A DNA stretch of 64,000 bases from Bacillota bacterium (lineage in GTDB: Bacteria > Bacillota > Ch66 > Ch109), in contig JBMNLH010000001.1 in assembly GCA_050952625.1 (NCBI GenBank), positions 128,001 through 192,000 of the forward strand, read 5' to 3'. Positions 1-64,000 of the stretch are shown in pieces. The notes beneath the pieces were generated by a model, which was given only the letters and a program-made list of their open reading frames with translations, did not search any database and was not told the origin of the DNA. The translations under genes were made by a program, and so were the position numbers. Every line of letters starts with the position of its first letter. The stretch's first letter is position 1.

Positions 1-17
1 CTGGAGTTGATAATGGT

Positions 18-284
18 ATGGCTCATCCATCCGCTACGGAGGTATTAATTGATCTGGGTTGCCAGGATGGAACGGAGCATGTCGTGGATCCGCCCCGGGA
101 TCCGGGGATGGTCCAGGCATTTTTAACGGAGCATGGATATACTGAGACTCCTGATGGTTACGAGGTCCATCACATTATTCCTCTGTCCGAAGGTGGAGCC
201 GACCATCCGGCTAACATGGTATTAGTTTTGGAAGAAGAACATGATCAGATTACGGCGGCCCACCAGAGGTTTTATCAATGGTAA
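18..284 (+). CDS. HNH endonuclease domain protein (probably the 3' end of a gene starting before the window)
   Basis: Motif YEVHHIIPLSEGG...NMVLV..EEH. The frame is open back to the window edge (GGA GTT GAT AAT GGT ATG). Confidence 0.75.
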   Translation: MAHPSATEVLIDLGCQDGTEHVVDPPRDPGMVQAFLTEHGYTETPDGYEVHHIIPLSEGGADHPANMVLVLEEEHDQITAAHQRFYQW

Positions 285-377
285 TTAAGGTTTAACTTGA
301 GATGGTTTCTAGTTATATTTAAAGCATACTAGTTAAGTCGGTTTAAAAAGTTAACCATTGATATTCTTTAAAAATTA

Positions 378-406
378 GAAGGGAAATGGATGAATATGTC
401 GAATTT
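378..406 (+). promoter_or_regulatory. Putative sigma-H-type promoter upstream of csx1
   Basis: gaagggaaa-N11-gtcGAATtt resembles the SigH consensus RNAGGAWWW-N11/12-RNNGAAT. Confidence 0.4.
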
Positions 407-493
407 CCAGTATACAGTATTGATATGGTCGAATAACTAGTAGGTATTGCGAAACAACTTAATTATTGGGATTTAGCGTAGAACGGAGGCCTA

Positions 494-2206
494 ATGATAA
501 TGGAGAAAAAACCGTGGAAGCTAATTACCTTTATCGGGATGGGTTATTATCAGCCGACGAATTATAAGATTAAAGGAGTAGAATATCCTGACACCAAATA
601 TTTTCCCTTAGCTGCGGCTAAATGGTTGATTGAGCAAAGGGGAGATCAAGGAAAAATTGTAGTACTGGTCACTAAAGAAGTTATTGAAGATACAAAAAAC
701 CAGAATTTACAGGGATTTAAGGAAGCCTTATTACTTGACCCACAATTTAAACATCTAAATGTGCAGCAAGAAATATTTCCTTGGAAAGAAGAAAGCGAGC
801 TCTGGGAAATATTTAAGATAATCGTTAATTCGGTAGAGAATGGCGAAACCGTATATTTTGATATTACTCATTCCTTTAGATTTATCCCGTCCATCGTTTT
901 GTTGGCTTTGATTTATTTAAAAGAGGTTAAAAGGATAGACCTTCAGTCGGTGTTCTACGGAAACTTTGAGGCAACGAAATCAGGCTTTGACTATGCACCC
1001 GTATTTGATATTCTCCCTTTTGTCGATCTCGCGGAATGGCTGTTTGGGGCGCGAGTATTTAAAGAATTTGGGTTAGGCAGTATTTTAGGTGACAAAATTA
1101 AGACGGTGCAGGCTGAAATACGGAGAAAAAGCAAAGAAGGGCCGGAGAAGTTAATTAAGCTGGGGACCCGCTTGAATAATCTTTCAAGTGCTTTAGCTGT
1201 GGGTAATGCCATAGGTGTGGGTGAAAACGCCCTGAAATTGACTAATTTTATAAATCAAAATAAAGATAAAATAGAAACGGAAGTAAGGGAGTATGTCCCG
1301 CCATTGGTGCCGTTAATAGAGGGTATTGTGGATGAATATGCTCAATTTGGGCTTGAGGATATTCAGTTAAATATGAAGGAATTAGAGAGAGAAGAAAGTT
1401 TAATTCGCTGGTATCTAGAAAAAAAAGATATCGGAAAAGCCCTGCAACTGTTTAGGGAATTTATAGTAAATACTGTTTTATATATTAATGCTGGGTCGAC
1501 TCGTGAGTGGCTAAAACTGGATAATAGATTGCCCGTAGAACGGCAATTACATAATTTAAAGGTCGCTAATACAGAGGTTGGTCGCCTCTGGGATGAAATT
1601 GCATTCGAAAGAAATTCAATTGCCCATTGTGGTTTTAATAATCAAGACAAATTTAATCCGAATAAAGAGTATCGAAATTTACAGTTGGTTACCAGGCCTG
1701 ACCATAATCTTGAGGAATGGATTTCTAGAATTGCTTCAGAGGTACAAGCTTTAGCCTTCGATGAAGGATCGGTCCTGCTAACACCATTGGGGCTGTCGAA
1801 AGGGTTATTATTTACCTTATGGCAGAGATATCCTGATATTGAGCGGACCATAATTCTCACATCGGCAGAGACGGTCAACAGTATCGAAGAAGTGAAAAAG
1901 ATAACCGGATACTCAGGGGAGATCAAGATCTGCCTAGTTCAAGATCCATTTACTGCTTTTGACCAGATTGAAAATAAGTGGAAGGAAATAAAAGATTTTC
2001 TTAAAAGTAATATTATTGTTAATATCACTGGCGGTACCACAGCACTTCAATATTTGGTGGAAAAAATACAACAAAGGCTTATTAACCAGGATGTGAGAAT
2101 AACTACGGTTGCGGCTATTGATCGAAGGCCCGTGCAGGAACAAAAAGAAAACCCATGGGTAGCCGGACAGATAATTAAATTAAAGGAAGACCATCAGGAA
2201 GATTAG
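494..2206 (+). CDS. csx1: Csx1-family (TM1812/DxTHG-type) CARF-HEPN ribonuclease with an additional C-terminal CARF-like domain
   Basis: N-terminal ITFIGMGYY, DITHSFR motif, HEPN RNSIAH; C-terminal LLTPLGLSKG...IVNITGGTT CARF-like signature; adjacent to the cmr operon. Confidence 0.85.
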   Translation: MIMEKKPWKLITFIGMGYYQPTNYKIKGVEYPDTKYFPLAAAKWLIEQRGDQGKIVVLVTKEVIEDTKNQNLQGFKEALLLDPQFKHLNVQQEIFPWKEESELWEIFKIIVNSVENGETVYFDITHSFRFIPSIVLLALIYLKEVKRIDLQSVFYGNFEATKSGFDYAPVFDILPFVDLAEWLFGARVFKEFGLGSILGDKIKTVQAEIRRKSKEGPEKLIKLGTRLNNLSSALAVGNAIGVGENALKLTNFINQNKDKIETEVREYVPPLVPLIEGIVDEYAQFGLEDIQLNMKELEREESLIRWYLEKKDIGKALQLFREFIVNTVLYINAGSTREWLKLDNRLPVERQLHNLKVANTEVGRLWDEIAFERNSIAHCGFNNQDKFNPNKEYRNLQLVTRPDHNLEEWISRIASEVQALAFDEGSVLLTPLGLSKGLLFTLWQRYPDIERTIILTSAETVNSIEEVKKITGYSGEIKICLVQDPFTAFDQIENKWKEIKDFLKSNIIVNITGGTTALQYLVEKIQQRLINQDVRITTVAAIDRRPVQEQKENPWVAGQIIKLKEDHQED

Positions 2207-2260
2207 GTGACCTGAAATTCTAAAAGTGATCAAAGCAGGCAAAATTTTTTTGTCTAGATT

Positions 2261-3547
2261 ATGAGGTGGAATGTGGCTAGAGTTCTCATTTCAGGCATAG
2301 GTACTGGCCAGCTTAATGGTCAGGATGATTATGGGCTTGAACACCGAAGAAAATACCGAACAGCAACTTATCTTATTGATCAGAAAAAATATGAAACAGA
2401 GTTTATAGCCAGTGCATTAATAGAACATTACCAAATTGAAAAGGTGTTTCTTGTTGGTACCGTAAAATCAATGTGGGAAAATGTATATGAGTATTTTGCT
2501 GGTGCTAACCTGGATGAAGAATATTATTTCCATTTGGTTGAAGCAATTGAAAAATCAAATTATTTAGATCAATGCTTTGACATGGACTATCTTGGCAACG
2601 TGAACGAAGCAATGAACTGTTTTCTTAAGTCGAGTGACTCACGTTGTTTTTTAATTAAGTACGGCTTGAATGAAGAGGAAATTATCTATAATTTCGGGAT
2701 ATTTCAGGATATCGCGGAGTTGTTGGAAAGTGGAGACGAGGTGTTTCTGGACATAACTCATTCTTTTCGGTCATTGGCTCTATTTCAATACACAATGGTC
2801 AATTACATAGACAATTTGTCACACAAAAACATTGAGGTTAAGGGCGTGTTTTACGGCATGCTCGAAACTGCTCGGGAGATGCAGGGCATTACACCGGTGG
2901 TTAATCTTAAAACAGTGTATGAATTAAGCAATTGGGTAAAAGCCATTCATGAGTTAAAGAGTTACGGAAATGGTTATATAGTATCGGATTTATTAAGAGA
3001 TTATGATAAACGACTAGCTAACAAGATCAAAATGTTTTCGGACCTGGTTAATTTAAACTACCTGGCTGGGGTAAAAAACCAAGTGGACAATCTGTCGAGA
3101 TTAAACTTTGAACACATAAATGGGCCGGGCAGTATGGTGGCAGAGTATCTAAATCGTTATGTTAACCGGTTCGCGTCAATCAGAAATGAGTGGGAGTTCC
3201 AGTTTGAAATGGCAAAGTGGTATTTTGAAAATAAACGGTATGCTACGGGTTATATTGCTTTGATAGAATCGATATTAACTCGAATTTGCGAATTGTTAGC
3301 TTTAGATCCTAAAATTAAAAACAATAGAGATGAAGCGAAAAATATTCTCTATAATAACCGATCAGGTGCTAATTTGAGAGAGGTCAGGTATAAGTTCGAT
3401 GCGATTAATAGAATCCGTAAGAATGTGGCGCATGTCCTTGATGATCGGGACGAAAGGAATTATTTGACGGATGTGCGGCAGTCAGCTTATTACATCCGGA
3501 GTTTAGAAGGATTATTAAAGCGTCTGTCGGCTGATGATTTAAGGTGA
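2261..3547 (+). CDS. csx1: Second Csx1-family CARF-HEPN ribonuclease (TIGR02221-like); true start may be GTG 2273
   Basis: VLISGIG start, LVGT..SMW, DITHSFRS, HEPN RKNVAH. Confidence 0.85.
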   Translation: MRWNVARVLISGIGTGQLNGQDDYGLEHRRKYRTATYLIDQKKYETEFIASALIEHYQIEKVFLVGTVKSMWENVYEYFAGANLDEEYYFHLVEAIEKSNYLDQCFDMDYLGNVNEAMNCFLKSSDSRCFLIKYGLNEEEIIYNFGIFQDIAELLESGDEVFLDITHSFRSLALFQYTMVNYIDNLSHKNIEVKGVFYGMLETAREMQGITPVVNLKTVYELSNWVKAIHELKSYGNGYIVSDLLRDYDKRLANKIKMFSDLVNLNYLAGVKNQVDNLSRLNFEHINGPGSMVAEYLNRYVNRFASIRNEWEFQFEMAKWYFENKRYATGYIALIESILTRICELLALDPKIKNNRDEAKNILYNNRSGANLREVRYKFDAINRIRKNVAHVLDDRDERNYLTDVRQSAYYIRSLEGLLKRLSADDLR

Positions 3548-3877
3548 GCCTTTATGATCTGATTCAAGCTAGATCCAAAACAGGTGGCTTTTCTGACCTT
3601 ACCCGGTAAGGTTGTATTGCATGGCAACCTAACGGGGTTATTTTTTGAAAAAGGAGTGGCTTAAATTTTTTCATTCATTGAAGCTTTCCTTTTGCCCGTT
3701 TGTAGACTTTTCTGCTAGTTGAACTATATCTACTTGTTTGCTCTTTATAAATGTTAATAAATCTTGACGAATGATGTCGAATTGTTTTTTTGAAATAGAA
3801 TCTGCTATAAATTAAATCCTAGTAATATAGTCTACTTTAAATTAGCGAGATATTGATTATGTTAATAGACTATTAAA

Positions 3878-3907
3878 AGAGGAAAATCAATAAATAATGT
3901 CGAAATA
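3878..3907 (+). promoter_or_regulatory. Putative sigma-H-type promoter upstream of cmr1
   Basis: agAGGAaaa-N12-gtcGAAAta. Confidence 0.35.
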
Positions 3908-3982
3908 CCATAATGTAGTATGCAATTCTGCGGTATTACGTAATTTTTTTTTCTCGGTAAAGGAGTACAAAGGGGTGTTGGC

Positions 3983-4972
3983 ATGCCGGATCTTAACCAA
4001 TTAATAGAGGCATCGGCGATTCAGTGTAAAACATTTAATTGTACTGTGCTAACTCCGCTGTTCCTGCATGGTTGGCAGGAGACAGTGGTGACTGGCCACG
4101 GGAGACCAGTAAATAGGCCGGTCAGCGCAGAGTTCCGAATCCCCTCAATGAAAGGGGTATTGCGTTACTGGTGGCGGACCTTACAACCACTTAAACTTCA
4201 AGCTTTGCAGCAAAAGGAACAAGAATTGTTTGGCGGAACTAGCGGTGATAAAGGACAAAGATCCCCTTTATTGCTGAAAGTCAGCATATTGGATAGAGGT
4301 CCAAGCTCAGAAAATATGAACACATCATCCCTGTGTCCGCATAAAGGTGGCATGCCATCACTGGCCCTGCCTGCGGACCGAGAGTTTGCTTTTGAGCTTG
4401 CAGTGCATCAGCGCAATGCCGCGAGATTATCTGAATACGAAGCAATATGTCAATTCATGTTTCTCTTGGCTGGTTTCGGACAAAGGTCTCGTCGGGGAGC
4501 GGGGTCGCTTCAGGTTGAAGGGCTATGTTGGCAAAACATTAAGGAGTATCAAAACTCTTTGCGGGAAACTTTGCAATCCCTAAATTGCGCGAATGATTTT
4601 GAGTTTCCAAATGGTAATACGGGCGGATGTTTGCTACAACGCAAACGACGGGAGTCAACGGAGGCGAGGGGGGCTTTTCACCCGATTTTGCAGCGGGTCT
4701 GGGTTGGATCCGATTCTCGGACTGCAGAAGAGGCTAGACGCCAAATCAGTAATGCCGGCCATCTAGCTAATCCTAGTGGAAAAGCCCAGTATTTAGGCAA
4801 TGTAGGGGGCAAAGGGATTGCTCGTTTAGCTTCGCCTCTTTTGTGTACGGTTAGAAAAATCGGAGAAGCCTACTGCCCCATTGTGAGTGAAGTCAGCAGC
4901 CCGCATCTAGGGAAAAACGTATACATACAACGACGAAACGAGTTTTTAGAGGCTCTGGGGGTGAAGGTGTGA
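3983..4972 (+). CDS. cmr1: Type III-B RAMP Cmr1
   Basis: LTPLFLHG, FRIPSMKGVLRYWWR, LFGG, GFGQRSRRGAG glycine loop. Confidence 0.93.
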   Translation: MPDLNQLIEASAIQCKTFNCTVLTPLFLHGWQETVVTGHGRPVNRPVSAEFRIPSMKGVLRYWWRTLQPLKLQALQQKEQELFGGTSGDKGQRSPLLLKVSILDRGPSSENMNTSSLCPHKGGMPSLALPADREFAFELAVHQRNAARLSEYEAICQFMFLLAGFGQRSRRGAGSLQVEGLCWQNIKEYQNSLRETLQSLNCANDFEFPNGNTGGCLLQRKRRESTEARGAFHPILQRVWVGSDSRTAEEARRQISNAGHLANPSGKAQYLGNVGGKGIARLASPLLCTVRKIGEAYCPIVSEVSSPHLGKNVYIQRRNEFLEALGVKV

Positions 4973-6714
4973 GTGAGGTCGGCAATTTGCTGGTTTTTAG
5001 CGTAGGCCCAGTTCAGAGTTTTATTGCCTCGGCCAGGAAGATTGAGGATTTATGGAGCGGGAGTTACATTCTTTCCCATCTAGCTGAACAAGCCATGAGC
5101 GTTATCTTGGAACAGGCGGAAGCTAAACAAGTTAAGGCAGAAATGATTTATCCTCCGATGAAATCATCAACCGGTCCGCAGCATCAGCAAGCTGGAAACC
5201 GGGTAGCTCATATTGAAGTAGCGTCACAGCCTAACCGGTTTATTTGTTGGTTGGAAGCAGACAGTCAAACGGTATCAGTAATAGCTCGACAGGCAGAAAA
5301 AAAGGTCCGGGACAGTCTGGTTGACCTGGGCGAATACGCCTTGCGCCGCGTTTTCCCTAAAGATGCTAATCGGGATTATATGTTGGACCTGCACCGGCAG
5401 CAGGTGGATAACCTGCTGGAAGTTTACTGGGCCACGGAGCCGTTTGCTCTGACTGATGACTATAATCAAGCTCGAAACCAGGTGGAAAAGCGGTTGGCGG
5501 CGGTAAAAAACGCCCGTCCCTATCATCCCTATCGGCAGCAGGGATTGGTGTGTACCCTCTGCGGGGAACAGCAGGCCTTAATTTCCCGATGTTTGCCTGA
5601 TCAAGAATGGATTACGTACGCTCTCATGAAAGAAACATTGGCCGGTACTTGGAATAAACGGCATGATCAGTTTAAAGCCCCGCTGGAGTTAGATGCGGAT
5701 GACCAGAAGGTGGGGCGGATAAAAGACAACGAGGGTTTGTGCGGCATTTGTCTGAGCAAACGGCTAGCTCGGGATTACTTTAAAGATAAGTACCAGGCCC
5801 CCAATGCCTTTGCGCCTTTCCCTTCGACCCAGGATATCACCGGTGGCAGCAAGTATTACGCCATTTTAATGATGGACGGGGACGACATGGGTAAGTGGGT
5901 TTCCGGGCAAAAGAAAAACCCGCCAGTAAAAGTAGATATGCAGTATCAGCAGGATTTGAGCAAAAAATTGGAGGAGTTTGCCCTCACCTCAGTTCCTAAA
6001 TTGGTGAATGAGTTTGAAGGTAAACTCATTTATGCCGGGGGAGACGATGTCTTGGCTTTTGTCCCGGTCCGACACGCCCTGAACTTAGCCCGTTCACTGC
6101 GCCTGGCTTTCAGCGATCCCCAAAAAGGGTTAGACCCGGAGGCCACTGCTTCGATCGGGGTGGTGGTGGTTCACGCCAAAGCTCCGCTGGCAATGGCCTT
6201 GGAGTATGCCCGGCAAATGGAAAGCAAGGCCAAAGCCTATCGGCACGCTAATGGTCGGGCCAAAGACGCACTGGGATTAGCGGTGATCACCCATAGCGGC
6301 GAGATTCGGGAAGCTATATTACCTTGGGCAATGGATGGCCAGCGATATACTGGGGAAAAAGCCCAATGTTCAATTGGTTATTTGCTGGCTTTGTTTCAGT
6401 TGGTAGAGACTGATCTCTCGGTCAGCTTCATTGAGCATTTTGCCCAGGCTTTTTTACCGCTGCTCGGGGCGGATTTGAAAGGCCAGCGCAAGTTTAAAGT
6501 CTTAGACGAACCAGAGTTAAACCAAAAACTGCTGTGTAGTGAGATGCACCGGGTATTGGAGCGGTCAAAAAAAGAAGACTCACGGCGGCAGGATTTGGCT
6601 AAGCAGGCGCAAATCATGATTCAACTCCATGAGCTAATGCCTTCTGGCCTGCAATTCATCCATCTGTTAGAAATGGCGCGGTTCTTTAAGCGTACCGGAG
6701 GTGATAAGTCATGA
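4969..6714 (+). CDS. cmr2: Cas10/Cmr2, lacking the HD nuclease domain, cyclase palm intact
   Basis: Begins directly at GPVQSFIASARK..DLWSGSY; CxxC pairs; MDGDDMG and YAGGDD motifs. Confidence 0.95.
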   Translation: MSEVGNLLVFSVGPVQSFIASARKIEDLWSGSYILSHLAEQAMSVILEQAEAKQVKAEMIYPPMKSSTGPQHQQAGNRVAHIEVASQPNRFICWLEADSQTVSVIARQAEKKVRDSLVDLGEYALRRVFPKDANRDYMLDLHRQQVDNLLEVYWATEPFALTDDYNQARNQVEKRLAAVKNARPYHPYRQQGLVCTLCGEQQALISRCLPDQEWITYALMKETLAGTWNKRHDQFKAPLELDADDQKVGRIKDNEGLCGICLSKRLARDYFKDKYQAPNAFAPFPSTQDITGGSKYYAILMMDGDDMGKWVSGQKKNPPVKVDMQYQQDLSKKLEEFALTSVPKLVNEFEGKLIYAGGDDVLAFVPVRHALNLARSLRLAFSDPQKGLDPEATASIGVVVVHAKAPLAMALEYARQMESKAKAYRHANGRAKDALGLAVITHSGEIREAILPWAMDGQRYTGEKAQCSIGYLLALFQLVETDLSVSFIEHFAQAFLPLLGADLKGQRKFKVLDEPELNQKLLCSEMHRVLERSKKEDSRRQDLAKQAQIMIQLHELMPSGLQFIHLLEMARFFKRTGGDKS

Positions 6715-7850
6715 AACAGCTTTTTATGCAACCAGTAGATACCTTCTTTTTCCGTAATCAAAAGGATTTTACCCCCGGGGTGAATTCGATGGCTGCTTCA
6801 GTTTTTCCGCCCCGCCCGGGAACGGTCTACGGAGCTTTGCGCAGTGCTTATATCAACCAATACAGCACTTTCGAGCAGTTTCGTACCGGGTGTGAGGGCC
6901 AGGTTAAAGAGTGGATGGGAACCCCGGTCGAACCGGGTCGGTTTCGGCTGCGCGGGTGTTTTCTTCACGATCAACAGCAGCCGATCTTACCGTTGCCTCT
7001 GGATTACCAAGTTGTCGAAACTGAGCATACGGGCGAAGCAGCCGAAATAGCCTATCCGCTGAAACTGACCTTAGACGTTGTTCCCGCTTCTGATGGACGT
7101 CAGTACCGACTCTACGGGGTTCGGGATGAAAAAAGCGGCTCCAGCGCAGGAGCTTATCTCCCGTTGTCAGACTGGAAAAAAGCATTGCTTGAGCCGTCAA
7201 GCGTACATATTTATCGAAGCAGCCACTGGATGATCCAAGAGGACAAGCTCGGAATCGCCCGGGATTGGGCCACCCGAACCGCTAGAGAGGGCATGCTCTA
7301 TCAAATTAAAACAAACCGTTTTATTGAAGCGAAAGAACCGGCCCGAAGCCCGGGCTTGTTAGCGGTCTGTACGGATGCTCCGGATTTTTCCGAGATTTCC
7401 TTGGTCCGGCTGGGGGGACGGAATCGTCCCTGGGCACTTAAATCCATACCGGACGAGTTTGGGATGTTTAAAGCCAAAGAGGAACGGTTAATTGAAGAAC
7501 GGATTGCCAGCAGCCAAATTGCCCGTTTGATACTGTTGACCCCAGCCATTTGGCGGGAAGATTCGTCGTTCTATCAACAGCAAGCTGGAGTTTTTCAACT
7601 GCGGCCGGGCCTCTCCTTCCCTGTTTTGGCCGAAGCAATCGGCCGGCCAGTATTGGTCGGGGGATGGGACATTGTCCGGAATGCGCCGAAACCAAGGATT
7701 CAGGCGGTCCCAGCCGGCACGGTTCTCTATCTGCGAGTATCGAAAGAACAGGCCTCAGCTTTGGTCCAAGGCTTGAAAGAAACGATGGTTAGTGATGAGT
7801 TGGCTTACGAAGGTTATGGCTGGGCAGTTTGCGGACCAGTCAAATTATAA
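6711..7850 (+). CDS. cmr3: Type III-B Cmr3
   Basis: PVDTFFFR, PPRPGTVYGALR, GGWD...PKP...VPAGTV, GYG. Confidence 0.93.
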   Translation: MKQLFMQPVDTFFFRNQKDFTPGVNSMAASVFPPRPGTVYGALRSAYINQYSTFEQFRTGCEGQVKEWMGTPVEPGRFRLRGCFLHDQQQPILPLPLDYQVVETEHTGEAAEIAYPLKLTLDVVPASDGRQYRLYGVRDEKSGSSAGAYLPLSDWKKALLEPSSVHIYRSSHWMIQEDKLGIARDWATRTAREGMLYQIKTNRFIEAKEPARSPGLLAVCTDAPDFSEISLVRLGGRNRPWALKSIPDEFGMFKAKEERLIEERIASSQIARLILLTPAIWREDSSFYQQQAGVFQLRPGLSFPVLAEAIGRPVLVGGWDIVRNAPKPRIQAVPAGTVLYLRVSKEQASALVQGLKETMVSDELAYEGYGWAVCGPVKL

Positions 7851-7862
7851 GGGGGTAGGAAT

Positions 7863-8765
7863 ATGTTTAACCTTAAGAAAATGCTATTTTTGCACGCTAT
7901 TACTTCAGTTCATGCCGGCAGCGGAAGTGAACTGGGTTTAGTGGATTTGCCGATCCAGCGGGAAAAACACACCGGTTATCCGAAAATTGAAAGCTCTTCC
8001 CTGAAAGGGGCGGTCAGAGCCACGGTTAGTGCGGTTGTCAACAGCGATGTTAAATCCCCTGAGGATAAAGAGATGATTGAGGTGGTCTTTGGTAAAGAGG
8101 GCGATGAGAAGAAGAACAATGCGCAGGCCGGAGCAATTTCCCTGTCGGATGCGCGGCTTCTGCTTTTCCCCGTGCGTTCGCTACGCGGCGTGTTTGCCTG
8201 GGTTACTTGTCCGCTGGTGCTTAAACGGTACAATCAAGAACTAAAACTATACTGCCCTGACCAACCGCTGTTGCCGATTCCAGAAACAAAAACCGCGGCC
8301 GGAGAGGCGATTATCGTTAATCCTCGAGAAACTCAGAAACAGGTGGTGCTTGAGGAATACACGTATGAAGTAAAGGTGGATGACGCCTGCCGGAAATTGG
8401 CAGAATACTTACAAGAAAAGGTTTTTCCTGGATTAGATAATGGAATTAGGGAACGGCTGTTAGTCCTGCCAGATGATGATTTTACGGATTTTGTGACCTT
8501 ATCGACCGAGGTTAATGCCCGCATTCGGATAGACCCCGAGACCGGTACCGTTAAAGATGGGGCCCTCTGGTATGAGGAGAATGTTCCCCCAGAGAGCGTT
8601 TTTTACAGCTTCTGTTTTATTGGCCAGGGCCGCTTAACCGGCCAGGAGAAAAAAGCAGAAGAAATCTGGCAGTACCTCAAGCGGGATGATATATTTCCAG
8701 AGGTCTTCCAACTGGGAGGCAACAGCACCCTGGGCAAAGGCATTTTGCGTCGAATCTGGCGTTAA
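7863..8765 (+). CDS. cmr4: Type III-B RAMP Cmr4 (target RNA cleavage subunit)
   Basis: HAGSG...VDLPIQREKHTGYP..SSLKGA, LWYEE, QLGGNSTLGKG. Confidence 0.95.
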   Translation: MFNLKKMLFLHAITSVHAGSGSELGLVDLPIQREKHTGYPKIESSSLKGAVRATVSAVVNSDVKSPEDKEMIEVVFGKEGDEKKNNAQAGAISLSDARLLLFPVRSLRGVFAWVTCPLVLKRYNQELKLYCPDQPLLPIPETKTAAGEAIIVNPRETQKQVVLEEYTYEVKVDDACRKLAEYLQEKVFPGLDNGIRERLLVLPDDDFTDFVTLSTEVNARIRIDPETGTVKDGALWYEENVPPESVFYSFCFIGQGRLTGQEKKAEEIWQYLKRDDIFPEVFQLGGNSTLGKGILRRIWR

Positions 8766-8789
8766 TTTACGGAATTAGGGGGGCGGACA

Positions 8790-9251
8790 ATGAGCAAGGA
8801 AAAAGCAAAGGCAAAAGCAAAAGAAAAAGCTGCCGCTACGCGGGTGGGCATTGAAAACGGCCGGGCTGCTTATGCCTTTCAAAAGATTAACGATTACGTG
8901 CAGGATAATATTAATAATGAAAAGGGGCTGAAGGAGTACCGTTCCTATCTGAAAAAACTTCCGGCCATGATCCAGGTAAATGGGTTAGGCCAAACCCTGG
9001 CCTTCTGTTTTGCCAAAGGAGGACAATATCAAGTTATTTACGGTCAGCTTGAGGAGTGGATTCGGCAGCAGCAATCGACCTTGATCAAGCAGTATGATAA
9101 TAAACCAGCCAAGAAGTTTGTGGAACTAGTCGTGATGATGGATAGCCGCGATTACCGAATCATAACCAATGAGGTTATTGCGGTGCTTGATTGGATGCGG
9201 CGTTTCGCTGACGGGCTGATTCGCCCGCTGGTTAACGAGCAGGAGGGTTAA
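8790..9251 (+). CDS. cmr5: Type III-B small subunit Cmr5
   Basis: YRSYLKKLPAMIQVNGLGQTLAF, WMRRFA. Confidence 0.93.
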   Translation: MSKEKAKAKAKEKAAATRVGIENGRAAYAFQKINDYVQDNINNEKGLKEYRSYLKKLPAMIQVNGLGQTLAFCFAKGGQYQVIYGQLEEWIRQQQSTLIKQYDNKPAKKFVELVVMMDSRDYRIITNEVIAVLDWMRRFADGLIRPLVNEQEG

Positions 9252-9266
9252 GGGGGTGGAGGATTC

Positions 9267-10493
9267 GTGTACTATCATCCCAAAGATACGCAAGACATCT
9301 TTGAAAAGAAAATTAGTAATTTGAACGAGAGCGTAGATAATTTATGGTACCGAGTGCATTATTTTCAACAGAACTCGTTGCATGATAAAAGTCAAAATAG
9401 ATTGGTTAAACTGCCGAAGAATTTGCGTTTAAATCGGCCCACCCAGTCGTTTCTTAACCAGCGATTGCAGCAACGGGCCCAGTTGTTAAGCCATCTGCAG
9501 GCCAGTTGTGAGTTGGCCGGGCTGAAGGGATTTTTACAAGGAAGACTAATCCACGGACTGGGCGGGGCGCATGTCCGGGAAACCTCGCTGACGCTGCATC
9601 CCCTCTACGGTCTGCCTTATATCCCGGGTTCGAGTCTGAAGGGAGCGGTCCGCAACTGGGTTTTACAGGCTTTTTTTCAGGGTGACGAAGATTCCTTGAA
9701 GAAGGAAACTCATTTAGATCAAACGAAGGCTGAAATACGGACAATCTTTTTTGACTTGTTTGGAAGCGAGGAACAAGCCGGATTGGTTGAGTTTTTTGAT
9801 GCCTTTGTTGAGTCTGATTTTTCTCTGCAACCGGATATTTTGACTGTTCATTTTCCTAAGTATTACAGTGGCGAGAAATCGCCGACCGATGATCAGAATC
9901 CCAATCCGGTCGATTTCTATACCATAAATTGTTCTTATCTACAGTTTTTCTTGGCGGTTAAGAAGGGGCGATCAACCCGGTCCAGCTTAAATAGTGCTCA
10001 ATTGATGGAATTAGCCGTAGCTTGGACGCAAAAAGCTTTGAGCGAGTTGGGGATTGGCTCCAAGACTTCAGCGGGCTATGGCTATTTTTCCAAGTTTGAG
10101 CAAATTAAGGTTAATAACCTTCGCTCAATTACTGCTGTCAATCAGTCTAGTCGAAAAAACACTGACAACAAGTCAGCGGATAGTTCAGTAAAAGGCCCGG
10201 CCCCGGCCAAGGACAAAAATAGTCCGGTTGGTCAAGTGGAAAGTCAACCAATGGATCTAGGACCCGGGCTAATATTGGTCCGGCTAATTAACCAGTTGGC
10301 TGAGAAAAGTGAGCAGGACCGCAACCGCAGCAAGGGAGAAGTCTACCAACAGGTACTGGCTTTGGCTGAGCAAGGGGAACTGGAACCAGCCCGATCGCTT
10401 AAAGCGTATTGGGAAAGGTCCGGTGATTGGAAAAAACCGAATAAAAAGCAGCAGCAGAAGATAGATGCGATAAGAAAGATATTAGGAGAATAA
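9267..10493 (+). CDS. cmr6: Type III-B RAMP Cmr6
   Basis: LHPLYGLPYIPGSSLKG, DILTVHFPKYY, GIGSKTSAGYG. Confidence 0.93.
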   Translation: MYYHPKDTQDIFEKKISNLNESVDNLWYRVHYFQQNSLHDKSQNRLVKLPKNLRLNRPTQSFLNQRLQQRAQLLSHLQASCELAGLKGFLQGRLIHGLGGAHVRETSLTLHPLYGLPYIPGSSLKGAVRNWVLQAFFQGDEDSLKKETHLDQTKAEIRTIFFDLFGSEEQAGLVEFFDAFVESDFSLQPDILTVHFPKYYSGEKSPTDDQNPNPVDFYTINCSYLQFFLAVKKGRSTRSSLNSAQLMELAVAWTQKALSELGIGSKTSAGYGYFSKFEQIKVNNLRSITAVNQSSRKNTDNKSADSSVKGPAPAKDKNSPVGQVESQPMDLGPGLILVRLINQLAEKSEQDRNRSKGEVYQQVLALAEQGELEPARSLKAYWERSGDWKKPNKKQQQKIDAIRKILGE

Positions 10494-11464
10494 TGATAAC
10501 AACAAAGCCTTATTCTATTACCTATTCCCGTTTTCGCTTCACCCTTCGGGCAGAAGAAGATGCTCGCTTACCGGCTTATTTGGGCTCAACCTTGAGGGGA
10601 GCTATGGGCCGGGCTTTCAGGCGAGGGAGTTGTCTAAGTTTGCGCAGCCACTGTTCAGACTGTATGTTCTCCTCACGCTGCGCCTACGCCTATATTTTTG
10701 AAACCTCACAGGCTTCAACGATAAACAAAGGAGCCGGGGTTGAGCATTTTTATATTCCTCACCCCTTTGTTATCGAGCCGCCCCTGGACGGAAAGACCAT
10801 TTTCAAAGCAGGAGAGGAACTGACATTCGATCTGCTGCTGATCGGCAGCGGATTACACTTTTTCCCTTTTTTCATTGCCGCCTTTGCCCAGGCAGCGGCG
10901 GAGGGTCTGGGGGCAGGACGTCATCGTTTCCGCTTGGAAAACGTGGCCCAATGGTTGGATGATGAGTTGGTTTTACTTTGGAATGGGGGTAATAGGCTGC
11001 TTGGAAATCCAGTCGCTCAGGTCTTAACCAATGATCTTGAGGCTGGAATTGACTGTAGGGAAATTACCCTGCACCTGCAAACCCCGCTGCGGATAAAAGA
11101 ACGCGGTCACCTGGTGAATGAAATAAGCTTTCCTTTGTTAATCCGCAGTATTTTTCGCCGCCTGGATTTATTGGGTCGCGTTCATGGCGATGGTCCGCTA
11201 ATTCTGCCGTATACCGATTATCTTCAACAGGCGGCGGCAGTTAGTGCGGTGCCAGAAGCTAATTCATTATACTGGACAGAATGGCGGCGTTATTCCAATC
11301 GCCAAAAGGTTCACATGAATATGGGAGGATACTGTGGCAGTATCCGGTATCAGGGTGATCTCGGCCCTTTTCTTCCTTACCTTAAAATGGCAGCCGTCCT
11401 GCACCTGGGCAAAGGAACAGTGTATGGCCTGGGCAAAATCGCCATTGAGGTTACCGAGAGGTGA
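10493..11464 (+). CDS. cas6: Cas6 pre-crRNA endoribonuclease
   Basis: YLGSTLRGA, Cys cluster, PHPFVIEPP, terminal HLGKGTVYGLG G-loop. Confidence 0.92.
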   Translation: MITTKPYSITYSRFRFTLRAEEDARLPAYLGSTLRGAMGRAFRRGSCLSLRSHCSDCMFSSRCAYAYIFETSQASTINKGAGVEHFYIPHPFVIEPPLDGKTIFKAGEELTFDLLLIGSGLHFFPFFIAAFAQAAAEGLGAGRHRFRLENVAQWLDDELVLLWNGGNRLLGNPVAQVLTNDLEAGIDCREITLHLQTPLRIKERGHLVNEISFPLLIRSIFRRLDLLGRVHGDGPLILPYTDYLQQAAAVSAVPEANSLYWTEWRRYSNRQKVHMNMGGYCGSIRYQGDLGPFLPYLKMAAVLHLGKGTVYGLGKIAIEVTER

Positions 11465-11645
11465 TTTCAGCCAGATGAGGATAGTCTGCGAATGTATATT
11501 CTGTGTAAGTCGTGCCGAAAAGATATTACCACAGCCGGCAAAGAGAAACTTTATGAACTGGATGAACGATACTATATTGTGTGAAATTGTTAATTCATAA
11601 CCTCTGGTTTGATCCAAAACAGATGGTGGTTATAAAAAGTGAGAA

Positions 11646-11981
11646 ATGGCTAATTTGAGGGGGATGTCTTGTCACGCGTCCATCACTTCTGTCCACGGCG
11701 GCCAACCGGGCAAAAATTTTGGGGTTCGGATTAAAGTGCTTATCCCAGAAGGATTAGTCAAGGAACCAAGTCGGTCCCCAACCCACCACCTTGGAAATTG
11801 TGCTGATGAATCAATTACCCCTTCCCATACCACTTTCCTAAATAAAAGCGATGGCAGCCAGAAAAACAGTTTTCCAGCGGCCAATAATATAAGGGGTTAT
11901 GGGCAAGAACATTTGGATGATCTTGACTATGATGATAACGATGATGACGTGTTATTTTCTGATTACATTAAGAATATCTAG
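11646..11981 (+). pseudogene. Hypothetical or truncated ORF, N-terminus resembling the end of a HIRAN domain, acidic tail
   Basis: ASITSVHGG..GKNFGVRIKV resembles the C-terminal strands of HIRAN; poor start context. Confidence 0.3.
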
Positions 11982-12068
11982 CAAGGACCCAAGCAGGCCC
12001 TAAATGCTATAAAAACTAATTAAAAGCCAATTAAAATAGATTATCTTTGAATTAAGGAGATCGTTTAT

Positions 12069-12758
12069 ATGGTAGATCAAAACCTTTCACGGGTAGTTCA
12101 ACAGCATTATCTTGCCCAGCGGTTGGCTCGACAAAGTACCGAGAAGATAGCACGTGTGCTTGATGATTTAATGGATAATTCCACCAGCGGTCAAAGTATG
12201 CTTAGCTGGGATTTTTTAGCAAAAGCCAAACAGCAGGTAGAGGACTGTTTACATAACGGCCAACAGGCAGTAAAAATAGCAGTGCTGGTTCCAGTGGGTT
12301 TGTTTGGATTAACCCAGGGGTTTGATATGCCAGACCTGGACATATCTTTGCTCGGGATCGGAAACCACCGATTTTTTCTTTGTCATAGTGCTATCGGCTT
12401 GGCGGTTTTACGCTACTTCTATCGACGGTGGGTTGAATCGGAGGATGGGCGATTTTCTTCTCGCCTGGGACACAAGGTGGCCGGGGTAGCACTTGGCAGT
12501 TGTGCCTTGGGTGTAGGTTTGCATTTAGCGATTGATGTTTTTCAGCCGAAATCAGTCGTCTTCCCGTTTTTTGGCTCTTTAATCAATGGAACGTTAGTTG
12601 ACGATAATATTTGGCTGTTAGGCAATTCTTTGTGGGCCTTTAAAATAAGTCATGATGTTTTTGCCTTGTCCCTGGCGGATGAGTTAACTCAGGCCAGGGA
12701 ATGGGTGCAGAATCATTTTGAAGGGTGGAATGTCCGTGCAGTTTTTAATCGGGATTGA
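12069..12758 (+). CDS. Membrane-bound metal-dependent hydrolase, YdjM-like
   Basis: PDLD, HRFFLCHS and HLAID motifs among hydrophobic helices; RBS aaggag. Confidence 0.6.
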   Translation: MVDQNLSRVVQQHYLAQRLARQSTEKIARVLDDLMDNSTSGQSMLSWDFLAKAKQQVEDCLHNGQQAVKIAVLVPVGLFGLTQGFDMPDLDISLLGIGNHRFFLCHSAIGLAVLRYFYRRWVESEDGRFSSRLGHKVAGVALGSCALGVGLHLAIDVFQPKSVVFPFFGSLINGTLVDDNIWLLGNSLWAFKISHDVFALSLADELTQAREWVQNHFEGWNVRAVFNRD

Positions 12759-13689
12759 CCTGATGTCCCGCGAAGAAAAGATTGCCCTACTGGCCCAGTT
12801 AAAAGCAATTACTGGGTTTAATCTAATCAAGCAAGGGTCCAGCGAGTTCGTGTTGAAAGCAAAAAACGGACTGTTTTGGGCCGGAAAAAAATTGGCCGAT
12901 CTGACCGGTCAAGTTGAAGCGGTTGAAAAACTGGAAAAATGGAATAGCCAAAGCAATTGGAACCCAAATTTGCTCCAGAAGGAGATGGCCTGTCAGCAGA
13001 AAGAACTGGAATTATTAAGTGATCGGGGAGTCGAGGTCCGCCTCCGGCAAGAATTAGCCCGGTTGGCCGGAGTTGCTCCGGAGGCTGATCTAGAAACGAT
13101 TGCCCAACATTTGGTGAAGCGTCTGGCTGAGCTGTATCAGTTGGACGAATGGCACTTTCAAAATGATACGGCCCTGGAGGAAAAAGTCTATTCTGCCTGC
13201 CTGGAAGAACAAATAAATATTTTGAAACAGAAACTCAATTCGCTGGATCGGGAAGAAGAAATTCAGATGCAAGAAGCCCTTGAACAACAAATCAACCAAT
13301 TGAGCCGGGCGGAACAGGAGGCGATAAAGCAGGCCATGGGATTGGATGAGCTTTCCGCGGCGTCAATGATGACTCTGTTGAAAACCACTTCGGGAGTGGC
13401 CTTAGCTCAAGTCATTTTATCCGGGACCGGGTTTGGCGTCTATCTTTTTCTAACGACCATGATCAAAGCCCTATCGTTAATGTTGGGAGTTACTTTTTCT
13501 TTTGGCACTTATACGGCAGCCACGACCGCGATGGCCTTTTTATTGTCTTTTCCTTTTCTTCTCCTGGTGGTTGCCTTATCCGGCGGCTTTATCTGGCATA
13601 AAACGTCAGTTAAAATAGATGAGCAATTGACGAAAATCGTCTTTCTGGCGGGTCGGGCAAAAGTGGCTTATATTGAGACGGCAGGTTAA
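12730..13689 (+). CDS. YaaW-like helical protein with C-terminal hydrophobic helices
   Basis: Coiled-coil-rich N-terminus then GFGVYLFLTT..KALSLMLGVTFSFGTYTAATT; ATG 12730 overlaps the upstream gene's end. Confidence 0.5.
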   Translation: MSVQFLIGIDLMSREEKIALLAQLKAITGFNLIKQGSSEFVLKAKNGLFWAGKKLADLTGQVEAVEKLEKWNSQSNWNPNLLQKEMACQQKELELLSDRGVEVRLRQELARLAGVAPEADLETIAQHLVKRLAELYQLDEWHFQNDTALEEKVYSACLEEQINILKQKLNSLDREEEIQMQEALEQQINQLSRAEQEAIKQAMGLDELSAASMMTLLKTTSGVALAQVILSGTGFGVYLFLTTMIKALSLMLGVTFSFGTYTAATTAMAFLLSFPFLLLVVALSGGFIWHKTSVKIDEQLTKIVFLAGRAKVAYIETAG

Positions 13690-14090
13690 TCATATCTGGC
13701 GAATTAATATGTTTGAAGGTATTTAGGGATTAGGCTATAATTTTATTGTAAATTATTTAATGCTCTAAAATTGAGACTGCAAGTATATCAAGAACATTTA
13801 TATTATAGGATATTATACATATTATATATAGAGTAATAGTTGAGGTGTTTTGTATAAGTGTGACTTGCATTTAAATCTACCGCTAACCTGTTTGGACTGT
13901 CAAAAACGCGGGAGGTTAGCGATATTGAGAAATAATGAGTATTTGGAAGAAAAAAGGGGGTATAAGCAGTTATTTTTGTTTTGAATAAAATGGTAATAGG
14001 TGTTTTTAAGTTTGATTTATGATGGTTTTTTGGAGGTTAGCGGAACGCTACCTCGCAGCCCAGAATTATCAAGGCCTCTGGACAGCCGCT
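13690..14090 (+). promoter_or_regulatory. CRISPR leader
   Basis: AT-rich non-coding region directly before the first repeat, containing a cgctaacct...aggttagcg inverted repeat. Confidence 0.75.
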
Positions 14091-15501
14091 GTGAGAATCA
14101 TTGACCCGATTAGAGGGGATTGCGACCTGATGTACCAATCGACAGTCGTTCATGCGCATGTGAGAATCATTGACCCGATTAGAGGGGATTGCGACCTTAA
14201 TACACAGGTGATTCAGTCCGCAATGTCATGTGAGAATCATTGACCCGATTAGAGGGGATTGCGACCATTTATGAGCGCCTTCAGGATCACTAATCTTCCT
14301 CAATGTGTGAGAATCATTGACCCGATTAGAGGGGATTGCGACCTTTAATAATCCTTATTTACTCACTATTTACTGTTTCAGTGAGAATCATTGACCCGAT
14401 TAGAGGGGATTGCGACTTTCCTGACAGCAAGTACTCCCAATACATTATCAGTCGTGAGAATCATTGACCCGATTAGAGGGGATTGCGACTAATCCGCCTG
14501 TAAGGCCCTAAGTTATTCCCACGTGAGAATCATTGACCCGATTAGAGGGGATTGCGACTCTTCGATTCTTGTCCCTGCTTAATCCTTGTTGTACAGTGAG
14601 AATCATTGACCCGATTAGAGGGGATTGCGACATCTTATCCACCGCTTCGCATCGAGCATTCTACTGCGTGAGAATCATTGACCCGATTAGAGGGGATTGC
14701 GACACATTCTGTCACTGAGCAACCGAGTCCATTAATTACGTGAGAATCATTGACCCGATTAGAGGGGATTGCGACCTTTACTTTGATCTGACTCGCTCCG
14801 GCACTATCTTCGTGAGAATCATTGACCCGATTAGAGGGGATTGCGACCTGTCATCCAGCTCCGGCAATCGTACACTGAGTGAGAATCATTGACCCGATTA
14901 GAGGGGATTGCGACAAAACACGTCTTCCTCGTGATCTCAATCAGTGAGAATCATTGACCCGATTAGAGGGGATTGCGACTTAAGACATCTGTCTATAGAT
15001 ATACATTGCCTTATGTGAGAATCATTGACCCGATTAGAGGGGATTGCGACTTTCAGCTTTTGTTCAAGGTTTTGGATTGTATCTTTTAAGTGAGAATCAT
15101 TGACCCGATTAGAGGGGATTGCGACCTTGGATAATAAAGGAGCCGTAATCCGTAACTACTGTAAGTGAGAATCATTGACCCGATTAGAGGGGATTGCGAC
15201 TTCCAGGCCCCGAGAGGGGCTATTTTTTGCGCGCTTTGTGAGAATCATTGACCCGATTAGAGGGGATTGCGACTTCAGTAGTTTGTTTCCACGCTCCCTC
15301 ATACCATTTTTGTAAGAATTATTGACCCGATCAGAGGGGATTGCGACGTCATTTGTTCGGTCTACCCCTTTCTATTTCATCCTCTAAGTGAGAATGATTG
15401 ACCCGACCAGAGGGGATTGCGACTATCCTGTGCCGCCGATGATAGCAGCTTCTACAGGCTTCTCCGTGAGAATTATTGACCCGACCAGAGGGGATTGCGA
15501 C
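14091..15501 (+). CRISPR. CRISPR array, 20 repeats (36 bp GTGAGAATCATTGACCCGATTAGAGGGGATTGCGAC) and 19 spacers of 29-42 bp
   Basis: 17 identical repeats plus 3 degenerate trailer repeats (15312, 15388, 15466). The 3' end ATTGCGAC is a variant of the ATTGAAAC tag; the leader is on the left. Confidence 0.98.
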
Positions 15502-15879
15502 TAGGGAAGCTGAAAAGAAGGGGACAGGATGATGGCCAAAACGGAATGCTTCGGGAATCATTTGACGCTACAGCTGCCGCTTATGTCCAAGCTTTACCAA
15601 TAGAGTTTGGTATTGAAGCGACATATCTGGTCATATCTTCCTGATCATGTTACAATATTCATATGTTACAATATTTTTATAGTCGAATTGTAATATTTTT
15701 AAATGTTGTAAGATGCAGTGTATTATTTAGCGTATTACCCGGGTTAATTTCTAATCGAATTTCCAATCGGTCGGGAATCAAGCGGAGCCCCAACAAGGTC
15801 CGCTTTTTTAGCCGAGCCACATCATAGTTAAAGGGGGGAAGAATAAATAGGAGTAAATAACCGGCTGCAGAAAGGGAGG

Positions 15880-17191
15880 TTGTTTTTGGTGAGGAAACTC
15901 AGATTAGGTCTTGTATTAGCGTTGGTCATTAGTCTAGTATGTTGTCTCCCGGCATTGGCCGATGAGGGAATGAATCTGAAAATTAATGAACGGGATATTT
16001 TTGTACCAAATGCCTATGTAGACAATGGAACCACCATGATTCCGCTTGATATTCTTTCTAAGATTGCCGGCACCAGTGATCAATGGATTGACGACAATAA
16101 GGTTGCCATAACCGGCAATAACAAAACAATTACATTGACTATTGGGAGTACACAAGCAGTTAGTGGAGATGAGACTCTAACTATTACCCAGGCTCCGGTC
16201 AAGACGGACACTGATGTCTTTGTTCCCTTGCGTTTCTTAGCTAGTGAATTCGGTTTTACTGTCAACTGGGATCAAGAGAATCAAAAGGCCTTGCTAGACC
16301 GCGTGCAAACCCGCGATGGCATGACTGCGATGGAGTTATTGATCAAGTCCAATCAAGCGAGTCAAGCTGTTAACACCTTTGCCATGGACGGGACAATGCA
16401 AATTAGTCTCAAGGCAGTAGCAGATGGAGAATCAATGCTAGATCCATCGATGAATATGACAACTTACTTAGAGGGTTCGGTACAAAATGAGCCGCTGCAG
16501 GCTTACATTAAACAAAAAGTGGCTATTAGCGGCCAGCAACCAATTGAAGATATGGAAGATATGGTCGTGGAAACCTATATGACCGAGGATAAGATGTACA
16601 TGAAAGCCCCCGGACAGGGATGGATGGCAATGGATCTGCCTTTCCCCAGCGACTATATTAAAGAACAGCAGGAGCTTCAATCTAATCCGCTAATAGCAGC
16701 AGAACAGATGCAAGAGATGGGGCTGGTCTTTAGTTTTGGCGATGACGTAAGTATTGATGGAAAAGATTATTATGTGGTCAACACCATAATTGATCAGGAA
16801 AAGTTTCAGGATGTCTATCAGCAAACCTTAACAGAAGTTCTGGGCACGATGGAACCGGAATCAGTTGAAGATGCGGCCGTTTTTGAGCAAATGAATAAGA
16901 TATTTGACGGGGCGGATATCAATTATTTCTACACAGTTTATATTGATAAAACAAACCTTATCAGTAGTATAGTTGATTTTGATTGCCAACTAAACCTGAA
17001 CATCAACCCAAAGGAATTTGCAACGGATGAGGAAGCAGCCAGTGAGGATATTCCAGAAAAAGTTGCCATTAATATGCTAATGAAGGGGACCTTTAACATT
17101 AAAGACCTGGATCAGCCCTTTGTGGCCCCCGGATGTTAGCGAGGCTACTGAATTTAATCCATACGATCCCGCAATGGAAAGTGTAGAATAA
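15880..17191 (+). CDS. Secreted protein with copper amine oxidase N-terminal (stalk) domain; probable +1 frameshift near the end (ORF track stops at 17139)
   Basis: Signal peptide and VPLRFLASEFGFTVNWD. Removing one C at 17126-17130 gives FVAPDVSEATEFNPYDPAMESVE* ending at 17191. Confidence 0.75.
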
Positions 17192-17245
17192 TCTTTTGAG
17201 TGAAGTTTAATAGTCGAGTATAGTAAAAATGATAATCAACAAGTT

Positions 17246-17275
17246 AACCCCTACTTAAAGAAGTAGGGGTTTTTT
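17246..17275 (+). terminator. Intrinsic terminator
   Basis: aacccctactt-aaag-aagtaggggtt followed by a T run. Confidence 0.7.
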
Positions 17276-17428
17276 GAACTCAGATATACTCTAAAGGGGG
17301 CGTTTTGCCCCCTTGGGAATTAAAATAAAGAAGGCTCATCTCGGGAAGAAAAGGATTGGGATTAGGTTTTAAATTGAGAAGAGCCAAAATATCATTAAAG
17401 CACAGACAGTTAAAAAAACTAAACAAAT

Positions 17429-17464
17429 AAGGCTAAGCTTATTGGAATAGCAAAGCTTAGCCTT
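17429..17464 (-). terminator. Hairpin terminator following the Moco RNA
   Basis: 12-bp stem aaggctaagctt/aagcttagcctt followed by T-rich sequence on the minus strand. Confidence 0.6.
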
Positions 17465-17491
17465 TTAAGACAAGTTAAAAGACACCTCAAG

Positions 17492-17601
17492 CTCTACTTT
17501 CCAAAAGGGAGGCGCAACCGTTTCCCGTTACACCCTATCGGCCTATTAACCATACTTCAAAGCATGTAACTTCAAAGCTACAGGTGAATAGGCTCGTAGA
17601 G
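17492..17601 (-). ncRNA. Moco/Tuco (molybdenum/tungsten cofactor) riboswitch motif
   Basis: Minus strand reads ctctac-gagcc...acct...atggt...aggccgatAGGGtgtaacgGGAAACggttgCGCCTCCCttttGGAAAgtagag; P1 ctctac/gtagag. Confidence 0.8.
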
Positions 17602-17630
17602 AACATAGCATAATTCAGGTTGTCTATATT

Positions 17631-17659
17631 ATTCTAAACCAAAACGTTGATTTCTTCAA
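17631..17659 (-). promoter_or_regulatory. Sigma-A promoter driving the Moco RNA
   Basis: TTGAAG-N17-TAGAAT on the minus strand. Confidence 0.65.
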
Positions 17660-17767
17660 CTAGTAATATTAAGAACATGGCTCACGAACTAAACGATGAT
17701 AAAGTATGTAAGCATGAAAATCAAGGTGTTTTTAACGGATTTTTTGAACTAAGCGATTAGAAATTAT

Positions 17768-18613
17768 TTAGTCTGCAAAAAGCTGGTCCGCTGGCAATTG
17801 ATTGTTTTTTGCTTCCAGGTAAAGCCCGAGCAGAACAAAGCCGATGGTGCATAGGGCAATGCATATTCCCGGCGGCAGGTACCAGTACCACATGCCATTA
17901 AAAAACCCGCCCCGTTTGAAAGCGTAGTGGATCATGCCCCCCCAGCTGATTCTGGCTGGATCACCCAGGCCGAGAAAGCTTAAAGAAGCTTCGCTGAGCA
18001 TCGCCCCGGCGACACTGAGGACAAACTTGGCGGCTACCACTTCCGTAACGTTCGGAAAGATATGGTGAAGAATGATTGAGCGGTTGGGAAGGCCAACTGC
18101 TTTGGCCGCTTCAATAAACGGCATTTCTCGCAATTGCAGTACTTTGGCGCGGACCACCCGGGCGGTTGAACACCAGCCCAACAGGCCAACGACCAGGACG
18201 ATATTCCAAATGCTCGGCCCCAGGTAGGCCGCGAGAATGACCATTAGCGGCAGGAAAGGGATGAGCAGAAAAATATCAATAATTCCGGTCGTCAGATCGC
18301 CGATTGCTCCTCGGTAGTACCCGGAGAGCAGGCCAACTCCGGTCCCAATGAACACAGAAATCAGGGCCGCCACCAATCCCACCAGCAGAGAGATGCGGCT
18401 GGCGAACAAGAGTTCAGAAAAAATATCGTAGCCCATGTCATTGGTGCCAAGCACGTGCGTCCCAGAAGGCGGTAAAAAGACCGGAAAACTGGTGCTGGTT
18501 GAATGCGGGGCCAGGAATTCGGCTAGCAAGGCGGCCCCTCCGAAGGTCAACAAGATCAAGCAACCGACTAGGCCGAATAAATTGTTCTTTGTTTGTTCCA
18601 TGGGTTCTAACAA
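17768..18613 (-). CDS. Nickel/peptide ABC transporter permease (OppC/NikC-like)
   Basis: HVLGTNDMGYDIFS, EAA loop FIEAAKAVG, LSFLGLG. Confidence 0.9.
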   Translation of the reverse strand: MLEPMEQTKNNLFGLVGCLILLTFGGAALLAEFLAPHSTSTSFPVFLPPSGTHVLGTNDMGYDIFSELLFASRISLLVGLVAALISVFIGTGVGLLSGYYRGAIGDLTTGIIDIFLLIPFLPLMVILAAYLGPSIWNIVLVVGLLGWCSTARVVRAKVLQLREMPFIEAAKAVGLPNRSIILHHIFPNVTEVVAAKFVLSVAGAMLSEASLSFLGLGDPARISWGGMIHYAFKRGGFFNGMWYWYLPPGICIALCTIGFVLLGLYLEAKNNQLPADQLFAD

Positions 18614-18902
18614 AGGTGGTTGCCTCCGTCATTGGTGATTTCGTCATATTCCTAGATGACGTCATATTCCTAGCTGCCATAGCAAAAAGGACACTGCAGA
18701 AAAGCAGCTTCCTGGGTTTTTGCTTTTTTTATGAATCTGAAAGCCAACTTTAAGGCTTGTCTGCAGCCGTCTTCGGGGTTTTTGCATTTATTTTATGAAT
18801 TCGAAAGCCTCGATACCGGCGGTTGCAAATAATGATGATGTCTAATGCGGGTCAGATAATTATCGGTTTTTTGTGTTGTTTTGTATGACCACTGCCGCAT
18901 AC

Positions 18903-19865
18903 CTAAGCCCTGACCCGGGGATCCAAGACTCCGTAAAGCAGGTCGACCATCAGATTGGCCCCGATCACCACCAGGGTTAGCACCAGAAAACAGGCCTGCA
19001 GGACCGGATAATCTCGGTACAGGGCGGCTTCATAGATCAGCAAGCCCATGCCGTTTATCGAAAAAACGATCTCGACCAGCAACGCCCCGGACACCATAAA
19101 GCCCAAATTCAAGGCAATCAGGCTGAGCAAGGGTAAACAGGCATTGCGCAGCACATGCACGAACAAGATCCTTTTTTCGTCAATTCCTTTGGCCAGGGCG
19201 TACCGGACATAATCATCCTGCCGGATTCGGGCCACTGAATTGCGCATCACCAGAAATTTCGTCGATGTCGCAGCGAGAGTCAAGACCGTAACCGGCAAAA
19301 CCAGGTGCCTGACGGTATCCAGCACGGCCCCGAGGAAGGTATGGCTGGTGCCTGACTGGATGCTGCCCAAAGGGAACCAGCCTAGATAAAAGCCAAAGAG
19401 GCTCAGCAAGATCATGGCCAGCAGAAACTGAGGCATGGCGTAGGTTAATAAAGAACCCAGGGTTAAGGTCAGGTCCAGGCGTGATCCCGGCCGCCAGCCG
19501 GCCAGACAGCCCAGCCAGAGGGACAGGAGGGTGGACAAGATTAATGCCGGCCCTAATAACAGCAGGGTCCAACCCAAATGCTTTTGGATTAACTGGGCCA
19601 CCGGTTGGTGGTAATGAAAGGAATAACCGAGATCGCCGCTTAACAGCGAATGCCAGTAGTGCCGGTACTGGACCAGCAGGGGTTGATCCAGTCCGTATTC
19701 CCGTGCCAATTGGGCATAGTCCTGCTGGCTAAGGGCGGCCGCGTCCGGCCCTAGCATCATCACGACCGGATTGCCGGGCATCAGGCGGGGGATCAAAAAA
19801 TTCAGGGTAATTATAATTAACATGCAGGCCAATAGCCGCAGGGTTTTGCTAATAAAGTACCGCAT
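18903..19865 (-). CDS. Nickel/peptide ABC transporter permease (OppB/NikB-like)
   Basis: RLMPGNP, GDLGYSF, YVRYALAKG, RDYPVLQ, LDPRVR. Confidence 0.9.
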   Translation of the reverse strand: MRYFISKTLRLLACMLIIITLNFLIPRLMPGNPVVMMLGPDAAALSQQDYAQLAREYGLDQPLLVQYRHYWHSLLSGDLGYSFHYHQPVAQLIQKHLGWTLLLLGPALILSTLLSLWLGCLAGWRPGSRLDLTLTLGSLLTYAMPQFLLAMILLSLFGFYLGWFPLGSIQSGTSHTFLGAVLDTVRHLVLPVTVLTLAATSTKFLVMRNSVARIRQDDYVRYALAKGIDEKRILFVHVLRNACLPLLSLIALNLGFMVSGALLVEIVFSINGMGLLIYEAALYRDYPVLQACFLVLTLVVIGANLMVDLLYGVLDPRVRA

Positions 19866-19986
19866 TTATTCAGCTCGTCTCAATCCTGTTTTCACCACAT
19901 ACAACATCTCTTCAAAATTTTAAAACCACCTGATCAAAGCTATCAGGGTTTGTACTAACCGCCCATGTCAGCTTACACTTGTTTCC

Positions 19987-20823
19987 TTAATCGGCTTTCC
20001 ACCACATTACCGCGATGGTTTCGTCCATGAAATCATCACAATAGCCGTCTTGCGCTCGGTCCATGAGGAAGTCCTGGATCTTGGTTTCCACTTCCTTTCC
20101 TTCCTGGCCGAAGATTTTAAAATAGCAAGTGTAGTGTTTGAGCAGATAGGCCAAAGGTTCCCGGTACTGGTGGCGATGGCTAAAAAATTTCAGATTGGGC
20201 AGATACCCCGCTTGATAAAGGATATTAAAAGGGTACTGCACATCAAAGGCCCGGCTTTGAATTGCTTGTCCCATGATGTGTTCCCATAGTTGGTTGCGCA
20301 AGGCAAAGTTATAAGGGCCCGCAAAAGTGACCAAACAGCAGAAGCGTCGCGCGACCTGGTTCATTTTCATCAGACTCGGGTAATCATGGATGGCCGGGGT
20401 TTTGGCGGCAAACACCAAATCATAAGTTGGTTCACTCGGAAATTCGCGCCAATCAATCGGCGCAATCTCTAGACGATCCTCAACGCCGCAGTGCCGCGCT
20501 TCTTTTTGTAGTATCTCCAGCATCGGCTCAGATAGATCCAAGCCGGTAACCTGCTTGGCCTGCGCCGCTAAAGCCAGCGTGTAGGTCCCCGGGCCGCACC
20601 CGATATCCAGGACCCGGCTTTCTGGATTAACAACCCCTTCATTAAACAGGTACTTGACCACGGCATCCGCTGCCGGCCGGGACTGCCGATTTCTCAGGGC
20701 ATAGTGTTCGGCAAAAAGGTCCCAAAAATCCCGCCAGCCCTGCTCATTGTGGTAACCTGACCCCAGGGAGGAAGTGCGCCGCGCTTCCTGCCAGGTTTTG
20801 GCCCAAAACTGTGCGTCATACAC
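19987..20823 (-). CDS. Class I SAM-dependent methyltransferase
   Basis: VLDIGCGPG motif I, TGLDLS. Confidence 0.88.
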   Translation of the reverse strand: MYDAQFWAKTWQEARRTSSLGSGYHNEQGWRDFWDLFAEHYALRNRQSRPAADAVVKYLFNEGVVNPESRVLDIGCGPGTYTLALAAQAKQVTGLDLSEPMLEILQKEARHCGVEDRLEIAPIDWREFPSEPTYDLVFAAKTPAIHDYPSLMKMNQVARRFCCLVTFAGPYNFALRNQLWEHIMGQAIQSRAFDVQYPFNILYQAGYLPNLKFFSHRHQYREPLAYLLKHYTCYFKIFGQEGKEVETKIQDFLMDRAQDGYCDDFMDETIAVMWWKAD

Positions 20824-20826
20824 TGT

Positions 20827-22461
20827 TTACTGCACCTGCCTTAAACTAAACCAGGTTCCCTCGTTCAAAAAACCATACATTGGATCAACCTGCCAGCCTT
20901 CAAACCGGGTATTGTACGGCTGAATCAAGGTGTTCCAGTACAAGGGGATGACCGGAAGCCGCTCCGCTATATATCGCTGGTAAGCGGCGGCTTCTTTTTT
21001 GTATTGTTCTTGATCCAGGGTTAGGATCATTTTATCCACCAAGGCCTGGAAAGCCGGATCCGTCACCATGCACCAGCCGATATTCCGGGCATCTAGATAA
21101 CCGGAGCCATAACCGCCCCACATCATCATGCCCCAGGCGGTAGTTCGGGTCAGCAGGCTGACGTGTGATCGCTCCACGTCGCTGATCGTTCGGAACACGG
21201 TGGTGTCAACCACTTTGACGTTTAACTTAACCCCGACTGCTGCCAGGTTCTGCTTTAATAAGTCGGCAATTCGCGCATTCTCCGCGATATCATTCCGGAC
21301 CACAATCTCCAGTTCAAGTGGCTGTCCGTCTTTTTCCCGGACACCATCCTGGTTGCGGTCCTGGTAACCCAGTTCATCCAGGATTTGCTTCGCTTGGTCC
21401 GGCGCGTACGTTAATTGGCGGGTTTCGATGAAACCGGGCGTCCCCTGGGGCACAAAACCAGCCTGAGGAATCGAGCCATAGCCAGCCCCAAACAGGCGGA
21501 GCATTTCTGGATAATCAATGGCGTAGCTCAGGGCTTCTCTAAACCGGGGGCTATCGACCGGTGGTTTCTGAGTATTAAAAAAAAGCGCATTGGGAATCCC
21601 CTGGTTTTCTATTAGGTGCAGCTTTATATCCTGACTCTGGGTCAGATTAGCCGCGTATAACGGGTCGGTCCCGGCCGCGTAGAAGTAGGGCAGATCGATT
21701 TCTCCTTTTTGCAAGGCCAGGTACATCGTATCCGGGTTTTTGAATAAACGGAATTTTATTTGTTGAATATTAGGGGTCCCGCGGTAGTAGTTTTCGTTGG
21801 CCCGAAAAGTGAGAACCCCGGCTGCTTCGTCAAAACTTTCGAAAATATAGGGTCCGCAGCCAATGGTTGCTTGTTTGTCGTTAAACTCCTTTGGTTTATC
21901 AATGCTGGCAAAGATATGTTTGGGGAGGGTCCGCAGGACCACCAGGTTGGCCAGGATCCGCGCATTTGGCTCGCTAAGTTTCACAATTACCGTTTGGTCA
22001 TCAGGGGCCTCCACGGTCTCAATCTGCTGAAAGTGACTCTGGTAAACCGGTATTTTGGCCGGCAGGTACTCTAAACTAAACGCCACGTCCGCCGCGGTTA
22101 CCGGCTGACCATCGTGCCAGGTAATCCCCGGCTTCAGCTTAAAGGTCCAGATTTGGGCATCCTGGCTTTCCCAGGATTCCGCCAGAGCCCCGGTATAATT
22201 GCCCGGCTCATCAAAGGCCACCAATCCCAGGTGAGTCAGGGCCCCCCGCATAATCCCAAAATAGTAATCATCAATATTTATCCCTTTTACATCCATGGTG
22301 GTGCCAATGGTTAAAGTTGAGACTGAGTTCGCGTTTGGTTCTTGATCGGCCCGAAACAAACTGTAGCCGGGCAGAACCAGGATCAGGCCGAGCAACAAAG
22401 AAAAAACAACCACCCGGCACAAATGTTTAACGTTACGTATCTGGTTGATGAACAGTTGCAT
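20827..22461 (-). CDS. ABC transporter substrate-binding protein, family 5 (nickel/peptide)
   Basis: LAESWE..WTFKLKPGITWHDGQPVTAADV signature; RBS aaggagg. Confidence 0.9.
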   Translation of the reverse strand: MQLFINQIRNVKHLCRVVVFSLLLGLILVLPGYSLFRADQEPNANSVSTLTIGTTMDVKGINIDDYYFGIMRGALTHLGLVAFDEPGNYTGALAESWESQDAQIWTFKLKPGITWHDGQPVTAADVAFSLEYLPAKIPVYQSHFQQIETVEAPDDQTVIVKLSEPNARILANLVVLRTLPKHIFASIDKPKEFNDKQATIGCGPYIFESFDEAAGVLTFRANENYYRGTPNIQQIKFRLFKNPDTMYLALQKGEIDLPYFYAAGTDPLYAANLTQSQDIKLHLIENQGIPNALFFNTQKPPVDSPRFREALSYAIDYPEMLRLFGAGYGSIPQAGFVPQGTPGFIETRQLTYAPDQAKQILDELGYQDRNQDGVREKDGQPLELEIVVRNDIAENARIADLLKQNLAAVGVKLNVKVVDTTVFRTISDVERSHVSLLTRTTAWGMMMWGGYGSGYLDARNIGWCMVTDPAFQALVDKMILTLDQEQYKKEAAAYQRYIAERLPVIPLYWNTLIQPYNTRFEGWQVDPMYGFLNEGTWFSLRQVQ

Positions 22462-22496
22462 GGAATTCCTCCTTCATTACCACGCTGCCACAACCA

Positions 22497-22635
22497 CAGG
22501 GACGGTTCTTATGGCTGGCAAACAAAATGCTGCCCCGGCTGCCGCGGGGACGGTTCCTGTGGTTGGCAAACAACGATTTTTGTGACTGACAAACAACGAT
22601 TCTTATGGTAGACAAACAACAATTCCTATGGCCTG
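22497..22635. repeat. About five degenerate ~23-bp tandem units (GACGGTTCTTATGG..GGCAAACAA), REP-like
   Basis: Direct inspection; the related core GGGACGGTTCTT recurs at about 55204. Confidence 0.6.
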
Positions 22636-22812
22636 AAAATAAGAACATATCATTAAAGTAATTTAAAAAAGAAGAGGATGTGAAAAAAGGTTAAAAAACG
22701 GATTCAGATCAACTAATTATCTGGGTTAACGAGTTTATTTGGGGTTAACTAATCTATCTGGCGCACTAGTCTGTTTGCTCATTTATGTATTGATAATGTT
22801 TTACGTATTGGA

Positions 22813-23610
22813 TTAACTAATTGTCTGGGGCACTAAGCTGGGCCGTGGCTGAATTAAACCAGGTCCCGGTGAAAGCTGCCACTGTTTATTGGATTTAGCC
22901 AAAACTGTGGACGGTTCACCAACTGCCACAATTTGTCCGGCCTGGATCAAGGCAACTCGGTCGCAGCAAGACTTGATTACGGAAGGGTCATGCGAGATTA
23001 ACAAAATACTGATGCCCCGTTCTTGCTGCAATACTTTTAACAGCCTCAGTATTTGTGCTTGAACCGAGACATCCAGCATAGACGTGGGTTCATCAGCAAT
23101 AATGATTTCCGGTTCCATGCCTAATGACCGAGCAATTATTACCCTTTGAGCTTGACCGCCGGATATTTGGCGGGGATAACGTTCTAACACCTCCTCGGAT
23201 AAATTAGTCAAAGCCATTAAATCGGCCGCTTTTGCTCTGGCTTGCTCACGTGTTTTCACTAAGCCGTGCCTAAACCACGGCTCGGTCAGGGATTCCCAGA
23301 CCGTTCGGCGCGGATTAAGGGCTAAGGTTGGCTGCTGGAAGATCAACTGTATTTTCTGCCGGTAGGGTTGAAAACGGTTAAGCGGCAGGGCCGTTAAATC
23401 AGTGCCTTGATAAATAACCCGGCCGGCCGATGGTTCCAGCAATCGAACCAAGAGCCGGGCAAGCGTCGATTTGCCGCTACCGCTGTTCCCAATAAGGCCA
23501 AAGGCTTCACCCGGCCTGAGCGTAAAACTCACATCGTTAACTGCTTGAACCGTCGTTGTTTTAAACAAGCCGCTTTTAAACTTTTTGGTCAGATTCTCCA
23601 CGACCAGCAC
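22813..23610 (-). CDS. ABC transporter ATP-binding protein (OppF/NikE-like)
   Basis: GNSGSGKST, ISGGQAQR, ADEPTSMLD. Confidence 0.9.
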   Translation of the reverse strand: MLVVENLTKKFKSGLFKTTTVQAVNDVSFTLRPGEAFGLIGNSGSGKSTLARLLVRLLEPSAGRVIYQGTDLTALPLNRFQPYRQKIQLIFQQPTLALNPRRTVWESLTEPWFRHGLVKTREQARAKAADLMALTNLSEEVLERYPRQISGGQAQRVIIARSLGMEPEIIIADEPTSMLDVSVQAQILRLLKVLQQERGISILLISHDPSVIKSCCDRVALIQAGQIVAVGEPSTVLAKSNKQWQLSPGPGLIQPRPSLVPQTIS

Positions 23611-24568
23611 AAAAACACCTCACCATAGATTGGTTATTAATAGACTGGTTTTTTATAGTCTGGTTTTTCCTGATTAATTCAGGATGTTCCTGTTGACAGA
23701 TAGCTTGAGCTAGACTACATCTAGGATGAAAACGGCAGCCGCGCAGATCCTCGGTAAGACTGGGCGACAAGCCAGGGATGGGGGTCATCCCCTGATCTGG
23801 ATGTGCCGCCAGCAGACCGGCTGTATAGGGGTGCCGCGGTGTATTTAAGATGCTGGCCTGCGGGCCAGTCTCCACAATCTCACCGGCGTACATGACCATC
23901 ACTTCATCGCAGCGCGCCGCCACATCCAGGTCGTGAGTTATCAGCAGCAGGGCGCAGTCCCGGTAAAGCGAAGTGATCAGGTCCAGATACTTATTCCGTA
24001 ACGCCACATCCAGTCCCCGTGTTGGTTCATCCGCTACCACCAGCCGAGGGTTGCCGGCTAAACCGATGGCTAGCAGCACTCGTTGGGCCATCCCCCCGGA
24101 GAGTTCATGGGGGTACCGGTGAATAAGCGTTGACGGCTCTGGCAAGCCGACTTTTTCCAACAACTCAAGGACTCGCGCCTTCCTGAGTTTTTTTTCCGCT
24201 AAACCACACCGGCGGACCGCTTCGTCTACTTGGTATCCAATGCTCAACACCGGGTTCAGGCAATCCAGCGGATTCTGAGGAATCAGGACCAGGTCCTGCC
24301 CCCGTAAACCAGCCATTTCTTTATTGGATAAGCGGAGCAAATCAGCACCGGCATAAAAGATTTTTCCCTGAACTAGCGCGCCCGGAGGCAATAGACGAAA
24401 AATAGCCAGCGACAGAACGGATTTGCCACTGCCGCTCTCGCCCAGAATGGCCACCTTGCTGTTCGCTTTTAGATCAAAGCTTACGGTGTTTAATGCTTTA
24501 ACTGGTTGGCTTGGGGCTGGAAATACAATTTGCAATTCTTGGACCTTTAATAGCTGCTGCTCAATCAT
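23576..24568 (-). CDS. ABC transporter ATP-binding protein (OppD/NikD-like)
   Basis: GESGSGKS, LSGGMAQR, HPYT, GCRFHPRC. Confidence 0.9.
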   Translation of the reverse strand: MIEQQLLKVQELQIVFPAPSQPVKALNTVSFDLKANSKVAILGESGSGKSVLSLAIFRLLPPGALVQGKIFYAGADLLRLSNKEMAGLRGQDLVLIPQNPLDCLNPVLSIGYQVDEAVRRCGLAEKKLRKARVLELLEKVGLPEPSTLIHRYPHELSGGMAQRVLLAIGLAGNPRLVVADEPTRGLDVALRNKYLDLITSLYRDCALLLITHDLDVAARCDEVMVMYAGEIVETGPQASILNTPRHPYTAGLLAAHPDQGMTPIPGLSPSLTEDLRGCRFHPRCSLAQAICQQEHPELIRKNQTIKNQSINNQSMVRCFCAGRGESDQKV

Positions 24569-24681
24569 AAATTTAACAATGCTTTGAGTTTAGATTTGAA
24601 TCGCTCTGCAGAATACAATTAGGTACGCAGAATTAAATTAGGTACGTTGAAATAAAGGCGTTTAAAAAGGCGCGTTGACGC

Positions 24682-24709
24682 GTAACACGAAATTTCATTT
24701 TTGTGATAC
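24682..24709. promoter_or_regulatory. NikR-like palindromic operator
   Basis: GTAACAC-N14-GTGATAC, 28 bp, the same geometry as GTATGA-N16-TCATAC, upstream of the ABC operon. Confidence 0.5.
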
Positions 24710-25156
24710 GCGGTCTGTCATTAATGATTCGTTACCGGATAATAAAATCCTGCTTGCCTTAAGCAATTTAGTTAAAAAATTTTTTCAGCCTTTCTGTTGT
24801 GACCGCGCTGGAGGACAAAAAATCCTACTTCGGTGGCTTTGTGCCGGTTCTTTGCGTCTTAACAGGTCGAATCATGAGAGAAATTTTCGGCAGGGGCGAC
24901 AGACCTTGTGCCGGTTCTTTGCGTTCCAGCAAGTGCTGGACAAAAGATATTAAGTCGGTGGTCTTGCTACACCCTTTATGGCGCGGGTTTCGATCACAGG
25001 GAAAATTTGCGAGTAAGCTATTGGACAGGAGAACACCTTTCACAGCATGGGTTCCGATCACCATAATCGACTGTTAAATGCTCTATAGGCTTAAACAAAG
25101 AAGCCCCCACCTATAGAAGTGGGAGTCTTTTGATTCAGATCAAAAATCTCTAAATT

Positions 25157-25270
25157 ATAACCTTGCGGATCTAAACCTTACGGATTTAAACCTTACGAAT
25201 TTAAACCTTACGGATTTAAACCTTACGGATCTAAAACCTCGCAGATCTAAAGCTTTACGGATCTATAACC
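25157..25270. repeat. 15-16 bp tandem repeat (TAAACCTTACGGATY), about 7 copies
   Basis: Direct inspection; the unit overlaps the stop region of the LysM gene. Confidence 0.85.
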
Positions 25271-26358
25271 TCACTAACTGTGCCAAACTGATAACCGCGT
25301 CGGGTAATTTCTTCGATTAAGCCGGGCAAAGCCTGAGGCGTATCCGGCGCGGCATTGTGCATTAAGATAATAGCCCCATTTTTCAAGTTGTCGAGCACTC
25401 TTCGGGTAACCGCCTCCGGTCCCGGGTTTTGCCAATCGAGGGAATCGACGGTCCACATAATTGTCGAGTACCCCAGTTCAGACGCAACATTGAGTAAGGT
25501 CTGATTGTACTCACCGAAAGGCGGCCTGAAGAGTTTAGCCGAGCTCCCGGTTACTGCATTGATGGCTTGTTCTGCCTCGGTTATCTGCTGCCGCATCTCA
25601 GCGGCGGTCAGTTCGGTCATGTGCGCATGAGTCTGGGCATGGTTGCCGATTTCATGCCCGGCGTTATTGATGGCCCTTAATAAGTCAGGGTAATTCTGGG
25701 CCCAGATGCCAGAGATAAACCAGGTTGCTCTAATCCCGTTCTGACGCAGAATATTTAAGAGTGCTTCAGTCTGGTTATCGCCATAGGTAGCATCAAAAGT
25801 AAAAGCAATCATCGCTTTATCAGCATTGCCCTGAAAGATTGCGGTGGCTGGCGGGGCCGTTGGAATGATGATCTGTTGGCCGACGCGCAGGTTGTTGGGG
25901 TCGATACCCGGATTTGCTCTGAGAATTGCCTCGACGCTGGTGCCGTAACGCCGGGCAAGAGCGTACAGGGTATCACCAGCTCTGATGGTATAGCGAATTT
26001 CTCCTGGGGGCACCTCCGGAACGGTCGCACTGGCTGGCAGCAGCAATTGCTGGCCGGGGTAGATCAGGTTAGGATTCGATATTCTATTTAATTGGACAAT
26101 CTCATTCACCGTCACCCCAGTTCTTCTGGCAATGGCGTACAGAGTATCCCCTGGCTGCACGATGTAGGTCTTTAGTCCCGGCGGTGTCGGTGGCGGCTCG
26201 GTTTCTCTGACGGTTATCAGAAGCCTTTGTCCGGGGTAGATTAAATCGGGGTTAGTTAGTCTATTCTGGCTAATTATGGACTGGGGCGTTACCCCATAAC
26301 GCCGGGCAATATCATAAACCGTGTCTCCGGGCTGGACAAAATAGACAATAATAGGCAT
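25255..26358 (-). CDS. Three LysM domains plus polysaccharide deacetylase (NodB)
   Basis: YxVxxGDT repeated three times; FTFDA, HEIGNH..H, FRPPFG, WTVDSLDW, ILMH. Confidence 0.92.
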   Translation of the reverse strand: MPIIVYFVQPGDTVYDIARRYGVTPQSIISQNRLTNPDLIYPGQRLLITVRETEPPPTPPGLKTYIVQPGDTLYAIARRTGVTVNEIVQLNRISNPNLIYPGQQLLLPASATVPEVPPGEIRYTIRAGDTLYALARRYGTSVEAILRANPGIDPNNLRVGQQIIIPTAPPATAIFQGNADKAMIAFTFDATYGDNQTEALLNILRQNGIRATWFISGIWAQNYPDLLRAINNAGHEIGNHAQTHAHMTELTAAEMRQQITEAEQAINAVTGSSAKLFRPPFGEYNQTLLNVASELGYSTIMWTVDSLDWQNPGPEAVTRRVLDNLKNGAIILMHNAAPDTPQALPGLIEEITRRGYQFGTVSEVIDP

Positions 26359-26488
26359 GGGAAATCCACCCTTCTTTTGGTGATCTTAGGTCATTATATG
26401 TGTAAGAAACCTCGGGGGTGTTTTAATTTGGTTCTTTAATAGAATAGCTTTCGGTGCAGAGCGGGAAATGCTGCTGGCGGGGAGGGAT

Positions 26489-26773
26489 TTAGGAGTATTT
26501 TAAACCTAGCTGTTTATTAATCATATCCACTCCTTTTTTTAAATGCTGGATTTGTTGATAAATAGTCAAATCGTCATCAGCTTTTCTTTTTTCCTTTTTA
26601 GCTTGCAGGTTTTGTTCTTGGGCAGCAATGGTCAACATGATGCCTCCTATGGCGACAATGAAGTTTCCGATAACATTAAGATCATCAGCGTCCTCTCCTT
26701 TAGATATTAACAGTGCAATGATTAAGCTAAGTATGGCTAATTTTTCCGGACTCAGGCAAGTTAGGGATAACAT
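26489..26773 (-). CDS. Small hypothetical membrane protein
   Basis: RBS aggag; LNVIGNFIVAIGGIMLTIAAQ-type helix common in spore-forming Firmicutes. Confidence 0.6.
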   Translation of the reverse strand: MLSLTCLSPEKLAILSLIIALLISKGEDADDLNVIGNFIVAIGGIMLTIAAQEQNLQAKKEKRKADDDLTIYQQIQHLKKGVDMINKQLGLKYS

Positions 26774-27070
26774 TTATACCAACTCCTATAAAGGAATATG
26801 TTTTTTAGCGGATATGCCTAAAGCAATATATTCAACGGTTCTTTTTATTGTTCCGGCTACAACATCGGGTAACAGTCAGTTAGACCCGGCTCAGATGAAA
26901 ATTGATACACTTTCAACATGGGTGAACCACCTAGGTGATTATGGAGCTTGTTAATTAGTCAAAAAAACCAATGAGGCAGAAAAGCGCGGTGAAAGTAGCC
27001 ATGGATGTCGTAATCGAACAGACTAAGCTAATGTGTCCAGAACGATTTACGGTTATAATACCACGATAAA

Positions 27071-27436
27071 ATGGAAAACCAAATCATCCAGATCATTAGC
27101 TACAATCTTTTGGCCGTCCTGATTCCGGCCTTGGTCGCTCTAGCTGTCGAGTACCTGCGCCGGAAGCTGGGTGTTGAAAAGCTAAAGCAGATTCAGGAGG
27201 AGTTGGCGGCAAAGCAGGAGTTGGCCTTATTGGCAGTCCGCTTTGTGGAGCAAGTTTACGTCGATCTGCGTGGACCGGCCAAATATCAAGCCGCAGCGGA
27301 GTGGATGGAAGCTAGAGCCAGGGAAAGGGGATTAAAACTTACGGCTGATGAGGTTAAGGGTTTGGTGGAAGCAGCCCTCCGGCAACTGAAGGATAGTTTC
27401 GGTGCGGAGTGGTCAAATGCGGCTAGTAGGAGGTAA
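27071..27436 (+). CDS. Phage holin, LL-H family (prophage remnant)
   Basis: Single N-terminal TM helix followed by AVRFVEQVY...G.AKY..A...VEAA. Confidence 0.75.
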   Translation: MENQIIQIISYNLLAVLIPALVALAVEYLRRKLGVEKLKQIQEELAAKQELALLAVRFVEQVYVDLRGPAKYQAAAEWMEARARERGLKLTADEVKGLVEAALRQLKDSFGAEWSNAASRR

Positions 27437-27595
27437 TCCTTTGGGTTATGATGATAGGGATAATTTTCTAAACACTGGGGTGTAAAGTAGGTTACATGAC
27501 CGCTTACTATTGGATTTCCGAAAAATGGATGGCACAAAATGGGCACCAGTTCAAACAAAACAGCCTCCGGGCAAACTCCGGAGGCCTTGATATTC

Positions 27596-27630
27596 GTGGA
27601 GCTGATGGGGGGATTCGAACCCCCGACCTG
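27596..27630 (-). mobile_element. Duplicated 3' end of tRNA-Thr (att site), 35 bp identical to 29255-29289
   Basis: gtggagctgatggggggattcgaacccccgacctg is present twice. Confidence 0.9.
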
Positions 27631-27776
27631 TTGCACGAAGAGATGCTTTTATATTGCAAGAAAATTCTTGTGAATATCTTTTTATAGTAATATCTTCTAT
27701 GTTAATTGTAAGTATGCTGGTTTTGCTTTGATCAAGTACCGTTTTGGATGAATCGTCGGCCGAATTCGGATATAGT

Positions 27777-28502
27777 CTACAACAAGCCTTTTTCACGAGC
27801 AAGCTTAAGCCATACTGGGAATTCATTTAGTAATCTCTCGTATAATATTTCTTCAGAGATTTGATCTAAGTCGTTAAGGTGGAAAAAATTTGCGTTATCA
27901 ATAAATCTTCCTGTTAATTCATCTAACCTTTGTAGAAAGGGAAACTCCTCATTTCCAATTCCAACAAATTGCCAGAATATAGGCAACTTAGATGCCTCTT
28001 TAATTACGTTTGTAGCATTTCGCCGGTCAGAGTTGTTCCCGTCTGTAATAAAAATAACAAAGACAGGCTCGGTTGCAAAAACTGGTTTTTCAACTTTTAC
28101 TTCATTGTTGATAATCGATGAGGGGAAATATTTATGTACAATTCTTTTCATTACTCCCGCATATTCAGTGCGACCAAATTTGTATTTTTGGTAAATCTCC
28201 TTATCAATGTAATCATAAAAATTATTTTCGTCAATACAGCCAATCTCATGGTCTTCGTGACTAAAAAGGAAGACTTCGATGCTTCCATCGTCATCAAACT
28301 GAGAAGCTAGAGCAAGTAAGCGGTCGCTGGTTCTTTGAACTACTCCGTTTTTGTATAGGTTTCTCATTGAACCGGAATAATCCAATGCTAATGCTACCTT
28401 AGCTTTTTGACCACCAAGTTTGGCTTTTTTTACAGACAGAGAGGCTTTTTTCTTGAGGTTAATTAAGTTTTGCTTGGCTTGTTTTTCTAAGTTTATGCTC
28501 AT
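27777..28502 (-). CDS. vWA domain protein (TerF-associated vWA type)
   Basis: MIDAS DYSGSM, FDDDG, FITDG, PIFWQFVGIG, RFIDNANFF. Confidence 0.85.
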   Translation of the reverse strand: MSINLEKQAKQNLINLKKKASLSVKKAKLGGQKAKVALALDYSGSMRNLYKNGVVQRTSDRLLALASQFDDDGSIEVFLFSHEDHEIGCIDENNFYDYIDKEIYQKYKFGRTEYAGVMKRIVHKYFPSSIINNEVKVEKPVFATEPVFVIFITDGNNSDRRNATNVIKEASKLPIFWQFVGIGNEEFPFLQRLDELTGRFIDNANFFHLNDLDQISEEILYERLLNEFPVWLKLAREKGLL

Positions 28503-28628
28503 TCAAATACCACCTTTCATATAAGCATAAATACATATCCAACAAATTGACTTATTTTGTTTCCATCCCTTATCTTTCATACCGGAATATAAATTAAAAC
28601 CATCTATGTAAGCTATCAATCTTTGCAT
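28503..28628 (-). pseudogene. NYN/DUF88 (PIN-like) nuclease N-terminal fragment
   Basis: MQRLIAYIDGFNLYSG motif, then truncated. Confidence 0.55.
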
Positions 28629-29255
28629 GAATTTTCTAATCCCTTTTCCTTGACAATATGTAGACTGATGAATAAAATAAAAAGAGAACAGCACCAGCAA
28701 TAGCATTGCTGGTTTGACGCTCCTTTTTTATGGAAGGGGCGTTTCATCTTTTAATCATGATTAATATGATAAATATGCTTGTTTTGATCATTTCCAAGTG
28801 TAGTAGGAGTGAGGGGAGCCCAAACTTTTATTAAGTAAATCCGCAGATTCTGCACCTAATCTTTATTATATTACATTATATTTCAATTATCGAGTACTTT
28901 TAAGATTCGTGCCACAGATTCAGGTTTATTCATTTGCCCCTATAAAGCCTTTTCAATAAAAAAGGGCATAGAAAAAGCCCTGAGAACAAATGTCTCAAGG
29001 CTGAGAATAATTCAAATTTAGCAATAACCAAGGTTTAAGACCTTCACTATATATTCCATATAATTCCCTTTGCATTTTATTCTCAAATCAGTTTTGAAAG
29101 CAAGAATTTAATATCGGGCACAATATGGGCACAAAAAACAATTTAGCTCAGGTCAAACTAGGCCTCCGGTCAAGCTTCCAGATGTTACCTTTTAAATTAT
29201 AATCACTAATGGCAAGGAATTCCAATCCTGGAACCCTTGCCATTTCTAACTAAAG

Positions 29256-29330
29256 TGGAGCTGATGGGGGGATTCGAACCCCCGACCTGCTCATTACGAG
29301 TGAGCTGCTCTACCCCTGAGCCACATCAGC
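29256..29330 (-). tRNA. tRNA-Thr (anticodon CGT)
   Basis: GCTGATGTGGCTCAGGGGTAGAGCAGCTCACTCGTAATGAGCAGGTCGGGGGTTCGAATCCCCCCATCAGCTCCA; cloverleaf with encoded CCA. Confidence 0.96.
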
Positions 29331-29502
29331 AGATAATCCATTTTGATTTGCTTCGTATCAGACGTACTATATTATAATGCATAGATAAGCTAGTTGGCAA
29401 GTACTCTGAAGACAACCCAGGGCTGGAGCATCAAAATTAAATTGGACCAGAGAAAAGGTGGTTACCCGGAGGTACCACCTCGATAAGGCTTAGATTCGTC
29501 GC

Positions 29503-29742
29503 TTATCTTTCTTCCCTTGTTGTTGTTTCTCTTGTCTCAACCCGATTATCTCTAAACAGCGGGATCAGAGAATAAAGTCCAGCCAGACCTACCAAAGTAT
29601 AGATGATCCGACTGGCCATGGCAGATTGACTGCCAAAAAGGGCGGCTATTAAATCGTATTGGAAAAGACCAACAAGCCCCCAGTTAAGAGCACCAATAAT
29701 TACGAGAATGAGTGCCGTTTTATCAATGGCAGAATTATTCAT
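29503..29742 (-). CDS. DUF378 family small membrane protein
   Basis: LVIIGALNWGLVGLFQYDL...IYTLVGLAG; RBS aaggaggtgg before ATG 29742. Confidence 0.88.
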   Translation of the reverse strand: MNNSAIDKTALILVIIGALNWGLVGLFQYDLIAALFGSQSAMASRIIYTLVGLAGLYSLIPLFRDNRVETRETTTREER

Positions 29743-29841
29743 GATTCCACCTCCTTTCATTTTTTCTATTATTACCAGCAAGAGGCGGTGGAATACATGA
29801 AATATAAGCATCCGGCTTTAGACTGTTGCTATTAGACGGTT

Positions 29842-29958
29842 CTAAGGTTTCTGTTTAGTACCAAAAATACTCATGGCCACATTATCGTAAACAACATAAA
29901 GCAGGGTTCCGCCAATGAGTAAAATGAGACCGAGGGCAATTAGCTTGGTTATTGCCAT
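29842..29958 (-). CDS. Small 38-aa membrane protein not in the ORF track (MAITKLIALGLILLIGGTLLYVVYDNVAMSIFGTKQKP)
   Basis: G-rich RBS, ATG, one TM helix. Confidence 0.55.
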   Translation of the reverse strand: MAITKLIALGLILLIGGTLLYVVYDNVAMSIFGTKQKP

Positions 29959-30108
29959 ACGGTTCCCCCCAAAATATAAGAGTAATAAGCTACCTTATTA
30001 AGCAACGATATATATCCCTTTTTTTAATTTATTATCTACTAAAAATAATATCTTTAATCATCACCCAAGCGAATCAGGTTTTCGACTCAGAATTAGCAAG
30101 ATTTAGAA

Positions 30109-30561
30109 CTAACTCAGTTTTCCCTGAATCCTGAATGATGAAGCAAATCCATAATCTGAGGCCACGGTCCGACTGTTTTTGTGTTTCTTCTCTAGGTTAT
30201 AAGCTTGCCGGATGGTATTAACTAGTTCATCACTGGTAAAGGGCTTAGTTAGAAATTCACGGGCACCGGCCATCATCGCTCGTTTGAAGTATTCCGGTTC
30301 CCCCTGAACCGAAAGCATAATGATACTGATCGAAGGAAACCCAAGGGTAATCGCTTCACTCGCGCAAAGACCGTCCATCACCGGCATGTTAATATCCATT
30401 AATACTACATCCGGGCGCAGAACTTCTGCCTGACGGATGGCTTCTTTACCGTTGGTCGCTTCACCGATCACCTTGATGTCGGGTTCCAATTGCAACAGCC
30501 GCTTCAGGTTAGCGCGAGTCTCTGTCACATCGTCAACAATCAACACTTTTATGAAGGACAT
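30109..30561 (-). CDS. Stand-alone response regulator receiver protein
   Basis: LIVDD, DVVLMDINMP, FLTKPF; no output domain. Confidence 0.88.
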   Translation of the reverse strand: MSFIKVLIVDDVTETRANLKRLLQLEPDIKVIGEATNGKEAIRQAEVLRPDVVLMDINMPVMDGLCASEAITLGFPSISIIMLSVQGEPEYFKRAMMAGAREFLTKPFTSDELVNTIRQAYNLEKKHKNSRTVASDYGFASSFRIQGKLS

Positions 30562-31120
30562 TAGACCATACCCTCCTTTTTGGTTAAAACGTTGCTTAGT
30601 ATACTTTGGATGGCCGCGTTCTCCTCCATCGCCGGTAAACTGTTTGAAGCCCCACTCAGGTAACTGAATGGGGCTTGTTTACCCAGGTAATCAGGGCAGG
30701 GCTTCATTTAGATATTGGGTTGGGACGGAATTAGAATTGCTTGTATTTGGGGTATATGATTTTAATTGCAATTTTAATATAGCTATAAAATTATTTTATA
30801 TAAAATTCCCCCTTTCGTTAATCTTTCATTAATTATTAACCAGATTATTAGACGCCCACTTCTATATGTGGGGGTCACCAGTCATTAAAGGGTTTGGTGA
30901 TTACTACGACCTCCCGCTTGAGATATTATATGACCTTAGTCTACCAGGGGGGGAAACAATTGGGAATCAGGCGGGAGTCTTAATCGTGGAGGGACCCGAG
31001 AAACAAAAAAGGACCCAATAGGGTCCTACAAAAAATGTCAGAATTCCAGGTGGTCCTGTAGGAATTCGGGACTATTCATCACTTTTAATTGGATAAAGTC
31101 CTGTGTTTTATATTACATAA

Positions 31121-32290
31121 TTAACCGACTGTTGAAGCCATCCTTTTGTTAAAGGGTATCCGCGCTAGCACCTCGGTTCCCCGCCCGGGCAGGGTATTGA
31201 TGCTAAATTCACCGTCGATCAATTCCACGCGTTCCCGCATGTGGATTAATCCATAACTGTCGTGGGCTCTATTCTGAACAGTTTCTAGATCAAAGCCCCG
31301 GCCATTGTCCTTAATCTGAGCGGTGACGAAATCTCGAGATATTTCAATTTTTACGCTAACATCAGTGGCCTGGGCGTGTTTACGAATGTTGGTTAAGGCT
31401 TCTTGAATCAGACGAAAGAGAGCTACTTCCAGGTATGATTCTAACCGTCTCTCCGGACCCAGAGTAATCAGTCGAACTGGCAGGTGATATCTTTCTTCAT
31501 AATCAGTGATGTAGCGCTTTAAGGTAGGAATAAGACCAAGGTCATCTAAGGCCTGAGGACGAAGATCGAAGATAATCTTACGCAGGTCCTGCAAGTTTTC
31601 CCGAACTACATCTTTTAGCTCAATTAATTCCTGGCGCACTCGATCCACATTTAGTTCCCACATTTTCTCGCAAAATTCTAACCGCAAAAAGATATTGGTC
31701 AGTGACTGAGCGGTCCCATCATGAATTTCCCGGGCCACTCGCTTGCGTTCGTCTTCCTGAGCCTGAATAACCCACCAGCCTAACTGTTGCCGTTTCTGAA
31801 ATTCATTCAATTTAACGCTAACATCATGAAGGTTGCCACTGATAAACTTTAGCATCATGCCAACTTGAGACATCAAGGCCTCTGCTTTCTTGACAATTTC
31901 CTCAAGGCTTTTTATTCTTCTTTCTAATTCATCACGGCGCTGTCTCAGGTTGGTTTCTTTTTCTCGGAGAACTGATAGCTGGATTTGAATGTTTTTGGCG
32001 TTTTCATAGGCTTCACGAATATGTTCTTCGGTGTAGCGGGAAAAATCCCGACTAACTTCAGCTAATCGCAAACGGGTTTGTTTCTCGACCTTTTCCATTT
32101 TGTCAACCGTTTGGATTAACTCATTGGCTTGGATCTTGGTTTCCTGAAGCTCTATCTGCATTCGGGTATATTCTTTTCGGGCATTCTCCGCGATGTCGAA
32201 AATCTGGCCCTGACTTTTTTCAATAGTATTGATCATTTTGGCAACAATTGTTTCAAGAGCCTTTATGTCTAATATTTCTGCCCGGATCAT
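31121..32290 (-). CDS. degS: DegS-family sensor histidine kinase
   Basis: N-terminal DegS coiled coil, QEDERKRVAREIHDG, QEALTNIRKHA, DNGRGF. Confidence 0.88.
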   Translation of the reverse strand: MIRAEILDIKALETIVAKMINTIEKSQGQIFDIAENARKEYTRMQIELQETKIQANELIQTVDKMEKVEKQTRLRLAEVSRDFSRYTEEHIREAYENAKNIQIQLSVLREKETNLRQRRDELERRIKSLEEIVKKAEALMSQVGMMLKFISGNLHDVSVKLNEFQKRQQLGWWVIQAQEDERKRVAREIHDGTAQSLTNIFLRLEFCEKMWELNVDRVRQELIELKDVVRENLQDLRKIIFDLRPQALDDLGLIPTLKRYITDYEERYHLPVRLITLGPERRLESYLEVALFRLIQEALTNIRKHAQATDVSVKIEISRDFVTAQIKDNGRGFDLETVQNRAHDSYGLIHMRERVELIDGEFSINTLPGRGTEVLARIPFNKRMASTVG

Positions 32291-32327
32291 TATTGCTTCC
32301 CCCTATTTATGATACATGTTAGAACTG

Positions 32328-32873
32328 TTATTTTTCTCGGGGCCAGCAGATGATTTCTTTCACCTTGGTCTCAAAAAAACTATTGGAATGGGCCGGTTGA
32401 ATCACAATGGCGGCATCTGCCCCAGTGGCCGTACCCCCAATTGAGATAACTTCCTGGCCGTAAGGAATAAGCCCGGCATCTAAGGCCATGACCGCTATCT
32501 CGATTGCCACCTTGACTCCCTGACCAAAAATTCGTAAGGTTTGGGCCATAATCTCCGCCGGGTAAACCCCGCCAAACTTAAACCGGATTGCCCGGTCAAT
32601 TCCGGCGAACAGATGGGTAGTCGTTAAAACCTTGACCCCGGCTGCTTGGAGTTCATTTCTGATCGAGGCTGGCATTTCGTCTATGCCCGGACCAGCAAAA
32701 CCAACATGATGCGTTACGCAGACTACTTCCAAGCCTTGATTTAACAATTGGTCAACGGTAAAACCAGAGTTGGAAGCGACGACAATATGTTTTAGGTTTA
32801 ACTCGCCGGCTCTTTTCAAAGCTTGCTGTACTGTCGCCTCGGTACAACTCTTACCCTTTTTGTCCCAAAGCAT
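32328..32873 (-). CDS. Pyruvate kinase C-terminal alpha/beta-like domain protein (DUF1867-like)
   Basis: IVVASNSG, VTHHVGF, GQGVKVAIEIAVMALDAG, GGTATGAD. Confidence 0.8.
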   Translation of the reverse strand: MLWDKKGKSCTEATVQQALKRAGELNLKHIVVASNSGFTVDQLLNQGLEVVCVTHHVGFAGPGIDEMPASIRNELQAAGVKVLTTTHLFAGIDRAIRFKFGGVYPAEIMAQTLRIFGQGVKVAIEIAVMALDAGLIPYGQEVISIGGTATGADAAIVIQPAHSNSFFETKVKEIICWPREK

Positions 32874-34014
32874 TTTTAACCTCCTGCCCAAGTTTTTCAA
32901 GATCTATTTTGATTCCTTTTTTTAGGTTCCGTAGAATTGAATCGGACACATTTTCGCCGAACACCTTGGTAATATATATGGTAGGCATTTTATCCAGATC
33001 ATGTTCTTGCCCATCTGGCAGCTTCCGGCCATGGTGGTCAAGCAGCATTCGAATCACCGGCCGGTGTTGGGACTGTTTGTTAACGTCGACAACGATTCCC
33101 ACGTCGCCGGTGTTTAATTGAACCAAACTACCCACCGGATATATCGCGACATTTTCCAGGAAAGCAGCAACCACCCGAGGATCAAAAAAAGTATAAGTCC
33201 CCCGGGTTAATTCCCGGATCGCCCCATAAGGCAGGAACGCGGGCCGATAGATTCGGTCAGCCAGCAGAGCATCATAGACATCGGTAACCGCGGTAATTTT
33301 AGCGTATTCGTGGATCTCATCTCCCTTGAGCTGACGCGGATAACCGCTGCCATCAATTCTTTCATGGTGCTGAAGAGCGACATGAGAGGAAAGAAGGGGT
33401 ATCTCTGGATAATGACGAAGTATTTCAAAACCGTGAAATGAGTGTTCTTGCATTTCTTGAAATTCAGCTGGGGTCAGACAGCTGGGTTTATCCAATATTT
33501 CTTTGGGGATTCTGGTCTTGCCAATATCGTGAAGTAGGGCACCAATTCCTAGTTCTCTGAGTTGTTGCGTATTATATGATAGAGAGATACCGGTCATCAA
33601 AGAAAGGATACAGACATTGACCGAATGCGCAAAGGTGTAATCGTCATAGGCCCGGATGTCTACTAGATGAACTAAGGCATTAGAACTGCTCAGGACCTCG
33701 TCGAGAATCTTATCGACGGCGTTTTTGATCAGCAGCATATTAATCCGGCGCGAATCTTCAAGCTGGGTGAAGGCTTGACGAATTACTTTAATTGTTTCCA
33801 CCCGCGTTCTTTCGGAGACCGTTTCGGGAATGGTTAAACCACCGGTTGTTTCGTCTCGAATATACAGAGACTGAATGCCTAATTCGTTTAGTCGATTAAT
33901 ATAAAAATCGTTTAACTCGGTACCGGCCGCTAGAAGAACCTTACCCTCTGAATTATGAATAGCCCGGGCATTGATCATACCTGGTTCAGCATATTCGACA
34001 AGAATTCTACGCAT
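32851..34014 (-). CDS. HD-GYP domain cyclic-dinucleotide phosphodiesterase
   Basis: HSVNV, LHDIGK, HHERIDGSGYP, DVYDAL..R.YR. Confidence 0.92.
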   Translation of the reverse strand: MRRILVEYAEPGMINARAIHNSEGKVLLAAGTELNDFYINRLNELGIQSLYIRDETTGGLTIPETVSERTRVETIKVIRQAFTQLEDSRRINMLLIKNAVDKILDEVLSSSNALVHLVDIRAYDDYTFAHSVNVCILSLMTGISLSYNTQQLRELGIGALLHDIGKTRIPKEILDKPSCLTPAEFQEMQEHSFHGFEILRHYPEIPLLSSHVALQHHERIDGSGYPRQLKGDEIHEYAKITAVTDVYDALLADRIYRPAFLPYGAIRELTRGTYTFFDPRVVAAFLENVAIYPVGSLVQLNTGDVGIVVDVNKQSQHRPVIRMLLDHHGRKLPDGQEHDLDKMPTIYITKVFGENVSDSILRNLKKGIKIDLEKLGQEVKNALGQKG

Positions 34015-34072
34015 GGTACACCTTCCTGCCCCACGTTGTAGATTTTCGGGTTTACTCGGTTATCTGCTTAAC

Positions 34073-34101
34073 TAATTCGGTAAAAATGTTTTAAATCCTG
34101 C
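34073..34101 (-). promoter_or_regulatory. Sigma-H-type promoter for the HD-GYP operon
   Basis: Minus strand GCAGGATTT-N11-accGAATta. Confidence 0.6.
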
Positions 34102-34194
34102 CGGTAATTGATTGACTAACCTTACTTTTCTGTATCCTTGCTTCAACTATTTACATATGGTAAACTGGGCTAAATATGCTGCGGGGGTGAGGGT

Positions 34195-36273
34195 ATGGCC
34201 AGAGGAATCAGAAACCGATCACGCCAGCGACCGAGCGTTCCAAGACATTTGATCCAAAATCTGGTACAGGACATGGTTTCGATGATGGAGAATGAAGAGA
34301 GTCATCCCTTGGCCCTGGAACTGGTAGATCAATTACCAGAAGAACTCCAGGCAATATTCATTGAAAATTTGTCTACGGTCCATCAAGTAGAACTGTCGCG
34401 TTTTTTCTGGTTGGTCGCCGAGGAATACAGTGGTGAGGTTCGAAAAGCAGCGAAAAGGGCCTTAGAGAAGTATCGTCTGCTCGGACTGGCAGTAGACGAC
34501 TGGCAGGTTAAAAAGACGCCAATTCCCACTAAGCTATACAAGGCCATGATTTCCCGGACCCGTCTGACCGGGCAGGTTTCGTTGATTATGGCGTGGGAAC
34601 AGCCGAATGGTCTGCTTGATGTCCGCTACTTTGTGCTGAAGTTTGGTCCCGAGGGGATCCAGCGTTATTTTAGAGTCTTGAATCTGTCTAAACAGGGTTT
34701 CCAGATGGAACACAACCCGTCGGAAACGGGATTGGCTGAAATAACGTTGGCTGAAGCGCAATATCTGCTTAAGGAATCCTATAAATATAACCAGCTTTAT
34801 GGAACCCGGGCCGCTCGGCCGTTTTTCCAGTATGAAGCCTGGTTAAAAGAGGAAACGACATTAGAACCTGGTGCAGTAGAGGCACTAGCTAGCAAAATAA
34901 ATGAGAAAAAACTGAAACCGCAGCACACGGTGAATGCTTTTTTTGTCGCGGAACAAAACCAGGATTGGGGTTTAGCTTATGACCTTTATTCGAGTAAGTC
35001 CACCGTCTGTCGCCGGTCTCGGGAAGAGTATCTGCAAGCCCAAGCGGCTAAAGAGCCCAAAGACAATTGCTTATACCTCATCTCAAATGTTGAAGAACAG
35101 GTTGTTCGTCGTAAAACAGCCGACGTTCAAGCCCGCTTGATCGTTAATGAAGATTTCCGATTAGAAGAACGCAGGTATGGCTTTAGTTTAGTCCTGGAGG
35201 GTGATAATTGGAAAATCAACCGGGTAAAACTGTTGGAATCGCGTAAGATTGAGGAAGATGATCCAGATAATCCTTTAAACTATGAAGTTTATAGTGCCCT
35301 TTACACCGTTGGCGAGACAACCCGGGTCCAGGATTTTTTGGAGGAACTGCCGGAAGTAGAAGTATTTGCTGAGATGGAAGATGGGTTGCATTACCGGTGG
35401 CCTCGGTACCCGGACCAAATCGAACACGGAATTAATATTGCGGATACGGTTTTTAGTGAGTTTATTTTAACTAGTGATGAATTACTTATTGTCGCCCGGG
35501 ATCGAGGGGATCTGGATTCCATCTGCAGTCTGGCCGAGGATCGACTAGGAGAGAGTATTCGATATCAGCAGCAGTATTACGTCGATATTAGCCTGGTTTA
35601 CGCAGTCCTCGGCGGTGAATACTCCTCTTTTGAAGAACTTTTGGGAGATCTGGCAGTCGAGGAACCAGAGGAAAAAGCCCCGGTGATGATTGCTACCTAT
35701 CAGGTAGATAATCCAGGCCCTGTCCTCAAACGGATCCGTTCCTTTACCGTGTTTGAATTTGACACGCCAGAAGGGGTCAAGGCTTTTTACGAGTTTGAAC
35801 ATATTCGTTCCCGCTCCGAAGGCGGTGAGGTGGGAGAGGGATTTATCGCCGAGTATCGAATAACTTCGGAATATTTAACGGTAGCCACCTTTGGTCGGGA
35901 GTATTTGTCTTTGGTATGCCAGGAATTGGAGAGGGGATTAAAAAGAAATCTACACCTGATTGATGTTCAGGAACAGGAGGAAGACTACTCCTTATTGGCG
36001 GCCGTCGGGAAAGCTAAATTGCCCAAGGAAACCATGATGCGCTGGCAAAGGGAGGAAGTAGGGCGCTGGATGGAAACAGAGATTCCCGCTTTAGAGGGCA
36101 TGACCCCTCAGCAAGCCAACCGGTCCCTGCGCGGACGCCAGCTTCTCTGGGAGCTGTTTAAGTATATGAAGGATCTGCAACAGGATTTACAGCGTAAAGG
36201 ATTGAACCCACCGATTGATTATCGGGAATACATTCGGGCTGTTGGTCTGGGCGAGTCAAGAAGCGGAGATTGA
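34195..36273 (+). CDS. Hypothetical protein with C-terminal MbcA/ParS-like motif
   Basis: 692-aa ORF with RBS; C-terminal WMETEIPALEGMTPQQA. Confidence 0.65.
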   Translation: MARGIRNRSRQRPSVPRHLIQNLVQDMVSMMENEESHPLALELVDQLPEELQAIFIENLSTVHQVELSRFFWLVAEEYSGEVRKAAKRALEKYRLLGLAVDDWQVKKTPIPTKLYKAMISRTRLTGQVSLIMAWEQPNGLLDVRYFVLKFGPEGIQRYFRVLNLSKQGFQMEHNPSETGLAEITLAEAQYLLKESYKYNQLYGTRAARPFFQYEAWLKEETTLEPGAVEALASKINEKKLKPQHTVNAFFVAEQNQDWGLAYDLYSSKSTVCRRSREEYLQAQAAKEPKDNCLYLISNVEEQVVRRKTADVQARLIVNEDFRLEERRYGFSLVLEGDNWKINRVKLLESRKIEEDDPDNPLNYEVYSALYTVGETTRVQDFLEELPEVEVFAEMEDGLHYRWPRYPDQIEHGINIADTVFSEFILTSDELLIVARDRGDLDSICSLAEDRLGESIRYQQQYYVDISLVYAVLGGEYSSFEELLGDLAVEEPEEKAPVMIATYQVDNPGPVLKRIRSFTVFEFDTPEGVKAFYEFEHIRSRSEGGEVGEGFIAEYRITSEYLTVATFGREYLSLVCQELERGLKRNLHLIDVQEQEEDYSLLAAVGKAKLPKETMMRWQREEVGRWMETEIPALEGMTPQQANRSLRGRQLLWELFKYMKDLQQDLQRKGLNPPIDYREYIRAVGLGESRSGD

Positions 36274-36284
36274 ATAATTAGCTG

Positions 36285-36313
36285 TTGACACTTAGGGGTT
36301 AATTCCCTATACT
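36285..36313 (+). promoter_or_regulatory. Sigma-A promoter
   Basis: TTGACA-N17-TATACT. Confidence 0.8.
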
Positions 36314-36349
36314 ATTGATAAATTCTTTCCAAAAGCCAATTGGATAAAA

Positions 36350-36643
36350 AAGGCGATGACAGGATTATCGAAATATACTTGTGGCAGGCAACAGAGAGCC
36401 GGGGAAGCTGAAAGCCGGTCCTGCCGGGTATACAAGCGTCTCTTCCTTGAGCTGCTATCTGAACAGTTACCAGCCGACTGCTGGTTAACTAATTAGGTGA
36501 CGTCGGAATCAGTACCCGTTATCGTACTGGTGTGTTTTACACCGTGAGCTGGTTGCCGGATGGCGACAAACAGGGTGGTACCGCGGGTTCCCTCTCGTCC
36601 CTGACACTATAAAATATGTCTGGGAGGAGGGTTTTTTATTTTT
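36350..36643 (+). ncRNA. T-box riboswitch controlling the ilv-leu operon
   Basis: AGAGA / GCTGA stem I motifs, AGGGTGGTACCGCG T-box, antiterminator ...CGTCCCT, terminator with T run. Confidence 0.92.
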
Positions 36644-36682
36644 CCTAGAGGAGGAACTAGTAGAATAAGGGGTGATTTTCTA

Positions 36683-38350
36683 ATGATCAATCTAAAAAGC
36701 GACCAAACTAAACTAGGGTTGGAAAAGGCACCGCACCGGTCCCTTTTTAAAGCCTTAGGCTTAACCGATGAAGAGCTGAGGCGACCAATCGTGGGGATAG
36801 TAAATGCCAAGAACGAAGTAATTCCCGGGCACATTCATTTAGATAAGATTGCTGAAGCAGTGAAGGCCGGGGTTAGAATGAATGGCGGAACCCCCATGGA
36901 GTTTGGGGTAATCGGGGTTTGCGATGGAATTGCCATGAATCATCTGGGGATGAAATACTCCCTGGGCAGCCGGGAACTGATTGCGGACTCCGTCGAGGTG
37001 ATGGCCATTGCCCATGCCTTTGATGCTTTGGTCTTTATCCCGAACTGTGACAAAATTATTCCGGGGATGTTAATGGCCGCGGCTCGGCTTAATCTCCCCA
37101 GTATTTTTATCAGTGGCGGTCCGATGCTGGCCGGCCGTTTTCGCGGTCAAGCGGTTGGTTTGAGCCAAGTGTTTGAAGCGGTCGGGTCCGTGGCCGGTGG
37201 CCGGATGACGGCTGAGGAGCTCCATGAATTGGAAGAGTCGGCCTGCCCGGGCTGTGGTTCCTGTGCCGGGTTATTTACCGCGAACTCCATGAACTGTCTG
37301 ACTGAGGCTTTAGGCATGGGACTGCACGGCAACGGGACCATTCCCGCGGTTCACGCCGGCCGGATTCGGCTGGCCAAACAGGCTGGCTGGCAGATCATGG
37401 AGGTGCTGCGCCAAGATTTGAAACCCCGGGACATTATGACCCCGGCGGCTTTTCATAATGCGCTGGCCATCGATATGGCCTTAGGCGGTTCCAGCAATAC
37501 GATTTTACATCTGCCGGCTATTGCCCATGAAGCCGGTGTGCCGCTGGATTTAGAACTGGCGGATCAACTGAGCAAGCAAATTCCGCACCTGTGCAAACTA
37601 GCCCCGTCCGGGTCACACTTTATGGAAGATCTGGACGAAGCCGGCGGCGTAGCCGCGGTGATGGCGGAACTCCTGCAGCATGGTCTGATTAAGGGAGAGG
37701 CTTTGACCGTAACGGGCAAGACGGTGGCCGAGAACATAGCCGGCCGGCGGATTTTACGGTCAGATGTAGTGCGGCCCGTTACCGATCCCTACAGTGCCAG
37801 CGGCGGGTTGGCTATTTTGCGCGGCAACTTGGCCCCGGATGGAGCGGTGGTCAAAAAGGCAGCGGTCGCCCCGGAAATGATGACTCACCGGGGGCCAGCT
37901 CGGGTGTTTGATTCTGAGGAAACCGCCGTAGCCGCTATTCTTGAGGGTAAGATTCAGAAAGGCGATGTAATTGTGATCCGCTACGAAGGACCCAAGGGCG
38001 GGCCGGGGATGCGGGAGATGCTCACGCCGACCTCAGCGGTGGCTGGTATGGGCCTGGATAAAGATGTTGCTTTAATAACTGATGGTCGTTTTTCCGGGGC
38101 AACCCGGGGAGCTTCGATTGGGCACGTAGCCCCTGAGGCGGCTGAGGGCGGTCTGATCGCTCTGGTTCAGGAAGGGGATTCCATCTTAGTTGATATCGTT
38201 GGTCAGGCAATCACTTTGGAAGTAGACGAAGCCGAAATTAACCGACGCCGAGCTGCCTGGACGCCACCAGTGCCAAAAATTAAGTCCGGTTATATGGCCC
38301 GGTACGCGCAGATGGTTTCTTCCGCCAGCAAGGGTGCTGTGTTCAAATAG
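36683..38350 (+). CDS. ilvD: Dihydroxy-acid dehydratase
   Basis: [45 protein letters not shown]. Confidence 0.97.
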
Positions 38351-38377
38351 AAAACTTTGGAATGTGGAGGTGAGGTC

Positions 38378-40064
38378 ATGGAATTAACAGGGGCTCAGAT
38401 CTTGATTCGCAGCCTTCAAGAAGAGGGAGTAGATACTATTTTCGGTTATCCTGGCGGTCGGGTCCTGAATATCTACGATGAGATATATCAATCGAATTTA
38501 CGCCACATTTTGACCCGGCACGAACAGGGGGCGACCCACGCGGCTGATGCTTACGCGCGGGTGACCGGGCGCCCCGGGATATGTATCACTACCTCAGGTC
38601 CTGGAGCGACGAATGCGGTTACCGGCATTGCCACGGCTCACATGGATTCGATTCCCTTGATTGTTTTTACTGGTCAGGTAAACGTCGCGGCCCTGGGAAG
38701 GGATTCCTTTCAGGAAGCCGATATTACCGGCATTACTTTGCCGATTACCAAACACAGCTATTTGGTCAGGAACACCAAAGACTTGGCCCGGATTGTTAAG
38801 GAAGCATTCTATATAGCCACGACCGGTCGACCCGGGCCGGTAGTAATTGACCTGCCCAGTGACATCATGGTGAATAAGGCCCGGTTTGATTATCCGAAAT
38901 CGGTTAACCTGAGGGGTTACCGGATCTTGAAAAAGGTTAATCAACTGCAAGTCAATCAAGCTGCTCAGATGATCAACCAGTCCCGACGGCCGGTCCTGTA
39001 TGTTGGAGGTGGGGCAATCAGCAGCGGGGGCCCATCAGGAGCTTCTGGTCCTGGCCGAAAAAGCCGGCCTGCCGGTAACGACTACCTTAATGGGCTTGGG
39101 GGCTTTCCCCGGTAACCATCGTCTATCCCTGGGAATGCTGGGGATGCACGGAACCCGGTACGCCAATTATGCCATTTGTGAGTGTGATTGTTTGATCGCC
39201 GTGGGGGCCCGTTTTGACGACCGGGTGACCGGGAAGATCGAGGCTTTTGCTCCAAAAGCCAAGGTCGTGCACATTGATATTGATCCGGCGGAGATTGGCA
39301 AGAATGTCCGGGTTGATGTACCCATTGCCGGGGATGTCCGGATGGTTCTGGGGGAACTTGTCCCGAAAATAGAAGCTAATGCGGCTGAACGGGCCGAGTG
39401 GCTAGCTAAGATTGATGAATGGAAGCGGGAATACCCATTGTCCTATAACCAGGGGGAAGATTGCATCAAGCCTCAGTATGTGATAGAGCAGATTTATGAG
39501 GCTACTCAAGGAGAAGCCATTATCACGACTGAGGTGGGACAGCACCAGATGTGGGCCGCTCAGCATTATAAGTATGTCCGGCCGCGTTCCCTGGTCACTT
39601 CCGGCGGCTTAGGCACCATGGGGTTTGGCTTGCCAGCGGCGATTGGGGCTCAGATCGGGATGCCGGATCGCCTGGTGTTTGATATTTCTGGCGACGGCAG
39701 CTTCCAGATGAATTCTCAGGAACTGGCCACAGCTGTTTCTTACAATCTGCCGATTAAGGTGGCTATTTTAAATAATGGTTATCTGGGCATGGTTCGGCAG
39801 TGGCAGAAGCTTTTCTACGGCGGTCGGTATTCGCAAACTGACTTGGAGGGGTTGAGCCCGGACTTTGTGAAGTTAGCGGAAGCCTACGGGGTGACCGGGA
39901 TTAGGGTAACTCGGCCTGAGGAAGTTCGGCCGGCCATCGAGCAAGCCATTGCTACCCCTGGTCCAGTATTAATTGATTTTGTAGTGGACCGAGAGGAGAA
40001 TGTCTACCCGATGGTGCCGCCAGGCGGCTGTCTAGATAATATGCTAGGGGGGTGTACGGAATGA
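38378..40064 (+). CDS. ilvB: Acetolactate synthase large subunit (split by a +1 frameshift at about 39026-39030)
   Basis: [19 protein letters not shown] in ORF 1; [19 protein letters not shown] in ORF 2. Deleting one G restores ISSGAHQE. Confidence 0.93.
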
Positions 40065-40543
40065 GTAAACGCCATACTTTAGCCGTAACCGTCCATAATT
40101 ATCCTGGAGTTTTAAACCGGGTGGCGGGAATGTTTAGTCGGCGCGGGTATAATATTGAGAGTCTAAATGTGGGCACCACCGACAATCCTCAATTCTCCCG
40201 CATGACTATTGTAGTCGATGGAGACAGCCAAATTATTGAGCAGGTGGTTAAACAACTGCACAAACTGGTTGATGTCATCAAAGTTAGTGACATCACGGAA
40301 GAACCCGCGGTCAATCGAGACCTGGTTCTGTATAAGGTTCAGGCCGAACCACCGGTCCGGGGGGAAATCATGCAGATCTGCGAAGTTTTTCGCCTGCGCA
40401 TTGTTGACTTTGGCCGGCGTTCCCTCATTATAGAAGCAACCGGGGAAAAGAATAAACTAGATGCGATTGAAGATGCCCTGCGGCCTTTTGGCATCCTGGA
40501 AATGGTACGCACCGGCCAGGTTTCGATGGTGCGGGGACGGTAA
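40061..40543 (+). CDS. ilvN: Acetolactate synthase small subunit
   Basis: ACT domain [28 protein letters not shown]. Confidence 0.95.
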
Positions 40544-40793
40544 ACGCTAACGCAAATAGCTAAACTTATTAGTTCAGTATTTTTCTGTGAAATCTATGGG
40601 TTTTTTTAATTGTTTTCGGTAAAATAACATATAAATTAATATTCCTAACATATAATCCCAGGCGTTTGCTTTGTCCATAGTTGTGTCTGGTTATCTTCAT
40701 AGGGGAATAACGCGGCGAATAACACGGAGAACAATGCGTTAACTTCGACTGTCATTGCAATGAATATTAATGTAAGGAGGTAACTATACTTAA

Positions 40794-41804
40794 ATGGCTA
40801 GAATGTATTATGAAGAAGATGCGGATCTGAAATTTCTAGAGGGCAAGACGGTTGCTGTGCTGGGCTACGGCAGCCAAGGACATGCTCAAGCCCAAAATCT
40901 GCGGGATAGCGGAGTCAAGGTAGTGGTCGGTCTGCGGCCGCCAACCACCCCGGAAACGACGGCGGAGTGGAACAAGGTTGTTGAAGCCGGCATCCCGGTC
41001 ATGACCGTCGAAGAGGCAGCCCAACAGGGAGACCTCATCCAGGTCTTACTGCCGGATGAAATCCAGGGCCGGGTCTATCGGGAACAGATCGCTCCCTACC
41101 TGCAGGAAGGGAACCTGCTCATGTTTTCGCATGGTTTTAACATTCACTTTGGGCAGATTGTTCCCCCGCCCAATATTGATGTCATCATGGTGGCCCCTAA
41201 GGGACCGGGTCATTTAGTCCGGCGGCAGTACGTCGAGGGATTTGGCGTGCCTTGTTTGATCGCAATGCAGCAGGATTTTACCGGCCAAGCCAAGGAACTG
41301 GCTCTGGCTTACGCGAAAGGAATTGGGGCGACTCGGGCGGGTGTCCTAGAAACTACTTTTAAAGAGGAGACGGAAACCGACCTGTTTGGTGAGCAGTGTG
41401 TTCTCTGTGGAGGAACAACCGAACTGGTCCGAGCTGGATTTGACACCCTAGTCGAGGCCGGTTATCAACCGGAGATTGCCTACTTCGAGTGTTTGCATGA
41501 GCTGAAACTAATCGTTGATTTGATGTATGAGGGCGGCATCCAGAAGATGCGGTACTCAATCAGTGATACGGCTGAGTTTGGTGACCTCACCGTTGGCCGT
41601 CGGATTATTACTGAAGAGACCCGTCAGGAAATGAAAAAGGTCCTGGCTGAAATTCAAAGCGGGGCCTTTGCTAAAGATTGGCTCCTGGAAAACCAGGTCG
41701 GCCGGCCCAAATATAATGCCCTGAAAAAACGGGATGCGGATCACCTGATTGAAAAAGTGGGAGCAGAGTTACGGAAAATGATGCGGTGGATTCAGAAGGA
41801 CTAG
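40794..41804 (+). CDS. ilvC: Ketol-acid reductoisomerase
   Basis: [34 protein letters not shown]. Confidence 0.97.
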
Positions 41805-41872
41805 GACACACGCCCAAAAACGCCGGCTTTTCTGTATTTAGGTGATTAGGATAACGAAAGGAGTGGTGATAA

Positions 41873-43402
41873 ATGGGAAATCGGGTATACATTTTTGATA
41901 CAACGCTGCGCGATGGAGAACAGTCACCCGGGGTGAGCCTTAATGCCCAGGAGAAACTAGAGATTGCCAAGCAGCTTGCCCGTCTGGGGGTTGACATTAT
42001 TGAGGCAGGTTTTCCGATTACCTCGACTGGGGATCAAGAAGCGGTCAGGCTGATCTCGCAAAAAGTCAAGGGCCCAGTTATCGCTGCTCTAGCCCGGACC
42101 GAAGAGGCTGATATAGATCTGGCCTGGGAAACTCTTAAGGAAGCAGAACGACCAAGAATTCATACATTTATAGCTACTTCGCCGATTCATATGCAATACA
42201 AACTTCAGAAAAGTCCTGAAGAGGTAGTAGAAGCAGCGGTAAGAGCGGTTAAACGAGCCCGCAGTTATGTAGAGGATGTTGAGTTTTCTTGTGAAGACGG
42301 TTCTCGAAGTGACCTCGATTTTTTGTGTCGAATCCTAACAGCAGTGATTGAGGCTGGAGCCACCACCGTCAATATCCCAGACACCGTCGGTTATTCCACC
42401 CCGGCTGAGTACGCCTCAATTATTCGCTACTTGCGGGAAAATATACCCAACAGTCACCGCGCTATTTTTAGTGTTCATTGCCATGACGACCTTGGTCTAG
42501 CTGTGGCTAATACCTTAGCCGCGATAGAGGCCGGGGCGGAACAGGTGGAGTGTGCGGTGAACGGAATCGGAGAGCGGGCGGGGAATGCCTCTTTGGAAGA
42601 AATTGTCATGGCTTTATATACCCGGCGCGCTACTTTTGGCAAAGACACCAAGATCAATTACTCGGAAATATACCGCACAAGCAAACTGGTTAGCACCATG
42701 ACCGGGATGCCGATTCAGCCCAATAAGGCAATCATTGGCAAAAATGCCTTTGCGCATGAATCGGGGATTCATCAGGATGGGGTCCTGAAGGAACGGACCA
42801 CCTATGAGATCATGAATCCGGAGTTAATCGGGATTTACCAGGATAACTTGGTGTTAGGGAAACACTCCGGCCGCCATGCCTTTCGGATGCGTCTGCAGGA
42901 AATGGGTTTCGAACTAAGTGATGCTGAATTAAAACGGGCCTTCGGCCGGTTTAAAACCCTGGCCGACCGCAAGAAGGAAATCACCGCCCATGATTTGGAA
43001 GCAATCGTGAAGGAAGAAATACGGGCGATTCCTGAGAAATTCCGTCTGGATAACCTGCATTTTTTCAGCGGCACCCAAGTTGTCCCAACAGCCACGGTTG
43101 GTTTATTTAACGGCGAGATTATTGTGGAGGAAGCCTCCATTGGCGATGGCCCGGTGGATGCGGCCCTGAAAGCGGTTGATCGGATAACGCAATTGAATAC
43201 TACCCTGAGTGAGTATTCAATCAAAGCGATCACTGGTGGTAAGGATGCCTTGGGTGAAGTTACGGTAAGGGTCCAGCATGGGGAACGATTTTTCATTGGC
43301 CGGGGAGTCAGTACAGATGTCATTGAGGCTAGTGTCAAAGCCTACGTCGATGCGATTAATAAAGTGGCTTATGAATTAGAGAAAAATAAGCTGCCGGTAT
43401 AA
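41873..43402 (+). CDS. leuA: 2-isopropylmalate synthase
   Basis: [37 protein letters not shown]. Confidence 0.96.
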
Positions 43403-43691
43403 CTCGGAACAATTGGTCATAAAATGAATAGACAGGCAATTTGCGTCTTTCTATCACAACTCGCCCAGAGGACTCCCGCCTCTATAGGCGGGAGAGGCTT
43501 CGCCAATTCTTAGACAGATAAGGTAATATTTACAAGTTATTGACAGAACCATACTCTTACCTGGAACAGAGAGAGAAGCTAATTAAGGGCCTCTCTCTTT
43601 TTTTCTCTGGTGCGGATAGCTCCTCTTGCTCAAAATTATTCAAGCGGCTATTATAGAGAAGTAGATTGATATTAAGGGGGGTGTTAGAGGA

Positions 43692-44552
43692 TTGTTGGCA
43701 TTGCTGCAAAGCTGGTTACCCGATAGACCGATGGATCTCCTGTCCTTTAATACCTTCGTCTTTGTTTTGGATATTGCGCTTGTTGCCTTTCTCTTATATA
43801 AAGTATTGATGTTCATCAAAGGTACCCGGGGAATGCAGCTGCTAAAGGGTCTGGTCGTCTTGATTATCTTCTCCGGTCTGAGCAATTGGCTGCAACTAGG
43901 AACAGTAGCCTGGATTCTTGATAAAATGTGGGCAAGTTTATTTGTTGCTGTACCGGTGGTTTTTCAGCCGGAACTGCGTCGGGCCCTGGAACAATTGGGA
44001 AGGGGCCGTTTTTTTGCTCGTTCTTCAACCCAGTTAAGAGGGGAAAATCTGTATCGTTTAATTCGAGAAATAGTTAAGGCGGTTCAGGAAATGGCGCGAA
44101 CCAGAACGGGTGCCCTAATCGTTTTAGAAAGAAAGACCGGCTTACAAGATTACGTGGAAGGGGCGATTCGGATAGACGGGCTGGTTTCAGCCGAGTTTTT
44201 AACCAATATCTTTGTCCCGAAAACCCCTTTGCATGATGGGGCGGTAGTGATCCGCGGAGAGCGGGTCGTCGCAGCCGGTTGTCTGCTGCCCCTGACTGAT
44301 AATCCTTATTTGGAAAAAGAGTTAGGCACCCGGCATCGGGCGGGTATCGGGATAACGGAGAATACCGATGCCCTAACGGTGATTGTCTCAGAGGAAACCG
44401 GCATCGTCTCTTTGGCAATTAATGGTCGCTTATTACGTCATCTGGATGAAAAGCTGCTCAAAGAGCAATTAGAAACCCTATTGCGGCCCGAATCAACGAC
44501 AGTTACTTTCCGTGGCTGGAAGTGGCCATATGGAAACCTTAATAAAGGATAG
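43692..44552 (+). CDS. cdaA: Diadenylate cyclase CdaA
   Basis: Three TM helices, FQPELRRALE, PLHDGAV, LGTRHRA, VSEETG. Confidence 0.95.
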   Translation: MLALLQSWLPDRPMDLLSFNTFVFVLDIALVAFLLYKVLMFIKGTRGMQLLKGLVVLIIFSGLSNWLQLGTVAWILDKMWASLFVAVPVVFQPELRRALEQLGRGRFFARSSTQLRGENLYRLIREIVKAVQEMARTRTGALIVLERKTGLQDYVEGAIRIDGLVSAEFLTNIFVPKTPLHDGAVVIRGERVVAAGCLLPLTDNPYLEKELGTRHRAGIGITENTDALTVIVSEETGIVSLAINGRLLRHLDEKLLKEQLETLLRPESTTVTFRGWKWPYGNLNKG

Positions 44553-44594
44553 ATTTTCAGTCTAGCGGCGCACATTATTTTAAGGAGGTAAGCG

Positions 44595-45881
44595 ATGAGC
44601 GGGAAAAATAATTCCGGCTCTAAACCCAAAAGGCCCCTCCTTCCTACACCCGAAATCCAGAGCGATAATAGCCAGGGCGGGGGTAAGTGGGTTGTCAGAA
44701 ATCTCCGTTATAAAATTTTGGCAGTGCTATTGGCGATTGTGCTCTGGTTTTATGCGGCTAATGAAAGAGGTTTAATGCGGGAGCGGGTTTTTGACAATGT
44801 GCCAATTGCCGTTCACGGCTTAAGCGAGGGATTGGTTTTGGCCGGAGAACTGCCTCAAGCCCAAATTACGCTTAGAGGCAGTGTAGAAGGACTAAACGTT
44901 AATGAATTAACGGCCTATCTTGATCTCAGTGGAATCTCAGTGGGACAAGCAACGGTCCCGGTAATGGTTAATGTTCCCAGCGGGATTTCTTTTGTAGGGG
45001 TAAAACCCAGCCGAATCGGGGTACAAATTGATGTCCGGGCGGAAAAACAGATTCCAGTTGAGATCAAGCTCACTGGTCAGACCGCAGCCGGCTATGTCTC
45101 GATGGCCCCGACCGTTAGACCATCCCAAGTAGTTGTTTCTGGAGCCAGGAGTGTGCTGGCCAATTTGCAGCAGGCCTATGTTAGTCTGGCTCTGAATAAT
45201 ACGGATCGGAGTCTCAGTGAAACAATTCCCATAAGCATTATTGATCAGCAAGGCCTTCTGGTTAAGGGGCTCCAGCTTACCCCGGCCAGCGTTGAAGTTT
45301 TTGTCCCGGTGATCAAAGAAGAACCCGAAAAAACGGTGCCGGTGCGGCCAGTAGTTACTGGGGCCCCGGCCAGTGGTTATCAGGTAGTTGGGGTGACGGT
45401 TGAACCAGAAACAGTTAAAATAGTAGGACCGGCGGAGTCTTTAGAAAAAGTGACTGAGGTGACCACCCGGCCAGTTGACATTACTGGGGTTGATAAAACC
45501 GCTGTTTATCCAAGTCAGTTGGAACTCAGGGGAATAAACGGGGTAGAACCAGCCCAGGTTTCGGTAATTGTGCGAGTCGCCCAGACAACGCTGGAACGCG
45601 ACATCGGACCATTAGCGGTTCAGCTGGAAAACGTGGTTGATGGTTTCACCGCCTCGGTCCAGCCCAAGGAGATATCAGTCCGGATAACCGGTCCGACTGA
45701 TCGGGTAGAAAAACTCACTCCGCAGGATATTTCGGCGCGGGTGAATCTGGCTGGTCTGATTGCTGGGAAACATCAGGTACCGGTAGCGGTTTCCTTGCCT
45801 CCCGGTCTAACTATTAGCCAAATAACCCCGGAGATCTTGGAAGTTTCTTTGACCCCGATCGAAAACGCGGGTGAGGAGTGA
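44595..45881 (+). CDS. cdaR: CdaA regulator CdaR (YbbR repeats)
   Basis: N-terminal TM helix, repeated YbbR-like domains, conserved cdaA-cdaR-glmM synteny. Confidence 0.9.
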   Translation: MSGKNNSGSKPKRPLLPTPEIQSDNSQGGGKWVVRNLRYKILAVLLAIVLWFYAANERGLMRERVFDNVPIAVHGLSEGLVLAGELPQAQITLRGSVEGLNVNELTAYLDLSGISVGQATVPVMVNVPSGISFVGVKPSRIGVQIDVRAEKQIPVEIKLTGQTAAGYVSMAPTVRPSQVVVSGARSVLANLQQAYVSLALNNTDRSLSETIPISIIDQQGLLVKGLQLTPASVEVFVPVIKEEPEKTVPVRPVVTGAPASGYQVVGVTVEPETVKIVGPAESLEKVTEVTTRPVDITGVDKTAVYPSQLELRGINGVEPAQVSVIVRVAQTTLERDIGPLAVQLENVVDGFTASVQPKEISVRITGPTDRVEKLTPQDISARVNLAGLIAGKHQVPVAVSLPPGLTISQITPEILEVSLTPIENAGEE

Positions 45882-46100
45882 GGAGTGAGGGGTGAGGGGT
45901 GGGGCGAGGTGTGAGGAGTAAAACGTGAGGTGTTAGGTGTGAGGGGTGAGGTGTAAGGGGTTGAGGTGTAAGGGGTGAGGTGTAAGGGGTGAGGTGTAAG
46001 GGGTGAGGAAGGAGAGCCCCGGCAGGTTCTGAAAGAAGAACTGGCCGCTGAAGGCGTTAAGGCGTGAGTGGTGAGGAGTAAGGAGTAAGGCGTGAGGGGT
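45871..46100. repeat. Heptamer tandem repeat GTGAGGN/GTAAGGN (G-rich strand)
   Basis: Roughly 19 units at 45871-46008 plus a second short cluster at about 46055-46100. Confidence 0.85.
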
Positions 46101-46285
46101 TTAAGGCAAATAATCCGGCAACGTTAAGTCTTAATGACGCTGATGAACGCGATGTAGATGAGCACTGTAGAGGATAGATAGTGCTGAAAGCAACCAAGCT
46201 TGGAGTCAGGCTAATGAAGTAAATTTATTAATCTCGTAGAAGTCTCCTCTAAAATATTAATCTAGAATATGCAAAAAAAGGAGTA

Positions 46286-47636
46286 ATGTCAGGGATGGGT
46301 AATCTGTTTGGAACTGATGGGGTTCGAGGAGCCGCCAACGTAGAACTTACTCCGGAAACTGCCTTTCGACTGGGACGCGCCGGGGCTTATGTCTTAAGTC
46401 AAGAAGTTAAACGCCCCCAAATCGTAATCGGTAAGGACACGCGGATTTCCGGGGATATGCTGGAGGCAGCCTTAATGGCTGGGATTTGTTCAGTTGGGGC
46501 TGATGTTTATCGCGTCGGGATCTTACCAACACCAGGAATCGCTTATCTTACCCGCAGTCTGAGAGCCACTGCCGGGGTAGTCATCTCTGCTTCCCACAAC
46601 CCAGTAGTTGACAACGGAATCAAATTTTTTGCCGGGAACGGATATAAACTGCCAGATGCGATCGAGGAAGAGATTGAACGGCTGGTCTTAGCGGACAAGG
46701 ATGAACTGCCCAGACCCTTGGGCGGTGAAGTGGGCCGGGTTTATGAGGTGGAAGGGGCCAGCCAACGCTACTTAGAATACTTGAAAACGACGACAAATGT
46801 AGACCTTCAGGGTTTAACGATCGTCGTAGATGGGGCAAATGGAGCGGCTTACGAGGTTGCCCCCCGCTTGTTTCGAGAACTGGGGGCCCGGGTTATTCCG
46901 ATTAACTGCAGCCCAAATGGCATCAATATTAATGCCAGTTGCGGCTCTACCTATCCCGGGGTTCTGCAGGCGGCAGTCATAGAGCACCGGGCTGATCTGG
47001 GAATCTCGCATGACGGCGATGCGGACCGGGTAATTGCGGTTGACGAACAGGGGAACCTGGTCGATGGCGATTATATCATGGTGATCTGCGGCTTGCACTT
47101 AGCTCGGCAGCGGGCCCTTGCCGCTGGATACCATTGTGGTAACAGTGATGAGCAATCTGGGACTACATCTCGCTTTGCGCCAGGCCGGGGTGCACACGCT
47201 GGAAACAAAGGTCGGGGACCGTTACGTTCTGGAGGAAATGCTGCGAACCGGAGCCAAACTGGGCGGCGAACAATCAGGTCACGTGATTTTCCTGGAACAC
47301 AATACTACTGGTGATGGGATTCTGACCGCCTTGCAGTTAATGTCAGTTATGCGAGAGACGGGCTTGCCCTTGTCAACCCTCGCTCAGCAAATGACCCGTT
47401 TGCCTCAGGTCCTGGTGAACGTAAGAGTCAAAGATAAAAATGCCCTCGATACTTGCCAGCCGGTACAAGACAGTATCCAGCAAGCCAGTCAGCGTCTAGG
47501 AGATACCGGCCGGGTACTGGTTCGCCCTTCGGGTACTGAACCGTTAATCAGGGTTATGGCTGAGGGACCTAACGAAGACGAATTAAGAAAAGTTGTGGAA
47601 GATATAGTGCGGATGGTTGAGCGGCATTTGGGATAA
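46286..47636 (+). CDS. glmM: Phosphoglucosamine mutase (split by a +1 frameshift at about 47115-47117)
   Basis: [22 protein letters not shown]; second [29 protein letters not shown]. Confidence 0.93.
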
Positions 47637-47892
47637 AGCGAATCTTCAGCAAATGCTTAACAACCTGGAAGTTTTGTTAATTTATAATTATAGCGGACAG
47701 CGGATTGTTAACGTATAATAGTTATTGATGCGTAATATATGGGTTAACTATGAAAGGAGGTGAGTTTTCGACTGATAGAAGCGGGAGTCTTTTGATTCTG
47801 ATAAACTAGATTACCCAGGCTTAATTGGCAAGCGGAGCATTAACCATAGTGGTCATGCCTGAACCTAAAAACCGGTAAGGAAGAAAACTTGC

Positions 47893-48035
47893 AAAGCGCC
47901 AGGACCAGCCATGCTGTTTTGGCTGGTTGACGAGGAAGGGGTTTATCGAAAGATTCGGCGGGTGCCCCTCGGTGTGTCACCACCGTGAGTCCGGTAATAA
48001 AACCTCCGAGTAATCGGAGGGACAGAGGACCGGAC
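47893..48035 (+). ncRNA. glmS ribozyme
   Basis: AGCGCCAGGAC...GTTGACGAGG...GGTTTATCGAA..TTCGGCGGGTGCC core plus P4 with GTAA loop, upstream of glmS. Confidence 0.95.
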
Positions 48036-48074
48036 AGTGACCGCCTGAGACGACCGGAACCGATTTTGTCGTTG

Positions 48075-48293
48075 AGGTGGAGCAGGGATATGGGACAGGA
48101 TTAGTGAAATAATTCACTAACCTTGTGCTTGAGCCCAGCTTCAGGCTTGTGTGGGATGATTTTTCACAGAGTGAACTCGGTCAGCTCATATGGGCCTTGA
48201 CCTCCATTGTCGTTTTCCAGGATGATTTTTTATGGAGTGACTCGTTCAGCTTCGCTGAACATTGAGGCTTCAGAGGGATACTCTGCTCCACCT
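48075..48293. repeat. ~220-bp element with 11-bp terminal inverted repeats (MITE-like) in the glmS leader
   Basis: aggtggagcag...ctgctccacct with internal duplicated ggatgattttt..gagtga.ctcg.tcagct. Confidence 0.45.
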
Positions 48294-48540
48294 GAAGTTA
48301 TGATTGATTATTTAGTTTTCTTCCGTTGCCAATTGCCGGTGACGGTTTTGTTTTTGTTTGCAAGTTAAAAGGTAAAGTAAACAATAATATAAACTCCGGC
48401 TGTTATCTGTTATTGCTATGGATATAACCATAATTCGTTGATCGAGGTGCGTTCAACGCATGATAATTCTGAGCGAAGCGAAGAATCCATCCCTTTTAAA
48501 TGTAACAGACGATAAATGTAAAATTTAGGGGGATATAATA

Positions 48541-50373
48541 ATGTGCGGAATAGTTGGTTATTTGGGTACTCAACCAGCGGTGCCCATTTTAATAGAAGGC
48601 TTGAAGAAGTTAGAATACCGGGGTTATGATTCAGCCGGCATCGCGGTTTTAAACGGGGGCAATCTGACGGTTACAAAAAGTGCCGGTAAGATCAACTTGC
48701 TCGAAAGATTACTTCAAGAAGAAGGATGCCCGGACAGTCATATTGGCATCGGCCACACCCGCTGGGCCACCCATGGCCGTCCTTCGGACATCAATTCTCA
48801 CCCGCATACTGACTGCACCGGTGAATTTGCCGTGGTTCATAACGGCATTATTGAGAATTATCAAAGCTTGAAAGAGTGGTTGCAGCAGGAGGGGCATGCT
48901 TTTGTCTCTGAGACGGACACTGAAGTGCTGCCGCATTTGGTGGAGCACTTTTACCGCGGTGATCTGGAAACCGCAGTCTTGGAGGTTATCAGCCGGGTAC
49001 AGGGGTCTTACGCGATGGTGGCGTTTACCCAGAAAGAGCCGGGCAAACTGGTGGCGGTCCGCAAGGACAGTCCATTGGTCGTGGGTCTGGGAGAAGATGA
49101 GTACTTCTTGGCTTCGGATATTCCGGCTATTTTAAATCACACTCGCCGGGCCTATATTCTGGATGATGGTGAAGTGGCGGTCCTGATGGCTGAGGGGGTC
49201 CAGATCCTCGACCAATGGGGTCTGCCGGTCGATAAACCGATTTTTGAGGTGGAGTGGGATGCGAAAGCTGCGGAAAAAGGCGGTTACGATCATTTCATGC
49301 TCAAGGAAATTCACGAGCAGCCTAAAGCCCTGAAGGATACCCTGAGCGGCCGGCTAACCCCGGATAACCGCCGGATTCAGTTAAGTGAGGTTAAGCTTAC
49401 CCCTCAGCAGATAAAAAATATCCGCAAGGTTAGTATCGTGGCTTGCGGAACCGCCTATCACGCGGGAGTGGTGGGTAAGTACGTGATCGAAAAACTGGCG
49501 CGAATACCGACCGAAGTCGATATCGCTTCTGAATTCCGTTATCGCGACCCTTTGCTGGACGAACAAACCCTGGTAGTGGTCATCAGTCAGTCCGGCGAAA
49601 CCGCCGATACCCTGGCAGCTCTGCGGGAAGCGAAGCGCAAGGGGGCTCGGGTCCTAGCGATTACTAACGTGGTGGGCAGTTCCGTCTCCCGGGAGGCAGA
49701 TGATGTCCTTTACACCTGGGCTGGGCCGGAAATTGCCGTGGCTTCCACCAAAGCCTATACCACCCAATTGATCTGTATGTACCTGCTGGGTCTATACCTG
49801 GCCCAGGTCCGAGAAACCCTACCGGAGGGAGAAATCGAAACCATCATCGACCATTTGCGCCAGCTGCCGCAACAGGTGCAGATAATTCTGGATCGGGAGC
49901 GGGCGGTTAAAGAAATAGCGGAGAAATTTACGCAGGCAGAAAACTGCTTTTTCATCGGTCGCGGTCTGGATTACGCGGTAGCGATGGAAGGTTCCTTAAA
50001 GCTCAAGGAAATTTCTTATATCCATGCCGAAGCCTACGCTGCCGGGGAACTAAAACATGGCACTCTGGCTTTGATTGTGGAGGGAATCCCAGTTTTGGCC
50101 ATCGCCACCCAGGAAGAATTGTTGGAAAAGACCATGAGCAACGTCAAGGAAGTCAAAGCCCGGGAAGCGACCGTGATCGGCTTGACCATGGAAGGGAATC
50201 GCGAGATTGAGAAATCAGTGGACGAAGTGATCTATCTTCCCCGGACTCACGCCCTGCTAACCTCTGTTCTAACGGTTGTCCCTCTGCAGCTACTGGCCTA
50301 TTACGCGGCGGTGGCCCGGGGCACCGATGTGGATCAGCCGCGGAACCTGGCGAAGAGTGTGACGGTGGAGTGA
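48541..50373 (+). CDS. glmS: Glutamine-fructose-6-phosphate aminotransferase
   Basis: MCGIVG, LEYRGYDSAG, GHTRWATHG, SQSGETADT, PRNLAKSVTVE. Confidence 0.98.
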   Translation: MCGIVGYLGTQPAVPILIEGLKKLEYRGYDSAGIAVLNGGNLTVTKSAGKINLLERLLQEEGCPDSHIGIGHTRWATHGRPSDINSHPHTDCTGEFAVVHNGIIENYQSLKEWLQQEGHAFVSETDTEVLPHLVEHFYRGDLETAVLEVISRVQGSYAMVAFTQKEPGKLVAVRKDSPLVVGLGEDEYFLASDIPAILNHTRRAYILDDGEVAVLMAEGVQILDQWGLPVDKPIFEVEWDAKAAEKGGYDHFMLKEIHEQPKALKDTLSGRLTPDNRRIQLSEVKLTPQQIKNIRKVSIVACGTAYHAGVVGKYVIEKLARIPTEVDIASEFRYRDPLLDEQTLVVVISQSGETADTLAALREAKRKGARVLAITNVVGSSVSREADDVLYTWAGPEIAVASTKAYTTQLICMYLLGLYLAQVRETLPEGEIETIIDHLRQLPQQVQIILDRERAVKEIAEKFTQAENCFFIGRGLDYAVAMEGSLKLKEISYIHAEAYAAGELKHGTLALIVEGIPVLAIATQEELLEKTMSNVKEVKAREATVIGLTMEGNREIEKSVDEVIYLPRTHALLTSVLTVVPLQLLAYYAAVARGTDVDQPRNLAKSVTVE

Positions 50374-50499
50374 TTGCAAAGCTTTGCTCCTTGATCAGGT
50401 TAATGAGGTCTACCTGGCAGATCCGCTGCGTTCGAAAATAATCCGCAGAGTCTGTACATTAATAAACTGTTTCTTTTTAATCGAAATTGTGTATAATAA

Positions 50500-50626
50500 T
50501 AGCAAGAGACCCCTAGGCGGCAACCTAGAAGTCTCTCTAACCATCAGGGAGTTACTTCAACACCTGGTGCAAATATTACTAAAACATAGTTGCTTGGCTA
50601 ATACTTAGATATTAGCCTATTTTTTT
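50500..50626 (+). ncRNA. Putative antisense antitoxin sRNA of a type I TA pair
   Basis: TATAAT at about 50493, 5' hairpin agagac-ctagg...cctag-gtctct, terminator ggctaata/tattagcc with T run, converging on the toxin 3' end. Confidence 0.5.
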
Positions 50627-50685
50627 GTAAGTATTAAGAGTGAGACTATCAGCGTTAAAAGCATCAATAGTTCTATTGTGCTCAA
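50617..50685 (-). CDS. Putative holin-like type I toxin peptide MSTIELLMLLTLIVSLLILTKK
   Basis: Strong RBS AGGAGGTGA, TTG start, single hydrophobic helix with KK tail, upstream TG-N-TAAAAT extended -10. Confidence 0.65.
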   Translation of the reverse strand: MSTIELLMLLTLIVSLLILTKK

Positions 50686-51085
50686 TCGCTTCACCTCCTC
50701 TCCTGGATCTACACCAGGAGTTGGAGGTTTCCCCTCAGGCTATCTCATATTTTACCACATCGTTGATTAACAACCTACAACCGATCTAATTGATGATTCG
50801 ACAAATTTCGGGGAGGGTCAGTCCCCTTTAACTTTGATAGCCAGTGGAAAGTACCACAAAAACAGCGTGTGAATCGTGTAAAGATAGTTAGTTTTGTATG
50901 ATAGTGTCATTGATCGTCACCAGCAGGTAAACCAGCAGGTTCTGCGTTTTGGGGATAACCCTTGCATTGCAGTAAGCCTGCTATTCTGTTAAATTTTGAC
51001 AAAATATGTCAAGATTAAAACATCCTGTTATCTTTTGGATATCCTAGTAAACTCTTGCACACCATTTAAAGATAACAAAAATTTT

Positions 51086-51114
51086 GCAGGAAGATTCTAA
51101 CGCATCACGAATTA
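51086..51114 (+). promoter_or_regulatory. Sigma-H-type promoter upstream of the DUF499 operon
   Basis: GCAGGAAGA-N11-cacGAATta. Confidence 0.5.
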
Positions 51115-51333
51115 TTACAATATAACAAAATATATGTGCACTTATTTTGTCGGATTAGTTTATATTGTCGGAACTAGTTCTCTAACCGCGGTAAATGCGC
51201 AAACTGTTATGAGGCATGAAACGTTGGAACCGGAAGTTCTTTGAGATATTTGTTTATAAAGAAAGGTGTTATTAGTTAGGAAAGACACGAATTTAGGTTA
51301 ATATTCAATGGCTCTAAATGGAGGGATGAGCCC

Positions 51334-54300
51334 ATGAAATCAATATTGAATACTTGTCAGCCTCGACCCGAACTCTTAGCTGGCAATTTTAACCCGGAGG
51401 TTTTCACAGCATCGCTTGGTCCAATCATTGAGTATTATCATAACGGTCGTAATCTAATCGACAGTATCTACACCAATGCCGATCTTTTTTTTCGGGAAGC
51501 CACATATCCTACGCAAGGTCTGCGTTATACTCTGGCCGAGGTGTTCGGCCGGCTAGCTGGTGATATGACTGTTCCGGCTATTCACCGATTGGAAACTGCC
51601 TTTGGAGGAGGTAAGACTCATACCCTGATTGCCTGCACCCATATTGCCTTTCGGGGTACCGAGTTGCGAAGCGTCATTTCAGACATCCTTGACCCAGCAT
51701 TACTACCTGAGCCCGGCTCCGTCACCGTGGTGGGCGTTGCCGGTGATGAAGTACCCGTCCACCGACCCCGAGGCGACGCTTTAGTTCCCTATACCCTCTG
51801 GGGAGAAATTGCTTTTCAGCTCGGGGGAGAAAGACTCTATCGCGAGGTTGAGGATGAAGCTAATTCTCATGCTGCTCCGGGCAGGACGTATTTCGACAAG
51901 GTGTTTGCTAGTCGTAAGGCGTTAATCATGCTGGATGAGCTCGCCCAATACGCCGCCCGGCTCGAAGCCGCTAGGCCGGACGGGGCCAGCCAACTGGCGG
52001 CCTTCTTAATGGCTCTGCACGGCTATGCGCGTAATCACCCGGGGATTGCCGTCATCCTTACCCTGGCTAGCGCGACGGACGCCTTTGCAAAACAGACAGA
52101 GCGTTTAGCGCAACTTGTCGGTCAAGTGCGAGGCGAGGAAATGAGTGAAGACGATGCCCTTGGAATTGGCGAACGAGCGTTAAAGGGAGTAGCCAGCGTT
52201 GTTGCCCGGGATGCGGTTCAGATTACACCGGTACAGGCAGCCGAGATTTCGTCGGTACTCGCCAAACGACTGTTTGTTCTGATTGACCGTGACGCTGCTC
52301 AGGCGACTGCGGAGGATTACCGGCAGTTGTATATCCGCAATTCATCTTTACTGCCAGATGAAGCCTCAAGTGAAAACTTCAAGGCTAGGATGATTGCTCA
52401 TTATCCATTTCATCCAACTCTGATTAGCTTTCTTAATAATAAGCTAGCCAGTGCCGAGAACTTTCAAGGTACGCGCGGCGTGCTGCGGGTATTGGCTCTC
52501 GCAGTGCGCAGTATCTGGCAAAAAAAGCTGGCGGTCCCCATGATCCATACCTGCCACCTGGATCTTCGTTCCGACCGGGTGGTAAATGAATTGCTGGGCC
52601 GGACCGGCAGCTCGGATTTACTGTTTGTTCTCAATGCTGATGTGGGTAGTGTTGATACTGGTACACTGGAGGGTGGTTTTAGCAACGCGGAAATTGAGGA
52701 TCAACGCAACCCGCATCCAGAAGGACACCCTCTTTTTGAGTACACCTGGAAGACGGTCTTTTTGCATAGTTTAGTAGGCCGAGCCGAGGGCCTATCCTCC
52801 AAAATCTTTGGCCTCACTGAAGCTGAAGCCTTATTTAGTGTTTCTTTTCCGGGGCTGACGCCTACTCAGGTCCGGATGGCTTTGGAAAAGATTAGCGAGA
52901 GTGCCTTCTACTTACGTTTTGAGCAAGGGAAATATTTTGCCAGTGAAGAACCGACCATTAACAGTGTTTTGGCCCGGATCCGCAAGACGATTAAAGCCGA
53001 CCAGGTAAGTGAACTGCTGGAGGCTAGTGCCAGTAAAGTTTTGAAGCTTAAGAAGGGGAGTTCGGACCCTTTTCACATCGAATCATCTATTTCCCAACCA
53101 GAGCACCTACCGGATGGGAAGGGCCGGCCGGTCCTGGGGGTGGTCTCGCTAACGGCTGATACTATTGATATTGTGGAGTTCGTGACCACCAAGGGGTTGA
53201 ACAAGCCGAGAGATCAGCAAAACCTCATTTTTATCCTTGCCCCGGAAACGGTAACAATCAGAAGTAGCAACGAGCAGGAAGAATTCTTTCAGGCACAAAG
53301 TACCCGAACCCAGGAGGTTAGACAACGAATTGAGGGGATTGCCCGCCAAGTTAAGGCAATGCGCCTTCTAAAGGAAAGACCGCAGAATTATGGAGTTAAT
53401 CCCCAGCACTTGGAAGCGGAAGATTTTCAGCAGCGTTATACCAAACTTGAGCTTGACCTACAAACCGCCGTAGCGAGTATCTATACGAAACTCTATTATC
53501 CTTCAACATCAGGGTATATTGGACAAAAAGAAATTAAGACCGCTGGTGGCGAGGGCGGTGTACCCTTTATTGAGTTAATTCTAGAGGCATTGATTAAAGA
53601 TGGAGAACTTCTCACCGACCGCAATACCACCCAGTCAGACTTGATGAATCTGAAAAAACTCTTTTTTGAGCAGACGGATACAGTGGCTCTGGCCAAGCTC
53701 CGGGAAAATTTCTGCTGCGTTCGGAGTTGGCCAGTCCTAGAAAATTTTGGAGCCCTAGATCAGATTGTGCGGGCTGGGGTCCAAAAGGGCGAATGGATTG
53801 TCTTCCGCATGGGGGCGGCGAATAATGTCCGACCGGATGAGTTATATCACCAGGAAAATGAGGTTCCCATGGGGGTTAACTTGGCTGATCCGGGCTATGG
53901 ACTTATCACTGTCCAAGGGGCAAACCAGCGCGGCTGGACCAACACTAAGCAGATTGATCCGGCCAAAGTGGGCGAAGGACTTTACTATGCGGTTGCTGAG
54001 AGCGGCTCAGCCTCGGTGCAGCAGCTTACGGAAAACCTGATGGAGAAATTAGGCGAATTCTCGACTCAGGACCTAAATGAGGCGGTAGTGAATTTGGTTA
54101 AAAACGACCGACTGCTTGCTTTTCGCGGTTCGCCGGATCAACAAAAAAAGCCGGATCTAATTCATGGGTCCGGGGCGGTTCTTTATACTCCTCAACCCGA
54201 GGATGTCCTGATTACGCCGGCCCGGGCCCTCTGAGTTAGGTTGGATCACCACCCAGCACCGAGGCTTTAATCTCGCGGGGAAGGAAGGAACGGAAAAGCT

Positions 54301-54565
54301 CTTGCCCTTATTGCGGCGATTAGGCAGTATCTATAGTCGAGGAGCTAAATCGACCATTGAGACCCTGGATCTGGTAGATTTTGAACTGCCAGAAGGGGGG
54401 ACCCTCCGTTTGCAATTATCTAACGTACCGCCAGGATCAATGAAGGCCCTTGGTGAGTTATTTGAGGTGCTGGATGGTGTCGTAGAAAAAGGAGAAAATA
54501 CCGAGTTTTTCTTAGAAATCCTTGATCCGGAGGATGATTGTCTCTTGATTCAGGAACTTAAATAA
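51334..54565 (+). CDS. DUF499 family P-loop ATPase (apparent +1 frameshift near 54227-54229 joins the 54302-54565 ORF)
   Basis: Walker A TAFGGGKTH, YTLWGEIA, Walker B LDE, YPFHP, NFQGTRGVLR. The +1 frame continues open as SELGWITTQH... Confidence 0.85.
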
Positions 54566-54586
54566 CAGATAACGCGAGGCATAATT

Positions 54587-55195
54587 ATGGAAAACCAGAA
54601 GTCAAATCTAGATTTAGGCCAATTAACAGATTTTCAGCAACGGATCCGAATCCTGGTAGGGAACGCCCCTTGGGTTCTGCGGATCACGGATTTAAAGGAT
54701 AAACCAGCACCGGTTTTTATTGTGAAAAAACGTTATCTACCAGACGAAGACCCGAGAAAAAATGTATCTAAGAGCAAGACTGTGCTCAGAGACCAGGGGT
54801 TTATTTATGGTCAGTCCCTCCGCCGTTGTTTACCGGTAATCCGGCTGATTATCAACGGGGTGTGTGATGAGGCGGGTGTTCCCCTGGAATTACAGCAATA
54901 TACCGGTAACGGTCGGATCACGTTTCGGGGCAATCTGCCGCTCGATGAAGAAGCGGGGACCAAGTTATCGCTAATCTTCCAACTTCAGGCCCGAGTTAAG
55001 GACCTGGATCGGGTTGAACTAATTGCCTGGCGGGTGGAACGGTTCAGCCGTGAGGAGGCTGCCTACTGGTTGACCAGGGCGACTCAGTCCGGGGCAGCTG
55101 CTAATCGTTGGGCTCAGGCTGGGATGCGTATTATGCTTGGCGGACAGCCGGATGATAAAGCCATCCTTAATCTGCTGGAAAAGTTACGGAGATAG
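54587..55195 (+). CDS. Small accessory protein of the DUF499 system (DUF3780-like)
   Basis: Position between DUF499 and DUF1156; C-terminal SREEAAYWL...RWAQAGMRIML. Confidence 0.6.
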   Translation: MENQKSNLDLGQLTDFQQRIRILVGNAPWVLRITDLKDKPAPVFIVKKRYLPDEDPRKNVSKSKTVLRDQGFIYGQSLRRCLPVIRLIINGVCDEAGVPLELQQYTGNGRITFRGNLPLDEEAGTKLSLIFQLQARVKDLDRVELIAWRVERFSREEAAYWLTRATQSGAAANRWAQAGMRIMLGGQPDDKAILNLLEKLRR

Positions 55196-55267
55196 CAACC
55201 GGAGGGACGGTTCTTGTGGCGGGTAAGTCGCAGCGAGCCGGGGATAAGGTGCCCTTAATCTACCGGG

Positions 55268-58200
55268 ATGTTTGCGGAGACGGAAAGGGGAACAGCTATG
55301 CAGGAGAGTAAAACCAGATCAGACATTAGATTTATTGAAGCCGGCTTTCCCTGTCACCAGGTGGGAGCGGAGACTCAGCGGGAGCGGGATACTGGTAAAG
55401 CACCGCCTACTCACCGTCTTCATGTATGGTGGGCCCGCCGGCCGCTGACCGCAAGCCGTGCGGCTATTCTGGGATCACTCTTGCCGGCCGGAACAGATCC
55501 GGACTGGTTTCTGCGGCAGTTGGGGATTGAGAAGGTGCAGGCCATAGTGAATGGGGAGCCGTGGACGCTGGAAGATAAACTGGTGGAGAGAATTGAAAAG
55601 GATGCCACAGGGCAAGAAAGATTAAAGGTGGATTCCGTTGTAGAGAGGGCTCTTCTAAGAGAGCAGGGCTTAAGGGAAGGTTATAGGAAACAAATCGAAG
55701 ATATCGTTAGCGTAAATTCTTCACTTAGTGAGCATCCAGTTATTCAGAAATGGCGAGAACTAAGTAAACCACTTCCTGAACCGCTATCTTTAGAAGGTAG
55801 AGCATTATTTATTAAGCGAATTGCTGCTGATCCAGCATGGTTTAAAGAATTGCTAGAGATTGCGGGAAGCGTAGGTGTTCGTGTGCCAAACCTTTACGGT
55901 TATTCCAGGGCTTTTATGCATCATCCAGATTGTTGTCAATCTAGTGAAATTACCGTGCTTGATTGCACTGCTGGCGGTGGTTCAATTCCGTTCGAAGCGT
56001 TGCGACTTGGTCACCGCGTGATTGGAAATGATCTGAATCCGGTCGCAACTGTAATTCTTTACGCTACACTAGATTACCCTGCGCGTTACGGTTTAACGCT
56101 AATTGATGACATCAAACAATGGGGTCAGAAGTTATTAGATGCTTTAGAAAGGGCTTTAGATCCTATCTTCCCTCGTAGTTTTCCATTGCCACAAAGCGAA
56201 CGTTATATTTTAGAAACACATCTAAGTAAGTGCCCTAGTTTTATCCCTGAGTACGATAAAGAGGATACGACTACTTATATTTACGCTCGTCAAGTCACCT
56301 GCCCCCATTGTGGAGGCGAAGCCCCACTGTTGAATACCTGCTGGCTATCAAAAGGGGGCGAGAAATGGGGCGTGCGGATCGTCACTGATCGAAAATTGAA
56401 GGGTGGCAAGGTCCATTTTGAGACTTACCGGCTTAAGGGCAACCGGGGGCCGAACGGCGAGGACCCCAACCTGGCCACGGTTAGCGGGGGTGTCGGAACT
56501 TGCCTCCACTGCCGTCAGGCCATCCCGGCTGACGAAATCAAGGCTCAAGCTCGGGGCGAGTCACCACATGGTCAATGGCAGGATCGACTATACTGTGTTG
56601 CAGCCGTGCGCTATCAGCCTAAATTAGACAAGCACGGTCAACCGGAGCGTTACAAAAGTGGTGAGCGAGCCGGCGAGATCAAGACGGAGAAAATTCGCTT
56701 TTTCCGGCCGCCTAATGCCCAGGATTTTCATGCTCTAGCTGAGGCGGAAAAGCGTTTGCAGCAGCATTGGCCAAACTGGGAGCGGCAGGGACTGATTCCG
56801 ACGGAAAAGATTCCTCCGGGTCATAAAACAATGGAACCATTACGTGCGGGTATGACTCGCTGGTGCGATATGTTTACCCCACGTCAGCTTTTGGGGCATC
56901 TATTTCTGGTAGAGGAACTGAATCGCCTTAAACCGGAAATTCTGCAGGAACTAGGTGAAGAGCGGGGTCGAGCAGTAGTAACTTACCTGCAGTTTATGAT
57001 TGATAAGGGCATTGATTATAACAGTAAGCAGACAAGATGGCATTATAGTCGTGGTGTCTTGATTAACACTTTTGGAAGACATGATTATTCAGTTAAGTGG
57101 ACCTTTGGTGAAATGGTTTTCAGCGGCCCTAATTCCGGTGCCGTCTGGGCCCTTTCGCAGATTTTGGACGCATATCAGGGAATGGCTGAGTTGATGGCTC
57201 CGCTGCATGAAAAACTGGCGGGTGCGGAACCGCCGGTGAGTATTCATTGCGGTACAGCAGCCCACCTTTATTTACCTGCCCAAACGGTCGATTTGGTGTG
57301 CATTGATCCGCCTTATTACAACAATGTCCAGTATGCGGAATTGTCGGATTACTTTTATGTCTGGCAGCGTCGTACCCTGCAGGATCTTTATCCGAATATC
57401 TTTAGACGCCGGCTGACCAATAAAACGGAAGAAGCAGTGGCTAATCCGGCTCGAGACGGTTCGGCTGCTAAGGCTGCTCGCGAGTATGAACGATTGATGG
57501 GCGAGATTTTTGCTGAGTGTCGCCGGGTGCTTAAAGACAATGGCATCTTAACCATTATGTTTACCCATAAAACTCAGGAAGCTTGGGAAACATTGACCCA
57601 TTCACTGATCGATAATGGTTGGACCATCACTTCCTCAATGCCAGTGGAATCTGAGGCCGGGGAGTCGATCCATCAAAAAGGGATGGCCTCTGCCGCTAGT
57701 TCTATTTTCTTGACCTGCCGTAAACGGGATCTATTAGATAGAATCCCAGCGACTTGGACCGGTTTTGGCGGCACGGGAGTAGCGCAGCGGATCCGTGAGG
57801 CAGTGCGGCAAGGCTTGAAAGAATTCGAAGTACTGCGCCTGAATGCGGTGGATGAGATGGTCGCTAGTTACGGCCGGGCCCTGCATGTCCTTTCCCAACA
57901 CTGGCCGGTATTGGATGGCGATGAACTGGTCAGCCCGATTCGGGCGATGAATGAAGCCAGTGCCGTCGCGGCCGCCCAGTATCAGATAGCTCGGCTAACG
58001 CAGGGGCGGTTAAAGGTCGAGGAACTGAAGTCAGAAACGGCTATGGCCTTAACTTTATATGGTATTTTTGGGTTAAGTAGTTTTCCTTACGATCAAGCGT
58101 TAAACCTTTCTCGTTCACTTAACATCAGCCTTGAGAGTAAATCAGCCGGATACGCGGTTAACGACCGAATGATCGGCATCAATAACGAAAATAGAGGCAG

Positions 58201-58534
58201 AAGTGCAAATAGGGGCAGACGGGCTGGTCGAGGCAATAATGAGGATACGGGGTACCATGCGCCGTTGCTGCGTCAAGGGTCTAAACTGCGCTTGGCCTTG
58301 CCCGAGGAGCGCAACCAAAGTCGCTTAAACCAACCGCAGACGGAATGGGATATTCTGCACGGGCTAATCCTGGCTTACCGGGAAGGCGATGTGCCGGTGG
58401 CGCGCGCTTACTTGTCTCAGCACGCAGAAGGACGGCAACCGGTGATCCTGGATCTACTTTCGGTTTGGGCCGCGGAAATGGCGGATGAACGGTTACGCAA
58501 GGAAGCGGAGGCAATCCAATTTGGGATAAAGTGA
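55268..58534 (+). CDS. DUF1156-containing amino (N6-adenine) DNA methyltransferase with Zn ribbons
   Basis: LHVWWARRPLTASRA, DCTAGGGSIPFEA, CPHC/CLHC, IDPPYY. Confidence 0.88.
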   Translation: MFAETERGTAMQESKTRSDIRFIEAGFPCHQVGAETQRERDTGKAPPTHRLHVWWARRPLTASRAAILGSLLPAGTDPDWFLRQLGIEKVQAIVNGEPWTLEDKLVERIEKDATGQERLKVDSVVERALLREQGLREGYRKQIEDIVSVNSSLSEHPVIQKWRELSKPLPEPLSLEGRALFIKRIAADPAWFKELLEIAGSVGVRVPNLYGYSRAFMHHPDCCQSSEITVLDCTAGGGSIPFEALRLGHRVIGNDLNPVATVILYATLDYPARYGLTLIDDIKQWGQKLLDALERALDPIFPRSFPLPQSERYILETHLSKCPSFIPEYDKEDTTTYIYARQVTCPHCGGEAPLLNTCWLSKGGEKWGVRIVTDRKLKGGKVHFETYRLKGNRGPNGEDPNLATVSGGVGTCLHCRQAIPADEIKAQARGESPHGQWQDRLYCVAAVRYQPKLDKHGQPERYKSGERAGEIKTEKIRFFRPPNAQDFHALAEAEKRLQQHWPNWERQGLIPTEKIPPGHKTMEPLRAGMTRWCDMFTPRQLLGHLFLVEELNRLKPEILQELGEERGRAVVTYLQFMIDKGIDYNSKQTRWHYSRGVLINTFGRHDYSVKWTFGEMVFSGPNSGAVWALSQILDAYQGMAELMAPLHEKLAGAEPPVSIHCGTAAHLYLPAQTVDLVCIDPPYYNNVQYAELSDYFYVWQRRTLQDLYPNIFRRRLTNKTEEAVANPARDGSAAKAAREYERLMGEIFAECRRVLKDNGILTIMFTHKTQEAWETLTHSLIDNGWTITSSMPVESEAGESIHQKGMASAASSIFLTCRKRDLLDRIPATWTGFGGTGVAQRIREAVRQGLKEFEVLRLNAVDEMVASYGRALHVLSQHWPVLDGDELVSPIRAMNEASAVAAAQYQIARLTQGRLKVEELKSETAMALTLYGIFGLSSFPYDQALNLSRSLNISLESKSAGYAVNDRMIGINNENRGRSANRGRRAGRGNNEDTGYHAPLLRQGSKLRLALPEERNQSRLNQPQTEWDILHGLILAYREGDVPVARAYLSQHAEGRQPVILDLLSVWAAEMADERLRKEAEAIQFGIK

Positions 58535-58647
58535 ACTGAGGCTAGCCGGTAATACAAAAATATCCCGCATTTAATCTGTGGGATAGTTGTTTTTATCAGT
58601 GATTGTGCTCTATGGGTATGGTCGTTAACAGAAAACGGGTGATGTAG

Positions 58648-61600
58648 TTGAAAAAAGATACGGCAACAGGCCGGAGTCTACAATCACGACCCTGGCTTCT
58701 TTCTTATAAAACCTCTTCCACGATCATTGATGGTCGGCCGGTGAACATTCTTCACGATTTTTATCTACCGGTGCTTCGTCTCGCGGTCCGGTATGACCGG
58801 GTCGCCGGGTATTTTCGTTCCTCTTCCTTAGCCGTGGCCTCCCAAGGGTTTTCTTCTTTTGTCAACCGGCAGGGCAAAATGCGCTTGATCGTCGGGGCTG
58901 ACCTGGAGCCGGAAGATGTCAAGGCGATCCTAGCCGGGGATGCACAGCGGCTGGCTGCCCAGTTAAATAAGGAACTAAACCAGCCGGAGACCTGGCCGGA
59001 GAAAATCCGCAACGGGGTAACCCTATTGGCCTGGATGATTGCCCGGGGCTATCTTGAAGTCCGAGTAGCCTTTCGGCTTCATCGGGAAACCGGTCAGCCG
59101 CTTCCTTTTGATGCAATGGAAGATGGCTACGTGCATGAAAAATGGTTCATTTTGCAGGATGAGTTGGGTAATCGTCTGTATGGAACCGGCACTCTTAATG
59201 AATCAAAAACCGCTCTGATCCTGAACGCAGAAAATATTGATATTCATTGTGACTGGTGGGGAGAGACGGACCGTCAGCGGGTTAACGAGGCAGTTGAGTC
59301 TTTTGAAAACCTGTGGCAGAATCGAGTACCGCACCTGCCGGTGCTGACCCTGCCAGAAGCGGTGCGACGTCAGTTAATCCGGTTGGCGGAGGGAATTAGT
59401 CATCCTGTTGAGCTTGATGGGACACCGGCCGTTAAGCAGGTGGTTGAACCACCCTCGGCCATGGAACGATTAAGATTTGCCATGCTACGCGATGCCCCCA
59501 AAATGCCGGGTGGTCGTTTCGTCGGGATGGAAACCGCTCCGGTCGAGCCTTGGCCTCACCAGACCATCGTAGTGCGACGACTGGTGGAAACCTGGCCTTA
59601 TTCATATTTGTTGTGTGATGAGGTTGGTCTGGGGAAAACCATCGAGGCCGGTCTGGCGTTTCGTTCCCTCTATTTATCAGGCCTGGTGAAACGCATCCTC
59701 ATCGCCGCACCAGCTAGTTTGACTTCCCAATGGCACCGGCAAATGGCTTCCAAATTGCTGCTTTCCTTTGGCCGAATCCGGACAACACCTAAGGCGGTGC
59801 ACGAGTACCTGCTGCCGGTGGAGGAAAATCGGGCAGCGAACTCGCTTTTTGGACCAGATCTGGTTATTGTGTCCACCGGGCTACTGGTCCATCGGGAACG
59901 GGCAGCGACTATAAAGGATGCAGAACCATTCGACATTGTCTTGGTTGACGAAGCCCATGCGGCTCGGCGGCAAAATCCCGCGATTGGTTTAGCTGCTAAC
60001 CCGGAATTTGGGCAGCTTTATACGGTGATTCGTGATTGCCTGCGACCACAGGCTCGTAGCCTATGGCTGGCTACCGCTACCCCGATGCAGATCCACCCGG
60101 TCGAAGTCTGCGATCTGCTGGCGTTGACCAATCGGGTGGGGGCCTTCCAGTTTGATCCAACCTTAACCTTGCAATACTATGAGGTGCTGAGCAAACTGGT
60201 GCAGGATCAAGAGCCCAACGATTATGAGTGGGAGTTTCTTCGCCGGGCAGTGCAGTCAATTCAAAAGCAGGACCCTCTGCTTTGGCAGTATTTTGAGGGC
60301 AGCGTAATCGATGGCCGCATTAGAACAGCTGTCCGCCAATGGTTGGAGAACCGGCGGCGACCCAGGGGCCGAGATCGTAAGCTGATGACTAGGTTGTTAT
60401 TTAGTGCCGCCCCTCTTTCGCGGGTCATGCTGCGTCATAACCGGCGGTTGTTAGAAATCTATCAGGCTAATGGACAATTACAGCAAAACTTGGCCAAGCG
60501 TCACATCCTCAAGTTGCCTCGGATCGAATTTCGGCCATTAGAACGTCAGATTTACGACCAGTTAGAAGAATACTGTCAGGGATTGACCCGGCAAATCCAA
60601 AAGCATGCTAATCAACAGTCGCGACAAATGATGAGTTTTTTATTGAGCTTTTTGCGTCTTCGATTTGCCTCCAGTCTTTATGCGATTCGCGAGACCTTGC
60701 AGCGTCGGCTGCACCGGGTGGAAGCAACCCTTCGCCACCAGTTAATAATTGAAGCTGAAGATACGGAATTAGGACCATCCGCACTGCAGGACCTGGTTTT
60801 AGAAGGTGATGCGGAAGACGACCAGGTAGCTGTAGAATCCATGCTAAAAAAACGGACCACACCGGATTTAGAATGGGAACAGGCTCGGTTGAAAGCCATG
60901 CTGGCTTCGATGTCGGACCTGTCGGAAACCTCGTCAAAAATGCAGGTACTGTTGCAGACCCTTGACCAGCGTAGGGACCGGCGGACCGGGCGTATTAGGC
61001 AGACCGTTATTTTTACCCGGTTCTATGATACCTTGAAAGATATTGTGGCCCGGCTGCATCAGGCGGATCCTCGAATGTGGATCGGCACTTATTCGGGTCA
61101 GGGGGCAGAGTATTTCGAGCCTGATAGCGGCCAAAAGATTAATTTGGACCGGGAAGAAGTGAAGGAGCGTTTTCTTCGGGGTGAAATCGATGTGTTAGTT
61201 TGTACCGATGCCGCGGCTGAGGGATTGAATCTGCAAACCGCGGACTGGCTGGTCAATTTTGATTTAGGCTGGAACCCAATGAAAGTCGAACAGCGGATTG
61301 GTCGGATTGACCGAATTGGTCAAAAACACAAGGACATCTATGTTCAAAATCTGTGTTATCTTGGCAGTGCTGAGGAAATCGTCTATGGTCGTCTTCTAAA
61401 ACGTTTGGCTGAGGCGAATATGATCGTTGGCACCCAACAGCTATCCCTACTTCCTGTCGAACCAGAAGACTTTCTCCAACTGGCTGAGGGTAAAATGACT
61501 GAAGACGATTTGGTGGCCAAGGCCCGTGAGCGGATTGCGTTACAACGCAAGAACACCGAGAGTATGGAAATTGATCCCCAGGCGTTGTACGAGATTTATT

Positions 61601-62556
61601 TGCGTCTGGCTCATACCAGTGAACGCTGGTCAGCTCCTGTAAACCTGCCTGCGATTGGAGAGGCTCTTTGTGGATCGCGTTATCTGCGCGATTTAGGATG
61701 CTTAGTTTTGGAAAAAGTAGCGGAGCCAACCTTAATTATGTCGGGCATTGAACAGATCCCTGATGGTACAGTAATGACAATTTCCCGTAGGTTGTATGAA
61801 GAAGGTCTGGGCGATGGCCACCCACGGGTACATTTCGCCTCGTATGGTGATCCATTCTTTGATGCTATTCTGGAGCATTTTGCTCAGTTTAAGCTTCCGC
61901 CATGTGTTCGCCGGATCAGTATTCCGGTCCCCGGTATGCCCCACTTAGAAATGGTGGGTTTTGCAGTCGCCAGCCAGCGGGATAGAGACAGCCATGAAGT
62001 GCGATTAATTCGGGCCTGGAATGATCTGGCCGACTTAAACCTAGCTGAGTCGCATATTTTGACGGAAGCAGAAATCGAGCCGGTGCGGGCGGAACTCATC
62101 CGAATTGCACAGGAAGAATATGGGCCTTACCTTGCGGCGGAGCGGATTGAGCGCGAAAATGTACGGGCAGCTAGGGCGCAGGAAATATTAAATTATTATG
62201 TCAGTCACCGCTTGCTGAAAGCGAGGGCTTGGTCAGCCGGAGAGGAAGCCCCGTACTGGACCTTACAGCGCGAAGTTGACCTGTTGTATGAAAATCGCGA
62301 ACGTCTGTTTATTAATGATTTACCAGCGTCTATGTTCCGGTCCTTGGCGGAGGAGTTGCTTTTTGATTGTCAGGTACCGAGTGTTGGAGATAAAGCCAGT
62401 CTATATGTGCCACATATTTTGGCAAAATCGGCCATGGATGCGGCAAATCGGCTGGCTAACAGCATGAAGGTGCGCCGGAGTGAGCTTCGAGCCAAAACGG
62501 TTATGACGCGCTTACTGCGGGAAGCAGAGGCGAGAAGGCAACAATGGAGCAGATAA
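58648..62556 (+). CDS. PLD-family nuclease fused to a SNF2/SF2 helicase
   Basis: HEKWFILQD...GTLNES (HKD-like), DEVGLGKT, DEAH, TATP, EGLNLQ, EQRIGRIDRIGQ. Confidence 0.9.
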   Translation: MKKDTATGRSLQSRPWLLSYKTSSTIIDGRPVNILHDFYLPVLRLAVRYDRVAGYFRSSSLAVASQGFSSFVNRQGKMRLIVGADLEPEDVKAILAGDAQRLAAQLNKELNQPETWPEKIRNGVTLLAWMIARGYLEVRVAFRLHRETGQPLPFDAMEDGYVHEKWFILQDELGNRLYGTGTLNESKTALILNAENIDIHCDWWGETDRQRVNEAVESFENLWQNRVPHLPVLTLPEAVRRQLIRLAEGISHPVELDGTPAVKQVVEPPSAMERLRFAMLRDAPKMPGGRFVGMETAPVEPWPHQTIVVRRLVETWPYSYLLCDEVGLGKTIEAGLAFRSLYLSGLVKRILIAAPASLTSQWHRQMASKLLLSFGRIRTTPKAVHEYLLPVEENRAANSLFGPDLVIVSTGLLVHRERAATIKDAEPFDIVLVDEAHAARRQNPAIGLAANPEFGQLYTVIRDCLRPQARSLWLATATPMQIHPVEVCDLLALTNRVGAFQFDPTLTLQYYEVLSKLVQDQEPNDYEWEFLRRAVQSIQKQDPLLWQYFEGSVIDGRIRTAVRQWLENRRRPRGRDRKLMTRLLFSAAPLSRVMLRHNRRLLEIYQANGQLQQNLAKRHILKLPRIEFRPLERQIYDQLEEYCQGLTRQIQKHANQQSRQMMSFLLSFLRLRFASSLYAIRETLQRRLHRVEATLRHQLIIEAEDTELGPSALQDLVLEGDAEDDQVAVESMLKKRTTPDLEWEQARLKAMLASMSDLSETSSKMQVLLQTLDQRRDRRTGRIRQTVIFTRFYDTLKDIVARLHQADPRMWIGTYSGQGAEYFEPDSGQKINLDREEVKERFLRGEIDVLVCTDAAAEGLNLQTADWLVNFDLGWNPMKVEQRIGRIDRIGQKHKDIYVQNLCYLGSAEEIVYGRLLKRLAEANMIVGTQQLSLLPVEPEDFLQLAEGKMTEDDLVAKARERIALQRKNTESMEIDPQALYEIYLRLAHTSERWSAPVNLPAIGEALCGSRYLRDLGCLVLEKVAEPTLIMSGIEQIPDGTVMTISRRLYEEGLGDGHPRVHFASYGDPFFDAILEHFAQFKLPPCVRRISIPVPGMPHLEMVGFAVASQRDRDSHEVRLIRAWNDLADLNLAESHILTEAEIEPVRAELIRIAQEEYGPYLAAERIERENVRAARAQEILNYYVSHRLLKARAWSAGEEAPYWTLQREVDLLYENRERLFINDLPASMFRSLAEELLFDCQVPSVGDKASLYVPHILAKSAMDAANRLANSMKVRRSELRAKTVMTRLLREAEARRQQWSR

Positions 62557-62923
62557 TTACCGTCACCGGAAATTCGTGCCTGGTAACTGGGAATACGATG
62601 AAAGTAAAACCAAACCGAAATAGATTGACCCCATCGCTCCTACATCAATATCCCAAACATAAACTTGGGACTTCGGAGCCGACAGGGCCATCTTTACAAG
62701 ATTATTATTTTACATCTTATTATAACCATAAGTGCAGCAGTTTTGGCAAGAGAAAATTCTAGAACTATTGGCTGTATAGGCTGTTATTTTGTAAAAAGGT
62801 TGTTTAAAGCTACTACTATGAGATAATTATGATAGTGGTTTTTTGGGGCGCTTGACGAAGCTAACGGCGATTATAGGAGAAGATTTATGCTAAACTGTAG
62901 TATTTGATTTATTATAAATTCTA

Positions 62924-63600
62924 ATGTTTTCGATAATTAATACTATGAAGACAAGGGGAAGCCTGATGAAGACTCTTATTTTAAAAATCAGTGAAATATA
63001 CAAACCTATATGTAAAATATTTATATATTTCTTGTTATTAGGTGGATTGCTCGTATTCTTAAGCGGCTGTGGCCAGGTAGAATCTGATGATGGGCAAGCT
63101 AATGCTAAACCGGTAATCGCCAAGACTTTACATAAGGAAACGATCAGGGACGAAATAATTTATCATTCTTTGCTGAAGCCAGATGAAGAAGTAGCGGTTG
63201 GTTTTGAGCTTGGGGGAAAAATCGCCCGGCTGAATTACAATGCAGGAGATGTCGTCACCATAGGGGAAACCCTGGCTTTGTTGGAAGATAATCAAATGCA
63301 GTTGAATATAACCCGGGCTGAATATCAGGTGGAAACCGCCCGCGCCAATTTAGAATTAGCGAATCTTAAATTGAAGGAAATCGAAGAGGATTACCAGCGG
63401 AAAAAGCATTTATATGAAAACGGAGCGATAGCGAAAAGTGTCTTAGAGAGTGTCGAGAACCAGTTGCAGAGCAGCCAAATCCAGGTCGAGCAGGCCCAAA
63501 CCCAGTTAAATACGGCCGAACTGGCCAAACAAGATAATTTGCTTTCCCACGCTAAAAGTATTCTCCGTTCCCCAATAAATGGGGTAGTAATCGATAAACT
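62924..63600 (+). pseudogene. RND efflux membrane-fusion (adaptor) lipoprotein, C-terminally truncated
   Basis: Lipobox LSGC, lipoyl half GGKIA..GD.V..GE.LA, coiled coil, LRSPINGVV then abrupt loss of similarity. Confidence 0.75.
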
Positions 63601-63602
63601 GG

Positions 63603-64000
63603 GCAACTGTCGCTTTGAGCATTATTCCCATTTATCGCCAATATATCGCGGAAAAGTATGCGATTTGGTCTAGCCGAACCGGCTACATAGGCCGGGTTTT
63701 AGACCAGACAGCTACTTATTATGCTGAAAAAATAGTTCCCTTCCTAATCAGGAAATCCAAAACAGTCGTCTTATTGATAATTTCCTTAAGTTTTTCTATT
63801 TATTTACTGATACCCTTCACCCCTTTAGAATTCTTCCCAGATACCGAAAGAGAAGAGATATTTATTGAAATGAAGCTGCCGGAAGGGACTACTATCGATA
63901 AAACTATGGTCCAAGCCAAACAACTTCAAGACTGGATTGTTAGCCAAGAGGAAGCAAGAGAAGTTAGTGCTTTTATTGGTACCCCCATGCCTCGGTTATT
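63603..64000 (+). pseudogene. Internal fragment of an AcrB/RND permease, runs off the window
   Basis: Another frame reads ATVALSIIP...LIPFTPLEFFPDTEREEIFIEMKLPEGTT..., typical of the RND TM6-TM7-PC1 region, with no start codon. Confidence 0.7.

Follow-up and report, generated by a model that had tools for sequence, protein, structure and literature searches.

A conserved two-gene membrane module in a type III-B CRISPR locus is a candidate Juk-like anti-phage system

Between cas6 and the CRISPR leader of a type III-B locus from a Bacillota bacterium lie two genes, conserved as a pair across phyla, that encode an apparently YdjM-like membrane protein (gene 1) and a probable distant relative of the YaaW/JukA family (gene 2). 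We propose, with a probability of roughly 55%, that this pair is a self-standing, Juk-type anti-phage system of two components, housed in the type III-B locus without depending on it mechanistically. Within this reading we infer the sensor and effector roles, the substrate, the topology, any contact between the two proteins and the reason for the type III neighbourhood.

Two overlapping genes between cas6 and the CRISPR array

The window, by which we mean the whole 64,000-nucleotide stretch of DNA analysed, carries in 5' to 3' order and on the plus strand cas6, the remnant of a gene for a HIRAN protein, gene 1 (229 aa), gene 2 (317 aa) and a CRISPR array. The cas6 gene (10493-11464; Pfam CRISPR_Cas6, 3.5e-16) is the last of a type III-B (Cmr) operon at 3983-11464, which holds the complete set of Cmr1, Cas10, Cmr3-6 and cas6, and two Csx1-type CARF-HEPN genes are found upstream of the pair at 494-3547. 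The array extends from 14091 to about 15501 and comprises about 20 copies of a 36-nt repeat, with TRF delimiting 14091-15052 and blastn placing further repeat copies up to 15466-15501. Gene 1 spans 12069-12758 and is preceded by an AAGGAG ribosome-binding site 8-9 nt 5' of its ATG at 12069. Gene 2 spans 12736-13689 from a GTG start that agrees with its relatives and the database copy, giving an overlap with gene 1 of 23 nt; the alternative TTG at 12718 would yield 323 aa and an overlap of 41 nt. At 1.6 kb, the pair is small. An earlier note on this DNA had described two overlapping, co-oriented reading frames between cas6 and the CRISPR leader; both are present on the plus strand in the list of open reading frames, and the placement is borne out by the ORF, Pfam, TRF and blastn coordinates.

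Short contigs from metatranscriptome libraries fall inside gene 1 (12174-12513) and gene 2 (12873-13025), a weak sign that the pair is expressed; no such contig bridges cas6 and the pair, and the contig-free parts of the stretch do not mean silence. A promoter scan placed a promoter-like TTGAAG-17-TATAAT at 13713-13741, in the CRISPR leader just 3' of gene 2.

The 111-aa reading frame between cas6 and gene 1 (11646-11981, plus strand) had been called a HIRAN-like fragment. Pfam returned no match for it at E<=10, HIRAN (PF08797) included, and no more HIRAN-coding sequence was found in 11000-12200. Two stretches of it do resemble HIRAN proteins: residues 5-31 align with the last part of the HIRAN domains encoded by the gene upstream of the pair in locus L016 (pairwise E 2e-5), and the acidic tail aligns with the C-terminal end of the L008 HIRAN protein (E 0.001). 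In four other loci (L008, L016, L041 and L051) an intact HIRAN gene immediately precedes the pair, and a phmmer cluster of upstream genes unites these four with the window. The frame thus appears, on weak confirmation from these matches, to be the C-terminal remnant of a HIRAN-domain protein and not a domain in itself.

Gene 1 is a candidate membrane metallo-hydrolase

Gene 1 was put forward as a 229-aa membrane protein with PDLD, HRxxxxHS and HLxxD motifs. All three were found, as PDLD, HRFFLCHS and HLAID, and fall on columns that are invariant in 104 gene 1 relatives with 39-58% identity; the invariant residues are D89, D91, H100, H106, H152, D156, D178 and D179. The Pfam YdjM model (PF04307) gives the window protein 12.8 bits (E 0.085), short of the gathering score of 29 bits, and Zn_dep_PLPC gives E 0.21, with the Pfam matches lying on residues 84-168. 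Among the 104 relatives, 90 match PF04307 at E<=0.1 (best 1.1e-6) and seven match Zn_dep_PLPC, and one relative, P0060, carries a precomputed PF04307 match. The Atlas neighbours of gene 1 are likewise YdjM, DUF5942 and TMEM267. The earlier guess of a YdjM-like protein therefore stands as a distant relationship, and gene 1 probably represents a divergent sister group of YdjM rather than a member by the Pfam rule.

The AF2 model of gene 1 is all helical (pLDDT 79), with a variable N-terminal helical hairpin (about residues 1-65) predicted to be cytoplasmic. The conserved core consists of four moderately hydrophobic helices (family-mean hydropathy 0.8-1.4) that carry the invariant His/Asp residues, with K+R enriched in alternate loops; gene 1 is accordingly predicted to be a polytopic inner-membrane protein. 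Foldseek of the model against the PDB gave no match at E<=0.001, and the best VIA-align wide score (Z 8.8), obtained for single long helices and CorA-like hairpins only, is within the chance range for helical models.

Members of YdjM/DUF457 (PF04307), which belongs to the phospholipase C / P1 nuclease clan, include E. coli YdjM and, in humans, the eukaryotic TMEM267. Gene 1 resembles them in its polytopic helical membrane core, in HMM matches to residues 88-168 that are weak but consistent and in its conserved His/Asp motifs HxxxxxH and HLxxD. It differs, besides scoring below the Pfam cut-off, by the extra cytoplasmic N-terminal hairpin, by a PKSVVFPFFGS...GTLVDD loop that is highly conserved in its own family, and by having gene 2 as a partner. 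Whereas Pfam describes YdjM as LexA-regulated, we found no LexA (Cheo) box upstream of gene 1 in 11465-12068; matches with at most two mismatches numbered 16 in the window versus 21 expected by chance. To our knowledge, the YdjM family has no known function. Our literature searches on YdjM and membrane-bound metal-dependent hydrolases turned up no demonstrated YdjM activity in a defence setting, nothing relevant linking YdjM to CRISPR by title or abstract, and, in the lipocone paper, nothing on HIRAN, CRISPR or YdjM. An apparent match for PF04307/DUF457/TMEM267 in the Cap1 preprint proved to be a false match to 'DUF4579'. We propose gene 1 as a candidate metal-dependent hydrolase effector.

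Gene 2 is a probable distant relative of YaaW/JukA

The AF2 model of gene 2 is also all helical (pLDDT 71), and its C-terminal end contains two Gly/Ala/Thr-rich hydrophobic stretches, at residues 226-255 and 267-283, in agreement with the prior description of a protein of about 320 aa ending in such helices. In the predicted layout, the first 220 aa or so form a helical domain in the cytoplasm, a transmembrane hairpin follows, and an amphipathic helix makes up the C-terminus.

Kinship with YaaW was assessed at the level of profiles. A gene 2 profile of 78 sequences aligned with E. coli YaaW by hhalign with a probability of 74% (E 2.8e-5, 130 columns), whereas a narrower profile of 33 sequences gave a probability of only 17%. 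Searched against the whole E. coli K-12 chromosome, the 78-sequence profile found yaaW as its best match (E 0.0066), with the next at 0.066. The PADLOC JukA model describes the YaaW family, E. coli yaaW scoring 1.1e-56, and the PADLOC JukA models match five and two of the 33 gene 2 relatives; in the genome that holds locus L029, the sole JukA-model match (E 6.3e-5) is the gene 2 homologue. On the negative side, the window gene 2 has no match to the JukA, PF03981 or PF13099 models, neither PF03981 nor PF13099 figures in the list of 25 families that the 33 relatives yield at E<=1, and the JukA model had no match at E<=0.01 in four of five genomes with a gene 2 relative. Across 201 genomes from the phylum to which L029 belongs, no canonical JukA was seen at E<=1e-12, and a homologue search with E. 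coli YaaW returned, among the matches listed, near-identical E. coli sequences only. Structure searches added no closer relative: Foldseek of the AF2 model against the PDB gave no match at E<=0.001, the best VIA-align wide score (Z 5.7) is within the chance range for helical models, and a PDB sequence-profile search with the gene 2 family found nothing below E 0.028. The profile evidence gives moderate, not strong, grounds for regarding gene 2 as a distant YaaW/JukA relative, and the YaaW-like assignment of the earlier note holds at that distance.

Among 45 gene 2 relatives of at least 400 aa, ten are fused to effector-type domains: PLDc_2 in four, DUF4145 and NERD in two each, and a dynamin GTPase and a SpoIIE/PP2C domain in one each. 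Such PLD, NERD, dynamin and PP2C fusions would be expected if the gene 2 family were a sensor with swappable effectors. By analogy, we propose that gene 2 acts as a membrane-anchored sensor or adaptor.

The pair is conserved and often found near CRISPR and CARF genes

Searches recovered 171 gene 1 relatives and 635 representative clusters for gene 2, numbers that argue against a chance occurrence. A gene 1 relative was located in 108 loci, counted with the window included and without de-duplication, and 94 of these were usable in that they had either room downstream or a gene 2 match. In 73 of the 94, a gene 2 relative follows directly downstream on the same strand (median gap 21 nt between tblastn hit ends), in four it lies nearby in another order, and in 17 it is absent. 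The hosts come mainly from anaerobic Bacillota and other phyla outside the proteobacteria. No Rosetta-stone fusion of the two genes occurred among 146 listed representatives, and complex prediction with alignments scored 0.00, which makes no call either way.

We then considered the neighbourhoods in 45 distinct loci of at least 5 kb, a check for type III and CARF genes that had been suggested beforehand, and the link proved real. CRISPR or CARF genes are present in 16 of the 45 loci (one weak, one an array only), usually within one or two genes. The cas genes are of type III-A in L003 and of type III-B, like the window, in L021, L033, L034 and L078; CARF effectors are present in L026, L031 and L035, arrays and RAMPs in L046, and cas1/cas2 in L072 and L075. 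In L033, L035 and L078 the gene 1 relative stands directly before csx1, with gene 2 moved or out of view, and in L072 and L079 RtcR-like CARF-sigma54 activators sit just upstream of the pair. The MAG locus L001, whose gene 1 is 97% identical, shares the CRISPR repeat and left flank of the window, with the cas cassette replaced by two CARF genes, which indicates that the effectors change around a pair that remains at the CRISPR locus; comparison of the two also shows that recombination has joined different sequences at a breakpoint within gene 1, near its 5' end. The remaining 29 loci have no CRISPR or CARF gene, and a Cas10 palm domain was detected in three of ten genomes without adjacent CRISPR genes and not seen in the other seven; these genomes are MAGs of unestablished completeness, in which absence is not proof. 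Co-occurrence appears enriched, not obligatory.

This arrangement invites the explanation of a true type III accessory effector pair, in which a Cas10 product (cOA or other) or a CARF regulator would trigger the membrane hydrolase and so arrest the cell. It would parallel the membrane effectors Cam1, Csx23, CorA and Cap1, which, like Cam2/Cam3 (PMC10808066, PMC11014256) and, by prediction, the pair itself, are membrane proteins in type III loci beside Cas10 cyclases, a membrane-directed output being proposed for the pair; the close CRISPR and CARF neighbours, the positions before csx1, the persistence of the pair in L001 and the CARF-sigma54 activators all favour it, as does the window Cas10, which has GGDD and no HD domain and hence relies on signalling. 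However, the accessible text of the reports on such effectors describes CARF, CARF-like, SAVED, REC or other soluble ligand-binding domains, or SAM-AMP binding (PMC11229360, 10.1101/2025.11.13.688252), whereas Pfam, NCBIfam and PADLOC revealed no CARF, SAVED or other known nucleotide-sensor domain in gene 1, gene 2 or their relatives, and the pair is found far from CRISPR loci as well. The window locus, moreover, already holds two Csx1 effectors, and no sigma-54 promoter-like site precedes the pair at >=9/11 matches in 55 loci scanned, nor in five chosen loci even at >=7/11. We consider an accessory role unlikely. The pair may contain a helical signal binder of a novel type, like that of Csx23.

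The candidate Cam3 was set aside: in the accessible parts of its descriptions, Cam3 invariably neighbours Cami1 and contains six TM helices (PMC11229360 / 10.1101/2025.11.13.688252), features that fit neither gene 1 nor gene 2. The earlier note had recognised no cas ancillary family in the pair, which is correct for Pfam, NCBIfam and PADLOC, and none of the families named in the passages covered of Shmakov 2018, Shah 2018 and Hoikkala 2024 fits. Of the two identities then suggested, the evidence does not support a type III ancillary pair under cOA control, given the missing sensor domain, the 29 of 45 non-CRISPR loci and the seven of ten genomes in which no Cas10 was seen; an independent two-gene defence system fits better.

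A broader tie to type III immunity, which we judge rather improbable, would make the pair a functional arm of the RNA-guided response. Gene 2 would mark the place where the phage enters or its DNA hides, lipid cutting by gene 1 would open that shelter so that the type III RNA-guided response and its nucleases reach the phage, and in some lineages CARF or WYL regulators would turn the pair on. The co-location with CRISPR is tighter than ordinary defence-island clustering and could mean that the autonomous reading underrates a functional tie.

The other neighbours include WYL-WCX proteins in five distinct loci, Wadjet, McrBC-like, BrxC/D-like, TOTE, SIR2 and Dcm/Vsr genes, and transposases. Pairs of dynamin-like GTPases adjoin the pair in seven loci, one gene 2 relative (P0260) is fused to a dynamin GTPase, and 15 of 33 gene 2 relatives weakly match LeoBC of Eleos (PADLOC; best 5.1e-7). 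Gene 2 itself, in contrast to Eleos, has no GTPase domain, and the LeoBC matches cover only its helical, hydrophobic stretch. Kinship between gene 2 and the neighbouring dynamins was rejected (hhalign probability 0.4%).

The dynamin-like neighbours, together with DnaJ-domain proteins in three loci and seemingly ordinary housekeeping surroundings in L007, L015 and L040, would suit a membrane maintenance or stress module, in which the YdjM-like enzyme remodels or repairs envelope lipids with a YaaW/Cbp3-like assembly chaperone and would be useful in any membrane damage, for example from type III membrane effectors or phage lysis. E. coli YaaW is annotated as a putative enzyme-specific chaperone, and the accessible text of Li et al. 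(10.1101/2022.09.17.508391) aligns the YaaW family with the mitochondrial chaperone Cbp3. The family, however, is sparse and unevenly distributed, with 37 loci across the genomes of 185,579 species, and is spread over many phyla at 40-60% identity, its flanks carry transposases, integrases and defence genes, and the G+C of the window pair (0.42-0.44) is below that of the neighbouring cmr genes (0.49-0.52), all marks of a mobile defence gene and not of a housekeeping gene. The lack of a LexA box before the pair also speaks against this explanation, which we find quite improbable.

A toxin-antitoxin or addiction module, with gene 1 as toxin, gene 2 as neutraliser and CRISPR/defence islands only as insertion hot spots, would agree with the overlapping two-gene architecture, the transposases, integrases and recombinases beside the pair in L002, L003, L029 and L073, and the breakpoint in the 5' end of gene 1, but is very improbable, as gene 2 is larger than gene 1, its big family with effector-domain fusions is unlike small antitoxins, and gene 1 relatives occur without it in the 17 of 94 loci noted above.

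Discussion

The system that the pair most invites comparison with is Juk (jumbo phage killer). According to the accessible text of Li et al. (10.1101/2022.09.17.508391), YaaW is JukA, the Juk sensor, which pairs with variable effectors, is found fused to a Ras-like GTPase, a patatin-like phospholipase or a coiled-coil domain, and has WYL and restriction genes as its commonest neighbours; JukA is described there as soluble and as moving to the infection site. JukB forms pores in the early-infection vesicle of the phage, so that the Juk effector acts on a membrane (PMC13282480 and PMC13434031, in their accessible parts).

Measured against these descriptions, both systems are two-gene operons with one YaaW-family partner, which for gene 2 means distant homology. 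Both have a sensor family that is joined to variable effectors, lipases and GTPases included, by fusion or adjacency, both have WYL and other defence genes as neighbours, and the membrane-acting effector of Juk has its counterpart in the membrane enzyme predicted here. The differences are as follows: gene 2 has a predicted transmembrane hairpin, whereas JukA is described as soluble, and has no detectable DUF3944 or PF03981 match; the partner is a predicted YdjM-like metallo-hydrolase, encoded upstream of the sensor, rather than JukB; and the pair occurs mostly in anaerobic Bacillota and non-proteobacterial phyla, whereas the accessible text of the Juk reports (PMC13282480 / PMC13434031) places JukA in proteobacteria and cyanobacteria. 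A type III CRISPR link is not mentioned for Juk in the accessible text, and the supplementary tables of Li et al. may list partners of this kind.

On the reading that we prefer, an autonomous Juk-like module, the helical domain of gene 2 would face the cytoplasm, held at the membrane by its transmembrane hairpin. By analogy with JukA, gene 2 would sense some cue of infection there and activate gene 1 or bring it into position. Gene 1 would be the effector, a polytopic membrane metallo-hydrolase of the YdjM type whose His/Asp cluster, as predicted by the positive-inside rule, would lie at the outer face of the membrane. The enzyme would hydrolyse a phosphoester bond, either of a membrane lipid or of an envelope precursor linked to a lipid, and the outcome would be membrane damage where infection takes place or arrest of the infected cell. 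The type III neighbourhood may then reflect shared phage targets or, in some loci, shared CARF/WYL regulators. As far as the accessible text of PMC13282480 goes, type III CRISPR and Juk are among the few defences that work on nucleus-forming jumbo phages.

With an autonomous module of this kind, the Juk sensor family would no longer be confined to proteobacteria but would reach anaerobic Bacillota and further phyla, there as a membrane-anchored form, and a new effector class, the YdjM-type membrane metallo-hydrolase, would be added. Should the pair instead be a functional arm of type III immunity, adaptive CRISPR immunity would be linked to an innate sensor that detects phage entry, and the YdjM/TMEM267 family would gain a first function. 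The repeated close placement of the pair by type III cas, CARF and WYL genes suggests that an innate entry sensor and RNA-guided immunity cooperate.

Layout of the type III-B locus

The left part of the window is filled by a + strand type III-B CRISPR-Cas locus, in which two Csx1-type CARF-HEPN genes (494-2206 and 2261-3547) are followed by cmr1, cas10, cmr3, cmr4, cmr5, cmr6 and cas6, in this order (3983-11464); Cas10 has kept its GGDD cyclase motif and its HD domain is absent. After cas6 and co-oriented with it come a 111-aa ORF (11646-11981), gene 1 (229 aa, 12069-12758, +), which has a strong ribosome-binding site at its 5' side, and the gene 2 ORF (12718-13689, +). Gene 2 starts at a GTG at 12736, as in its relatives and in a 317-aa database copy, and therefore overlaps gene 1 by 23 nt. 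ORF calls and translations bore out the earlier note's coordinates, lengths, motifs and description of a two-gene module. A promoter scan placed a promoter-like site at 13713-13741, 3' of gene 2 and 5' of the CRISPR array. TRF called the array at 14091-15052, but it is longer: blastn with the repeat copy from L001, a locus in a related MAG, found about 20 copies up to 15466-15501, the last three slightly degenerate (94% vs 97%). The G+C content of window 1-14000 is mosaic (0.36-0.39 in the csx1 genes, 0.49-0.52 in cmr and 0.42-0.44 in the pair), suggesting that the locus was put together from separately acquired modules.

On contig C1 of the same genome, roughly 8 kb ahead of the window, an 821-aa frame carries a second Cas10 palm domain (119753-120133), so that two type III systems stand side by side; the sole Cas1 of this genome is on a different contig (C3, 4459-5295). 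The window also holds tandem repeats at 45869-46008 (the 7-nt unit GGGTGAG, about 20 times) and 25159-25271 (a 15-nt unit, 7 times).

DNA of this stretch is present in anaerobic digester and bioreactor metagenomes, and four metatranscriptome libraries hold short matching contigs, at least 99% identical save one at 90-95%, inside cas6, gene 1 (12174-12513), gene 2 (12873-13025) and the leader (13771-13956). Such libraries can contain DNA and none of the contigs spans two genes, and they give only a weak hint of transcription.

The two genes form a conserved unit

Loci carrying a gene 1 relative were drawn from one genome per species (37) and from metagenome contigs (at least 70), at least 107 in all and 108 with the window, of which 94 were usable in having at least 600 nt downstream of gene 1 or a gene 2 match. 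Counted with duplicate loci, 73 of the 94 have a same-strand gene 2 relative immediately after the gene 1 relative; in four (L033, L035, L069, L075) the gene 2 relative is upstream or has a WYL-WCX gene in between; and in 17 no gene 2 relative was found, mostly those with the most distant gene 1 relatives together with L020, L021/L060, L036 and L077/L078. No third gene is present in all loci, and four families make up the commonest neighbours upstream on the same strand: a HIRAN-domain protein (L008, L016, L041, L051, and as a remnant the window), dynamin-like GTPases, WYL-WCX proteins and a small DUF4258 protein (L072, L079, L093). For the 111-aa ORF of the window, matches to these upstream HIRAN proteins are confined to the final 27 residues of the HIRAN domain and to the acidic tail; the ORF is therefore a remnant, which weakly bears out the HIRAN-like fragment of the earlier note.

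Upstream of the pair in L010, positions 3-203 encode the C-terminus of another gene 2 relative, so the module may occur in tandem copies. Two module copies also sit on different contigs within one MAG (L023 and L025) and within another (L002 and L003; L004 and L005).

Comparison with L001 indicates how the pair relates to the surrounding locus. From window position 12131 onward gene 1 of L001 is 97.6% identical at the DNA level, and the L001 contig opens with a single copy of the window's CRISPR repeat, plus sequence that matches window 270-437 at 87% identity. The part enclosed by these conserved flanks differs: two CARF genes (Cas_APE2256-type and Csm6) replace the window's csx1-csx1-cmr-cas6-HIRAN remnant block (L001:1-3339 compared with window 270-437 and 12131-12588), with the right breakpoint within the first 20 codons of gene 1. 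Given that the flanks and repeat are conserved and the inner block differs, the pair has stayed with the CRISPR locus in this lineage while the cas/effector cassette was swapped.

Gene 1 encodes a predicted membrane metallo-hydrolase

Gene 1 has no significant match in Pfam, NCBIfam or PADLOC. A word-index search returned 171 relatives at E<=0.001, 41-68% identical among the 120 listed and all named "hypothetical", in Syntrophomonadaceae, Peptococcaceae, Limnochordia, Ignavibacteria, Thermosipho and other hosts. The initial YdjM-like assignment stands as a distant kinship, with PF04307 matched at E<=0.1 by 90 of 104 aligned relatives (best 1.1e-6) and Zn_dep_PLPC by seven, but the window protein itself reaches YdjM only at a loose threshold (E 0.085, with zinc phospholipase C at E 0.21, both over residues 84-168). 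Residues D89, D91, H100, H106, H152, D156, D178 and D179 are invariant in the alignment of 104, the first ~65 residues are variable, and in one subgroup (L033, L035, L075, L078) the N-terminus is wholly replaced, matches starting at residue 65-74. The AF2 model is all helical (pLDDT 79) and matched none of the solved structures; in the ESM Atlas the protein falls near clusters with YdjM or DUF5942 in a minority of members. Family-averaged hydropathy gives four moderately hydrophobic helices, and Lys and Arg are enriched at the N-terminus, in the 118-135 loop and at the C-terminus, a distribution that by the positive-inside rule would put the His/Asp cluster on the outer side of the membrane.

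A more distant gene 1 relative in L070 (2866-10240) and L071 lacks gene 2 and follows a TPR, PP2C, TPR, protein kinase and VWA set, so that here the YdjM-like core stands in another kind of conflict-system setting.

Gene 2 is a probable distant relative of YaaW/JukA

Gene 2 matches no Pfam or NCBIfam family and, in the PDB, no fold or sequence. Its AF2 model is helical (pLDDT 71), and hydrophobic cores at residues 226-255 and 267-283 suggest a cytoplasmic domain of ~220 residues, then a transmembrane hairpin and a C-terminal amphipathic helix. When 1.84 billion representatives were searched with a gene 2 profile, 635 clusters matched at E<=0.001. Among the 146 new relatives listed, 45 have at least 400 aa and join the gene 2-like part to additional sequence, in which Pfam recognised PLDc_2 (4), NERD (2), dynamin GTPase (1), SpoIIE/PP2C (1) and DUF4145 (2), with no confident domain in 35; a gene 1-like fusion was seen in none of the 146.

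Against YaaW, a 33-sequence gene 2 profile gave an hhalign probability of 17%, and a broader one of 78 sequences gave 74% (E 2.8e-5, 130 columns); against the whole E. coli K-12 chromosome the latter put yaaW at the top (E 0.0066, next 0.066). Clusters close to gene 2 in the Atlas have DUF3944 or PF03981, the domain pair of E. coli YaaW, in 12-16% of their members. PADLOC JukA models, which represent the YaaW family (yaaW scores 1.1e-56), match 5/33 and 2/33 gene 2 relatives, and the gene 2 homologue gives the sole JukA match in the L029 genome. Against the relationship, a JukA match was absent from four of five genomes holding a gene 2 relative, PF03981 and PF13099 are not among the Pfam families listed for the 33 relatives, and the window protein has no direct JukA or PF03981 match. 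On balance the YaaW-like guess survives as a kinship that is probable but distant.

PADLOC LeoBC models match 15/33 relatives weakly, more than for JukA. Kinship of gene 2 to the dynamins encoded beside the pair was rejected, the profile comparison giving a probability of only 0.4%. The gene 2 homologue of L029 (10743-11429, from a Syntrophobacterales MAG) has an in-frame TAA, which may reflect decay into a pseudogene or else an error in sequencing.

Neighbourhoods of the pair

Pfam annotation covered 385 ORFs from the genome loci and 149 from selected metagenome loci, and all loci were screened by tblastn with cas, CARF and other queries from annotated loci and by TRF for arrays. Gene calls were crude (longest ORF first), with wrong-strand ORFs chosen in some G+C-rich loci. 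Near-identical loci were removed by eye (L049/50 as L012, L055 as L014, L060 as L021, L081/82 as L031, L087/88 as L032), as were further duplicates (L097, close to L029, and the pairs L045/46, L069/75, L070/71, L073/74 and L077/78), leaving 45 distinct loci of at least 5 kb, window included.

This check for cas10 and defence genes, proposed in the earlier note, showed a link to type III and CARF genes that is not obligatory. A CRISPR array, cas or CARF gene is present in 16/45: the window, L002 (Csx1), L003 (array, CARF, III-A), L006 (a weak RtcR-type CARF match, 26 bits), L021, L033, L034 and L078 (III-B, with Csx1 in three), L026 (two CARF genes, cas1, cas2), L030 (arrays, cas6, csm6), L031 (CARF-beta-CASP, Card1), L035 (Csx1, cas2, array), L041 (array only), L046 (arrays, two RAMPs), L072 (cas1, cas2, RtcR-like activator) and L075 (arrays, cas6, cas4-cas1, cas2). 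The closest such gene is mostly one or two genes off; two short loci, L001 (two CARF genes) and L095 (cas1), are positive outside the count. By a rough estimate rather than a computed control, a ~10-kb type III locus in a 3-Mb genome gives a random gene a ~1% chance of lying within 10 kb. The other 29/45 are free of CRISPR and CARF genes and carry Wadjet, McrBC-like, BrxC/D-like and helicase genes, kinase-PP2C-VWA sets, CHAT, Dcm/Vsr and transposases, with housekeeping surroundings in a few (L007, L015, L040). Among ten genomes with the pair away from CRISPR, a Cas10 palm domain was found in three and not in seven, a count that is soft both ways, these being MAGs of unstated completeness and the model also matching in E. 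coli.

Several other genes recur beside the module. Dynamin-like GTPase pairs adjoin it in L023, L025, L026, L033, L035, L057 and L076; P0260, a gene 2 relative of 904 aa, contains a fused dynamin GTPase, and the L076 dynamin carries DUF4145, a domain also fused to gene 2 relatives. WYL-WCX proteins of 560-930 aa, some with two WCX matches, directly adjoin it (L033:4536-7235, L035:6919-9717, L056:6899-9526, L075:10728-12410, L078:37-1869), in L033 and L035 separating the gene 2 relative from the gene 1 relative. An RtcR-like sigma-54 activator lies directly upstream of the pair in L072 (4699-6945; tblastn match to CARF regions) and L079 (454-2649), followed by a ~120-aa DUF4258-type protein that also stands 5' of the gene 1 relative in L093; a scan of 55 loci found no sigma-54 promoter-like site before the pair. 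In L011 (5088-9521) and L030 (13151-17437), from unrelated MAGs, the pair adjoins a shared giant protein (~1,430-1,480 aa), for which a weak UvrD_C match is the only one.

A Juk-like reading of the pair

The available text of Li et al. (bioRxiv 10.1101/2022.09.17.508391) shows that in Juk the former YaaW, now JukA, detects nucleus-forming jumbo phages early in infection and brings in JukB as effector. The same text links JukA homologues to many further putative effectors, gives WYL and restriction genes as their commonest defence neighbours, and notes JukA fusions with a Ras-like GTPase, with a patatin-like phospholipase and with a coiled-coil domain. The accessible parts of two reviews (PMC13282480, PMC13434031) describe JukA as detecting an early phage protein at the early-infection vesicle, a membrane-derived structure in which JukB makes pores, and count RNA-targeting type III CRISPR among the defences that still reach these phages.

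The earlier note had left two interpretations, a type III ancillary pair or an independent two-gene defence system. Control by cOA is disfavoured: the pair has no known nucleotide-sensor domain and occurs also away from CRISPR loci and in genomes without detectable Cas10, which argues for independence from Cas10 signalling. The tight type III placement could possibly reflect shared phage targets, shared regulators, such as the RtcR-like CARF activators (L072, L079) and WYL-WCX proteins (five loci), or a real functional tie. Because gene 2 relatives are fused to lipase/nuclease-type, GTPase and phosphatase domains, pairing is strict and the neighbourhoods are those of defence genes, the pair is most likely an independent Juk-like module, in which gene 2 would act as a sensor or adaptor tethered at the membrane and gene 1, a predicted membrane metallo-hydrolase, would be the effector part.

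The view that neither gene belongs to a recognised cas ancillary family held for Pfam, NCBIfam and PADLOC, and the available text of the type III accessory-gene surveys (Shmakov 2018, Shah 2018, Hoikkala 2024) names no family that fits. As described there, Hoikkala et al. left out candidates from loci already holding a known effector, so that the pair would have stayed hidden. The available text of Li et al. and the two reviews mentions no YdjM-like partner, membrane-anchored JukA or type III link. Compared with Juk, what would be new is an uncharacterised effector, the predicted membrane hydrolase, together with a previously unreported preference for type III CRISPR loci.
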